DNA of 64,000 nucleotides, taken from the NCBI RefSeq assembly GCF_006345805.1, contig NC_043001.1, forward strand, positions 44,144,001 through 44,208,000, given 5' to 3'. Position 1 is the stretch's first letter; every line of letters starts with the position of its first letter. A program made the position numbers and the translations under genes. The DNA comes from Octopus sinensis. Taxonomy: Eukaryota. Under the pieces are notes generated by a model, which did no database searches, was not told the DNA's origin, and was given only the letters and a program-made list of their open reading frames with translations. Positions 1-64,000 of the stretch are shown here, in pieces.

Positions 1-680
1 TGGATGAATGGATGGAGAACTTAAATCTTGCTATGGTTGTTTGAGTATTTCAGCCCTCTGTGTTTAGCCCTTTAGCATTCAGATTACTCTTTCAAATGTA
101 ATACTTATTTATTCACATATTTTTTAATTAATCACACATTATCTGGTAGCTTCAAGGTTTCAATGGTGTGTTTGTATATTTTGTGAATGACATTGTAGGG
201 TAAGTGTGAGAGGTTGGATCTGGTCAGTTTAAACATAAAACAAGTAGAATATTAAATGGCAAAGGGAAAAGGAAACATGTGTCAGTTGATCTTATTAACC
301 AAATACTCTGCTAAAATCAGTTTTATGCCTGGTTAAAGGAATTTGACAAAGGTTCATTTATCTGATCATCACCAACTGAACTATCACCACCACACTTCTC
401 TACTTCATAGCCACTACCACTGCCATCAACACTACCACTATCATCATTATTATTAAAAACAAATTTAGCCTTGAATTTGTTGTTTTATAATTTGATGCTA
501 AAGCTATAAACAATCTTCTTTTAACAGGTAAATCTAGCAATGTTGACAAAAAGATAGCATTGTTTCCTAAATCAACAACAAATAAATTCGTTTTTAAAGT
601 TGTTTTGTTATAATTCAGCTGTTTAAAAGAGATTTAGTCAAATATTATTTTGTTAAACCTACAAAGATATTTTAATGAAT

Positions 681-882
681 AAATCTACTGTAAACATATT
701 GTCAAAAATGAAAAAGGAAAAAAAAAACTAAATGAATAAGTTAAATATTACTAAATTGTATTGACAATATTTTGTCAGTTGCACTGACAAAATAATTGTC
801 AATACAATTTAGTAATATTTAACTTATTCATTTAGTTTTTTTTTTCCTTTTTCATTTTTGACAATATGTTTACAGTAGATTT
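681..882. repeat. Near-perfect 202-bp palindrome (99/100-bp arms, 3-nt loop)
   Basis: AAATCTACTGTAAAC..TTTGTCAGT-TGC-ACTGACAAAA..GTTTACAGTAGATTT, with one bulged A. Confidence 0.95.
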
Positions 883-1184
883 CTATGTGACTAAATATAG
901 TTTACATAAGGCTATTTATAATACCACCCAAGCCATTTCAGCAAAACCAGTTATTGTTTACTAGTAGAGATACCCGGCCTTGCTCGGGATTAAAATGGCA
1001 TAGTTTTTTCATTGTTTTACTTGTTTCAGTCATGTGAAAAAATTCAACTACAGGATTTATTCTTTGTAAGCCTAGTACCTATTCTAACAGTGTATTTTGA
1101 CGAAATCTATGGGAATGTAAACACTGCAACATCAGTTGCCAATCAATGGTGGGGGTATAAACACACACACAAAAACACAAATAT

Positions 1185-1260
<76 letters not shown>

Positions 1261-1359
1261 CTAGCTGAAGGTGACCCGCTCTACGCGCGGGTAAGAGTGT
1301 GGTTGTTACTTTCTGTTGCTTCTTTTCAGCACATAAAAAGCACCATCCGAACGTGGCCA

Positions 1360-1639
1360 ATTGCTGCGCCGCCTTGACGTGCTTCTGTGCCGGTGGCACG
1401 TAAAAAGCACCAACCGATCGTTGCCTCTACGAGCCCCCCTGGCACCTGTGCCGGCAGCACGAAAAAAGCACCCGCTACAATCACAGAGTGGTTGGCGTTA
1501 GGAAGGTCATCCACCTGTAGAAACACTGCCAGATCAGACTGGAGCCTGGTGCAGCCTCCTGGCTTCCCAGACCCCGGTCACACTGTCCAACCCGTGCTAG
1601 CACAGAAAATGGACGTTAAACGATGATGATGATGATGAT
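1360..1639 (+). mobile_element. Solo RTE-type 3' end with GTGCC/GGCAC units and (GAT)n tail
   Basis: Same terminal segment as at 9930-10092, which is contiguous with an RTE ORF. Confidence 0.7.
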
Positions 1640-2452
1640 TCTCCGTCTTTGTTTCTCTCTCCTTTCTCTCTCACTTTCTCACTCTCTTACTTTTCTTTTC
1701 TCTCGGACTCTCCCTCGCTTTCTCTTACTCTCTATCTTTATCTATCTCTCTCCCATTTATAAACAACAGAAGATCTTGAGTAAGTTGAGAAATAAAATAT
1801 TTAGAAAGATCAATCATAAATATCAGGCAGTGGCAACAGAAAGGTCTGCTTCAAGGCAGACAGCAAAATGCTAACATTTAAAAGGGACAGACGAACTTGC
1901 GAGCTGAATAAAAATAATAAAATATTGGAAACTAAAGTTTGAAGGGATAGAATCTGAGGATAGTAGAGTCACCATGGCTGGCATTTCTTAATGACGGACA
2001 GCAACGTATTGACAGTTTAACGGCTGGCGTAAAATTTTGAACTTGATGTAAAAGAAAATTCGTAAACACCAAGTTTTGAAGTGATTCTTTCTCACGACAG
2101 TAGACTCACCATGGCAAGCATTCAAAACTTCTTTATCATGGACGGCAACACATTGACGATTAAAAGGCTGGCGCAAATTTTTTAGCTTGATGTAACAGAG
2201 AATTCCTAAACACCCGCTCCTTGAGATTTTAATCCCCTTCCAGCCCCATTTAGACCCCTTTTCACATTTTGGTTAATATAACCCGATTTCATTCGGGTCT
2301 ACTGGGGCCACATTTTATAAGATGAGGAATTTTGTCCTAGAGGTGACGCCTTTCATTTGAGGAAAAAAATAGTTGTCATGCAAACTTGCCAGCACTTTTA
2401 ACATAGGTGTGCATATTTTCAGCTGAATCGACCGACTACGTAATGCACACAT

Positions 2453-2537
<85 letters not shown>

Positions 2538-3023
2538 ACGCATTATATATACAAATGTATACAAATGAGATATATATCTGTATAAATTAAATTAGAGATA
2601 AAACCACTAATAGGCAAATCAAACAGTGAAAAACCAAAAACAAAAACATATGAAAAAGAGAGGAAATAGCGAGAGTGACAGATACATTAAATAACGGGGT
2701 GGAATTGTCAAAGTTATAGATGAAGAGGAGTGAGAGGGTAATGGAGGAAATAGCGTGAGTGAGGAAGATGGCCCCTAGCAACCACACCTTTTAAGCTAGG
2801 GATTTCTAAGGTAGCCCACGGGCATCGTCACCTCATTCTACAGGTTCCTGTAAATTTTGGAGCGAATCGAACGGGACGTAGTGGCATTGAAAGCGATCCA
2901 AGCGGTAAAAACACATTTCAATTTTATATATATAGAGATATATATATATGACAGACTCCTTTCAGTTTCTGAGTACAAAAACCACTCACAAAACTGAGGC
3001 TATAATATATATATATGTGCGTG

Positions 3024-3067
<44 letters not shown>

Positions 3068-3778
3068 TAGCAGTAATACCTGTCGTTCATCGGATAATTA
3101 CTTTTACTCTTCTCAGGAGTCACATTCAAAGTATTATTATATATATAATAGATTTTTCAACGGGGATTTCAGGGAAGAGTTTCAGGGAGTCGCTAGCGAT
3201 GTATCGTGATGATCAAAAATACAGCCTACTAAAATTTGGTTAAGTGATTCAAACTGCAGACTCAACGCAAAATGGTCACATTTAATTCAAAGCATTAAAA
3301 ATGTTATGAAAACAATTGGTATGTGTTCACAAAGTCCAAACGATTAATACGAAAAACCCCTCCAGGCTACATCCTGAAAACTCATTTCTTTGCCGAATTT
3401 CTACAATGTTTACGGCGATTCGTTTTTATAACTTGATTTTTTATTTTTCATGCAATTTACGCATGCTTGCACGCATGGTGAACACAGTTCACGTCAAACA
3501 GCTGACTGAGTAAAGTTCACTATTCAATGCATGGGATAAGGCCTAAACAAACACATTATCGATTTTTGCACTTGTGAGATGAATTTCGGAACAGAAATAG
3601 CGCAGTTCAATTTTCATTCGCCTAAACTTTAAGTGACCCATTTTTGGTGGTTCTATGATTTGTTGGCTAGGAGATGTGCCGGGAAGTTAAACACACAGAC
3701 ACACACACAGATACACACACAGACACACAAGTTGAGTTTTATATATATAGATATATATACACACATATATATAAAGAA

Positions 3779-4000
3779 GGCGGGGAACTGGCAGAAACGA
3801 TAGCATGCCGGGCGAAATGTGTAGCCGTATTTCGTCTGCCGTTACGTTCTGAGTTCAAATTCCGCCGAGATTGACTTTGCCTTTCATCCTTACGGGGTCG
3901 ATAAATCAAGTACCAGTTACGCACTGGGGTTGATGGAATCGACTGTCTGTCTCTCCTTGTTTGTTCCCTCTGTGTTTAGCCCCTTGTGGGTAGTAAAGAG
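3779..4000 (+). mobile_element. SINE, family A (tRNA-like head)
   Basis: Near-identical to copies at 7491, 21739 and 46015; GTTCAAATTCC B-box-like motif. Confidence 0.8.
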
Positions 4001-5184
4001 GTATATATATATAAAGAGTTATTTCCTTTGCAATGGTTTAATATCTTTAGATTAAACTGCTGGAGTGAGTCATGTCCCTTGTATTAAAGACTTTTGTTAC
4101 CTGAAACATAAGGAGTCTGTGTATCGATTTTTTTAATGGCTTTGCGGGGTGACTGGGGAAATGTAAAGATGTGCACGACCACACTTGGACGGTTTCGAAT
4201 GACCATAGAAAGTGCAAGCCCTCTAACTGAAAATTTGTGGATTTGTATAAAGGATACACACGCAAACATTTTGCCGTTTATATATATAAAGATTTTTTTT
4301 ATATTTCATCACTAGTAGTTAAACATTTAATTTCAATGTGTTTAGTACTAATAGAGAGAATATACTATAAAGAATAACTGCTGTTACCTTATAAGATATA
4401 TGATTGTGCAATTTTTATATATTTTTAAAATGTTTTAATAAAATATTTAATGGAAAATACCTACAATTTGACAATTACACCTTGTTTTTCAGACTCAGAT
4501 CACACAAACTTATTTATTTTTATACATATGAAACTTTATTTGTATGATTTTAGAGAAAGTTGGAACTTGTTATGCTCATGATTAATCTAGTATTAATGAA
4601 CATGATTTTGAGTGCTGTGAATGTGAAAAACACTATATTGAACCTACTGACATCAGAATATTCCTCCACATAATCTTGTACAGTAACAATCACTGACAGA
4701 CAGTCTATGTACTTCAGAAAACATGCTGGCCCTTATTTTTGAGACTATGTTGCACTGATAAAAGACATCTTTTTCTCTGGGTATAAAGTATGCTGCAGGT
4801 TTTATCTAAGAAAGGATTTTAACATTGCAAGCTAATGAAAGTGTCAACAGTCATATTGTATATTTTTGCAGCCTATGAAAACATGTTATACTGCTAGTAC
4901 GTAGCATGTACTTAGAGTTAAGTGGCCTAACCATTGTGAGTTAAGTGCTTTTTCAGAAAGACAGCATTGTGTCAGGATATTAATCCAACAGATTAACATC
5001 TTAACTGTTCAGCAACTTAAAAGTAACACAATCTTGTTCTGATGTTCAAATTCCTAGTTGGTTGCACTACTCACATCACAACAAACTAATGAAGCCATTT
5101 TATAATTAGTAGCAAAACAGCAAAATGAGAATTACAGTTAGCAGTATTTGTAGCTTGTCATGTAAGTATTCATAACATCCTTAG

Positions 5185-6390
5185 CAGAGCTGGATTAAGT
5201 ACTTAACCCTAAGTACTTAAAAGATTTTGGTGCCCCCATATATATGTAATTTAAAATATAAACAGCAATAGACTATAAAATAAATTTTTATTTTTCAAAA
5301 TGAAATGAAACTAACAATGAGATGAAAAATAATGTTTATTTTTGTAAACTTCCACTCTGTTTATATTTGAAAAGGTTCTTTTAATTGTTAAGTCTTTGAC
5401 CAAATCCTCAAAATTAATCTCACATACCTCATCTGTTTCTATATTAATAGAGATAAAGCAGTCAGCTGGCCTTGTTGCATAGTTGTTCTGATGAGATTTT
5501 TAATATAGTTCAACTGAGAAAATGAACACTCAGCTGAGAAAGATATATGAAAGATAATGTCTATGTTTGGAAACATACACTCAATATTGTCATCTGTTCA
5601 GTATGACTGAATCTTGTTTTACTTTTTTTTTGTGGCACTAAATTTATGGCACACTAATGATACGAAATTTATCTTTGGTGATCACATATACTTCTAGTGC
5701 ATCTCTGTCATTGTTATTGGGTGCCCTCTTCCTGATATGGTTGTGAATTTGTGCTGCTTTGTAATCAATGTCTTGTAGCATTTCCGTTGTAGCTGCTTCA
5801 TACCATTCAAATTCAATTTGTGAAGTGTACAGTTGGTCAGTTAATGATCTATACGAATCTGTACATGTTTTTAAGTTTACATCCTCGATCTGTAGAACTC
5901 TATGAAAATTTTGCATAATTTCATTCCAAAAATTCATCTTAAAAATGAATTCTAGATCTTGCATCTTATTTGCAATATCATTTGCTTCACTTTTGATTTT
6001 TCACTTTTGTGACAGTTCTTTATCTTTACAGTCTAAACACTTCCAAAATTTTTAGGAAAAAATTCAAAATGGTTGCTGTTGCCATAGCATGTGCCTCCCA
6101 TATGGTATTAGAGAAGGATTTTAAAGCACTTTCATTTCCAAAACAACCTTTCAGAATTTTCCACCAGTTGGTTGAGATTGAAAAATAGGTATAAAGCAAC
6201 TGCACTGTAAAGAAGAAATCTTGACAGCAGTCAACAGCATTTCAGCCTACCACATTCAGTGAATAAGTTGCACAGGTTACTTATATAGCAAACTTGTTTG
6301 TTTATAAGGTTTTTGTTGCATCCTCTTATAATTCCTAGACATTTTAGCAACATTATCATAAGACTAGCCTCCACATTTTGGAAAGTTTAA
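5185..6390 (-). mobile_element. Decayed hAT transposon (ZMYM1-like transposase C-terminal part and 3' TIR)
   Basis: Minus-strand fragments ..DLEFIFKMNFWNEIMQNFHRV.. and SAECSFSQLNYIKNLIRTTMQQGQLTALSLL (hAT dimerisation-like); terminus CAGAGCTGGATTAAG at 5185. Confidence 0.7.
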
Positions 6391-6419
6391 CTTACAAATT
6401 TCATATAAGTACAGCTATG

Positions 6420-6866
6420 ATACCAGTGCCGGGGGCTCATAAGAGACCATCCAAACATGTCCATTGCCAGCACTGCTCCGACTGCCTCTGTGCCAGTGGC
6501 ACGTAAAAAGCACCATCCGATCACGGCCATTGCCAGTCTCGCCTGGCCTCCGTGCCAGTGGCACATAAAAAGCACTATCCGATCATGGCCGTTGCCAGCC
6601 TCGTCTGGTCTCTGTGCCGGTGGCACATAAAATGCACCATCTGATCGTGGCCGTTTGCCAGCCTCGTCTGGCACCTGTGCTGATGGCACGTAAAAAGCAC
6701 CCACTACACTCATGGAGTGGTTGGCGTTGGAAGGGCATCCAGCCGTAGAAACATTACCAGATCAGACTGGGCCTGGTGCAGCCTTCTGGCTTCCCAGACC
6801 CCAGTTGAACTGTTCAACCCATGCCAGCATGGAAAGCGGACGCTAAACGATGATGATGATGATGAC
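6420..6866 (+). mobile_element. Solo RTE-type 3' end with ~60-bp minisatellite and (GAT)n tail
   Basis: Repeated GTGCCNGTGGCAC-A/G-TAAAAAGCACCATCCGATC units followed by the shared terminal segment. Confidence 0.75.
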
Positions 6867-7490
6867 TGTAACACCTGATTTGTCATTTCCACACTGGTAT
6901 GACTGTTCAATTCCTGAAAGGTTAAAAAGCATTCAATAGGGTGTTCATTTTTTAAGTACCCAAGTACACCATTTACTATTTCTGTGGTGCCCCACTTCCC
7001 TTGATGCTCTGAGCATGTGCTTATTTTGCTTAATGGTTGATCCAGCCCTGATTCCTTCATACGGAAATTCTTGAATCATCAGTAGCAGATGAATTGAAAC
7101 TGGTACTTATACATGAAGCAGGTAAGAACAAATATGCAAGGCATTTTTTTCTTCAAGTTTAAAATGCGACGTTGCTGGCATAATTTCGTTATATTTATAT
7201 TCCACAACAAATAAATACATAACAGAACAGGCACACACACAAAAACAAGAACAAGCACGAACACACAGATACAGGAACAAGCGCGCACACACACACACAC
7301 ACACACGCATACGCACACGCACACACACACACACACACACACAGAAACATGTTCGCATGGAAGTAGAACTCTTTAGTTTTCTTCTCCTCCTCCCATTTCA
7401 CGACAGTTGACCACGTGCTTTTCAGCTTTTCACGGAAACACTCGAAGTGAAGTGTTTTGATTTTGTCGAGTTATATCGAAAGAATGCCAA

Positions 7491-7721
7491 GGCGGTGAGC
7501 TGGCAGAAACGTTAGCACGTCGGGCGAAATGCGTAGCCGTATTTCGTCTGCCGTTACGTTCTGAGTTCAAATTCCGCCGAAGTCGACTTCGCCTTTCATC
7601 CTTTCGGGGTCGATAAATTAAGTACCAGTTACGCACTAGGGTCGATATAATCGACTTAATCCGTTTGTCTGTCCTTGTTTGTCCCCTCTGTGTTTAGCCC
7701 CTTGTGGGTAGTAAAGAAATA
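7491..7721 (+). mobile_element. SINE family A with 17-bp TSD
   Basis: Flanked by TATATCGAA(A/G)GAATGCC at 7472-7488 and 7722-7738. Confidence 0.85.
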
Positions 7722-7879
7722 TATATCGAAGGAATGCCGAATTTTTAGAAATTAAGTCTGCATAAAGATGCTCTTTTATCGAATTCTTACTCACATGAGA
7801 CGTCCGCACAGTCATTGAGATGGTTGTCATGCGTGCTAAAAATAGCAGCCAAATAGGCCTAGGCCTTAAATCACGCTCC

Positions 7880-8887
7880 GCCACAATTTTTTTTTTGTTG
7901 CATAATCGTATGAAGGCCTTTGTGTAGAATACACATTCGCAAAAATTTTCTGGAAATTACTGAAAATATTCAATTCCATCAATTTCCACAACTTGACTCT
8001 TTGGAAGAGGAATTGGTTGATGAGGATTTAACTACATATCGCAAATATTTACAATCATTGCACGATGACATGGTGGAGCGATTTCAAGATGTTATTGCGC
8101 TGAATATTCCAAATTGGTACAGCAATCCGTTTGAGGTCGAAGCAGTCGATTGCGAGGACGACGTTCAGGAGGAATTGATAGAATTATAAAATGACAATGA
8201 CGCCACAATGCGATATCACCATAATGGTTACGGTTTGTAGGAGCATCAAAGTATATTGAATTCGTAACTCAGTCAGCGGAAACATCTGAAATTACTTTTG
8301 CTTGCCTTCCCTACCCTATACCTGGTTGAATCTGGTTTTAGACATGTTGGAACTTTACTTTCTCACAAAAGAATTGGACTGGATGTGACACAATGAGGAG
8401 ACGTGCATCTAAAGTTGACAAGTTTGAAACCAAATGTATCCGCACTAGTTGTATCGCACCAAACACATGGTACTCATTAAAAAGTTTTCTTTTCCTTTAT
8501 GATACAATCATTAATTATTTTTGCATCAGTAGTTCTGATCAATGGTTCATTTGGGAAAAATAAAACTCAGTGTAAAACAAAACGCAAGTTTACCCGCTGC
8601 ATAATATAGAACTAACGTTAGAATTTTATTCATATTAATGGCAAAACTAAGCCCACAATAAGGGATTTGTAAACTATGCATGTTTAATCCAAATGGCACT
8701 AAGCTGGAAACGAGTCTACGATATAGTGTGTATGTCAAATGATAGAAGTGGGGAGTTCTCCTAGGGGATTTAGTGTTGGTGGGGGTTGTGTCAGGTTTTT
8801 TTTTTTTTACTCAAGTGGGCAAGAGAGCATTTTTGGTCTATAGGTGGGCGATATTGCAATTTGGCGCAAAAAGTTTGGGAAACACTG
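7880..8887 (+). mobile_element. hAT (Buster/Charlie-group) transposase 3' fragment with right TIR
   Basis: ..YLQSLHDDMVERFQDV..NPFEVE..EELIEL..LLLAFPTLYLVESGF.. with stops; ends AAGTTTGGGAAACACTG. Confidence 0.75.
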
Positions 8888-8893
8888 GTTTAA

Positions 8894-10242
8894 CCCTTTA
8901 GCATTCAGATAACTCTGTCAAATATAATCTTTTATTTATTTACATTGAAAGTGTAACTGCTAGAATAAGAATAGCCTGGGCAAAGTTTAGGGAGCTCTTA
9001 CCTCTGCTGGTGACTAAAGGCCTCTCGCTCAGAGTAAAAGGCAGACTGTATGATGCATGTGTACGAACAGCTATGCTACATGGCAGTGAAACATGGGCCG
9101 TGACTGCTGAGGACATGCGTAAGCTTGTGAGGAACGAAGCCAGTATGCTCCGATGGATGTGTAATGTCAGTGTACTTACTCGACAGAGCGTTAGTACCTT
9201 GAGAGAAATGTTGTACCTAAGAAGCATCAGTTGTTGTGTGCAAGAGAGACGATTGCGCTGGTATGGTCATGTGGCGAGAATGGATGAAGATAGGTGTGTG
9301 AGAAAGTGCCAATCCCTAGCAGTTGAGGGAACCCGTGGAAGAGGTAGACCCAGGAAAACCTGGGACGAAGTGGTGAAGCACGACCTTCGGACGTTAGGTC
9401 TCACCATGGAAATGACTAGAGACCGAGACCTATGAAAGTATGTTGTGCGTGAGAAGACCCGGCAAGACTAGTGAAGCCATAATCCGTGGCCCCTACCTGG
9501 GACGTAGTCAGTCCACCTGTGCATACCTTCCTTCTTGTGACACTTGTGAAGACCTGTTGAGGCAAGTGAGAATCGAATCAAATCAAATCAAATCAAATCG
9601 AACCAAATCAAAATAGATGAACATCAATGGAATTTGTATCCTTGTGGTACCAGTGCCGGTGGCACATAAGAAAACCATCCGAACGTGATCGTAGCCAGTA
9701 CCGCAACGACTGGCCTCCGTGCTGAGGGCACATAACAAACACCATCCGAGCGTGGCCGTCCGCCAGCCCCGTCTGGCACCTGTGTCGGTGACACATAAGA
9801 AAACACCATCCGAGCGTGGCCGTCAGCCAGCCTCGTCTGGCACCTGTGTCGGTGGCACATAAAAAACACCATCCGAGCGTGGCCGTCTGCCAGCCTCGTC
9901 TGGCACCTGTGTCGGTGGCACATAAAATCACCCACTACACTCTCGGAGTAGTTGGCGTTAGGAAGGGCATCCAGCTGTAGAAACACTGCCAGATCTGACT
10001 GGCCTGGTGCAGCCTTCGGGCTTGCCAGACCCCAGTTGAACCGTCCAACCCATGCTAGCATGGAAAGCGGACGTTAAACGATGATGATGATCTTTAACTT
10101 GTAGCCCCAAGATTTCAATGATGTGATTGTTTATCTTTAAAATGCCTTTGTAGGGTAGGTGTAAGGAAAAGGATTTGACCAGTTTGAACATAAAATAAGT
10201 AAAATACTGGGGCCAGATATGGCCAGTTTAAATGCTAAAGGG
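8894..10242. mobile_element. piggyBac-like MITE split by a nested RTE insertion
   Basis: TTAA-CCCTTTAGCATT ... AATGCTAAAGGG-CTAA; the internal sequence matches the related uninterrupted copy near 64-270. Confidence 0.7.
8948..10092 (+). mobile_element. 5'-truncated RTE-clade LINE: ORF C-terminus plus 3' UTR with (AATCA)n, 60-bp minisatellite and (GAT)n tail
   Basis: [41 protein letters not shown] motifs. Confidence 0.9.
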
Positions 10243-10469
10243 CTAAGGATAACCGCCTCCTTTCTTCACCAGTCTCAAAAGCCCTACAAAAAATCATGTG
10301 CTCCTACTCATCCTCTCAAACCAATATCATTGAATAAATCCCCTCCAGCTGTAACTAAAACTGAAAGAAAAAAATTGCTATTCTGCTGTTATTTATAAAT
10401 TATGTTTCAATAGACTTATATCATACACTGGTAGTTGATATAACAAACTAAACAAAATAAAATGTCATG

Positions 10470-10920
10470 GTACAATCAATGAAATGGTGCTTCAGCTGTG
10501 CCAATCTGAATATGCCCTGTTTATTGACCAGGATGTAGTCAATTTCATTTTTGTGTTGAGCATTTGGAGCTATCCAGATCCATCTCCTTCCAAATTGCTT
10601 CCTGCCTTGGTAACCAAACATTATCTTCTTTTCTTCCTCTTATTTGAATCAAACTTACGATCATATTTCTCTCCCTGTTGCCCTGGTCCCTTTTCCAATC
10701 TTTGTATTGAAATTACCCATCACTAGGATATAAGTTGATTTGTGAGCTAGCGTTTTCCCTAACTCTTGGTAGAATGCTTCCACTCCGTTGTCTTCGTTCA
10801 TATTTGAGGAAGCATAGGTTTGGATGATCTTCTGGGTGACATTTTTTGAGAGATGAATGTTTAGCATTTTGATGCATGATGAAGGCAATTGACAATAAAC
10901 AATTCTCGAAGCCCATTCTT
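10470..10920 (-). mobile_element. LINE apurinic-endonuclease domain fragment (RTE-like)
   Basis: IIQTYASS..VEAFYQEL..ILVMGNFNTKIG and WTWIAPN..NEIDYILV in shifted frames. Confidence 0.75.
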
Positions 10921-11101
10921 TCCTTACTATGAACCCTGTATCACCTGTTGCGAAATCCTACTTTAGTACCTCATAATGGTTGTTCGGTAGCTTTGGTAGC
11001 GGGGCGTATGACCTGGTTCAACCAAGCTACAAAAATACCGGACTACTGACCCAACGGAAGGACTACTTCACGGAAGCGAGCATGTAGTCTATTTGCTAGA
11101 G

Positions 11102-13931
11102 CAGGGGTCTCCAAAGTACGGCCCGCGGGCCGGATTCGGCCCGCCAAGGTTTTTAATCCGGCCCGCCGAGCTGTCCTCCAAAATTATAAAACAAATGTCG
11201 AAAAACAAGCCTTGCCGAAATCATACAAAAACAAATATACTTTACACCCCTTTTAATACGTTTGACAAATATAGTACAGCAAATAGACGCAAGACGACGC
11301 TAATTGATTTGCCATCAATTAATGTCTTTAAATTGCGCCGGCGAATTAAAAATTATACACTAAACTTTAGTGTAAATATAGGTTCTTTTCCACTCCCCCC
11401 GTTTTAACTGACCCATCAGAACCACCATAAAATGAATTAACTTCGCTATGGAGCTACCTATCATTCATCTTAGATAATAGGCGATTGTCAGTGAGATGGA
11501 TGGTGCTGCTTACAATGAAGCAGAGATTCAATTTCTAGCTTTATTGATGTCGCAGAAAAGTCAACCTATTCCGTCAACTGTCGAGAGAGCAGATACGACA
11601 AGTATGACGTTAATAAAAGTCCGTGCCTAGTATAATAAAAGAAGACAAATATCGATTTATCGATGTTACCTACATCTCACGAGCGATGAATAGAGAGGAT
11701 TGAGCCTGACGTTGTGTGGTGGTTTCTAATCCTGGTGCAGTCGCCAATCAGCGTGGAGTAAAGTTCGATGCGCATTCCGTCAGTCAGCACAGACTTGGCG
11801 TTTTCGTTGTGCACAAGTGTGAGTCATTTGTCGTCGTCGCTGCCGAAGTGAATGCACGTATCGAGTGACCTGTGAATATGTTTTTACTTGTTTCGTCCTT
11901 TTACATATATCGTCGAGCAAAATCTGTCGACCCATGGTAAAAATGTTAGCTCAAGGAAGAAAACGAAAAATCGACTCTGAGTGTAGAGTTTTTAAGGAAC
12001 AATGGAACATAGACTATTTTGTCATAGAGTCAAACAACAAGGCACTATGCGTTATATGCACCGACACAATTGCAGTACTTAAAGAGTACAACATTCGGAG
12101 ACATTATGAAAAAAAGCATTCATCACAGTACTACCTATTCATTGGACAGCTACGTAAAGAGAAATTTGACAAATTAAAGAAGAATTTATCATCAATGCAG
12201 TTTGTTTTCAAGAAGAAGGCTGTAGAAAAAGAGAGAGAGCAACAAGAGCAAGCTTCCATGTTGCTAACCTTTTGGCGAAGAAAGGTAAGCCATTTACAGA
12301 TGGTGAACTTATAAAAAGTGCTTGAATGAGGTAGCTAAGGAAATGTGTCCAGAAAACGTAGATTTATTTTCCGCAATTAGTCTTTCTGCGAACACTGTTG
12401 CTCGTAGGGTTGAACATATGAAAGAAATATTCAATCACAGCTAAAAGACAAAGCCAGCAAGTTTGTATGCTTTTCTGTTGCACTTGATGAGTCAATTGAT
12501 GTATCAGACACATCCCAATTGTATTGTTCATCAGAGGAATAAATGCCAATTTTGAGATTACTGAGGAACTTGTATCTGTGCACAGCATGCATGGAACAAC
12601 AACAGGCATAGAGATTTTTAGAGAAGTGGAAAAGTCAGTGGCTGAGTATAATTTGGAATGGAAAAAACTAAAATGCATAACAACAGATGGTGGCAGAAAT
12701 ATGTGTGGAACCAAAAAGGGCTTAGTTGGGCAAATTAACAAAGTAATTGAGAATTCCGGTGGATTGAAACCTTGGTATTGCATTGTATTCTTCATCAGCA
12801 AGCACTGTGTGGAAAGCATCTTGATTTATCATCTGTATTAGATCTGTGATTTCCACTGTTAACTACATAAGATCTCATGGACTCAAACATCGCCAATTTC
12901 GTGATTTCTTGGAGGAAATGAATGCTGAGTTTCCAGACCTAATTACTATACTTCAGTAAGATGGCTAAGCTATGGAAAAATTCTGGCTAGATTTTTTGAG
13001 CTTCGAACTGAAATTGAAATATTTTTAAATGAGAAAAACCATTCACAGGTGTTGCTCAAAGACAGTGAATGGCTCTGGAAATTAGCATTTTCAGCGATTT
13101 AACTATGCATCTCAATGATTTCAACCTATGGATACAAGGTGAAACTTCACTCATCTGTGATTTGTACTCAAAGGTGAAAGCTTTTCGTAAGAAATTAATA
13201 CTATTTGAAAGTCAGTTAACAAGAAGCTGCTTTACTCATTTTCACGATGTGACAAATATAGACAGGAAGCTGCCACTCCATTTCCAGACTTGTTTGCTCA
13301 AGATGTCATTTTAGCTTTGAAACAACAGTTTGAAGAACGTTTTTCTGATCTTGATGCATGTTCTTCAAAACTAAGAATTTTTGAAAATCCATTTAACTCT
13401 GTTATTGGAGACTTACCTTCTGAGTTACAAATGGAAGTTATTGATTTGCAATCCAATGACATCCTGAAGGACAAATATAAAGAGGGAAATTTGATTGAAT
13501 TCTACAAATGCCTTCCATCCGACCAATTTCTTCATTTAATTCATTTCAGTTTTTGGCACCACATATTTGTGTGAGAAGACTTTTTCAAAGATGAAATATA
13601 CAAAATCCTGCTACAGATCACAATTGTCTGATGAACATTTAAATGCATTGCTTGTTATTGGAACCACTCATTTTGAACCTCAGTTGGACAAAATTTTGTC
13701 AGAAATGAAACAATTTCATGTTTCCCCTATTGATCAAAGTTAAAAAAAACATGTTAATTGTTACTGATATTATATACATTGTGATTATGTACTGAATAAA
13801 TAACCTTTTTTAATTATTAATTCACTATTTATTATATATTTTTGGTAAAATAAATAATTTAGAACCTTGGCCCCCGTAGCTTTAAAAATTCAGCAATGTG
13901 GCCCTCCGCTGGAAAACTTTGGAGACCCCTG
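11102..13931 (+). mobile_element. Full-length hAT transposon, Charlie/Buster group (OposCharlie/SPIN/GTF2IRD2-like), transposase pseudogene ~11934-13743
   Basis: Perfect 16-bp TIR CAGGGGTCTCCAAAGT; 8-bp TSD TGCTAGAG (11094-11101, 13932-13939); KRKIDSECRVFKEQW, CxxC..RRHYEKKH zinc finger, ITTDGG; several frameshifts and stops. Confidence 0.95.
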
Positions 13932-14492
13932 TGCTAGAGGATGGAATTTAGCTAAACAAGAAGTAATAAATATTCTGTCCGCATAGCCACTGGGGTGGCT
14001 TCATCTTACAAGCTAAAACAATGCGAGAAAATAGGCCTTAATATCCTTCAGATCAATCGGACCACTTTATGGCGGCTGAGCGAAATCTGAGCAACCAGAG
14101 GTTGCTAAGAATCTCAGGTGTCAACTGGCCGTCAAGGAATCAGATAACAAACTGCGTCACATGTAACAGATCTTCGGCAGGGAGAACCAGAATGATCCAG
14201 CTAATGGAAGAGGAGAAAAAAATGAGATGTGCTGCGAAGCACGTCGAAGGAAATAAATAAATAAATGTGAGAGGGACAGATGTAAGTGTTGCGAACACAA
14301 TATATATAAACAATCATTTACAGTTATGTGCTTTGAAAGAAGCATCAGTGCTTATGCTCATTTATTACAGACCTATGCATGGATTTTTACATAAATAAGA
14401 CAATACGAATCTAAAATCGCCGAAAACCTCAAGCATTTCAGACAAACACAAGTGTTATGATTGTTTATGTTAATATGAGTAGTAACATACGG

Positions 14493-14603
14493 TAGCCAAT
14501 CAAGATGCTGAATTGTAGCCAATCAGCGGCGGCCTAACGGTGGGCGCGTGTCGTGTGAACGATTTCATACTGTATAAATACTGCGGAGGCACAAAATCAA
14601 TTT
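14493..14603 (+). promoter_or_regulatory. CBS core promoter: two TAGCCAATCA (NF-Y-type) boxes, GC-rich element, TATA box, possible Inr
   Basis: CCAAT at 14496-14500 and 14519-14523 with identical flanks; TGGGCGCGTG at 14541-14550; TATAAATA at 14573-14580; TCAATTT at 14597-14603; locally CpG-rich; followed by ATG and a donor site. Confidence 0.8.
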
Positions 14604-14615
14604 AAAACGTCTATT

Positions 14616-14641
14616 ATGGATACTACAAATACCGACACAAG
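14616..14641 (+). CDS. CBS: CBS exon 1 (MDTTNTDT+AG)
   Basis: ATG in ATTATGG context 36 nt after the end of a TATA box. Donor AG|GTAAAT is phase 2, matching the exon 2 acceptor. Support is positional only; the peptide is not conserved. Confidence 0.7.
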
Positions 14642-15634
14642 GTAAATAATTTCATCTACGTATTAACTAGAAATTCAGTAGTAGTTACTGTTTCCAAGCG
14701 TTCAATTTTAGTTTGTTTTATTTATTTAATCTTTCCAATGCTAAACCATCTTTATGTCTTTCAGAGGACAGAAACATCCCTTAGGAACGAAGAATGTCGG
14801 AAATTTTTCTATCTCTTTATTTTAACCTTTTCACCACTAGGGACATTTGGCTGGAAATATATTTTGTTTGTTCAAAATGGGTTGTGTAGATATAATAGGA
14901 AAATAAAATTCAGCTCACAGCAACTTGTGATGCTGAGAAGGGGAAATATGAATTATGGTAATGTCTTACAGACTTTGAGAAATTAATGATACTAAGTGTT
15001 AAATCGGTCATATACTTACGCCGCTTCCACTGCTTATATAATAAGAAATTATTATGTAACAAGAGATTATCATTTGTATACATTGTAAATAAAATGTGGT
15101 CCGAGAACCACCCCTGTACTCTATTTCTAGAAGTGTCTTCTTAAAACCTGGCCGATCGTACGTAGTACCGGCGATTTCATGAGTAAAACAGCGTATATTT
15201 TAAACAAAAGCTATTTTGCGGTAATATTTGAAGCGTTTAAAAGTAATAAATCATAAAACTGGTTCAAAAATCATTTACACATAATATTAAAGCCGAGTGA
15301 TTTTATTTACGATTGTGTGAGTATCTGTGAAGGGTTTGGATTTACACACGCACAAAGTCGTTCCATACGCTTAAGCAGCAGCGAAATCTTTCTCTGTCAG
15401 GTCTGAACTGCGACTCAAAAAACTAGTATATAAGTTAAACTATATTCCATAATACATGCTTGGATCACGGCTGATGCAGAGTTAAGCAACAATAAGTATA
15501 GATAAAAAGACGGATAGACATAGGTAGATTACATAAACAAATACGATAGATAGATAAAGAGAAGGGGTAGATAAAGAGAAGTGGGGTAAATAAATGTGTA
15601 GATTACATAGCTAGATAATAGATTACGTAGGTGA

Positions 15635-15685
<51 letters not shown>

Positions 15686-18600
15686 AGTGACAGATAGTGC
15701 ATGTGATATGTATATTAACCTTTTAAAAAGTACTTCATATTGAAAAACTACGTATTTTTTAAAATAAAATATTTTCCCGAAGTACCTTTGATCAGGTGTG
15801 ATGTATTAAAATAACGGCATACGTGTACAAACACGTCGACAGCCTCCGTTTCTAGCTAGTGACAAGGGACTTCATAATACTTTGCTTCTTCACATTTATT
15901 TATTTTTTCCTCACCTAGGTCGATTAGGTTACAGTAACCAAATACATTTGATAGATTATTGTCGCTGACAGTTATCGAGATAACATGTTTGTCTGGCACA
16001 GATAAAAAAACAACAAACAAAAACCTCAAATGAACCTGATGTCTTCAGTTTGAAAATTAAAATGGAAAGAATCAACATTTACTGGTTGTAGAAAATTAAC
16101 TAGCTTAGAAGTGAAGATGTGCACTTAGTGCTTAGGGCGTCCAGCTCATGATCGTTAGGGCGGGAGCTCAATTTCTGGTGGCGTGTCGTGTCCTTGAGCA
16201 AGGCACTTTATTTCATGTTGGTCCAGTCCACTCAGCCGGAAAAAAAAGGAGTGGTACATATAATTCAAAAGGACCAGTCTTGTCACATTCTGTGTCACGC
16301 TTGAAATTCCCTGAAAACTACGTTAAGGATACATGTGTCTGTGGAGTGCTCAGCCACTTGCATGTTAATTTCATAAGCAGGCTGCTCTGTTGATCGTACC
16401 AACTGGAACACTCGTCATCGTAACCGAGTGAGAGCCAGGTCAGAAGAAAATTAATATGTATATAATTTCGGGATTAATCCTGTCATTAATCAGATTTTAT
16501 TAAGTATCCCATTCATAGGATTTGAGCGTGGGTATTTCTTTAACACTTACCTCCAACCGCTAACTAAAAGAGACGTTCTTTGGAATTTTTGTTAACAAAG
16601 TATTTCTGTCCATTACTTTAAAAAGGTCCAGTTTTTTTTTTTTTTCATTCATAAAAGCACAAATATTTTTTTAAATAGAAAGCAATGTTAAATTCCCTAA
16701 TCTTAACCAATTTCTGATTCCAAAATTTGTTTTATTTTCTTTCATTCAGTCGGTTGTTTTATTTTGTTAGATAGATAGATAGATCCCCACCACCTCCGAT
16801 TTACAATTTACACATATTTATACAGGTGGAGTTGTTTTTTTTTTTTTTTTTCATTGTGGGTGCTGACTAGCGCGTGTGCGTATGGTGCACGTGTCGGGTT
16901 CACTCTTCTTAAGAAGTACCCGATTGCCTTCACAGTGTTTACCATTTCACAAAATCAAACTAGAAAACTGTACAAAACAGAGGACGAGACCTGCCTAGTG
17001 GAGCGACTATGTGACAATAGATCAATCTCTGACCTTTCATTCTCCACCAACTTCGGTACGCTCGAGAGAAGCTAACCTCTCTCCACCGCGGGTTCCGAAT
17101 GGAATTAAACCTACCAACCCCACCACTCCTACAACTTTCAACCCTCTCCCCACCACCCGACCTCCGTTCTAGTCCCACCTTCGGAATCAATGCTGCACTC
17201 CCTCGATTGAGTTCCAATGCTAGCCCTCTACTGTCGGTTGATGCTAGCTCGCCCCTCACTGTGCTGTCTGTGCTCGCACTAGCCGTTATTTAAAGACAAT
17301 TAATTTTCACCTGTGCCACCAATATTACCACACGAGTTGTGTCCGCATTACCAAGACTCAAGCCGAAAGTCTTCCATACTGGACCTGCACTCCGTGGACA
17401 CGCCTCACACCCCGACAACCAGCTCTCTACTGAGGACTTTGTTGCAGCTCTCCAGGGTTTATCTAAATCGAAGCTCGTTAACCGGATCCCTAAGGGAGCT
17501 CGGAATAGCTTTGCTCGCGCGCTCTCCAGCTTGTTGAAAAACGTATGTTTATCCCTCTCCACGTGCACGAAGTGAAATCAGGCTCCCTTACAATCTCTCT
17601 CAAGCGACAGTTCCAGCTATTTGAGTCCACCCCAATCACTTCTCACCTCAATTTGACATCGAGCATGGTGCCTACCGACAAGCAACCGATAAACCTTAAG
17701 CGTGCAGTCAATACTTATATCAGCGAATTCGACATAAAAGGGGCTGTCCGTCTGAAAGAGAAACACCCATCGACACCTAATAATCAACTAAACTGGCTCG
17801 ATCCCCCAGAATACTTGAGACCGGTCTTCACCTCTGATAGCATCAGAAAGGCGATTTCATCCTTCCCTGCTGGGTCAGGTCCGGGAATTGATGGCTTTCA
17901 GCCTCAACACCCTAAAGATGGTATCTCCTTATCGGCCGGTGACGCCGGACTTGAGCTCTTGGAGAATTTGACTCAGTTTGTGAACCAGTTCTCTTCAGCA
18001 AACGTCGTCCCTTATATCCGCCCACTATTCTTCGGTGCAAAATTATTTGGGTTCACCAAACCCAATGGAGACTTGCACCCCCTTGCAGTCTGCTGCATCC
18101 TTCGCCGTCTCACTACAAAGGTGTGCTTACAATCGTTCTCTAGCTTATTGGAAGAGGAATTTTCTCCCACCCAGCTAAGAGTGGGCACCAAATTGTGATG
18201 TGAAGCTATCAGAGCCTATGTCAACTTGCCCGTCTTGTCACCCAAGGTCATCCTCAAACTTGACCTTAAGAATGCCTTCGACTCCATCAGCCGCGATGCT
18301 GTCCTCAGTTCAGTAATCGAGAAGTTCCTACAACTCTACCGCCTTGCATGGCAGGCTTATCGGGAGCTTTCCTATCTCTCTTTCGGTGACTAGATCATTG
18401 TCTCCGACTCGGGAGTCCAACAGGGCAACCCACTTGGGCCTGCTCTGTTCGCACTGGGCATTGATAACACCACCAAGATGGACGTTGAGCTAGACCTCAA
18501 TGTCTGGTATCTCGAGGATGCTTGTTTGGGTGGGGGGACCTCCGGACAGGGTTCTCGCCATTGCTAATATGATGGTTGGGGCGCTTGATTGCCGAGGCCT

Positions 18601-20261
18601 CCAAGTAAGCAGCTCCAAATGTGAGCTCTGGATCCTCAACCACCCGGCTTTTCAACATCAACCAACTATTGACCTTTTTGCAGAGTCCTCCCCTTCCGTT
18701 GCAGTCTCTCCCCCATCGGCTTGGTACTCTTTAGGTGCCCCAATCACTGACCTTGCCTTTGAGTCTATTTTCCAGTCGAAGGTGGCTGCCATTAAACAAT
18801 TGTTGAAAAATATTGAACCTATCGAACCTCATCAAGGTTTTTTCATACTTAGGAATTACTTCTCGATCCCCAAGCTTCTATATTTATTCATAGTCAGCTC
18901 ATCTCACCGATCCCCATCGTGCCTCCAATGCTTCGACAACCTAATCTTTGAGAGACTCGAATGCATAGTCAATGTCAGACTCTCTCCAACATCCCGCGAT
19001 CAGGCTGCATTGCCCAAGCGATTTGGCGGTCTCCCCCCCTCTCTCTCCTGCTTCCTTTCGTCCACCCACGCCTGCATCACCCTGATGAGTAACATCCTCT
19101 CCTCTCCAACATGGACCAGTTCCAACTGGGAGTTGGATGAAACTCTCCAACACTGGAGGAAATTGGGCTTGTCTGTTCCTGAGAAGGTGGAGGACTGTCG
19201 GAGTTAGAGAGCTTGGGACAACATAATTTTGAAGGCCACCTTCAACTCCCTCTTCATCCAGTCGGACCAACTTTCAAGGTGCCGCTTACTGTTTCCGAGC
19301 GCCAAATATTCAGGTGACTGGATTGATGCTATCCTGTGGCTAATGTTGGTGGCCTACTCAACTTGGACAACCTTCGTGTCTCCATTGCCCTCAGAGTGGA
19401 AGCTGATATATGCACGGGTTTGATCTGTCGTTGTGACAGGCTCTTCGACTCCTCAGGCCTCCATGGCCTTTCTTACCGCCTGAATGCTGGTTGCTTCGAG
19501 CGTCATACGGAGTTGAACCTGATACTAGAGCGGAGATTGGCCCGGGCAAACATCCCCTCCATCTTGGAACCATCTGAATTGTCCAGATGTGATGGAAGGA
19601 GACCTGACAGCCTCACCCTGTACCCCTGGTCGCAAAGTAGATGCCTCGTCTGGGACTCAACAGTTAGCGACTCCTTTGCTTCTTCGCACATCCTGGATGC
19701 TGCGGTCAGGGCGAGATCCACAGCTTCTGCGGCCGAGCGGAACAAAATCCTGAAATACCGCAGTCTTTCGGCCAACTACATTTTCCATCCTGTGGCGTTC
19801 AAGATATTTGGTGGGGTCGGACCACTCACTGCGAGATTCCTATCTTCACTGGTAACTTGCCTTGCAGAAGTAACTGGTGAGGATCGTGAGGGCGCTTGGC
19901 TGTTCCAGCGTATCAGCCTCGCCATCATCCATAGCAACACTGCAAGCGTGCTGGCGTGTCTCAATAGCCATTAGTAAAGTTTCCCAGCGCCCCCAACTTT
20001 GCAACTCAAGGTGGTGAATTGTTTTGTTTTATTTTTTTCTCTTTACTCTTTTACTTGTTTCAGTCACTTGACTGTGGCCATGCTGGAGCACCGCCTTTAG
20101 TCGAGCAAATCGACCCCGGGACTTATTCTTTGTAAGCCCAGTACTTATTCTATCGGTCTCTTTTGCCGAACCGCTAAGTGACGGGGACGTAAGCACACCA
20201 GCATCGGTTGTCAAGCAATGGTAGGGGGACAAACACAGACACACAAACATATACACACATA

Positions 20262-20303
<42 letters not shown>

Positions 20304-21044
20304 TACGACAGGCTTCTTTCAGTTTCCGTCTACCAAATCCACTCACAAGGCATTGGTCGGCCCGGGGCTATAGCAGAAGATACTTGCCCAAGATGCCACG
20401 CAGTGGGACTGAACCCGGAACCATGTGGTTGGTTAGCAAGCTACTTACCACACAGCCACTCCTGCGCCTCTTTGTTCATTCTCTTTTTCTTCTTTTCTTC
20501 CGTTTTTCTTTTTAATTTTTTCACTTGCGTTCTTTGTTTTGTCCAGTTTTCTAGTTTGATTTTGTAAAACGGTAAACACTGTGAAGGCAATTGGGTACTA
20601 CTTAAAAAGAATGGACCCGACGCGCTAGTAAGTAGACTTGTCGGCGCCCGTGATAACACAAAAAAAAAAAAAACTCTCTACATATATAAATATATGTAAA
20701 CTGTAAATCGGAGGTGATGGTGGTGGGAATTTGTCTGTCTGTCTGTCTGTACGTACGTACAAACAAACAAACAACAATAATGAATGAAAATAAAACAAAT
20801 TTTGAAATTGAAATAAAATGTTACTCAAAAGTAGTCATACAGAAAAGTGAGAATAAAACAAATTTCTGATTTTAAAGTGTAAATTCTGAACATTATTTAC
20901 ATTTGAGGGATATTTGTCCTCATCTTGTTAACACAACGTTTCGGCTGAAAACCTTCCAGCCTTCATCAGGTGTCTTGGGGGAATTTCGAACCTGGGTTCT
21001 CATTCGTAAGGTATTTTTCGATGTTGTTGTTGTTGTTGTTGTTG

Positions 21045-21143
<99 letters not shown>

Positions 21144-24100
21144 CAGGTCACTGCCTGGAATCGAACTCGAAATTTTGGGGCTGGTAGCGGGCTACTAACC
21201 CCAAAATTCTCAGTTCGATTCTAGGCAGTGACCTGAATAGTAATGGTAATGATAACAACAACAACATCGAAAATACCTTACGAATGAGAACCCGGGTTCG
21301 AAATTTCCCCAAGACACCTGATGAAGACGGGAGGGTATATCAGCTGAAATGATGAGGACAAACATCCATCAAATGTAAATAATGTACATAATTCCTCATC
21401 TCTTAAATATATAACTGTAAATTCTGAATCTGTTTTTCAAAGCATAAAAATCCAAAGTAAGGTTTAAAAGATTAAACTTAAACAGATAAGGGTTTAACTG
21501 GTATTGGGGGGGGGGGGTTTAAACAGTTGCATAATTTTCTTCTCTGGATAAGGCTGTGTGGTAAGAAGTTTGCTTCTCAGCCTCATAGCTTTTGGTTCAG
21601 TCCCACTATGTGGCACCTTGGAGAAGTGTTTTCTACTACAACCTGGGTTTGGCAAAGCTTTTTATGTGGATTTGGTAGGTTAGTAATGCGGGGGGGGGGG
21701 AGAAAAAATGTGTGTGTGTGTTCCACCTCTTAACAACCTATTTCTTTATTACCCACAAGGGGCTAAACACAGAGGGGACAAACAAGGACAGACATAGGTA
21801 TTAAGTCGATTACATCGACCCCAGTGCGTAACTGGTACTTAATTTATCGACCCCGAAAGGATGAAAGGCAAAGTCGACCTCGGCGGAATTTGAACTCACA
21901 ACGTAACACAGACGAAATACCGCTAAGCATTACGCCTGGCGTGCTAACATTTCTGCCAGCTCGCCACCTCTTAACAACCAGTATTGGTGTATTTACAGCT
22001 CTGTACATGAGTGGTTCAACCAAAGAGACAATAAAACAAATATCAAGACTTAAAAATCACTGGGATTGATTTGTTTAAACTGAAACCTTTAAAAAAAGCG
22101 TGCCAGTATGGTTGCAAACCATAGAAGAAAATACCTGATGAACAGATGGTCTCATACCAGAACTAGTTGAAAATAATTGTTGCTGCTTCTAATCACACTG
22201 TGATTGACTGTGACTAGAAGGAAATATTATGCACACTTCTTGTACTAGATCAGCTATTTATCATTAACCTTTATGTCATGATGGAAATTATTCAAATCAT
22301 TTTTACAGATTCAATCTGTGAGAATTCTCACATTTTTGGAGAGACATTGTATTGGACACCATTAAGCATATGTGACTAAACTGTTTAACGCAGTTATAGT
22401 CAGTAAAGTAAATAAACAGTTTTATACTAGACTTGTCCTATATTTATGACATGTTTTACAACTTTTGATCTTTAATATAGCTGTCCATCAACCATACTCA
22501 TGCTTTTGCAGTCAGCCTTTGAAAACTTGCTTTGCTAGTCATGAGAATCTGAACCAATCATATATATTGCATTTATCTAATGTTATTGTTTAGCCCAAGG
22601 TCATGCCAGATCAATCAGACATATGAAGAAAAGTATTGTAGCTGATATGCTCCCATGATTTATTTATACATCGTATAAGAGAACATTATCCAGTACATTC
22701 TTCTTTAAGTAACTGGGTGTGATTTTAGAAAGACTTAACTGCAGCTTTTTGCACAGTCATGGGCAAACTACGGCCATTAATTATAATTATTACATGTCGA
22801 ACTAACCACCCTTATTAATGCCTTTTGCATTGTAGGTACCTCCCTTGTTTTTTTTTAAACATGGACTTGAATATAAATTAGCCCTGCAGCCTGCTTGATG
22901 ATGAACCATGTCTTATGCAGCCCTCTTCTTGTAAAAGGTTGCCCTTGCCCATTCTAGCAGGTTGAATGACAACATACAGGGTTCATCATTGACTGTTGGC
23001 TTGTCTTAAATTATAAATAAACTACAAGTATCATTATTTCCTTTTTTCCGAGTTGGCAAGGGTTATATGGGTCTTTATGGTCGAAGTCAGGTTCTATTTG
23101 GAATTATTTCTCTTGATGAGTCACAGACCTCATATGTTTCATTTTTTGCATGATTGCTGTGGATGGATGCCCTTCTAACAACAACTATTTTACAAAGTTC
23201 ATTGGGTTCACTTTATCATAGCACCAAAACTAGAGAGATTTTTAGTCCCTACAAGACTGAAGTGGCATTGCTATTTTACTTTGTATGTGTTGTTTCAAAG
23301 TAATATGTCTGACAGGGTGGCAGAAGAGGGAATAAGAGAATCAGAGGAAGAGGATAATAGAAAAAAAGTAAAAGGAAAGAACTACAATGATAAAAGCAAG
23401 GGAGTGTCATAGAAGAGAAAGTCAGAGGGAAGAATCGGAGCAATAGGAGTGAGAGGATGACGAAGGAGAAGATAATAGAAGAGTGAATCGGGATAAACAG
23501 CTATGTGCTGGTTGTTGGTGAGAAGATTTTATAAGAAGACTAGCAGTATCGCCCGGCGTTGCTCGGGTTTGTAAGGGAAATAACTATAAAGCATTTTTAG
23601 AGAGTTATAGCCAAAAAATAGCAAAAAAATGGAAAAAAAATGATGGTAAATTTTTTCTGAGAGTAAAAAAGGTCGAGTTGCGTCCCCTAGACAGTCTGTG
23701 GTTTGTGTTTCTGATTCTCGACCCCATGTCGAATTTATCGATTTTTTTCAGAACTGGGGGAACTTTTCAAAATTTTCGCTGCGTTAGTTTTGAATTATGA
23801 CATTGGGCTATGTGTGTGTCAAGTTTCATCAGAATCGGTTGAAAGCCGTGGTCAGGGTGAGGGTACAACCTAACAGACACACAGACACACACAGACAAAC
23901 TGCCGTTTATATAGAGAGAGATATATATGGTAAGAGTGAGATAGGTTGATGAAAAAGAGAGTGATGGATGTCATTAATGAATGATGAAAGAGGTAGTAAT
24001 GGGGAAGTGAGTGAGAGAAGGATGCTGGGTGGAAGAGAAATAAAGAAATGAGACAATAGGGGGATCTGGATACAGACAGATCCAATCTTGTCCCTTGTTA

Positions 24101-27100
24101 CACAAGTGGTGTGATGGAAGAGAGGTAACAACAAGGGGACATAGAGATAGGAAAGAGGATCAAACAAAATTGAAACTGTGAGAATGATTGATGGAGATTT
24201 AATATGAATGTAATGGTTGGGGGAGACCCAAGTGTAAATATTATATATTCCTGTTTCTACCTCCATTTTACCATGCTTGAATGTGTTGGATAGGTTTTTC
24301 TCTATCACAAGGCTTCACCACATGTTGTGGTTGGTCTTTTGTCATATCCTTCATTATTTCCAGCCTTCCTCATTTCATCCCACTTGTCCCTTCTATAGGT
24401 TTCATACATTTGGAGTCCACAACACTTCTTTATACAACTGATATTCTCTAATATTCTCTATATTCATAACAAACCCATGTTATGAATAGCCTCTCTCTTT
24501 CACACTACATAGCCTCTCTCTTTCACACTACACCTGATTCTTATATTCAGCTTTTCTCTCAGCTCATTTGTGCTTTGTCATTCATGCACACTAATATTAC
24601 ATAGCCAGTGGTTTATGCATATCTCATTTCCTTCAAGTCATCGCAAATTTTCTGCATCCTAACCATTATACTTCAACTTTGAGTATCATACAACCTGCAC
24701 TAATAGCTCTTTGAACTTTCCCCACCACCACCACCACCACATTCTTACTGCAGTAACTATACCTTCAAAATGTCAACCTCAATTAATCAGCTACCCAGGT
24801 AATAAACGCTATTAACTACTTTTAGGATGCTTTCATGACAGTTGAAAGAATCTATTTCATGTGTTCTTTCCTTTTATTAATTTAAAATTGTTTAAATTTC
24901 AGAAATATGGTGAATGATAGCCATAGTAAACTGCACAAAAACGAGGAGCGATTTTCCCCATTTCGACAATGGAGACGTCCTGACCTACCAAGTCGTTGCA
25001 CTTACCACGCAAGTTCAAAAAAAGTGGAAGATTCACCACATTTGCATAAATCTGTGTAGGTATATTTATAACGTGCTTATCTTTGTTGTGTTTTTCTTTG
25101 TTACTTTTTAACCACTCTGTGGAACCTTAGGCAAGTGTCTTCTATGATGACCTCACATTGACTAATACCTTGAGTAAAATTTGGCTGAGAGATACTGTGT
25201 GTGTGTGTTTAAATATGATTGTTTTGTATTTGATAGCATAAAAGACAGTGACATATTAGATGCACCCCAATTTTAGCAGCGCACATTCTGGATAATGTTT
25301 TTAGTGTTTTAAACCATGTAATATATGCCCAACTTTGCATATAGGACTTGACCCAGGGTGATCTTTTTTTTTTCTTTTTGAGACATTCTTTTAGAATGTT
25401 ATATGCCATCAAATACAGTAACATTTTTACAGAAGATAAAAACAAAGTAAATAATTGATAAATGATTGATAATGGTGTCTTACTACATTTAAGCCACTGC
25501 TTCATTAAGGTGTGATTATGATCAGAGACATGCACCTACATCTGAATGCAAATATCTAAAATTGAAAAATCCATTCCATAATTTCAGTCACTTAACTACT
25601 AGCATATAGCACTATTCCTCTACTGTCTAACGTAATCAAATATCACACTTTATACTTAGTTTATGATGATAATTAACCCCCAAAATAAGAATAATTATAA
25701 AAAATCAAGGGATAAAATTATTTTGCAGTTTTAGATTATTACTTGCAAAATGTTTTATAATATCAATTATTAAATTTTAACCATCTGTTACATCTGTTTT
25801 TAGAGACTAACATGTGTTACGTGAATATATGTTATTGAGGTTGGCAGGAAATGTCAACAAATGTTACAAGTGTAGCTCAATGTGTCTTCATACAAATCGC
25901 AGAATATAAACATTCGCATTGATACATATATGCACTCACACACACACATGCATGTGCACATGCACACACACATTGAGTTTCCAGACTGTATCTGTTTTCA
26001 AAGTTCATTTGTGAGGTGGTGGTTGGCTGGCCAAAAGCTACATAGAAGACGCCTGCTTAACATACTGTGTAGTGGGACTGAACTTAAAACCACATGGTTG
26101 AGAAACGAACTTCTTAACTACACTGCCAATTTATAACATATATGTTTTACAATATTGGATACTGGAGTGGATTGTGGAGCCTACTACTGAGCCCAACTTT
26201 GCTTTGCTTCACCCTTTTTTTTTGTGTGTGTGTGTGTGTGTGTGTGTACCTTAATAACTAAGAAGGCAGGCAAATCACAAATTACTTCAGGTAGATGGCC
26301 CTGCTCAATTTGTAGAAAAGGTGTAGGTAGAAACTCCATGAGGTGCACCCAGTGTAAGCTTTGGACAGACAAAAGGTGCAGCAACATCAGAGGAAGGTTA
26401 ACAAGGAAACTAAATTTTGTATGTGGAAGATGCACATAAACACTGAAAATGCACAGAAAATAGACTCCATCAATTTCCAGGGAGACAAGATAGAGGTAGT
26501 AGATAGCTTCTGTTATTTAGGTGACCAAGTTAGTTGTGGAGGTGGATGCTCCGAGAGCATAGCTGTGAGAATAAGATTAGGCTGGGCAAATTTCAGAGGG
26601 TTCCTATACTTGATGGCAACATAGGGCCTCTCTCTTAGAGTAAAAGGCAGATTTTTTGATGCCTATGTCAGAACACTATGCTGCATGGCAGGGAAACAGC
26701 CAAGGAATTGCATAGGCTTGACAGAACTGTACCCAGTATGCTTCGCTGGATGTGCAGTGTCAGTGTGCATGTTCAACAGAGTGTAAGCATTTTCAGAGAA
26801 AAGTTAGGCATAAGAGCATCAGATGTGGTGTGCAAGAGAGACAAGTGTGCTGGTATGGTCATGTGATGAATATGGACAAGGACAGCTGTGTAAAGAGTGC
26901 TGATCTCTAACTGTGGAGGGAACCTGTGGCAGAGGTAGACCCAGGAAGACATGGGATGAAGTGGTGAAGCATGATCTTTGAACTTTGAGCCTTACAAAGG
27001 CAATGACTGGTGACCAAGACCTTTGGCAATGCACTATGCATGAGACAACCCATCAAGCCAAGTGTACCTGTGCTGGTGGCACATAAAGAACATCTTTTTG

Positions 27101-30100
27101 AACCTCATGAAGGCAAAATGGCTTAGTTATTTTCGAGAGTTGGGCCTCATGGATGCAAAGTGGCTAAATTCCATTCAAGTGTTGGGCCTCATGGAGGCAA
27201 AGTGGCTGAGTTCCTTTCGAGCATTGAGCTTCATGGACACAAAGCAGCTGAGTTCCTTTCGAGCATTGGGCCTCATGGAGGGAAAGTGGCTGAGTTTCTT
27301 TTGAGTGTTGGGCCTCACAGAAGCAAAGTGGTTGAGTTCCTTTGGCTTTATGTCTTGCTTGAGAAGTTTCATCAAGCCAAGCAAAATCCTAGTCATGGCA
27401 GATACTGGTGGCACGTAAATGCACCTTGGTATCATACAAACGGCACCCACGCCAGTGGCACATAAAAGCACCCATTACACTCTCAGAGTGGTTGGCATTA
27501 GGATGGATGTTCAGACTTCCAGTGTGCTAGCCCAGTCAAACTGTTCAACTCATGCCAGCATGGACAACGGACATTAAATAATGATGGTAATGGTGAAGTA
27601 CATAAGTCAGGAAACAATGCTCTTGTATATCTGTCAATAGAGTAGGTATATTAATCGAAGTATACAGTATTATATATCCATTTTGGCTGATCTTACGAAT
27701 CAGTTTCACACTAGGAATTCAATGGAGTATTAGGTAACAGTCCAATTATGTATCTCTGCGCTCATCAGAGGTAGCCATTATCGAATGAAATATGGTGACT
27801 TTGTTTCATTACAGCTACTTCTGATGAGCACAGGGTTACATAATCAGACTGTTACCTAACACTCCATTGATTCTCTAGCGTTAAACCGATTGGTAAGATC
27901 AGCCTTAATGGATATATAATACTATACACTTCAATTAATAAATATATATATATATAAAACTTCTGTGTACAGTTAGATGAACAACTACTATTGTATGAAT
28001 TAGAGCTCCATATAGATTATCATTATCCGGTTACCTTCCAGTGTAGTAGTTAGTTGACCACTGTACTTAGCAGAGTTACTAATTATCAAATACTGAACTT
28101 ATGTTGTGGAAATTAAGATAAACACCAGAATAAATATTTAGTTCTTATGTAAGTTTCCCCATTGCAGTTATTTAGAATTCAGCATTGAATGTTCCAAATG
28201 CATTTGGATGTCTGACTGCACTGGATCATTGGGGTAATGCTTTGTTGCAGTCTGTTTAATTTTCTTCTTTCCTATTGGACTTTCTACTGTTTCTGAAGAA
28301 GAGCTTTACTCGAAACATTAAACCATCTTTCTTTCCTTCCCTGAGCATCTGCTAATACTTTACATGTACCACATCCTCGCGTTGTTATTTTGTGTTTGTT
28401 CTTCATTTTGTTTTGATTTATATATATATATACTAGCAAACTTATCCACCTACGATGGGTGATAAGAGCAGGGTAGAAATCGAGACAATTTAAGTTGTAA
28501 TGTATTTATTTTTAGTCATTTGATAGTGCTAAACTATATAGTGTACCTTATTGAACAATATATATGTAAACATTTACATAACACGTTCATGGTGCTATCT
28601 TTATAAAACCTCTTTGTAAACAATATTCTCCATTTGTCCTCAATTAAGTTTCAAATTAGCTGAATCTGTTGCCTTACTCATCGCTACATACAGCTGGCCA
28701 TACGTGAACATGGTGTGATCCAAAGTCTGGCCCTGAGACTTTGTTGGCCGTAAAGGAGAAGGCTAATTTGATAGGAAACTGCCTGCATTGTAACTGAAAT
28801 GGAAACTATCTGAAGGCATCAGAGGTATCTGTGGTATAAACAAATGTGTGCCAGTGTGAGGACCAGTTGCTATCACTGCTTCGATGACGTGAGAGATAAG
28901 TTCCATTAGCTGGGTCAAAATTCTGAAGCAGCATAATCAGACAACCCTTCTTCAAAGTTATTTTGTGTACTGGTAGTCCTGATGAATAAAACTTTTTTGC
29001 TACATTTTAATTAATGTGTAATATAATGCATGCATATCATGTCATCAACTGTTTTATACATCATAGTATGATACATAGTAGGAAAACTTACCAGAGCAAA
29101 AGTCCTAAGTGTTGACTGTAGACACGTTCCTTCGCAAATGATCAGCTATTATTTTGTAAACAATGTTTCGAAACTGTTCATGTGTTTGAAAGGAGAGATG
29201 TGACTCCCAAACTCACAGGTTCCCAAAGTTACTTCATTCGACAATATAACTCAATAGAGGGAGAAGGGTGAGTGTGGGGCGTGGAGGGAAGAGGAGGTCA
29301 AACTGATCTCTAGGGGAAAAGGTAGGCCTCTTTATTCCTCTTACACGACTTATGTCTGGATGCCAAATTTGCCTCAATTGATGGTATTACTCGGGTAGAG
29401 GGTGGTAGTGGGGCAGGGGCAGAAGGAAGAGGTCAAGCATTTCCCTTTAGGAGGGTATAGGCCATCCTATACCTTCTGCCAAAATTGTCTCCAGGTGCCA
29501 AAGTTACCTCAATTGATGGAATTTCTCGGAAAATAGGGTGGGGGATGGGGGAGAAACTAAACCTATATATATATAAACCACCCTAGAGATCCCACGAACA
29601 CTCCTACAAAGTTTCATGCCAATTGGCCTAACTGTTTGGCCGTGATGTGAGTACAGACGGACATTAAACCCATTATAGTATGATATGAGCAGAATTTAGG
29701 TTAGTTGATCTCAAAGCACACATAAATAACATATAAATAATAGGCTTAAAAACCCTTTTGGACAGAAAATTGAATGTTGGCCATGGGACACAAACACATA
29801 CCTCCTTTGACTTTTTCTATACAAAAGGGGCTTCCAACCCATTAGTTACATGCTATAATCTATTATATAAAATCCGTTCTGTCTGTCTGTGTGTGTGTCT
29901 TTTAGGATCTCAGGCATCCTCCATCCGATTGCACTCAAATTTGATATGTAGATACTGACGGTATCAGGGCATGTATAAGTCTTGAAAAAATTACAAAAAT
30001 CGATTCCAGGTGAGAATGTGATCGATAAAGCTGTGGGAACATGCATTTGTACATGCCAGTACATTAGCTGTTGCGATTGATACTATGTGTACATGAGAAA

Positions 30101-30679
30101 AATGCATGTGCAGTTTGTGCAAAAAAAGCTGGCTGGCTTGAAATAATGCCACAAAATGGGATGGTCGGACAAGTTGTTTTGAGAAAATTTGGTTTAAATG
30201 TTTGACAACTCAGCACCTTCTATTGGACGGGGTGGGGGGCGTTTTGCTCATATATACATGTCTGTTGGTTATATATTTATATGTACGTACACTACCGTCA
30301 GAAATTAATTAGCACCCTTGATTTGCTCTTCACTCAAGGTATGTGCTGTCACCTAGTGGCCATATCTCGAACTATTGCTTTGTTGCGAGTTCACTGTTGC
30401 GCAGAACGATGATGTAACTTTGTTTGCAGAGCAGTTTGAGAGTCTACAGCCTTATGATGTTGACATAGCAGTGCAACAACAACTTGGAGTGCGGATGCAG
30501 ACAAATCTTCCTTTGTTTAATAGATATAGGTAGCGCCTCGCAAGGACCGAAATCACACCATACTAAGTTTTCTCATCGCGTAAGACGTTTTGAACAGCTC
30601 ATAGGTTAATTGATTTAACCTATTTAATGCAGAAATTTGAGAAGTGCTAATTAATTTCTGACGCAAGTGTATATGTACG

Positions 30680-30742
<63 letters not shown>

Positions 30743-33700
30743 TTAGCAATTAAGGACAACTACTTAATAAGGAAAACTTAACAAGAAATTGTCAGGTAGA
30801 TAGCGTGAAAACCTCATAAGAGAAAAAATTTCGAAAATAATTATTTCTTATTGAACATATTAATTTATATATAGAGGGCATTATACATACATGCCAGAGG
30901 GCATTATACATACATGCCACACGCTAAGAGGGACAATTAGTCATTTCTACCAAAAATATTACTAATCCCACCGAATGCAATTTTTCAAAGTAAGACATTT
31001 AAAAAATATAGACCTGTATCACAGTGATTTCATACTTACGTATTCATCAGCAGGCCTGAATGTATCATAAATAAACGACCCTGTCCCGCTGAAGCCGATC
31101 AGCTAACTGATCAACATCAACGAAGCACATGGGTGAGTTTACATATATTACATCCTGTAAATGGCATACTTTTACGAATTGCATTTCGGGAAAGGAAAAG
31201 GTTTTTCGGAATAAAAATTTAACAATTAAGGACAACTACTTAATAAGGAAAACTTAACAAGAAATTGTCAGGTAGATAGCGTGAAAACCTCATAAGAGAA
31301 AAAATTTCAAAAATAATTATTTCTTATTGAACATATTAATTTATATATAGAGGGCATTATACATACATGCCAGAGGGCATTATACATACATGCCACACGC
31401 TAAGAGGGACAATTAGTCATTTCTACCAAAAATATTACTAATCCCACCGAATGCAATTTTTCAAAGTAAGATATTTAAAAAATATAGACCTGTATCACAG
31501 TGATTTCATACTTACGTATTCATCAGCAGGCCTGAATGTATCATAAATAAACGACCCTGTCCCGCTTAAGCCGATCAGCTAACTGATCAACATCAACGAA
31601 GCACATGGGTGAGTTTACATATATTACATCCTGTAAATGGCATACTTTTACGAATTGCATTTCGGGAAAGGAAAAGGTTTTTCGGAATAAAAATTTAACA
31701 ATTAAGGACAACTACTTAATAAGGAAAACTTAACAAGAAATTGTCAGGTAGATAGCGTGAAAACCTCATAAGAGAAAAAATTTCGAAAATAATTATTTCT
31801 TATTGAACATATTAATTTATATATAGAGGGCATTATACATACATGCCAGAGGGCATTATACATACATGCCACACGCTAAGAGGGACAATTAGTCATTTCT
31901 ACCAAAAATATTACTAATCCCACCGAATGCAATTTTTCAAAGTAAGATATTTAAAAAATATAGACCTGTATCACAGTGATTTCATACTTACGTATTCATC
32001 AGCAGGCCTGAATGTATCATAAATAAACGACCCTGTCCCGCTTAAGCCGATCAGCTAACTGATCAACATCAACGAAGCACATGGTGAGTTTACATATATT
32101 ACATCCTGTAAATGGCATACTTTTACGAATTGCATTTCGGGAAAGGAAAAGTTTTTTCGGAATAAAAATTTAGCAATTAAGGACAACTACTTAATAAGGA
32201 AAACTTAACAAGAAATTGTCAGGTAGATAGCGTGAAAACCTCATAAGAGAAAAAATTTCGAAAATAATTATTTCTTATTGAACATATTAATTTATATATA
32301 GAGGGCTTTATACATACATTATACATACATACAATAAGAAATAATTATTTTCGAAATTTTTTCTCTTATGAGGTTTTCATGCTATCTACCTGACAATTTC
32401 TTGTTAAGTTTTCCTTATTAAGTAGTTGTCCTTAATTGCTAAATTTTTATTCCGAAAAAACTTTTCCTTTCCCGAAATGCAATTCGTAAAAGTATGCCAT
32501 TTACAGGATGTAATATATGTAAACTCACCCATGTGCTTCGTTGATGTTGATCAGTTAGCTGATCGACTTAAGCGGGACAGGGTCGTTTATTTATGATACA
32601 TTCAGGCCTGCTGATGAATACGTAAGTATGAAATCACTGTGATACAGGTCTATATTTTTTAAATGTCTTACTTTGAAAAATTGCATTCGGTGGGATTAGT
32701 AATATTTTTGGTAGAAATGACTAATTGTCCCTCTTAGTGTGTGGCATGTATGTATAATGCCCTCTGGCATGTATGTATAATGCCCTCTATATATAAATTA
32801 ATATGTTCAATAAGAAATAATTATTTTCGAAATTTTTTCTCTTATGAGGTTTTCACGCTATCTACCTGACAATTTCTTGTTAAGTTTTCCTTATTAAGTA
32901 GTTGTCCTTAATTGCTAAATTTTTATTCCGAAAAAACTTTTCCTTTCCCGAAATGCAATTCGTAAAAGTATGCCATTTACAGGATGTAATATATGTAAAC
33001 TCACCCATGTGCTTCGTTGATGTTGATCAGTTAGCTGATCGGCTTAAGCGGGACAGGGTCGTTTATTTATGATACATTCAGGCCTGCTGATGAATACGTA
33101 AGTATGAAATCACTGTGATACAGGTCTATATTTTTTAAATGTCTTACTTTGAAAAATTGCATTCGGTGGGATTAGTAATATTTTTGGTAGAAATGACTAA
33201 TTGTCCCTCTTAGCGTGTGGCATGTATGTATAATGCCCTCTGGCATGTATGTATAATACCCTCTATATATAAATTTATATATATATATATATATATATAA
33301 ATCTTTGTATAATTGTCTGCATGTATGTATATACTTGTTGGTAGGTTTAATGTAAATATATAGATGTTTATCTATGTACCTATTATTTATTTATCTGCAT
33401 GTATATATGTACTTATGTAAGTATCACTCTCTCTGAATATATATGTATATACACACACATATGTTGCATATGCATATACTACATATATATGTGTGTGTGT
33501 GTACACACACAAAGAGAGAGAAATTCAATATATATATATATATATATATTTTACTTATCTGTCCTACATAGTTGTTTTTTTACATATGAATTAACCTGAT
33601 TCAAATATCTGTTTACATAGCTATCTTAACATAGTGGAGAGTTAAAGTATATAGTCATTATTGCTGTTTTGCAGTCATGACCCATGGATTAAAACGTCCA

Positions 33701-36700
33701 CTTTGCTACTTTTTGGTTTTGTGTTTTAATCTACTGTATGGAGCCTTGAGAAAATGTCTTCCTCCATAACTTCAAACTTTGAAATATATTGTGTTTTCTA
33801 ACTCTAGGTTTTTTGAGGCATCTCTCCCAGATGTAATGCATAACAAGCTTTTAATAACATATTTTCATGTGGTATGGCTCATCCAGTGGGAAACCAAGCT
33901 TACCTACTTTCAAAGACCTGCCTTTCTAGCTGAATGCTGCTAAAGTTTCACTTGTAGAGGAGATCTGATCAGTTAGATATGCTCTCATTTCTATGAAACT
34001 CTGGCTGGTGACTTTGCGAGTCTCCACCTGCTCATCTACAAATAGAAACTGTGCTTAATGTACTGAATGAATTTTTGCTTTTGTTTTGCCTGTCTGTCTG
34101 TCTGTCTCAATCTATCTATCTATCTCATGCACACATGTGTGTAAAATCCTACATTTTATTAATTACTTACATGCACATGTAGCTGTATGATTGGGAAATT
34201 TGTTTCCCTGCCACATGTTTTGAATTCAATCCCATTGCTTGGCACCTTGGGCAAGTGTTTTCAGTTGTAGCCCCAAGTTAACTAAAACCTTGTGAGTGGA
34301 ATTAAATGACAGAAACTGAAAGATGCTCATTGCACATATATACGTGTGTGTGTGTGTGGTTGTGACTACTTGTTTTGACATCATGTAATTATTGTAAATG
34401 TGCGTCACTGTCATACAACATTCTGCAAAGTCATGTCTAACCATGGAGAAACATTACCTTGCTTGGAAACAGGTGAAGAAGGGCATCTAGCCATGAAAAT
34501 CTGCTTCAGTAAACTCCATTCAACCCATTCAAGCATGGAACAGTGGATGTCAAAATGATGATTATCAAAATCTAACTTCAAATACATAAAAGGCTTTCAG
34601 GCTTTTAACTCTGTGCCACACAAAAGACTTATGGTGAAGCTCTCTGCGTTGGGCATAAGAGACGAACTCTATAACTGGTTGAAGTCCTTGATTTTCGGCC
34701 AAAAAGAGGTTGTCACAGTTCTAGGACAGCACTCTTCGCCCTATGAGATGACATCTGGTGTACCACAGGGATCTGTTCTTGGCCCCCTTTTATTTGTTGC
34801 ATATGTTAATGACATAGATACCAACTTAAAGAATGCCACAGTGCTGAAATATGCAGATGACATCAAGCTGTACCTCGAAATAAAGAGGTCAGATCCTGTA
34901 CACTATAGATCTCTATTGCAAGCAGACCTGGACACAATGCAGCAGTGGCTCATGGACTGGCAACTCAAGCTGGCTGTGGACAAATGTACCACTATGCATT
35001 TTGGGAGGAGAAACCCAGCGTCCACCTACTCCCTCCACAACACTAGTCTCAAAAAGTCTTCATGTGAACGTGACCTGGGTGTTATTGTCGACAGTGATTT
35101 GCGTTGGACAAAACACATCGCTAAAATTGTCAACAAGGCTGAGGGTGTCTTGCCTTACTTCCCTGGGCATGGACACATTGAAACTCCAACGTCTGGCAGC
35201 TGACTTGGCAGACACCCATAAAATTATCAACCATCGTACAAACAATAACTCTGAGCACCTTTTCAAACTCCACCCACCTAACACCCGTGGACATATTTAC
35301 AAAGTCAGAAAACAGCACAGCTCCCATGACTTTAGGAAACATTTTTTCACGCTGAGAGTTGCTGAAGCATGGAACAAACTGCTGGCATCAGTTGTTAGTT
35401 GTTGGAGCACTGCATCCTTCAAAACTTCCATGCTTTCTGAGATTCGCCAACACTACACCTGATTTTCTCCCCTCCATACACACACAAGCATGTATCTGAC
35501 TCATGCATTGTTCGCTTTCCAGACATTTGTACATTACTGCATGTGCTTTATATGCGCTGTCTGACAAGTTGTGGTGCACCTGAGCACTGTATACAATAAT
35601 TTCATTATTATAAACTCTTTCATGTATCATATTTACCTTTTATTTGTACATTCAAATACAAATCTTTGTGTGAATTCAGACATATCACCATGCATGTTTA
35701 ATTCATGGTGCAAATCTTGTGTTGAATTTTACAGAAATAATAAATATTTTAATGGCATTAGCAATTGAAAAGTTTTGTCTTGATTGTTAAAATCTTATTG
35801 ATTTATTTACATCATTGTTTGCAGTAAACCCCGTCCCAAAATTTTGGATAATATTCTACAGAATATTGGTAACACGCCTTTGGTGAGAATAAACAGAATT
35901 ACTCAGAAGGAAGGAGTGAAGTGTGAAGTCTGTAAGTATCTAAATATTTTCATTAATTTTTGGTATCCACCAAGCACTCTTTTGCAGTTCATTAAGTATA
36001 CACTTACAGCAATAGTTCTGGACGACTTTGCCTTTCATCCTTTCGGGGTCGATAAATTAAGTACCAGTTACACACTGGGGTCGATGTAATCGACTTAATC
36101 CATTTGTCTGTCCCATCTATGTTTAGCCCTCTGTGGGCAATAAAGAAATAAGAATATGTTTGGACATGTTTGAGAGCAAATCCATCTTATAAAAGATGAA
36201 GTTTGTTGAATCAATAAGTTTTAGTATCATTAACCTTGAGCTTTCTGTACTGAATGATTGTACACTGTTGCTTCAGTAGATCTAAATAGAAGCACAGGTA
36301 TGGCTGTGTGGTAAGAAGCTTGATTCCCAATCATGTGGTTCCATGTTATGTCTCATTGCATAGCACCTTCAGCAAGTGTCTTCTATAGCCTTGCACTGAC
36401 CAAAGCCTTGAGTGGATTTGGTAAACAGAAACTGATAGAAGCCCATTGTACATCCTCCTACCATCACTTGACAACTGATACTTGTGTGTTTATGCCCACT
36501 TAGCAGTTTGGCAAAAGGGGTGGTAGAATAAGTACTAAGGGTCAAATTCTTTGACTAAAACCCTTTAATGCAGTGCTTCAGCATGGCCACAGTCAAATGA
36601 CTGAAATCAGTAAAAGAAAAGAATAAAGAATAGTAAATGTTCGAGAATTTAGTTATTGGATTCTGACAATGCTGGGGCACTGACTTGAAGGGTTTAATTG

Positions 36701-39700
36701 AACTAATTGATCCCAGTTCATGTTTTTTTTCCCTTTGTTAAATGTGGTATTTATTCCATCAGTCTCTTGCTGAACTATTAAGTACCAGGGATGTAAACAA
36801 ACTAATATTGGTTGTCAAGCGGTTGGGCAGGGGCAAACACAAACCCACACACACACATAGATATACATGTATACAATGGGCTTCCACATGTTCCGTCAAG
36901 CAAATTCCCTCTCAAGACATTGGCAGGCTCAGAGCTGGGAACTATAAGTAATATTGTAGAAGACACTTGCCTGAAGTGCCTCACAGTGGGACTGAACTCA
37001 GAACCATGTGGTTGCAGTCATTCTTGCACATAACTAAATATTAATTATTGTAAATTTTGTGCTATGCATCATCATCATCATCATTATCATTTAGCTTCTT
37101 TCAGTTTCTGTCTATCAAATCCACTCTTGAGGATTTGTTTGGCCCAAGGCTATAGAAGATACTTGCCCAAGGTGCCACATTGTGAGACTGAACCAAGAAC
37201 CATGTGGTTGAGAAGCAAACTTCTTACCACACAGCCACGTCTGTGCCTCTAGCTTAATGTGATTATTTGAAAAGAAAATGATGACAGTGATTCGAATGTA
37301 TGTTATTAGAGTAACACTGAAAAGCAGTGTTCAGTAGGTCATGTCAAGTAGAACCTATGAACACAACCCAGTCAGAAATTGTATCACACATTTTCCAAAC
37401 AAAAAATGGGAGAAACAGTCTAAAATCATAGTTGTAGCCAACTTTTATCTTTTTTCTATTATTAACAAGAAATTATTATTTTTTTTTAATAAAATGAAAT
37501 AAGTGAATAGTAATTCTGAAAACCACTTTTCACTAACGACTTTATGGTTGTCAGGAGAAATCAATAATTACTATTGACAAAAATGATAACATAAAAATAA
37601 TTCAGTCTCAGATGAATGGGCAAAGGGGGTGGAGGTGGGAGAAAAATCAATAAATCTATGAAATACTTACTCGTATCAATTTAAATAAATAGTAATGTGA
37701 CACACAAACTTATATATGTGCAATGACACCAGCATGTTACAGACATATCCATCTGTGCATGCCACTACTGTATGCTATGGACTCCATACCCCATCCATGT
37801 GCACACCACATGGCTTAGTAAGAATATTTGGTTCACAATCATAGGGTCACTAGTTCAATTCTTGGTGGCATGTGTCCTTGAGCAAGACATTTAATATCAT
37901 GTTGCTCCAATCCAGTCATTGGGTACAAACAAGTAGCAACTGTATTTCAAAGGGTCAGCCTTGTCCCATTCTGTGCCACACTAAATCTCCCTGAAAATTA
38001 CGTTAAACATACATGCGTTTGTGGTGTATTCAGCCACTTGCATGTCAGTTTCATGAGCAGAATACTCTGTCGATCAGATAAACTGGAAAACTTGTCATAA
38101 CTGATGGAGAGCCAGTTTGTGCACACAGTTACCAGTATTTTACAGACCTGTACATATGTGCATGCCCTTGAGAGCATACTACAGAGCTATCCATGAGTTT
38201 GGTTACCATTGACAAGATCTATGATCAAACACAACCCAGCTGTGACCATCTCTCATAAATTTAGTTAATATATAGGTGCAGGAGTGGCTGTGTGGTAAGT
38301 AACTTGCTTACCAACCACATGGTTCTGTGTTCAGTCCCACTGTGTGACACCTTGGGCAAAGTATCTTCTACTATTGCCTTGGGCTGACCAAAGTCTTGTG
38401 AGTGGATTTGTTAGACGGAAACTGAAAGAAGCCCATCGTATATATGTATATGTGTGTGTGTGTGTGTGTTTGTCCCCACAACATCGCTTAACAATCGATG
38501 CTGGTGTGTTTACATCACCATAACTTAGCGGCTTGGCAAAAGAGACCGGTAGAATAAGTACTAGGCTTATAAAGAATAAGTCCTGGGGGTCGATTTGCTC
38601 AACTAAAAAGCGGTGCTCCAGCATGGCCGCAGTCAAATAACTGAAACAGGTAAAAAAAAAAAAAGAAAATAAAAGAGTATGTATTGAAATATCAAACTGC
38701 TGCTTGGAACATTTGTTCATTTGTTTGTTTAATGTCTGTCATTTTCCATGCTAGTAGAGCTTGGGTGAAAATTGATTTTAAGTTAAGATTTTATGACCAG
38801 ATGCTCTTATTACCAATCCTTAAATGTTTTTCTTTTAAGTAAGGGATTTTTTTTTAATATTCCAGAGTAGTTGGGAAGCATAGAGCTATGGTCATAATGT
38901 TAACCCCTTGACAACAGTTGACGCAAATATGCGATCGCACTTTTGCTTGCCTACCCACAGTTAACGTAAATATACGATGTAGAGCTGCCCTATATCTATC
39001 ACGGACTTTTTAGCGGCTGACGTATGTTTACGTTCGCTATCGTGTACTTTATCTCTTGTGGTGCGCTTACTCGCTGTCCCGTGCATTTTCTTAGCTATTT
39101 TAGGTTACGTTCAAGTCATGAGACTAGCAGTAGACTAATGATATGTGGATACTTTACATGCATATGCATTGGTACAGGTGGTATAAAAGTAACGGTCTCC
39201 AACAAAAATGCATCATAATTCAAAATGTCTTCAAATCAATTACAACAAATTCTGCGTTCATGCTTCGCTCCTCCATCAGCGAATTTACGTTCGTCATCGC
39301 GCCTGATAAATGAAATTATTGAAGTTTCTGAGCTGTCTAACTACAGAACGCATGGACGTCCTCACACCCGACTGACATTTCCCACGCTTCATACCACCAA
39401 TGGAAAAAAAGCAGAATTCGGCATGGAAATGTGTTGTATGCACCTAACACCACTGTAGGCATGAAACTAGATATCATTGTCCTTTGCCTAATACCGTGTT
39501 TTGAGTTGTACCACGCGCAGGCTATTTTTTTAACTTGAACAGAATAACTCGTGCATATCATATTTAGATAAATAGCTTCACATAGTTCGTTTTCATAAAC
39601 TGGTTGACATAAATGTACGAGACTATGGTGAATGTAAATAGACACGAACTCGTTGGCACTTGTGTGTTTGTGTTGCCTCATTAGAAAGAAAAACCGGAGC

Positions 39701-42700
39701 AGTGTCTCGCATGCTTCAAGTAATACCAGCGTCAAGGGGTTAACAAGGAATGTCAAAAATCATTGTTTTTGTTTTGTTTTCATTCTTGCACATTCACATT
39801 CGTCTATACATCAATCAACTTTCTCATTTTTTATCTAATTTTCATGCTGGCATGGTTTGGATGGTTTGACAGGTTTCAACAAGTTCTCAGTTTTGGTTTG
39901 GTTTCTATGGCTTCCTTACACCAACTAATTTACAAAATGTACTGGGAGCATTTTTTCATCATACCGGCTGTGTAGAGGTTGCCTTGCCCTTCACTCCCAA
40001 TACTGAAGAGACCTCTCAAATCTGTGTTGTTTCTAATCTATATATATATAAAACTGTAGTTGTGTGCGTGTCTGTCCCCTTCGATTTAGATTCCTAACTA
40101 CTCCCACATTTTGCGGTGCAGTTTAACCAAATTCGGGTATCTTATAGTCGTGATTCATATCGAGCCCGTCTGAGTATTAGCGCACGTCTACGATGAGTCT
40201 ACGATTTTAAAAATAATTTAACATCATTTTTTATTCCATTTTAATGCATAATTTTTCGTGTGTCGATGGCGGCGGAGTTGGCGTGCATGATCACACCTGC
40301 ACCTGTTTGCTTCTCCCCCTTCTTTCCTCCCTCGTGAAGCTGTGGGGAAGGGAGTGTAAGGAAATCAACGTCGTAAAGCGTTGTCAAGGAGACCAGCGTT
40401 CTTTTAGAACAACGACTTCATGGCTTGAAGACACCAAAACAGAAATGGCTAAGAAAGCCCAAATTGGCATCTATAAGGGAAATAACTCTCTAAAAATGCT
40501 TATATAGTTATTCCCTTACAAACCCCAGCAACGCCGGGCGATACTGCTAGTATATATTAAAAAAAGAGTAAGGCAGTGGACTGGCAGAATTGTTAGCATG
40601 CCAGTCAGAATGCTTAGCAGCATTTCATCTATCTTCATGTTCTGAATTCAAATTCCACCAAGGTCAACTTTACCTTTCATCCTTTTGGGGTCAGTAAAAC
40701 AAGTACCAGTCGAACATTGTGTGATGTAATTGATTTACTCCCTTCCAGGAACTTGCTGGCCTTGTGCCAAAATTTGAAACCATTATATAATCAAAGGGCT
40801 TCCTACAACTTCCATCTACCAAATTTACTCACAGGGCTTTGGTTAGTCCAGAGCTATGGTAGAAAACACTTCGTCAAGGCTCTATGCAGTAGCATTAAAC
40901 CCAAAGTCACATCAAACTTCTTAACTTCAGAGCCTGGCCTGTGCCTAAAATTCACAAATGTCTTTAATATACATATGAACTCTTTAGAACCAATGACTTT
41001 CTAACAAAATATCAGTTGCAAGTGGATTGCTTTCAAAAGGGTTAATGTAATTGCTTGTCTTTGATAAAAGGTTCAGTCAGTTTCTGATTGAAACTTTTAT
41101 AAAGAATTTGATAAGACTTTTGATAGAAATTTCTGTCAATTTCTAATATAGAAGCAATTTTAAAAATCTAGAAAACCCATTTAAATATTCTCTTCTTTTA
41201 TATTCTTATTGTTTTGCATGTTAATTGAATTTTTGCTTTTCTTCTCCTGTTTCCTAGAACCTTAGAATTTTAACTGAATGTTTCTGCCACATTATAATGG
41301 ACCTTTGTTTTCATTGATTTCAGTGGCCAAGTGTGAATTCTTTAATTCTGGTGGCAGTGTAAAAGATAGGATTGGCTTGTGCATGGTAGAGGAAGCTGAA
41401 GAGAAAGGCTACTTGAAACCTGGAGATGTTTTGATTGAACCTACATCAGGAAACACGGGTCAGATTCACATTTTACATATCTTTTTTTTTTATTTATTCC
41501 ATTTCAGATAAATATCTAGTAAATACATTGATGTATTTTGATCTGCTTCAACCCTGCTCAAACACACCTATGATCAAAGACATTCCAGTTATGACCAGCT
41601 CATCTTTATTTGTAAGATGGTGTATCTTGAAGGGAGATATGATGCTCAAACTGCTATTTGTAGCAGTTTAAGTAATCATATACAGCAGGGGCCAACAAAC
41701 TATTACCCAAAGCCTCATTTTATTTGGCCTATCAATAATACTGAACATCTAATATTGCAGACCAACATTCTTTTTCTTTTTTATCCATCTTTAGTGAGCA
41801 AAGAATAAAATTCTCTCCAGTTTATTCCTATATTAAAAGTAATGTCTTCATAGTACTTGCTGAAATAGTGATGAATGAATCACTAAGTACAAGAATAATT
41901 TTCATTTTAAACTGAAAACTAATGTTAGTGATCTGAGGATATAATTCAGTTGAATTGACTTTCTCTTTCCACTTGGAAAGGAAAGTAAGTGCTCCCTCCC
42001 AGTGAATTTGTAAAAAGATAGGTGACTGTGGGGAAATGGTTAGTGTGTATGGCCCTACACTAAGTATGCATCTGTAGATTGAAGAGCTGGAGAGAGGGCT
42101 TGTACTTTTGGTGGTCAGGGTAATCCTGGATTTGTGGAGTTCCTTGATTGGCCCTGTTTTCAGTTACTCCTGCGTCAGAAGGGCTGCATCCTTCATGTTA
42201 TCACATACCTTGTATACTATATATATTTTTTTGCATTTCACTGACTTTATGTAAATCCCCACAAAAATTGCTTTTGGTCCTTGTGATGTCCCCCTCACTT
42301 ATGCCCCTGTGGCTAATAAAAGATACTACTACTACTACTATTATTATTATTATTATTATTATTATTGGTGGTGGTGGTGTTTATTTTATTGTCCTTGCTT
42401 TGGTTTGATTGAAAAGTTTGTGGAAGAGTTTGATAAGTTAACATGTGAAGAGTAAACAATCTGACATTTCAAGTTTCTGCTCTTTATCTGAGAGAGAGAG
42501 AGATCTGGCTGGGTGGGTGGGTTATTTTTGGAAAGTAAAATGGTTCTGAGAATAAGTTACTTAGATACGTCATCATCATCATCTTTTAGCATCCACTTTT
42601 TCTTGCTTGCATGAGTCAAACAGAGTTTGCTGAGGCAGTTTTTCTATAGTTAGATGCCCTTCCTGACACCAAACCTCACCTGTTTCTAAGCAAGGTAATA

Positions 42701-45700
42701 TTTCCCTATGGTCAGACATGTTTTTCAGAAGAGATTTGAAATAAGCAACATGAAAAACAATGTTTGAGTTAATGTTAATATATTTAATGCAGGCAGTTTA
42801 AAAAAAAAACAAAAAAAAAACAGAAATAAATGTATTATGAGAGAAAAAAAATTAAAATTAGTTACTGAATAATATTATTTTCATTTTACTAGCATATATG
42901 GGGGACAACTTCAAGCATATTTCACTCTTATCATGACCTCATCTATAAAGAAAAACCTTGACACTATTCACTGAAATTGTGTGAAAGAATCACAAAGTAA
43001 CTGTAGAAGACTGTGCCATGATTTGCATATTAAAAAATATATAATTGCCTTGAGGAATAAGTAATTAAGAAACACTCTCCACATGAGAAACAGTAATGAA
43101 ATTAGTTTTAACATTTAATGCAGGTGACACACACACAAAAAAATTAACTAGAAATTATTTCATTATTAGGGCCTTTTCATCTCACTGTGTAATAATAATT
43201 TATTTTATTTTTTAGGAATTGGTATTGCCCTTTCTGCAGCAGTTAAAGGTTACCGATGCATCATAGTGTTGCCAGAGAAAATGAGTACAGAAAAAGTTAG
43301 TTTGTTACATACTTTTTCACTTAACACACAATATTTTAACCATCTTATTTAAGTTTTTCCAGAAAGTTGAACATAAATAAGTATCTATGCACATCTCTTA
43401 CTGTCTAAGTTGTTTAATAGTTTGTTTATATGAAGTCTTGGTCAGAGAGGGTTACAACAATTGCTGTGATGCCCAAAAGTTTGATAGTTCACATATCATT
43501 ACTACTGCATTGTAATGGTGATACATTTTACTGTAAATACCTGAGTCAATTTATCTGTAAACCACCATCATCATTGTTTAATTTCCGCTTTCCATGCTGG
43601 CATGGGTTGGACAGTTTGACTGGTAAGCCAGGGAGTGCACCGGGTTCCAATCTGATTTGGCAAGGTTTCTACAATTGGATCTCCTTCCTAATGCCAACTA
43701 CTCCAAGAGTGTAGTGGGTACTTTTTATGTGTCACTAGCATGGGTGCCATTGACATGACACCAGCATCAGCCACGATTATCATCTTACTTGGCTTGACAG
43801 GTCTACACCAGCATGATATATCGCCAAAGGTCTTAGTCGCCTGTCATTACCTCCATGAGGCCCAATGCTACAGGTTACTGTTGTCTCCCTTGCCACCAAC
43901 CGCTTCCTTCCAATCAATTCAACATGTGAGATTGTTAATCCAGACATATTTTTTCTCTGTCTTCATTCCCTTTTGAAGAACATAGGCTTGAAGCATCAAA
44001 AATTCTTCCATTTTCCTGAGCATCGCACCTTGTTTGTTGTTCTCTCACTGGTCTCTGACTTATGTTTTTTGTTTTGTTTTTGTTTTTTGTACATTTTGAA
44101 CCATATAGCTTTTATATGTAGGTTGATGTCCTCCGCGGTCTTGGTGCTGAAATTGTGAGAACCCCTACCAGTGCAGCATTTGATTCACCAGAATCTCACA
44201 TTGGTGTGGCTCGCCGTTTAATGGAGGAAATTCCAAATGCACATATCCTTGATCAGGTAAATATTTTCATCATCATTGGCTAATGTAGAGACAAAGCAAT
44301 GGGCTGAAGGGGGCGAGGCATAAGGAAGGGCACTCAATGATTTAGTTTAAGGGGACAAGACAACAGCAGCATGAGTCTTATTCAATAGTACAAAGGCACA
44401 GTTAATGTACATATTAAAGAAATGCACTCTTTTCTCTTAGATACACACTTAAAACCTTTACAGTTCCTATATATGCTATATCTCAATGATTGATGATCTC
44501 TCATAATGATCATGTATTAACATTATAGCATACTAAAGGCCAGGCTTTCTCCTCACAGCCAGATACTACTTGAACTCTGAACAATCAAAAGCCCTATACA
44601 AAGTAAAACTGCATTCCATATCGTAATACTACATACATATCCAGGATCTAACTTCATAACCTCTACAAAATAAGCCATGGCTGTGTGATTAAGAAGCTCT
44701 TTGTGACCATGTGGTTTTGAGTTCAGTCCCACTGTATGGCACTTGGGCAACTGTTTTTTAGAATAACCCTGACTTGTAACATTGATTAACAGAAATTGTG
44801 TGGTAAAAAACCATCATATGTATAGGGTACGATGGGTAAATAGTCACCATTTTCTATTTTTATTTTGTGCATTGCTTTTGATTTTGTAGACTACACAGTA
44901 TAGTAGGGTTAGTTGGGCACTGTCTGTGAGAAAACCAACACCATGATGCAATTCATTCTGCTAGAAATTTAGAAACAACATGCTGTACTGCTTGCATTCA
45001 TGCCGGAAACTCCAATAGAAACATTTCATAGTGTTTGGGTATCAATCTTAGGACATGTACTGAGAGTGATAAAAATATCAGCCAACATTTTATCAATAGT
45101 GCACCAGCAAGGTAGTTTATATTCAGTATTTTGAAGTGCTGTACGCAATACTTGCTGAAGACCATCAGTTTCAACTATCGATATTGGTCTACCACTATTA
45201 GCTATCCAGTTTGCAAGTGATATTTTAATGTCACATTGTATGGTAGCATTCACCAGATGATGAGACTGACGATAAAACTGACTTAAAGTAGTCTGCTTGA
45301 AGGTAGATGACACCACCGCTGTAGACTGACTAAATGAAATTGACTTTGCGAGGCGAGGTTTCGAATACTGTAGCAAGTGTTTGTTTTGAAGATCGTCGTC
45401 TCTCTTGCACACCACATCTGATGCTTCTTAGGTCCAACTTTTCTCTCAAGGTACTTACACTCTCTCGAGTATGCGCACCGACATTACACATCCATCGGAG
45501 CATAATGGCTTCATTCTTTGCAAGCTTACACATCCTCAGCAGTCACGGCCCATATTTCACTGCCATGTAGCATGGCTGTTCGTACACATGTGTCATACAG
45601 TCTACCTTTTACTCCGAGTGGGAGGCCCTTTGTCTCTAGCAGAGGTAAGAGCTCTCTGAACTTTGCCCAGGCTATTCTTATTCTTGCAGCTACACTTTCA

Positions 45701-48700
45701 GCACACCCTCCCCCACTACTGACTTGGTCACCTAGGTAACGGAAGCTATCAACTACTTCTAGTTTTTCTCCCTGGAATGTGGCGAAAGTTGTTCTCTGCA
45801 CATTTTCAGTGTTTATTGCTCCTGAGCATCTGTCACATACAAAAACTATCTTCCCAGTTAATCTTCTTTTGATATTGCTGCACCTTCTATGTGTCCATAG
45901 CTTACACTGGGTACATCTTATAGAGTTTCTATCTACGCCTTTTCTACAGATTGAGCAGGGCCATCTACCTGAAGGGATTTGTGGTTTGCCTGCCTTTCTA
46001 CTTATTAGGACTTTGGCGAGCTGGCAGAAACATTAGCACGCCGCGAAATGCGTAACTGTATTTTGTCTGCCGTTACATTCTGAGTTCAAATTCCGCTGAG
46101 GTCGACTTCGCCTTTCATCCTTTCAGGGTTGATAAATTAAGTACCAGTTATGCACTGGGGTCGATATAATCGACTTAATCCATTTGTCTGTCTTTGTTTG
46201 TCCTCTCTGTGTGTAGTAAAGAAATAGGTTTTAGCTAGGTTGACTCTAAGGCCCTTCAATTCTAATCCTTGTTTCCAGACCTGAAACTTCTCCTCTGGTT
46301 CTAATAGTGACTCAGCAATTAGAGCAAGGTCATCAGCATAGAGGAGCTCCCAGGGGCATCCTGTCTTGAATTCCTCTGTTATTGTCTGGAGGGCTATGAT
46401 AAATAGGAGGGGACTGAGGACTGAACCTTGGTGGAATTCTTCACTGTACTCATTGCCAACCCTCACCTTACTGACAGCGTCCCTGTACATGGCTTGCACA
46501 GCTCTCACTAACCATTCATCTATCCCTAGTTTCCTCATTGACCACCAGATAAGGGATTGGGGGACCCTGTCAAAGGCTTTCTCCATGTCAACGAAAGCCA
46601 GGTACAGAGGTTTATCTTTGGCTAGGTATTTCTCCTGCAGCTGTCTTACCAGAAATATAACATCAGTGATGCTTTTCCATATATATTTCAGTATCGTAAT
46701 CCCATGAATCCAGTTGCACATTATGATGGCACTGCTGAAGAAATTTTAAAAGATACAGATGGTAAGTCTGTTGATTTGTTTTTTCCTTTTACATATAAAA
46801 GCACTTAGAGAACATTTAGTTCTCAGATTGATCTGCTAAAGGTATTGGATAAATGATCCCTCTATAGGTGAAACTCCAGAAATAGTACTGATATTTATTA
46901 TGATAAAGAAGACAAAAGAAAATTATAGCATGGAGGACATATGAGGATTACTAAAAGAGAAAATGTTGTAAGCCACTAATAAGTTCTATGGCTGGAGAAA
47001 GGCTTCATCCAAGAAGTAGGTGACATGGTGGTGGGATAATACACAAAGTAAATATTGCTGTATGAGCAAAGTGACAGGCCTCCAAGTAGTGGGAGAAAAG
47101 GAATAGCAAGGAGTGATAAGATGGTATGTGAGAAGTAAAATATCAGAAGTCTCTACCCAAGAGAAAAAGCTGAAAGTGGGAGGTTTACTATTGTTCTGAA
47201 CCATAAAAATGAGAAATATGAATTATTCCAAATTTCAAAGCACTGCATTCATATGAATCAGAATGTTCTTGAGGGTGGAGTGTGTCTAAAAGAACACTGG
47301 TACTATTTACTTCCAGTGGTAGGGGAAAGAAAGAGGCATGGAAATGCTACAATGTTTGGTTGTTGAGTGGAACATGTAGGACTTCCCAAGAGGAATTGAC
47401 CAAGAGACAACTATTGAGATATCTTTGGCAAGGTTAGTAAAGCTGTTAAGGAATTTTCAGTTGGAAAAGGAGCAGATCTATTTCAGTTAGTTACTGAGAT
47501 GTTGAAGACATCATGTTATATAAATCCTATACTAATTATTTGCCAAGTTAATCAGATTGTGTGGGGAAGGGCTGATTTAAGTTTTAGTAAAGTTAATTCA
47601 GAGTAAAAGTAATATGGATAAGATACAGTTTATAATCACTAGTGATGTGTTTCTTGTGAGATAATTGCAAGAAAATTCCATAACTTAGAAGCAGCTTCTC
47701 TACTTTGTCAATCTTTTGAGAAAGTTCCTCATTTTGGTGAATATCCAGCAAACTAAATGTAGATTGATGATTTGTAAAAGTTGTATGAGAATGGTTTTTG
47801 TAAGATTAGGTAGGATTAGTGATGAAGTATTTTGGAAATAAGTCTGTATACAAAAGCTGGTTCTTTGTCTACCTTTTATTCATTCTGGTCCTTGAGAATG
47901 CAAGAGTTCAAGAGGACTGATCATCCTTACAATTAAGCTGATGATCTAGTTCTAATGGCAGAATTTGTTCAAAAGTTGAAGTAAAGATTCCAAATCTTGG
48001 ATAATAGTTTAAGCAGCCTAAAAGTCAGTATATGAAAGGCTAAAGTGGTTGTTATGCGAGAAAACCTGAATCCCAGAGCCACTTGGGAAGTGGTTCTGCC
48101 TGATGCTTTGGCAAGGGTAAGATAGAAAGTCAGTGCATACAACATGTGCAGAAATATTTTTGTGTGGTTGGTAAAGTCAAGACTAGATTTACCAATGAGA
48201 AAAAGGGAGAAATTAATTTGAACATTACTCGAGCATCATGAAACAAAGAGCACAGAAAAACAAACTTTTGTATAGTTAGAAATTAGCAGAATCACTCCGG
48301 CCCTTGTAGAATAATTTAATAATTGGAGCTCATGTAGAATGATTTGAAAGTAAATCATATAAACTGAAACAAATTCAACGGCTTCAAACGGTTGTGTTAC
48401 TCAAAAAAGAAAAGTACATATACAAATGCACATACACACATGCACATGCCTGTGCACACTCATGCACATGCATGCTCACACAATGTACATGCACATGCAT
48501 GTGTACACTCACACACACACATGTGCACGCGCTCACACACACACATACATTAATGATATTTATTGTCTAAACTTATCTATCTTAAACTTAAATAGTAGCA
48601 AAGATGTAAGCCATGACTAGTTTTTATGTTCATTTTATTAGGACTTAATTGACACTAGTGCAAATATCACTAATCTGACATTGTCACTTTGACTTTTTCA

Positions 48701-51700
48701 GGTAAAGTTGACATGGTTGTTATGGGAGCTGGAACTGGAGGTACAGTCACTGGTATTGCCCGAAAGATTAAGGAAAGATGCCCAAACTGTAAAGTGAGTA
48801 TATCTGTATAGAAGAAAAATATAGTTTTGCGCAAATATTTAATATAGCTAATCAATTAAGAAAAAATGGTAGTCAAATTGCTGGTTAGTAGTAACTAATC
48901 CACACTACCAGTTTAACAACATAAAACCTCAAAGAATTAAGCTGGACTGGATTCCCTTATTGTTTTGATGAATGAGGGTTCAGCAGGGCACATTGCTCTT
49001 AGTTCAATGTTTTGTTGTGCCATCTCCTGTGGGAATTCAGGCACATCTGGTTGCCTACATTGCATAAGTTTTTTTTGTCATTTGGAAGCAGACTGAATCC
49101 AGCTCTGTGTCAGGCTCTTCTCTCCTTCAGGGCATTAATCCTGGCTGCTTCAAGTTGGAAATGGCTTGGTAGCAAGAGCTTCTCTGAGCTCTGTTTTGTG
49201 CCTCCAGTTCCCATGTCTTCAGGTTTCTCTTGCAAATTTTCCAGCAAGTCTTTAGAGTGTTCTTATAATGGAGCAGTGAGTGACTTTGGTGCCTGACATC
49301 AAAGCTAAGCTGACTATAAAAGGGGGCTTTAGGTGAGCTAATGTCTCACATGCAGGCTACATGGACAGCCAACAACTGTTGGCTTTGGTATGGAAACTCT
49401 TTATGCCTAGAATATCACATCTTCCAAGAACCTGTGTTGGGTACTCTATTCTGTCACTTGATGTTGCAAATTGAATGGAAGGTAGCCATTTAAATGTGAG
49501 AATTAATTATTTGAAATGTTCATGTGTAGTATTTCTTGCTAAATAATAAAGTTAGCAATTATAAATAAATGCAAAGATATGTGTATTCTCAATTTTTCCT
49601 ATATTTTTCATCAATTATTCTTTCTCATGAGGATCCCCCTCACTTTTACTTAAAACTGTTTTTACTCTTCTAAATGTTTCACTGTTTACTACTTTGCTTG
49701 CTCTCTCTCTCCCTCCTCCCTCTCTCTCTCCCCCATATTATTATTTGACTCTGACCTTATCGTGCCATGTCAGTCCTAGAGATTTACTGACTCATTTACA
49801 CTTTTGTTTCTAGATCATTGGAGTCGATCCAGAAGGTTCTATTCTAGCTGAACCAGAAGAAATAAACAAAACTGACACAACTTTTTATGAAGTTGAAGGC
49901 ATTGGATATGACTTTGTTCCAACAGTCTGTGATAGATCAGTAAGTTGAAAAAAAATGACATTTAAAATAGTTCTCTTTTATCTTTTACATGTTTCAGTCA
50001 TCAGACTGCTGCCATGCTGGGGTACCACCTTAAAGAATTTTAAGTCAAATGCATCGATTCCAGTAATTTTTTAAAGTCTGATACTTATTCTGTTGGTCTC
50101 TTTTGCTGAACTGTTATGTTACAAGGATGTATATAAACCAACACCAGTTGTTAAGCAGTGGTGGAGGACAAACACTGACACAAAGACACACACACACACA
50201 TAGATATATCATTCAACTACGGTAGCAGTTGGATAATATTCTTAAGGCCGCAATTTTCTCACATGCAGCATCTTTCCGAGCTTGTTGCTAATTCAGTTCT
50301 TAACCGATTTGAAAACTGGTAACATTTTTGAAGAGGAATTGTCCCTAGCTACATTTTGGCATAAAAAAATTGAGACTTGGTCCAGTAGAAAAAAGTTCAC
50401 CTCAAAATTTGTAGCAACATTATAGTAATGCCTCCAATCAAGTTTAGATCTAAATAACATTTTTACTTTAAAAGCAAAATATATTTATCTTAGTTTCAAT
50501 GATAGAAGAAGGCATGAAGAATTTCATAGTTTTGGTCCTATGCAACAAAAATTAGTATGAAAAAAGTTGTGAGGTAAAATATCATGCAAAAAAATATAAG
50601 GCATAAAATTGGATTTAAGTATAATTAACTTTTTTGATTTCAATAACAAACTATATTTTAATTAAGCTTAAATGATAGGGGAATTTCATGGTGAAAAAGT
50701 TAGTGTTTGTTTCTCAAATTTGAGGGTGATAATATAGTTCTATACTTCTCTTATGAATATAGTTCTATAAGGGGACTTTTAATATATGTTACCGGCATCA
50801 TTGAAGTAAGGAAAAAATTATCAATGACACCGCTAATTGACACATTATTAATTAGCATAATTGCATAACCTGGAAAAAACATGGATTACATGGAAAAATG
50901 CAAGCAAAAGAAATAATATTCTTAAGATTATAAACCTGGAAAAGTACAGGACAAGTTATTACACTTGGAAAAGGTCAGGACAAGTTATTGCATCTGGTAA
51001 AGTACAGACCAAGAAAATTTTTACTTAAAATGTTGCAGTTAAAGATAAAATTTAAATATTAAAAATTATTTAAATTTAATTTACAAAGTAACATTATAAT
51101 TAAAAATAGGTACCATCATTTTGTTAAAATATTCACACACTAGAATACTTAAAAAATGAGCCAGAAGTACCAATACAGCTAAAGTTTTATGCAAAGTGCT
51201 CATGTCTGCACTTAAAATTTTCCCTTGTTTGTGTTAAACTGAACTTAAATACATGTTACTATTTTCTATTTGTAGATATGTTCTTAAATAATTTAAAGAC
51301 TCCTCATTTTAATCATAGTTTCTATAATAATTAAAAATCATATTCATCTGGTGAATCGTTTTGATACAATTTTTAAATTTTAAATTTAAGTTTGTCAAGC
51401 AAGTATAATAGACATAAGCCAGTTTTTCATATTTCAGAGTTTTTGGTAAGATGGTGGGTCATTTCTTGAAAAAGATATGACTTATAATTCTTGAAGCTTG
51501 TCAACCGCATAGAGGGTTTTTTAAGAATATGATTCTACATAAGTAGATGGTATGGTATATCTTGTACAACTGTAGCCATTGTTTAACTGATTACTTGTGT
51601 GGTATAAACCGGATCAACAAAACTGACTTGGTGTTAAATAACAAAAAACATGTTATTGATAATCAATGATTTTATATACCTATATTCAAGCTCCACTATA

Positions 51701-54700
51701 ACTCTGGTGATAAGACTCAAAATAAGTGAATGCTATGAGCAATAGTGGAGTGATGTGAGATTTCTGTGCTTTTCTTCTGTCAACTTATCTCTACCCACAA
51801 TATCTTAATTGTAAGATCAATAAACTGTATCAAATTTACATACAATGTATAAGTATACAAATAGCAAACTTGTTAATGTATTTGTAGTAATGCACGTGAA
51901 TATACATATAATAAAATATATGATCACTTTTTTTTTAATAAATATAATTCTGTTTTTAGTCTAAGTTTTATGAGAGGATTTATGCTTTCAAAATGATATT
52001 TATTGGTTACATTCGATCATTCATTAAACCTTCATCACACTGATTGATAAATTATTTTCTATGTAACTTCCAGGTGGTTGACAAATGGTATAAAACCAAT
52101 GATAGGGACTCTTTGATAATGTCTCGACGTTTGATAAAAGAAGAAGGCCTTCTCTGTGGTAAGAATCAACATTAACCATAAAATTTCATTGTTTTAAAAG
52201 TCTCTTTCCTATGCTGCTGTATGACTAAATCTGGTGGCTTTATCCCTTTTGCCTCATTTACAGAGGTTGTCCTCTGTAACAGCGGCTTAAACTGTAATAT
52301 CATCGCTTTTATTGGATTCTCAGAGGAAGCAAAGCCTCTAATGATGTACAGTTGCCTGGTGGACATCAGAAGTATGTACAAAATTGTGATTATTGCACAT
52401 AAGATAGATGTGGTATGGCTTTACAGTTTAGGGTTCAAAAATTATTTCGTGACTCTTAATAATTGATCTGGAAGTTATAGCCATAATTTATGAATTTAAC
52501 TCTCGTCTCAGACATTGTATGGAGGCTTGATTGTTAAAATTCTATTTACGTCTCTCTGGATATTGAATTTTGTTGTCTTTTAGAAAGAATATGGGATTGT
52601 AAAGCTAACTTCTGCAAGAATTCTTAGAAAATTCTTGGCTTTCAAACTTCTGTAAACCATTCCAGTATAAACTTTTTCTTTACATTGCAAGTTAGTTATC
52701 TGTAATATCTCATGGTTTCTGTGTAACTCTTTTTCTTCTCGACTAACTGAAACAAATATATAAATTCTGCCCCAAATATTACCTTGTTTTTTTTTCTTCC
52801 AGTTGCTGCTGTTATAATATTCAATTAACAGACCTTAAACTTCGAAATCTTTAGCCCTCTATCTCTGCATTTAATATCTTAAATTCAGGAACTAGTATAT
52901 CTATTTGCTCATTCACATCTCTCTTAGTACTTTTCCATCTGTCTTCTATTTCCATTACTTTCATCAGTATCTTTTGCTTTAAACTCTTACCTTTCATATT
53001 TCTCTAACTCATTCCTCTTTTCTCTCCCTCTCTCTTTTTAATCCTAGGTGGTAGTTCAGGTACTGCTATGTCTGCTGCAATAAAGGCAGTGAAAGAAGCT
53101 GGACTGAAAGAAGGACAACGCTGTGTTGTAATTTTACCAGATTCTATTCGAAATTACATGTAAGTATTACATTTTAGAAAATTAATCTTACTTTCATTTT
53201 CTTTCTTTTATTATATGTGAAAAGGGAAAAGAGACTTAGATGCACCTAATTTATAAAACATTGGTCCAAATTGCACTGAAAAATGGATGTAAAATGATGA
53301 TAAGCAGACCTCTCTAACCCTAGACAGATGAGAGGGACTTCATCTCCCTTGTGTTTTGTCTAGGCTTAGTTTCAATGGCTGGGTGTCCTTCCTAACACAA
53401 ACCACTGAACTGGGTTTTTTTTTTCATGTCACCAACACTAGGGAGGCAGCATACCTTCATCAATACTAAATAGTCCTCACAACCACACACTCTATAATGT
53501 GCACTGGATGGGGCTTTTTATTTTTGTGATACCAGCGCTATAGAGGTAGCCCTGTCCTCCTCTTGACTACAGGGACTCTGCAGTCCCACTTCTCTTGTCA
53601 TTCATCTATCTTTTTATAGAGAGAGAAGCATAAATGATGGAAGTATGTAGAGACATAGTTATTTGTAACTTAATGCAGTAAAGCATTCCTTGATGACCTG
53701 TTGTAGTTGACCATCTAAATGCGCAGGGACTATAATATAAACTTGTGTTTATCCTTATTTCTTACATACATACATACATGCATGCATGCAGGCTAAATCC
53801 CAGCTGTTTTCTCTTGAAGCACATCTGCTTATTCCATTATCACAATCAATATGTATCCATATTTACACTTGTATGTTAATCAAGATAACATATTAAAATT
53901 ACTGTATTACAAAACAGGAAATAATACCAAAAACTTTCTATTTTCCTGTTTTGTGACACATATATATATATATATATACTACAAAATTAGAAAATGGAGA
54001 AACATACTTAAATCAATAAAACATCAACTATCAGATGATACACAATCAATACTTTATTACACCATTACATATTAGTAAAGGCATTATACAAAATATACAG
54101 TAAATGTAAATAGACAAAGAGATATAAGTATAAAATTTCAAATATAATATGTAATTAAATCATATCTGACAGCTGTTTCGGCAGCAAGGGCAGTCATACC
54201 TCATGTAACCTATAAGCCATAAAGGCAGGTATAAATGAGGCATTAACAAGGATGCCCCACGGCCTCTTCAGAGAATTAAATTTGTTATAATTGTGAAAAA
54301 ATTATTTTTCCATATACATATAAATATAAAAATATAAAAATGTAAAATATAAAAACTTATGCATAAACTTCATAATGCTACACTTGTATAATATAATACT
54401 CATTGGTACAATAATGCAAGGTAAACAAAACAAAATAAAACAAAATATATATCAGTGTATATATTAATATTAATAAGCACAGTTATTATACATATTTGGC
54501 TAAAAGTTTTTAAAAAAACTAACACATAGGGAGATGAAAAATAATAATTAAAACCATGGTTCAGTTCATAAAATTATAAAGCTATAAAAGTCAATAAAAA
54601 TTACTATTAATATTAATAATAATAATAATAATAATAATAGATACAGTTAAGTTTGCACCAAGTCCATCCTTTCAAGATCGAAATAACTATGAGTTTAGAA

Positions 54701-57700
54701 ATTCTGACCACTAGGTAATGATTATTTAGATTAATTCGATTGGCTAGTAGTTTGAAATTTAAATCACAAAAGAAATTTTACGGTTAGTTAGTCAAGGAAC
54801 GCCAATATTCACACGCGCATCCACAGATCAATCGTACATACATACATAATTATATGTATACACACACACATACACTTATACACATACATAACCACAAGCA
54901 ACAACTAGCACATAGATAAACAAATAGGGGAGCAACTATGCTGCCATTTAGTCCTTCAAAATTATAACTATGCCTCAAATAACAAAAAAGATCCACTCAT
55001 GCATTTCCATAAAATATTTATTTTAAAGATATATATATTTTTAAATATCAGTATGTTACGAAGTCAGATACTATTTCATTGGGTAACTTAAAATTTATAA
55101 CACCGGTTTATTGCATAGTAAACATACCGGTTATTAGATTTACCGTAAGTTTGTTATGATTCCAAGTACGCTAAGTTATAAAATATATTAATTTATATAT
55201 TATAAATATATCTCTTTTTTACTTAATAAATTCAATGCCATAATACACCAGATTAGGCATTAAATAATATCAACATGGGGAAGTACTAATGCATTCGTAT
55301 ATAAGAACATCACAGAAATTTTTAAAAATTTATATATTATAAATACTTAAGATAAAATGTGATAAAATAAATAAGAAGGAATAATTACGGTTACACACAT
55401 ATTATAAGTACAAACCAGTATATATGTATTCATATATTATTAAAATAAAAATAAATGATAGATATGTATGTATAAAACTACACTTGTATAAGTAAATAAG
55501 TAAAAAATAAATAGATAACAAATTAGATGACTTGATATGTATGTATAAATCTACACTTAAATAAGCAAATAAATAAATAATTAGAAGACTAAATGCAGAG
55601 ATAGATACCATTACAATAAAATAAAAAATAAAGTGAATATATATATTATATTGATGAAAGTAAATATGTATGGAAGGATAATTTAAAGTACAGATCCAGA
55701 AGACTATAGATATAAACTAAATATATAAGGCTGGTAATATTTATAAAGCCAAATGTTTGTAAATGAAAAGGTTTATTAGTAAATAGCATAAGATACAAAT
55801 TAAGGTGAGTACAAAGAAAGACCAAATATACAATATAAACCTGCCAAATAAACACATACAAAAAACCTAGATTCTCAACCTAAACAGACCAAACTCATAA
55901 AAGGCTCTCATATATTACATATTACACAATAGCATTACATTATCTAGAGCTAGGTATCTAACCAAGATATACATATACACTATGCAATATTAGAAAACTT
56001 CAAAAATCACATATTACAAGGCAAATACCAAAATGAATATGTTATTTCATGTCATATTGCATTTCCCTTAAAAACAAGACAAAAACCCACACATAAAAAA
56101 CAAGAAACAATTAATACTAGACACATCTATTATTATTATACAAATGTAGCTATAAAATTATAAAATTATAAAATTATAAATTTATAAGTTGCATACTTTA
56201 GAATTATAGAAGACCACTGGTATAGTTAGTTATAGAAGGGAGTTAAAAAATTATTAATAGTAGAAGTGCTAAGTTCTATTTGAATCTAGAAAAGGTGAAC
56301 GGTAGTCTATGAATGCAAAAAAGTTTTTTTCATTTATGTTGTTAATAATTTGCCTACCCGCTTTAATAATGAAAAAAATTTCATTAATACATAGAGAGCA
56401 TTTTTTATTTTTTCCATTATACACAGGTGCTGAAGTTAGTATTTTCCAGTTTAATCTAAAATCTAAGTTCTTACTTTTAGTTCCCAGATGTATGCACTTA
56501 GCCCTGTAGAGTACATTCTATTTTTATTTCTAAAAGTATATCTGTGATAATTCAATCTCTGTTTTATGCTATTCATAGTTGCCCCGATGTACACCCTACT
56601 ACTCAATTGTGTATCTACAGTGCATTGGTAAACTACCTCCTTCCTGAGGCATTGATTACCAAACACACATTTATTTCTGTTTCTGCAATTACAAAGATTA
56701 ACAGAATGAGGTAATCTAAGATTGGTCCCCACCCCTGTACCACCATTCACATTATAAGTGTTACAATTGTTATCATCATCCAAACCCAAAAACAACGAAT
56801 GAGTTAATTTCACATTATTGGCTATATTCCTATCACTAGTACTAGTATTGGTAGTAGTAGTATCATCTATTACATTTATATTATCCCTAGCAGGTACGGT
56901 GCACTCATAATTAGTAAGGGGGTTGTTCACATTAGTTCCAAGAAAGTTTCTGTTCCTATTATTATTAAAGAGGGGCAAATTTCCATTGTCTAAATTCAAT
57001 TTTCTATCCTTATAGAAGTAATCTAGTTTCCTGTTATTAAAAGAGGAGATAATGGTGGCTAGATTATGAGTAATGCTATATCCCACTCTAACAGTACCAT
57101 TGTTAATTAAAGGACTAAATTTATTCTTATCCTTACCAAAATGCCTAAATATAACATTATGCAAAGCTCTCACTATATTTGTTTTAATCTGCATTGCATA
57201 TGGGATAATCAGCCAGAGTGTATCCTTATCAGAATTAGGATTGCCTATCGAATTATTGTTATTTGTAAAAATCCTATTCCTAGACCAACCCACAAGTTTA
57301 CTATTCTTACCACTGTCATTGTTATATCTATCTATATCAATATTCCCATGATTATTACGCAAGTAAACTTTACCATTATCATGTCTACCATAAGTTTTAA
57401 TATGTATATTATTATTAATATTACTACTATTACCCGTTTGCTCAGATCTATTTAAGCTACCGTTCACCTTTCCGAGGTTAACATCACCTCTACAATTATT
57501 ATAGGTGTTATCATATATTCTATTTTTTCTATTCTTATGTTTATTATTGTTTATCCTAAATCTATTGGTGTTGTTCCTAATAGTTCCACCTCCATTAGGA
57601 GGGTTCCCCTTAGGTATAAACCATATCTTACTTTTGTATCCTGCCTTAAGCAATGCTGCATTGTATCTATCACAATGCTTGTTAAAAATTTCCTCGTTAG

Positions 57701-59884
57701 AGGATAAACTAGAAATTCTCTGACTAATGCTATGCACTAGTGCATTTTTAATTTGAGGGGGGTGATTACTTGAACGGTTAATATATATTAGGTTAGAATT
57801 AGGTTTAATATAAGGTTCATGTAATCCATTAGTAATGTTACAATTAACATCTAAATAATTAGCAGAATAATTTTCACTTTCAATGATAATGGATAGGCCG
57901 AAATATTGCTATTCCAATATATTATGATGTCGATACTGTGAACCGCGTGATGCATATATTGTTGTTATTAATAATAATAATATTAATATTAGTAGCAATG
58001 GTGCTAATGGTAATAATAATGATGGTAATATTAATGGCATTTTGTAACTTAATATAATGAACTCTTGACTTTGTATATCATCATCATCATCATCATCGTT
58101 TAACGTCCGTTTTCCGCGCTAGCACGGGTTGGACGGTTTGACCGGGGTCTGGGAAGCCAGGGGCCGCTCCAGGCTCCAGTCTGATCTGGCAGAGTTTCTA
58201 CGGCTGGATGCCCTTCCTAACGCCAACCACTCCGCGAGTGGAGTGGGTGCTTTTTACGTGCCACCTGCACAGGGGCCGGGGGGTCCGGCATCGGTCACGA
58301 TCGGTTCGAGCTTTTCTAGAGTTGAGTTTGGGGGGGGTCCAGCTGAGAAAGGTTCCACCAGTGAAAAGAGAGGGAGAGATAGTAGGGGAGTGCAGGTAAT
58401 ATAGGGAAGCACCAGTGGGGAAGGTTGGGGTAAGGAGGAACGATGACAGGGAAGGGTTAGTGCAGGTTCGTAAAAAATAAAAACGTAGGATATCACGAGG
58501 CGGGGAGGGGACTGGAAGGAGATAGTCGGATTGAGGCAGTGACAGATTCAAAACAGGAGGTAACGTAAGATCAGTGGGGCGGTTCATGAGCTGCGGCGCT
58601 AGCAGCTTGTCTTGGTGGGGGGAAGGGGTAGTACACAGTGAAAGCATGTGAGGAGGAGGGGTAGGAGGGAGAGACACACGTAATGGTGGTGGGGAGGAGG
58701 AGCGCATATCCGGTGTAGATGGTGAGAACAGTGTTCACCGGTATTGGTGGTGGGAGGGCGGGGGCATCGCCAAATGGCGGAAAGATGGAATTAAGGATTG
58801 AAGGTAACCTTAAACGGTTAAATTTCGTAGAGAAAGATAGGAAAAACAAAGCAAGTTAAGACATTTAACGAATGAGCAACGAATGAGAGGTACGAAAGAT
58901 AAATGAGATAAAAATCTTATATGTGCATTTAAATATAGATATGTGTATGTTTGTATATTGTAATATTCTAATATATTGTGTTGACCAACTGTAACCTTGA
59001 ATATAGAACATATGTATGTATATTGTTGTATATTATTATATATATGTGTGTGTATATATATATATATATGAGTATGGGTATATGCACTCATATGCATGTG
59101 TATATTATATATTATGGGTATGTACCCACTCTTGTATGGGTGTACCTCCTCTGATATTTATATTTAGTTTAGTTTGTACTTTATAATCTCTGAAGAGGCC
59201 TTGGGATATTTTTTTAAGTGTCTCATTTATAACCGCATATTAACTTATCACACCTGGCTAATATGAGCATAATGAGATACCCATATCTGCATGGCTGAAA
59301 CAGCTGTAAGATGTAGTTTATATTTATATTCACTTATACATATTGTATCATATTACTCATTGATGTGCATTGTTTTGTTCTATACTGTTATGTTTGACCT
59401 TGATGTTCATATGTAGTGGGTTAATAAATTATGTGATTGGGTATTATATGGTAGTTGATTATTGATTAAGGTGTATTTTTCCATTTTCTTATTTTGTATA
59501 TATATATATATAGACTCAGGAGTGGCTGTGTGGTAAGTAGCTTGCTTACCAGCTACATGGTTCCGGGTTCAGTCCCACTGCATGGCAACTTGGGCAAGTG
59601 TTTTCTACTATAGCCTTGGGTCGACCAAAGCCTTGTGAGTGGATTTGGTAGACGGAAACTGAAAGAAGCCCATCGTATATATGTGTGTGTGTCTGTGTTT
59701 GTCCCCCAACATCGCTTGACAACTGATGCTGGTGTGTTTACGTTTCCAGAAACTTAGCAGTTCGGCAAAAGAGACTGATAGAATAAGTACTAGGCTTACA
59801 AAGAATATGTCCTGTGGTCGATTTCTTCGACTAAAAGCAGTGCTCCAGCATGGCCACAGTCAAATGACTGAAACAAGTAAAAGA

Positions 59885-59935
<51 letters not shown>

Positions 59936-62900
59936 CTCCTTTTTTTTGAATAGTTAGGTGTGGTTTGAAGGAGGTTTGTCAACTGTTTCTAGTAGGGTGA
60001 ACAACCACATAAAGTCTTCCTCTTTGGCTTGCTCTAGATATTTGTGTATGTGTGTAGAATTTTGTTGAAAGTAATGTAGAAATACACTGATGAGGACATA
60101 AGACACAGCAGAGAAGTATGATCTCAAGAGACTGAATTTCATGGCAGAAACGATCAAGGACTGTAACAAATTGCAAGATGCAATGCTGGGAAAGATCTAT
60201 CAAACTATTCAAACACAATATGTAAAAATAACAACACTACCAACACCACCCTATAAGGAAAAATTAGCTTTGATTGGATTTAAATTCAGAATGTACCCAT
60301 GGAAACTTTCTAATCATGCATATCATATCAATTATTGAATGACTAAATTTGAAATATAGGTGCAGGTAAGTCTGTGTTAAGAAGTTTACTTTGTAACATT
60401 TCAGGTTCAGTCCGGCTGTGTGGCACCTTGGGCAAGTGTCTTAATGCCCCATGAGTGAATTTGGTAAATGGAAACGGTGTGGAAGCCCATTATATATATG
60501 ATTCTAATATAGTGACCTTCTGGCCTCATCTTGAGGCCCTGTTCTTTCCTCTTCCCTTCATTTATTTTATTTTATTTATTTATTATATTTGTATTCACTC
60601 TAATGAAGCTCCATGTACTAGATCGAATGTGCTATAAAGATGGTGAATATTATTTTCAGAATTTTCTTTGTAAGTATTGATTGACATCAGCAGCTGAAAT
60701 GGCCGTAAGAAATGTTATATATTAAAAAATGATGAATTTATGTTGGTTAATTTGTTTGTTGATCAAAAGTTTTTCCCATTTTCTGCTTACTTAAATTTAT
60801 GTATGTCGATTATTTTGACTAAAACCCTTTGTGTGACTGAAGCAAGTAAAAGATAAAAGATATAAGAAATGGATATTTTGAATGGTTTCATTCTCTCTCA
60901 AAAAGGAAAAAAGCAAATGAAAATGGCTCCTCCAATTAATGCTGAGTCAGTCTATAGAGATCTTTATCTTAGCATTACTAGATTTCCTTTTATAGTCTGA
61001 AGCCAGTGTAGGACTATGTATTTGCTACCTCCTTTGACTACAGCTCTATCTTTTATTTGTTTTAGTCACTGGGATGCAGCCATACTGTGGCACTGCCTTG
61101 AAAGGTTTTAGCTGAACAGATCAACTCTTGTATTTATTCTGTTGGTCCTTTTTGCTGAACCACTAAGTTACTGGGGTGTAAACAAACCAACACCAGTTGT
61201 CAAGAGATGGTGAGGGAACAAACACCCCCACACACACATACATACATATATATATATGTATGTATGTATGTGCCTGAGGCTATAGCAGAACTCATAGCTT
61301 TCAACAAAAGTGCCAGACGATGGGACTGAACTTAGAACCATCATCATCGTTGTTGTTGTCGGCAAGTAAACACTTTACTACACAGCCATGCCTGAAAGTT
61401 AATCAGTGAATTTAGACTAATTATCTAACTGCGCAATTGATATTTCTTATTGATCTTCTCATGAATGAAAATACTTATGTACAATACTTGTATTTTATTA
61501 CTGACAAATCTTATCCTCTTTCTTCTGTAGGACCAAGTTTCTTAGTGATAATTGGATGAGTCAACGAAATTTCCTGAAATTAGATAAACCACAACTGAAT
61601 GATGAATGGTTGGTAATAAAATATATTCAATTTCTCCTTGGAAATTCTTAATGACCCTGTGAAATGTGTGTGTGTCTAACTATCATATTGAGTGTTAAAT
61701 GTGTATGAGTGACTATTACATCAAATGTATGAATAATTGTTAACCCTTTCGTTACCATATTTCTGACCAAAATACACCCCTTATGTGTTTCAATTAATTT
61801 CTAACGTAATCATAAATTTAGTCTGGTTTCATTAAACAACTATAACTTTTTTATTTATCAATATATTAACTTGAGTTTTGGAAGATAATTTAATGAAATG
61901 TTCTAAACCAATTCTATACTATAATTTTTGTCACAAAGTGACTCTAATTGCAGGTAGATACAGGTAAATTCAACAAAATATAAAATTATTAAAATTTTGT
62001 TCAAACATTGCTATAGAAAATGGGTTATTAGCTAATATTCAATTGGGTATACAACAAAATTTTACGATAGAATTTGTTATTCTGGGTAACTTTCTGATAC
62101 CCATAATAATATTTATGGCAAAATAGGCCTTAATTTCATTTAAGGTTGTGGGAAATAACAAACTGTCGTTTCTTTCGCTTTGTTTACGTTTAGCGTAACA
62201 GTTCGTTTCCGCCGTAATGATTTCAAATAGACTCATTCGAAAAAGTAAAAAGAAATAGTCTAAGGCTTTACTCTTCTGGGAAAGTCTGTGGCTTGGTCCA
62301 GTTTCTTCAGAAAAATCACCGAAAGAAACAGTTTTTAAATTTTCACTCCATTCAGGTGCCAATTCATTTTCTTTATCGGTCAGAGCTCTCGAATTCACTG
62401 TTTTCACTTTCGGAAAATGAAACATCAGATTCATTATCAAATACCACATGCTTTTTTTTTTCAGTCATCGAGTTAGATTTATCAAGGTCTTCAGTAGAAA
62501 ATCCTTCGAATTCTGACTCGCTGCTTGATATAATGAAATTTGTATCCATTTTTTGTCAGAATTACAAATTTTGAAAACACAATAGGAACAAATTTCGGAA
62601 AAAAACCTCCCAAAATTCACGGAATTAAAATTACACTTCGATTTTTGTACAAAACTGTAGTTGAACTGTTTACGAAGTATAATACGTGTTTTCACAAATG
62701 TACTAAAGAGATTTGCTCTGATATTCTCATTTAAATATGAATAGGTAAATTCGGGCGGCTTGGTCACATTAACCAAAATTTTTTTCGGGCGGTTTCGTAA
62801 CGAAAGGGTTAAATCAAAACTGAGTAGATTGTATAATATTGCTTTGGTATAAAGTTTGTCTCTTTGGCTGGTGAGTTTTGTAACAAATGAAATTATTCAG

Positions 62901-63952
62901 TGCTTGATATGTTTCTTTGTCAATTTATTCCAGGTGGTCAAACTTGCCTGTTACTTCATTAAAGCTAAATACTCCAACAATTATAACTCCAAATACAGGT
63001 ATACAACATGCTCTTGAACTGCTAAACAAAAACAGCTTTGATCAAGTACCAGTTGTTGATGAGGAAGGGTAAGTATATGGTGCAATGACATCCCTAATAT
63101 ATTAGGGATGTCTAATTATTTATCTATTACATTAGTGAGTCAGTCAGTCAGTCAGACTCAGACTTAACACTTGACCTATTCATTTCGATTTTTGCTACAT
63201 CCATTGTAGTCTTGACCTGTCCATTTTAAAAGTAGGCACACTTACTGTAGGATGGATTTTTGTGTCTTGACTGCATAACCCTGTTAATTTATAAGAGCTT
63301 CTTTGTAAAAAAAATTTCTTAATTATTCAAATAGTAGCAATTCAACATCCACACACAAAATGTTGTTTGTTTTTTTTTGTCTTGGAAATATTGTTAGCAT
63401 CATAGATGGGAACACTTTAAAGATAACTTAACAATATCTTAATATGACAATATTAGTTTACACTGTTTCATCAATAGTATATGAAACTGTACAAATCAGG
63501 CTTTGATTTATTTTATTTTTTTATTGTGTTTTAGTTGAAAATGCTCACTAATAGCTTTTTTAAAAAATATATCATTACATATAAGATGTAATTTCTAACA
63601 AACTAGATTTACTTTTACAAAGTTTTTTTTTTTTTACTCTTAGAAAAATACTTGGAATGGTAACTGTTGGAAGTATGATGTCAAACATCACACACAAAAA
63701 AGTGAAACTCTGTGACCCTGTTTCAAAAATATTGTATAATCAATACAAGCAGGTAAATTAGTTTTTGTTTATCATGAATGAAGTTTCAAATGACATCCAT
63801 CTGAATGATTTGTAATGTTATTTTGTTGTTATTACTATTATTATTATTATTATTTTTGCTGCTTTAGATGCCAACAAGTGCTACAGTTGGACAGTTATCT
63901 CATTTGCTTGACACAGACCAGTTTGTTCTCATTCTACATGATCAGCCACAAC
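14616..63952 (+). CDS. CBS: Cystathionine beta-synthase, 15 coding exons in window, 3'-incomplete (terminal exon beyond 64000)
   Basis: Manual splicing gives 1528 nt of open frame: [13 protein letters not shown] (heme), [23 protein letters not shown] (PLP Lys), [58 protein letters not shown]. All introns are GT-AG with matching phases. Confidence 0.97.
16853..20030 (+). mobile_element. Decayed RLE-type non-LTR retrotransposon, CRE-like: PHD remnant, RT, C-terminal restriction-like endonuclease
   Basis: [31 protein letters not shown] (YLDD), CRC..H..RH zinc-knuckle remnant, [28 protein letters not shown]; many frameshifts. Confidence 0.85.
20039..20468 (-). mobile_element. SINE family B with internal (TA)n/(CA)n
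   Basis: Reverse complement of copies at 38275 and 59513. Confidence 0.85.
20930..20973 (-). ncRNA. Minimal type-I hammerhead ribozyme motif (Penelope-associated type)
   Basis: Minus strand: GACAC-CUGAUGA-A-GGCUG(GAAGGUUU)CAGCC-GAAA-CG-UU^-GUGUU. Stem III is reduced to palindromic AACGUU, with one extra A after the core. Confidence 0.7.
21022..21143. repeat. (GTT)n microsatellite
   Basis: About 40 units, read directly. Confidence 0.98.
21313..21349 (+). ncRNA. Truncated hammerhead motif (cleavage site and stem I 3' strand deleted)
   Basis: GACAC-CTGATGA-A-GACGG..CAGCT-GAAA, then jumps to TGATGAGG; CGTTGTGTTAACAA is missing relative to the partner arm. Confidence 0.55.
21739..21965 (-). mobile_element. 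SINE family A with TSD
   Basis: ACCTCTTAACAACC at 21725-21738 and 21966-21979. Confidence 0.85.
23540..23921 (-). mobile_element. Non-autonomous Helitron-like element
   Basis: Minus strand: 5' TC.., 3' hairpin CCCGAGCAACGCCGGG then CTAG; A|T insertion site; same 3' end as the copy at 40037-40550. Confidence 0.75.
24903..25055 (+). CDS. CBS: CBS exon 2, heme-binding N-terminus ([35 protein letters not shown])
   Basis: ttcag acceptor, GT|gtaggt donor, 153 nt. Homologous to human WIRPDAPSRC52TW..SPH65. Cys codon 24997-24999, His codon 25039-25041. This frame is absent from the ORF track. Confidence 0.93.
26245..27595 (+). mobile_element. 5'-truncated decayed RTE LINE with 42-bp minisatellite in its 3' UTR
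   Basis: [32 protein letters not shown] motifs, then the shared terminal segment. Confidence 0.85.
27685..27776 (-). ncRNA. Type-I hammerhead-like motif with long stem II
   Basis: Minus strand: GGCUACCU-CUGAUGA-GCGC..(46 nt)..GUGU-GAAA-C(UGAUUC)G-UA^-AGAUCAGCC; stem I is interrupted. Confidence 0.5.
27814..27904 (+). ncRNA. Hammerhead-like motif with core mutation (GAAA to TAAA)
   Basis: CTGATGA at 27821-27827; GCAC..GCGT-TAAA-CC(GATT)GG-TA-AGATCAGCC. Confidence 0.4.
28289..28323 (+). ncRNA. Decayed minimal hammerhead-like motif
   Basis: GTTT-CTGAAGA-A-GAG(CTTTA)CTC-GAAA-C-A-TT-AAAC; one G to A change from GAAACGTT. Confidence 0.4.
28433..29683 (-). mobile_element. Non-autonomous Helitron-like element (1.25 kb)
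   Basis: Minus strand: 5' TCATACTATAATGGG.., subterminal hairpin and CTAG at 28433-28436, A|T site. Confidence 0.55.
30290..30669. mobile_element. Tc1/mariner-type MITE, 380 bp
   Basis: 26-bp TIRs CACT(AC/TG)CGTCAGAAATTAATTAGCAC (24/26), TA on both sides. Confidence 0.85.
31010..31057 (-). ncRNA. Type-I hammerhead ribozyme, copy 1
   Basis: Reverse complement AGGCCUG-CUGAUGA-AUAC(GUAA)GUAU-GAAA-UCA(CUG)UGA-UA^-CAGGUCU; all core nucleotides present. Confidence 0.85.
31486..31533 (-). ncRNA. Type-I hammerhead ribozyme, copy 2
   Basis: Identical 48 nt, +476. Confidence 0.85.
31962..32009 (-). ncRNA. Type-I hammerhead ribozyme, copy 3
   Basis: Identical 48 nt, +952. Confidence 0.85.
32604..32651 (+). 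ncRNA. Type-I hammerhead ribozyme, copy 4 (sense to CBS pre-mRNA)
   Basis: Stem I 32604-10/32645-51, core 32611-17, stem II 32618-29, GAAA 32630-33; predicted cleavage after A32644. Confidence 0.85.
33080..33127 (+). ncRNA. Type-I hammerhead ribozyme, copy 5 (sense to CBS pre-mRNA)
   Basis: Identical 48 nt; predicted cleavage after A33120. Confidence 0.85.
34590..35500 (+). mobile_element. 5'-truncated CR1/L2-group LINE RT fragment
   Basis: [40 protein letters not shown]; [25 protein letters not shown]-terminus. Confidence 0.9.
35825..35931 (+). CDS. CBS: CBS exon 3 ([35 protein letters not shown])
   Basis: gcag acceptor, gtaagt donor, 107 nt. Confidence 0.97.
38275..38675 (+). mobile_element. 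SINE family B
   Basis: GGTGCAGGAGTGGCTGTGTGGTAAG.. head; matches 20039-20468 and 59513-59886. Confidence 0.85.
38904..39739 (+). mobile_element. Internally deleted piggyBac element
   Basis: TTAA-CCCCTTGAC..GTCAAGGGG-TTAA; remnant of the Cys-rich C-terminus ([26 protein letters not shown]). Confidence 0.8.
40037..40550 (+). mobile_element. Non-autonomous Helitron-like element
   Basis: A|TCTATATATATA.. 5' end; CCCCAGCAACGCCGGG hairpin and CTAG|T 3' end. Confidence 0.8.
41324..41458 (+). CDS. CBS: CBS exon 4 with PLP lysine ([28 protein letters not shown])
   Basis: ttcag acceptor, gtcaga donor, 135 nt. Lys codon 41362-41364. Confidence 0.97.
43216..43295 (+). CDS. CBS: CBS exon 5 ([26 protein letters not shown])
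   Basis: tttag acceptor, gttagt donor, 80 nt. Confidence 0.97.
44122..44256 (+). CDS. CBS: CBS exon 6 ([21 protein letters not shown])
   Basis: gtag acceptor, gtaaat donor, 135 nt. Confidence 0.97.
45030..45325 (-). mobile_element. hAT (BED-type) transposase fragment
   Basis: [36 protein letters not shown] resembles the conserved hAT N-terminal segment. Confidence 0.6.
45385..46679 (-). mobile_element. Antisense RTE LINE RT fragment, interrupted by a family A SINE at 46015-46226
   Basis: [52 protein letters not shown]|KVLI..; contiguous across the SINE. Confidence 0.9.
46692..46761 (+). CDS. CBS: CBS exon 7 ([24 protein letters not shown])
   Basis: ttcag acceptor, gtaagt donor, 70 nt. Confidence 0.96.
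48702..48793 (+). CDS. CBS: CBS exon 8 ([30 protein letters not shown])
   Basis: ttcag acceptor, gtgagt donor, 92 nt. Contains the GTGGT phosphate loop and CxxC. Confidence 0.97.
49814..49939 (+). CDS. CBS: CBS exon 9 ([34 protein letters not shown])
   Basis: ctag acceptor, gtaagt donor, 126 nt. Confidence 0.97.
52074..52158 (+). CDS. CBS: CBS exon 10 ([29 protein letters not shown])
   Basis: ccag acceptor, gtaaga donor, 85 nt. Confidence 0.97.
53048..53159 (+). CDS. CBS: CBS exon 11 ([37 protein letters not shown])
   Basis: ctag acceptor, gtaagt donor, 112 nt. Confidence 0.97.
53935..57930 (-). mobile_element. 5'-truncated Penelope-like element: RT thumb, Asn-rich linker, Cys-rich motif, C-terminal GIY-YIG endonuclease, ~2-kb AT-rich 3' region with hammerhead
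   Basis: [23 protein letters not shown](frameshift)..[15 protein letters not shown]; [33 protein letters not shown]; [15 protein letters not shown] after frameshifts, ending ~56276. Confidence 0.88.
54165..54274 (-). ncRNA. Minimal type-I hammerhead with long stem II insert, Penelope 3' end
   Basis: UCU-CUGAAGA-GGC..(hairpin insert)..GCC-GAAA-CAGCUG-UC^-AGA; palindromic CAGCUG stem III; AATAAA at 54053-54058 (minus). Confidence 0.75.
58078..58300 (-). mobile_element. Solo RTE-type 3' end with (GAT)n tail
   Basis: Reverse complement of the terminal segment at 1440-1639. Confidence 0.75.
58320..58860 (-). mobile_element. Possible degenerate Penelope-type RT N-terminal fragment
   Basis: [21 protein letters not shown] weakly resembles the PLE RT motif RFYxLPKIHK..RPI..PT..IS. 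Confidence 0.35.
59186..59312 (+). ncRNA. Minimal type-I hammerhead with long stem II insert, inverted Penelope-type terminus (sense to CBS)
   Basis: AUCU-CUGAAGA-GGCC..(92 nt hairpin)..GGCU-GAAA-CAGCUG-UA^-AGAU; AATAAA at 59423-59428. Confidence 0.75.
59513..59886 (+). mobile_element. SINE family B
   Basis: Matches the other family B copies. Confidence 0.85.
61531..61608 (+). CDS. CBS: CBS exon 12 ([26 protein letters not shown])
   Basis: gtag acceptor, gttggt donor, 78 nt; phase fits exon 13. Confidence 0.94.
61744..62808 (-). mobile_element. Internally deleted piggyBac element with transposase N-terminal remnant
   Basis: TTAA-CCCTTTCGTTAC..GTAACGAAAGGG-TTAA; ..[39 protein letters not shown] (PGBD-type). 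Confidence 0.9.
62934..63068 (+). CDS. CBS: CBS exon 13, regulatory CBS domain 1 ([18 protein letters not shown])
   Basis: ccag acceptor, gtaagt donor, 135 nt. Confidence 0.96.
63644..63752 (+). CDS. CBS: CBS exon 14 ([36 protein letters not shown])
   Basis: ttag acceptor, gtaaat donor, 109 nt. Confidence 0.96.
63868..63952 (+). CDS. CBS: CBS exon 15 ([28 protein letters not shown])
   Basis: ttag acceptor, gtaagt donor, 85 nt; homologous to human ..[20 protein letters not shown]. Confidence 0.94.
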
Positions 63953-64000
63953 GTAAGTATGCATTAAGATTGAGTTGCGTCTTTTAAAATAGCCAAAATG

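Follow-up and report, generated by a model that had tools for sequence, protein, structure and literature searches.

Intron 2 of the CBS gene of Octopus sinensis carries a ~2.5 kb array of 476-bp units, probably a non-LTR retrozyme copy that entered a (TA)n tract of the intron in the O. sinensis lineage after its split from O. vulgaris. By its sequence the array fits the known retrozyme class and appears to be a new member of it. Such an element would be a non-autonomous retroelement of tandem 476-bp units, each with a type I hammerhead-like ribozyme. All positions refer to the window, the whole 64-kb stretch of genomic DNA that was analysed, which matches O. sinensis GCA_006345805.1 with 100% identity.

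Non-LTR retrozymes are animal type I hammerheads in AT-rich tandem repeats of 150–450 bp, with units of up to 972 bp, and are expressed as circRNAs that are circularised by RtcB, some of them being dimer-dependent (PMC7229834; bioRxiv 10.64898/2026.07.22.740005). They are defined by AT-rich tandem units of ~150–1000 bp, with one type I hammerhead each and no LTR, PBS or PPT (PMC7229834).

Location of the array and its absence from related octopuses

A tblastn search with O. sinensis CBS (XP_029636803.1) placed the CBS exons in order on the + strand from 24901 to 63951, confirming the sense-strand placement relative to CBS that the original prediction gave to two of the hammerhead-like motifs. 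Both of these motifs and the whole array lie inside intron 2, the earlier length of 10.8 kb for this intron being correct (10,769 nt), and the 3' splice site follows ~2.7 kb downstream of the sense motifs (Table 1). With 3.3 inverted and 2.0 direct units of 476 bp (5.3 units in all) that are 98–99% identical and have a GC content of 0.32–0.34, the array has the short, AT-rich tandem form of a retrozyme. Between the microsatellite flanks it consists of units alone, and no LTR, PBS or PPT is found there.

Intron 2 of O. vulgaris CBS presents a clean empty site that is missing the array: positions 10471–18762 of the O. vulgaris locus (L001) correspond to window positions 22391–30738, and 18724–24188 to 33264–38744. 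The orthologous CBS intron of O. bimaculoides, the outgroup, is also empty, and no similarity to the monomer was found at either the O. vulgaris or the O. bimaculoides locus. Its presence in O. sinensis and absence from the other two species, as expected of a mobile retrozyme, mark the array as a young insertion specific to one lineage, and it lacks the orthologous presence across related species that characterises a conserved intronic ribozyme. A young insertion in turn implies an RNA-mediated, recently active element.

Table 1. Features of the array and its host intron, in window coordinates
Feature	Position	Strand	Details	Evidence
CBS intron 2	25056–35824	+	10,769 nt; GTAGGT donor, TTTGCAG acceptor	tblastn XP_029636803.1 and splice-site reading
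(TA)n/(TG)n microsatellite, left insertion edge	30680–30742		target site, possible TSD	TRF; filled versus empty site
Inverted block, 3.33 units	30735–32319	-	TRF period 476, 3.3 copies, 99% (TRF span from 30741)	TRF; blastn of monomer, 98.7–99.4%
Hammerhead-like motif, CBS-antisense	31010–31057	-	H17 = 31017	descriptor
Hammerhead-like motif, CBS-antisense	31486–31533	-	H17 = 31493; pairs with sense motif 2	descriptor; MFE fold
Hammerhead-like motif, CBS-antisense	31962–32009	-	H17 = 31969; pairs with sense motif 1	descriptor; MFE fold
Head-to-head junction spacer, 37 nt	32288–32324		between inverted-repeat arms 32083–32287 and 32325–32529	inverted-repeat arms and sequence reading
Direct block, 2.0 units, CBS sense	32332–33280	+	TRF period 476, 2.0 copies, 98%	TRF; blastn of monomer
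Hammerhead-like motif, sense 1	32604–32651	+	H17 = 32644; predicted cut after 32644	descriptor, energies
Predicted 476-nt cut-to-cut monomer (retrozyme RNA unit)	32645–33120	+		folding
Hammerhead-like motif, sense 2	33080–33127	+	same sequence as sense 1; H17 = 33120; predicted cut after 33120	descriptor
(TA)n microsatellite, right insertion edge	33264–33299			TRF; filled versus empty site

Hammerhead-like motifs and the folded monomer

In the 64-kb window the string CTGATGA-N-GAAA is found on the + strand at 32611–32633 and 33087–33109 and, as part of the array, on the - strand at 31028–31050, 31504–31526 and 31980–32002. A type I hammerhead descriptor (helix I of at least 5 bp, CUGANGA, helix II of at least 4 bp, GAAA, a helix III of at least 3 bp closed by A15.1-U16.1, and an H17 other than G) gave five matches in 64 kb, two on the + strand and three on the - strand, with the same 48 nt in 5/5 and helices of 7/4/4 bp throughout. 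The two matches on the + strand reproduce the earlier prediction of two motifs with cuts after 32644 and 33120 and a spacing of 476 nt. As all five copies fall within one 476-bp tandem repeat they represent one independent event, and as they are identical they offer no test of helix covariation.

In the sense motifs, helix I (AGGCCUG/CAGGUCU) is 7 bp with one G-U pair and leads into the core CUGAUGA; helix II (AUAC-GUAA-GUAU) is 4 bp with a GUAA loop and is followed by GAAA; helix III (AUCA-CUG-UGAU) is 4 bp with a CUG loop and is followed by A17. Helix I is open, giving the type I topology with three helices around the core. The conserved positions C3, U4, G5, A6, N7, G8, A9, G12, A13 and A14 are in register in 5/5 units, while A15.1-U16.1 closes helix III and the cleavage triplet is AUA. 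The pair that closes helix II is A10.1-U11.1 instead of the conserved G10.1-C11.1, which is the most conserved hammerhead pair after 15.1-16.1 (PMC4209133; PMC3088659), though active natural exceptions such as U-U are known (PMC3088659). A bulged-A register for helix II, in the style of Penelope-type hammerheads, would leave a U unpaired ahead of G12 and was rejected for that reason.

The helix III hairpin alone is calculated at +0.8 kcal/mol and the intermolecular helix III duplex at -10.1 kcal/mol, and two motifs are predicted to cofold as a double hammerhead. Since helix III is unstable alone, the motif probably acts as a dimer. The nearest-neighbour MFE nevertheless favours a UGAU:AUCA pairing over helix III (-12.1 versus -9.7 kcal/mol). 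None of the Rfam hammerhead models (Hammerhead_1, 3, II, HH9, HH10) matched at the gathering score, and no hammerhead family appeared at E<=10 over 7 kb or over 141 nt; the Rfam matches obtained, to microRNAs and snoRNAs, were spurious and fell within the palindrome or AT/TG microsatellites. Given the A10.1-U11.1 pair, the energy of helix III and the Rfam result, self-cleavage by these motifs is predicted and unproven.

The monomer in hammerhead sense folds with an MFE of -131.9 kcal/mol (z -6.2, 100 shuffles), and retains helices I and II in this fold. As a circle it folds at -125.2 kcal/mol (z -6.7) with 66% of its nucleotides paired. The antisense-strand monomer is weaker than the sense strand (-95.3 kcal/mol, z -3.9). 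The monomer is thus predicted to have the stable, highly self-paired RNA of a retrozyme.

These results bear on whether the array could instead be an ordinary satellite or tandem repeat, carrying a decayed or never-functional hammerhead-like segment that self-cleaves from no transcript. The absence of an Rfam match at any threshold, the A-U pair at 10.1-11.1, the weak helix III with its competing pairing and the identity of the five motifs, which yields no covariation data, would all suit such a repeat. However, the motif joins all 11 invariant core positions to A15.1-U16.1, to three helices and to AUA, a permitted triplet, where chance predicts 0.003 matches per 64 kb (dinucleotide shuffles of the window; one of 300 contained a match), and it sits in exactly the context of functional type I hammerheads. 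The excess structure is strand-asymmetric, helix III is near-palindromic and so suited to the dimer action known from amphibian retrozymes, and the recency of the insertion points to an element that was active through RNA. We therefore regard an inactive look-alike as unlikely, while allowing it a real chance.

Searches for relatives were negative. The 56-aa and 42-aa monomer ORFs had no exact match in protein and contig indexes, concatenating four monomer ORFs for a homology search returned no relatives, and the pattern CTGATGAATACNNNNGTATGAAATCA had no match in metagenome and viral contigs. The supplement of the retrozyme paper mentions neither octopus nor cephalopod and lacks the helix II string, and a search of the literature available for this analysis found no paper on such retrozymes in octopus.

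Inverted architecture and mode of insertion

The two blocks are joined head-to-head, so that their RNA-sense 5' ends are central and their 3' ends lie at the flanks. In RNA sense the inverted block begins with monomer position 125, at 32319, and ends with 282, at 30735, and the direct block comprises monomer positions 165 to 476, one full unit and positions 1–160. The 37-nt junction spacer falls in an internally duplicated 23-nt hairpin segment of the unit. Some variants are common to adjacent units, a pattern at odds with one rolling-circle copy that afterwards changed by independent point mutation alone.

This structure is known from one PacBio-based assembly, and a fold-back or chimeric read could in principle have created the inverted block or the whole insertion, in which case the CBS intron would hold no sense hammerheads. 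Tandem/inverted Penelope-like structures are known to trouble assembly (PMC8557442), and instability would be expected of a 950-bp palindrome whose arms are 37 nt apart. Against such an artefact, the arms differ at ~1% of sites and facing units also differ, the junction is asymmetric with a spacer that derives from the monomer and is not a perfect fold-back, and inverted 5'-truncated copies are normal in Penelope-like insertions (PMC8557442). An assembly origin is thus improbable.

Insertions of Penelope-like elements are tandem/inverted, include an inverted copy truncated at its 5' end, and fall preferentially in (TA)n (PMC8557442), and the tandem/inverted, microsatellite-targeted layout of the octopus array would be the signature of integration by such an element. 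Under the retrozyme reading, a multimeric transcript of hammerhead polarity would cut itself between AUA and C, as in the class, probably through a double hammerhead built from two motifs, and circular or multimeric RNA may then have been reverse transcribed with priming from both sides of the target. Penelope-like elements are on record from Octopus spp. (PMC8557442), and a Penelope-type minimal hammerhead is found at 20930–20974 on the - strand in the same gene, 10 kb upstream of the array. It was recovered from a CTGATGA...GAAA string at 20939 that fails the descriptor as a canonical hammerhead; similar strings at 5488, 21318, 22135 and 52932 also fail the canonical descriptor. No Penelope-like RT or endonuclease ORF was recognised in the 64-kb window. 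ORFs at 17545–19974 were considered as a Penelope-like element and rejected, having no Pfam match and motifs that are LINE-like by our reading.

Predicted consequences for the CBS transcript

The MFE fold of 30700–33330 (-1794 kcal/mol) contains 977 bp across the centre, and in it 48/48 nt of each sense motif are paired with upstream antisense units. The inversion that puts hammerheads on the CBS-sense strand thereby also turns the pre-mRNA into a near-perfect hairpin, and whether read-through enters from the CBS side or from the other, the antisense units are always transcribed before the sense units. By this fold, CBS read-through RNA should zip into a ~980-bp hairpin that would mask the ribozymes. 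For the CBS pre-mRNA the array most likely means a long intronic dsRNA that is a candidate target of ADAR or RNAi, rather than ribozyme excision, and the monomer would more plausibly be released by transcription that starts within the array and runs outwards.

The original prediction was that the CBS pre-mRNA itself supplies the sense hammerheads, with a 476-nt RNA being excised and circularised and the kinetics of cleavage tuning intron 2 splicing and CBS output. Parts of this are sound: hammerhead cleavage followed by RtcB ligation into a circRNA is a documented pathway for such repeats (PMC7229834), the motifs lie 476 nt apart on the transcribed strand and ahead of the 3' splice site by ~2.7 kb, two of them suffice for a double hammerhead, and retrozyme hammerheads with kobs of 0.1–0.8 per min could in principle rival splicing (PMC7229834). 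However, the complete pairing of both motifs to earlier-transcribed antisense units in the 977-bp hairpin disfavours CBS transcription as the source of the monomer, while the youth of the array, missing from O. vulgaris and O. bimaculoides, argues against a conserved regulatory feature. The motif also has the non-canonical A10.1-U11.1 pair and no Rfam match, and the depletion of Xenopus retrozymes from introns has been read as selection against genic insertion, not as co-option (bioRxiv 10.64898/2026.07.22.740005). Ribozyme tuning of CBS is thus very improbable: with a young array and masked motifs an effect on CBS splicing or H2S output is unsupported, an evolved role in CBS regulation is not indicated, and the parallel that had been drawn with conserved intronic ribozymes breaks down for a lineage-specific insertion. 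We give almost no credence to a variant in which cephalopod ADAR hyper-editing or helicases loosen the ~1-kb dsRNA and unmask the hammerheads, which would tie RNA editing to intron 2 cleavage, to release of a 476-nt circRNA and to CBS expression that differs from O. vulgaris in a species-specific way.

Discussion

An active element would bring cephalopods into the range of ribozyme-made circRNAs (retrozymes), and its A-U 10.1-11.1 pair would make it a further natural variant of the hammerhead. As an insertion dated by its presence in O. sinensis and the empty site of O. vulgaris, with the full tandem/inverted, (TA)n-targeted signature, it would also link retrozymes to Penelope-like integration. 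The locus is a natural test case for how the cell handles an essential metabolic gene with a ~1-kb hairpin of ribozyme units in one of its introns, and at present it tells nothing about the regulation of transsulfuration or H2S.

The array closely resembles the non-LTR retrozymes of metazoans (Cervera & de la Pena 2020), including the coral, mussel and axolotl families and newt satellite 2. The octopus array shares with them one type I hammerhead per unit, an organisation as short AT-rich tandem repeats that lack LTR, PBS and PPT, a monomer RNA with extensive self-pairing that leaves the hammerhead free (here as predicted), and a recent insertion with a flanking repeat; with those of axolotl and newt it further shares a weak, near-palindromic helix III that suggests dimer action. 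It differs in its 476-bp unit, which exceeds the 170–400 nt stressed in that study while lying inside the 51–972 bp range of the preprint (bioRxiv 10.64898/2026.07.22.740005), in the A-U rather than G-C closing pair of helix II and the lack of an Rfam match, in a helix III of 4 bp with a 3-nt loop, and in its cephalopod host.

With Penelope-like elements (Cervera & de la Pena 2014; Craig et al. 2021) the array has in common a (TA)n target and partial tandems next to an inverted copy that is truncated at its 5' end. Like the hammerheads of Penelope-like pLTRs, its motifs are predicted to work as dimers, and a true Penelope-type minimal hammerhead lies in the same gene. However, no RT or GIY-YIG ORF lies inside or adjoining the array, and its motif has a canonical-style helix III and no additional nucleotide between A9 and 10.1, where Penelope-type minimal hammerheads typically have one.

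As in the CPEB3 HDV-like and amniote HH9/HH10 ribozymes, a motif of self-cleaving type is found on the sense strand of an intron in a protein-coding gene. Those ribozymes are single motifs, deeply conserved at orthologous positions, whereas the octopus element is a multi-copy mobile repeat that the sister species lack and whose own inverted units would mask it. The locus also resembles ADAR-edited inverted Alu pairs and Drosophila hpRNA endo-siRNA loci, having ~950-nt arms that are 98% complementary, 37 nt apart and on one transcript, but here the arms are ribozyme-bearing retrozyme units and the dsRNA is known as a predicted fold.

Predicted hammerhead motifs of the 476-bp array

The original prediction had placed two hammerheads on the CBS-transcribed strand of intron 2, and its motif coordinates, cut sites and 476-nt spacing proved exact by both string search and structural descriptor. 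Of the five CTGATGA-N16-GAAA strings in the window, two (32611-32633 and 33087-33109) are on the + strand and the rest on the - strand. A type I hammerhead descriptor (helix I of at least 5 bp, CUGANGA, helix II of at least 4 bp, GAAA, helix III of at least 3 bp with A15.1-U16.1 closing, and a cleavage-site nucleotide H17 other than G) matched the 64-kb window exactly five times; 300 dinucleotide shuffles of the window gave one match, or 0.003 per 64 kb. All five are one identical 48 nt (AGGCCUG CUGAUGA AUAC-GUAA-GUAU GAA AUCA-CUG-UGAU A/CAGGUCU, slash at the cut) and represent one independent event, because they are located in a 476-bp tandem repeat.

No invariant core nucleotide is missing from the motif, which also has the pair 15.1-16.1, three helices, a cleavage triplet (AUA) of the permitted kind and a GNRA-type loop 2; its genomic context is right for a type I retrozyme hammerhead. 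Three results speak against it. No Rfam hammerhead family matched, whether the cut-off was the gathering score or E<=10, the latter also when the query was trimmed to 141 nt. Position 10.1-11.1 holds an A-U pair; G-C at this position is highly conserved, the most conserved pair after 15.1-16.1 (PMC4209133, PMC3088659), and active natural exceptions exist (PMC3088659). The helix III hairpin alone has an energy of +0.8 kcal/mol, and the nearest-neighbour MFE favours a UGAU:AUCA misfold (-12.1 versus -9.7). The segment AUCACUGUGAU, however, is a near-palindrome: between two motifs it gives an intermolecular helix III of 10 bp (-10.1 kcal/mol), and the pair cofolds spontaneously into a double hammerhead (-31.1 versus 2 x -12.1). 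We regard a genuine retrozyme hammerhead, probably dimer-dependent, as likely.

Features of the window and of the O. vulgaris CBS locus (L001)
Feature	Position	Strand	Basis or remark
Segment in window only, not O. vulgaris	11102-13931		about 2.8 kb, upstream of gene start
Three successive ORFs	17545-19974	+	217, 235, 212 aa; GC-rich (0.43-0.51)
Interspersed repeat, three copies	20038-20469, 38267-38655, 59517-59887	both	about 390 bp
Minimal hammerhead, Penelope-type	20930-20974	-	CBS intron 1, antisense to CBS
Its inverted partner	21277-21375	+	13-nt deletion, cleavage site lost
O. vulgaris counterpart arm	L001 7273-7390	-	
O. vulgaris counterpart arm	L001 7593-7711	+	
Segment in O. vulgaris only, not O. 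sinensis	L001 8790-10471		about 1.7 kb
CBS intron 2	25056-35824	+	10,769 nt; GTAGGT donor, TTTGCAG acceptor; mapping of XP_029636803.1
42-bp tandem repeat	27103-27343		5.7 copies, 79% matches; intron 2, upstream of array
Inverted block	30741-32319	motif on -	3.3 units of 476-bp repeat; tandem-repeat and similarity analysis
Hammerhead-like motif	31010-31057	-	descriptor
Hammerhead-like motif	31486-31533	-	descriptor
Hammerhead-like motif	31962-32009	-	descriptor
Direct block	32332-33280	motif on +	2.0 units, adjoining the 3.3-unit block in inverse orientation
Hammerhead-like motif, sense #1	32604-32651	+	descriptor; H17 at 32644
23-bp duplication (example)	32742-32788		
Hammerhead-like motif, sense #2	33080-33127	+	descriptor; H17 at 33120
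Reverse-transcriptase ORF fragment	34613-35203	+	Pfam RVT_1, E 5e-20; CBS intron, about 1.3 kb downstream of array
Reverse-transcriptase ORF fragment	46137-46721	-	Pfam RVT_1, E 2e-18; CBS intron
Asparagine-rich ORF	56463-57737	-	424 aa; very AT-rich (GC 0.25)

Array architecture and the CBS transcript

Units of the array (476 bp, GC about 0.32-0.34) are 98-99% identical to one another, with 14 variable columns, none of them in the hammerhead motif (not significant). Read in RNA sense, the - block begins centrally at monomer position 125 and ends at 282 on the left flank, and the + block begins centrally at 165 and ends at 160 on the right flank; both 5' ends are therefore central and both 3' ends lie beside (TA)n with TA-rich microhomology. 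The inverted block is known from one long-read assembly; a fold-back artefact is made unlikely by arms that differ by about 1% and by the asymmetric, monomer-derived 37-nt spacer between them. Within each unit a 23-bp stretch (TGGCATGTATGTATAATGCCCTC) is directly duplicated; in the folded monomer the duplication makes a strong hairpin, and the head-to-head block junction falls in this segment.

A CBS probe recovered + strand exons in an ordered series, and the joined exons match Octopus CBS proteins. From the array it is 5.7 kb to the intron 2 donor and 2.5 kb to the acceptor; the intact annotated O. sinensis CBS suggests that the insertion is tolerated. Because the blocks are head-to-head, antisense units precede sense units in read-through from either direction. 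The CBS-sense fold of 30700-33330 (-1794 kcal/mol) has 977 bp across the centre, with sense motifs #1 and #2 paired over their full 48 nt to 31962-32009 and 31486-31533 respectively, whereas the sense block on its own retains helices I and II. Since the complementary strand is present before each sense motif emerges, the hairpin would be expected to zip co-transcriptionally, and the ribozymes on CBS pre-mRNA should be masked. Pure hammerhead-sense multimers would arise only from transcription initiated within the array and heading outwards, that of the + block yielding a single monomer of 476 nt. CBS pre-mRNA would be expected to carry a long dsRNA within the intron, plausibly a substrate for ADAR or RNAi; octopus is an animal with heavy RNA editing. 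The proposal that the paired ribozymes excise a 476-nt RNA and tune CBS is only partly supported: it holds for motifs, cuts and spacing, the array's own architecture speaks against its central step, and its weak point is the connection with the host gene.

A young insertion in O. sinensis

We compared the CBS loci of O. sinensis GCA_006345805.1 (CM016863.1; 100% identical to window 13616-64000, which makes the window O. sinensis DNA), O. vulgaris GCA_951406725.2 and, as outgroup, O. bimaculoides. In O. vulgaris the flanks of the insertion site, 97-98% identical to the window, are joined directly (window 22391-30738 to L001 10471-18762 on the left, 33264-38744 to L001 18724-24188 on the right), and the O. 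bimaculoides locus is likewise empty at this point. Neither locus has similarity to the 476-bp unit or any hammerhead descriptor match. The filled site is bordered left and right by (TA)n, where the empty site has a single shorter (TA)n; the ancestral state was therefore empty and the array entered in the O. sinensis lineage. Divergence of about 1% within the array fits this, the flanks of the two species differing by about 2.1-2.7%. With the array absent from two sister species and its ribozymes facing a predicted masking hairpin, there is no support for an evolved function of the array in splicing or in controlling H2S.

Other elements of the locus

The minimal hammerhead in CBS intron 1 (GACAC CUGAUGA A GGCUG..CAGCC GAAA CGU U/GUGUU) has an extra nucleotide after A9, G10.1-C11.1, a helix I of 5 bp and a palindromic helix III (ACGU), and had no chance match in 300 shuffles. 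Between its arms, both present in O. vulgaris, lie a (GTT)n microsatellite and, at the centre, a palindrome containing GGTTCGAA strings that resemble a tRNA B box. The RVT_1 fragments look like LINE-type remnants. The three successive ORFs, also in O. vulgaris, have no Pfam match and contain LINE-like motifs (PGIDG; RPD...WD.TV), probably marking a degraded non-LTR retrotransposon. For the asparagine-rich ORF Pfam gave nothing at E<=0.01; the ORF closes with a Cys-rich stretch and, after it, a GIY-YIG-like 'VVYQCTV...RVYIGAT...IKQRLNYH'. The interspersed repeat encodes a 'CP.CH.VGLNPE'-like peptide that produces spurious tblastn matches.

Relation to known retrozymes

Non-LTR retrozymes form multimeric transcripts that self-cleave and circularise mainly by RtcB, and in amphibians the versions whose helix III is weak must dimerise for efficient cleavage (PMC7229834). 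A 2026 preprint widens the range of unit lengths to 51-972 bp, links retrozymes to Penelope-like pLTRs and finds that introns hold about 43% of the copies in Xenopus, although retrozymes are depleted there (bioRxiv 10.64898/2026.07.22.740005). Penelope-like elements typically form partial tandems with an adjoining inverted 5'-truncated copy and prefer (TA)n (PMC8557442); such machinery is inferred to have integrated the octopus array, primed from both target sides. Variants common to neighbouring units imply either that unequal exchange followed or that the templates were heterogeneous. In the hammerhead sense the monomer has a fold of -131.9 kcal/mol (z -6.2), the antisense strand one of only -95.3 (z -3.9), and as a circle the monomer reaches -125.2 kcal/mol (z -6.7) with motif helices I and II retained. 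The predicted dimer pairing resembles that of newt, axolotl and Penelope-type hammerheads (PMC7229834, PMC4209133). In its 476-bp length, low GC and strongly folded hammerhead-sense monomer the octopus unit is like the non-LTR retrozyme class, and it is best filed as a cephalopod member of that class with an atypical hammerhead.
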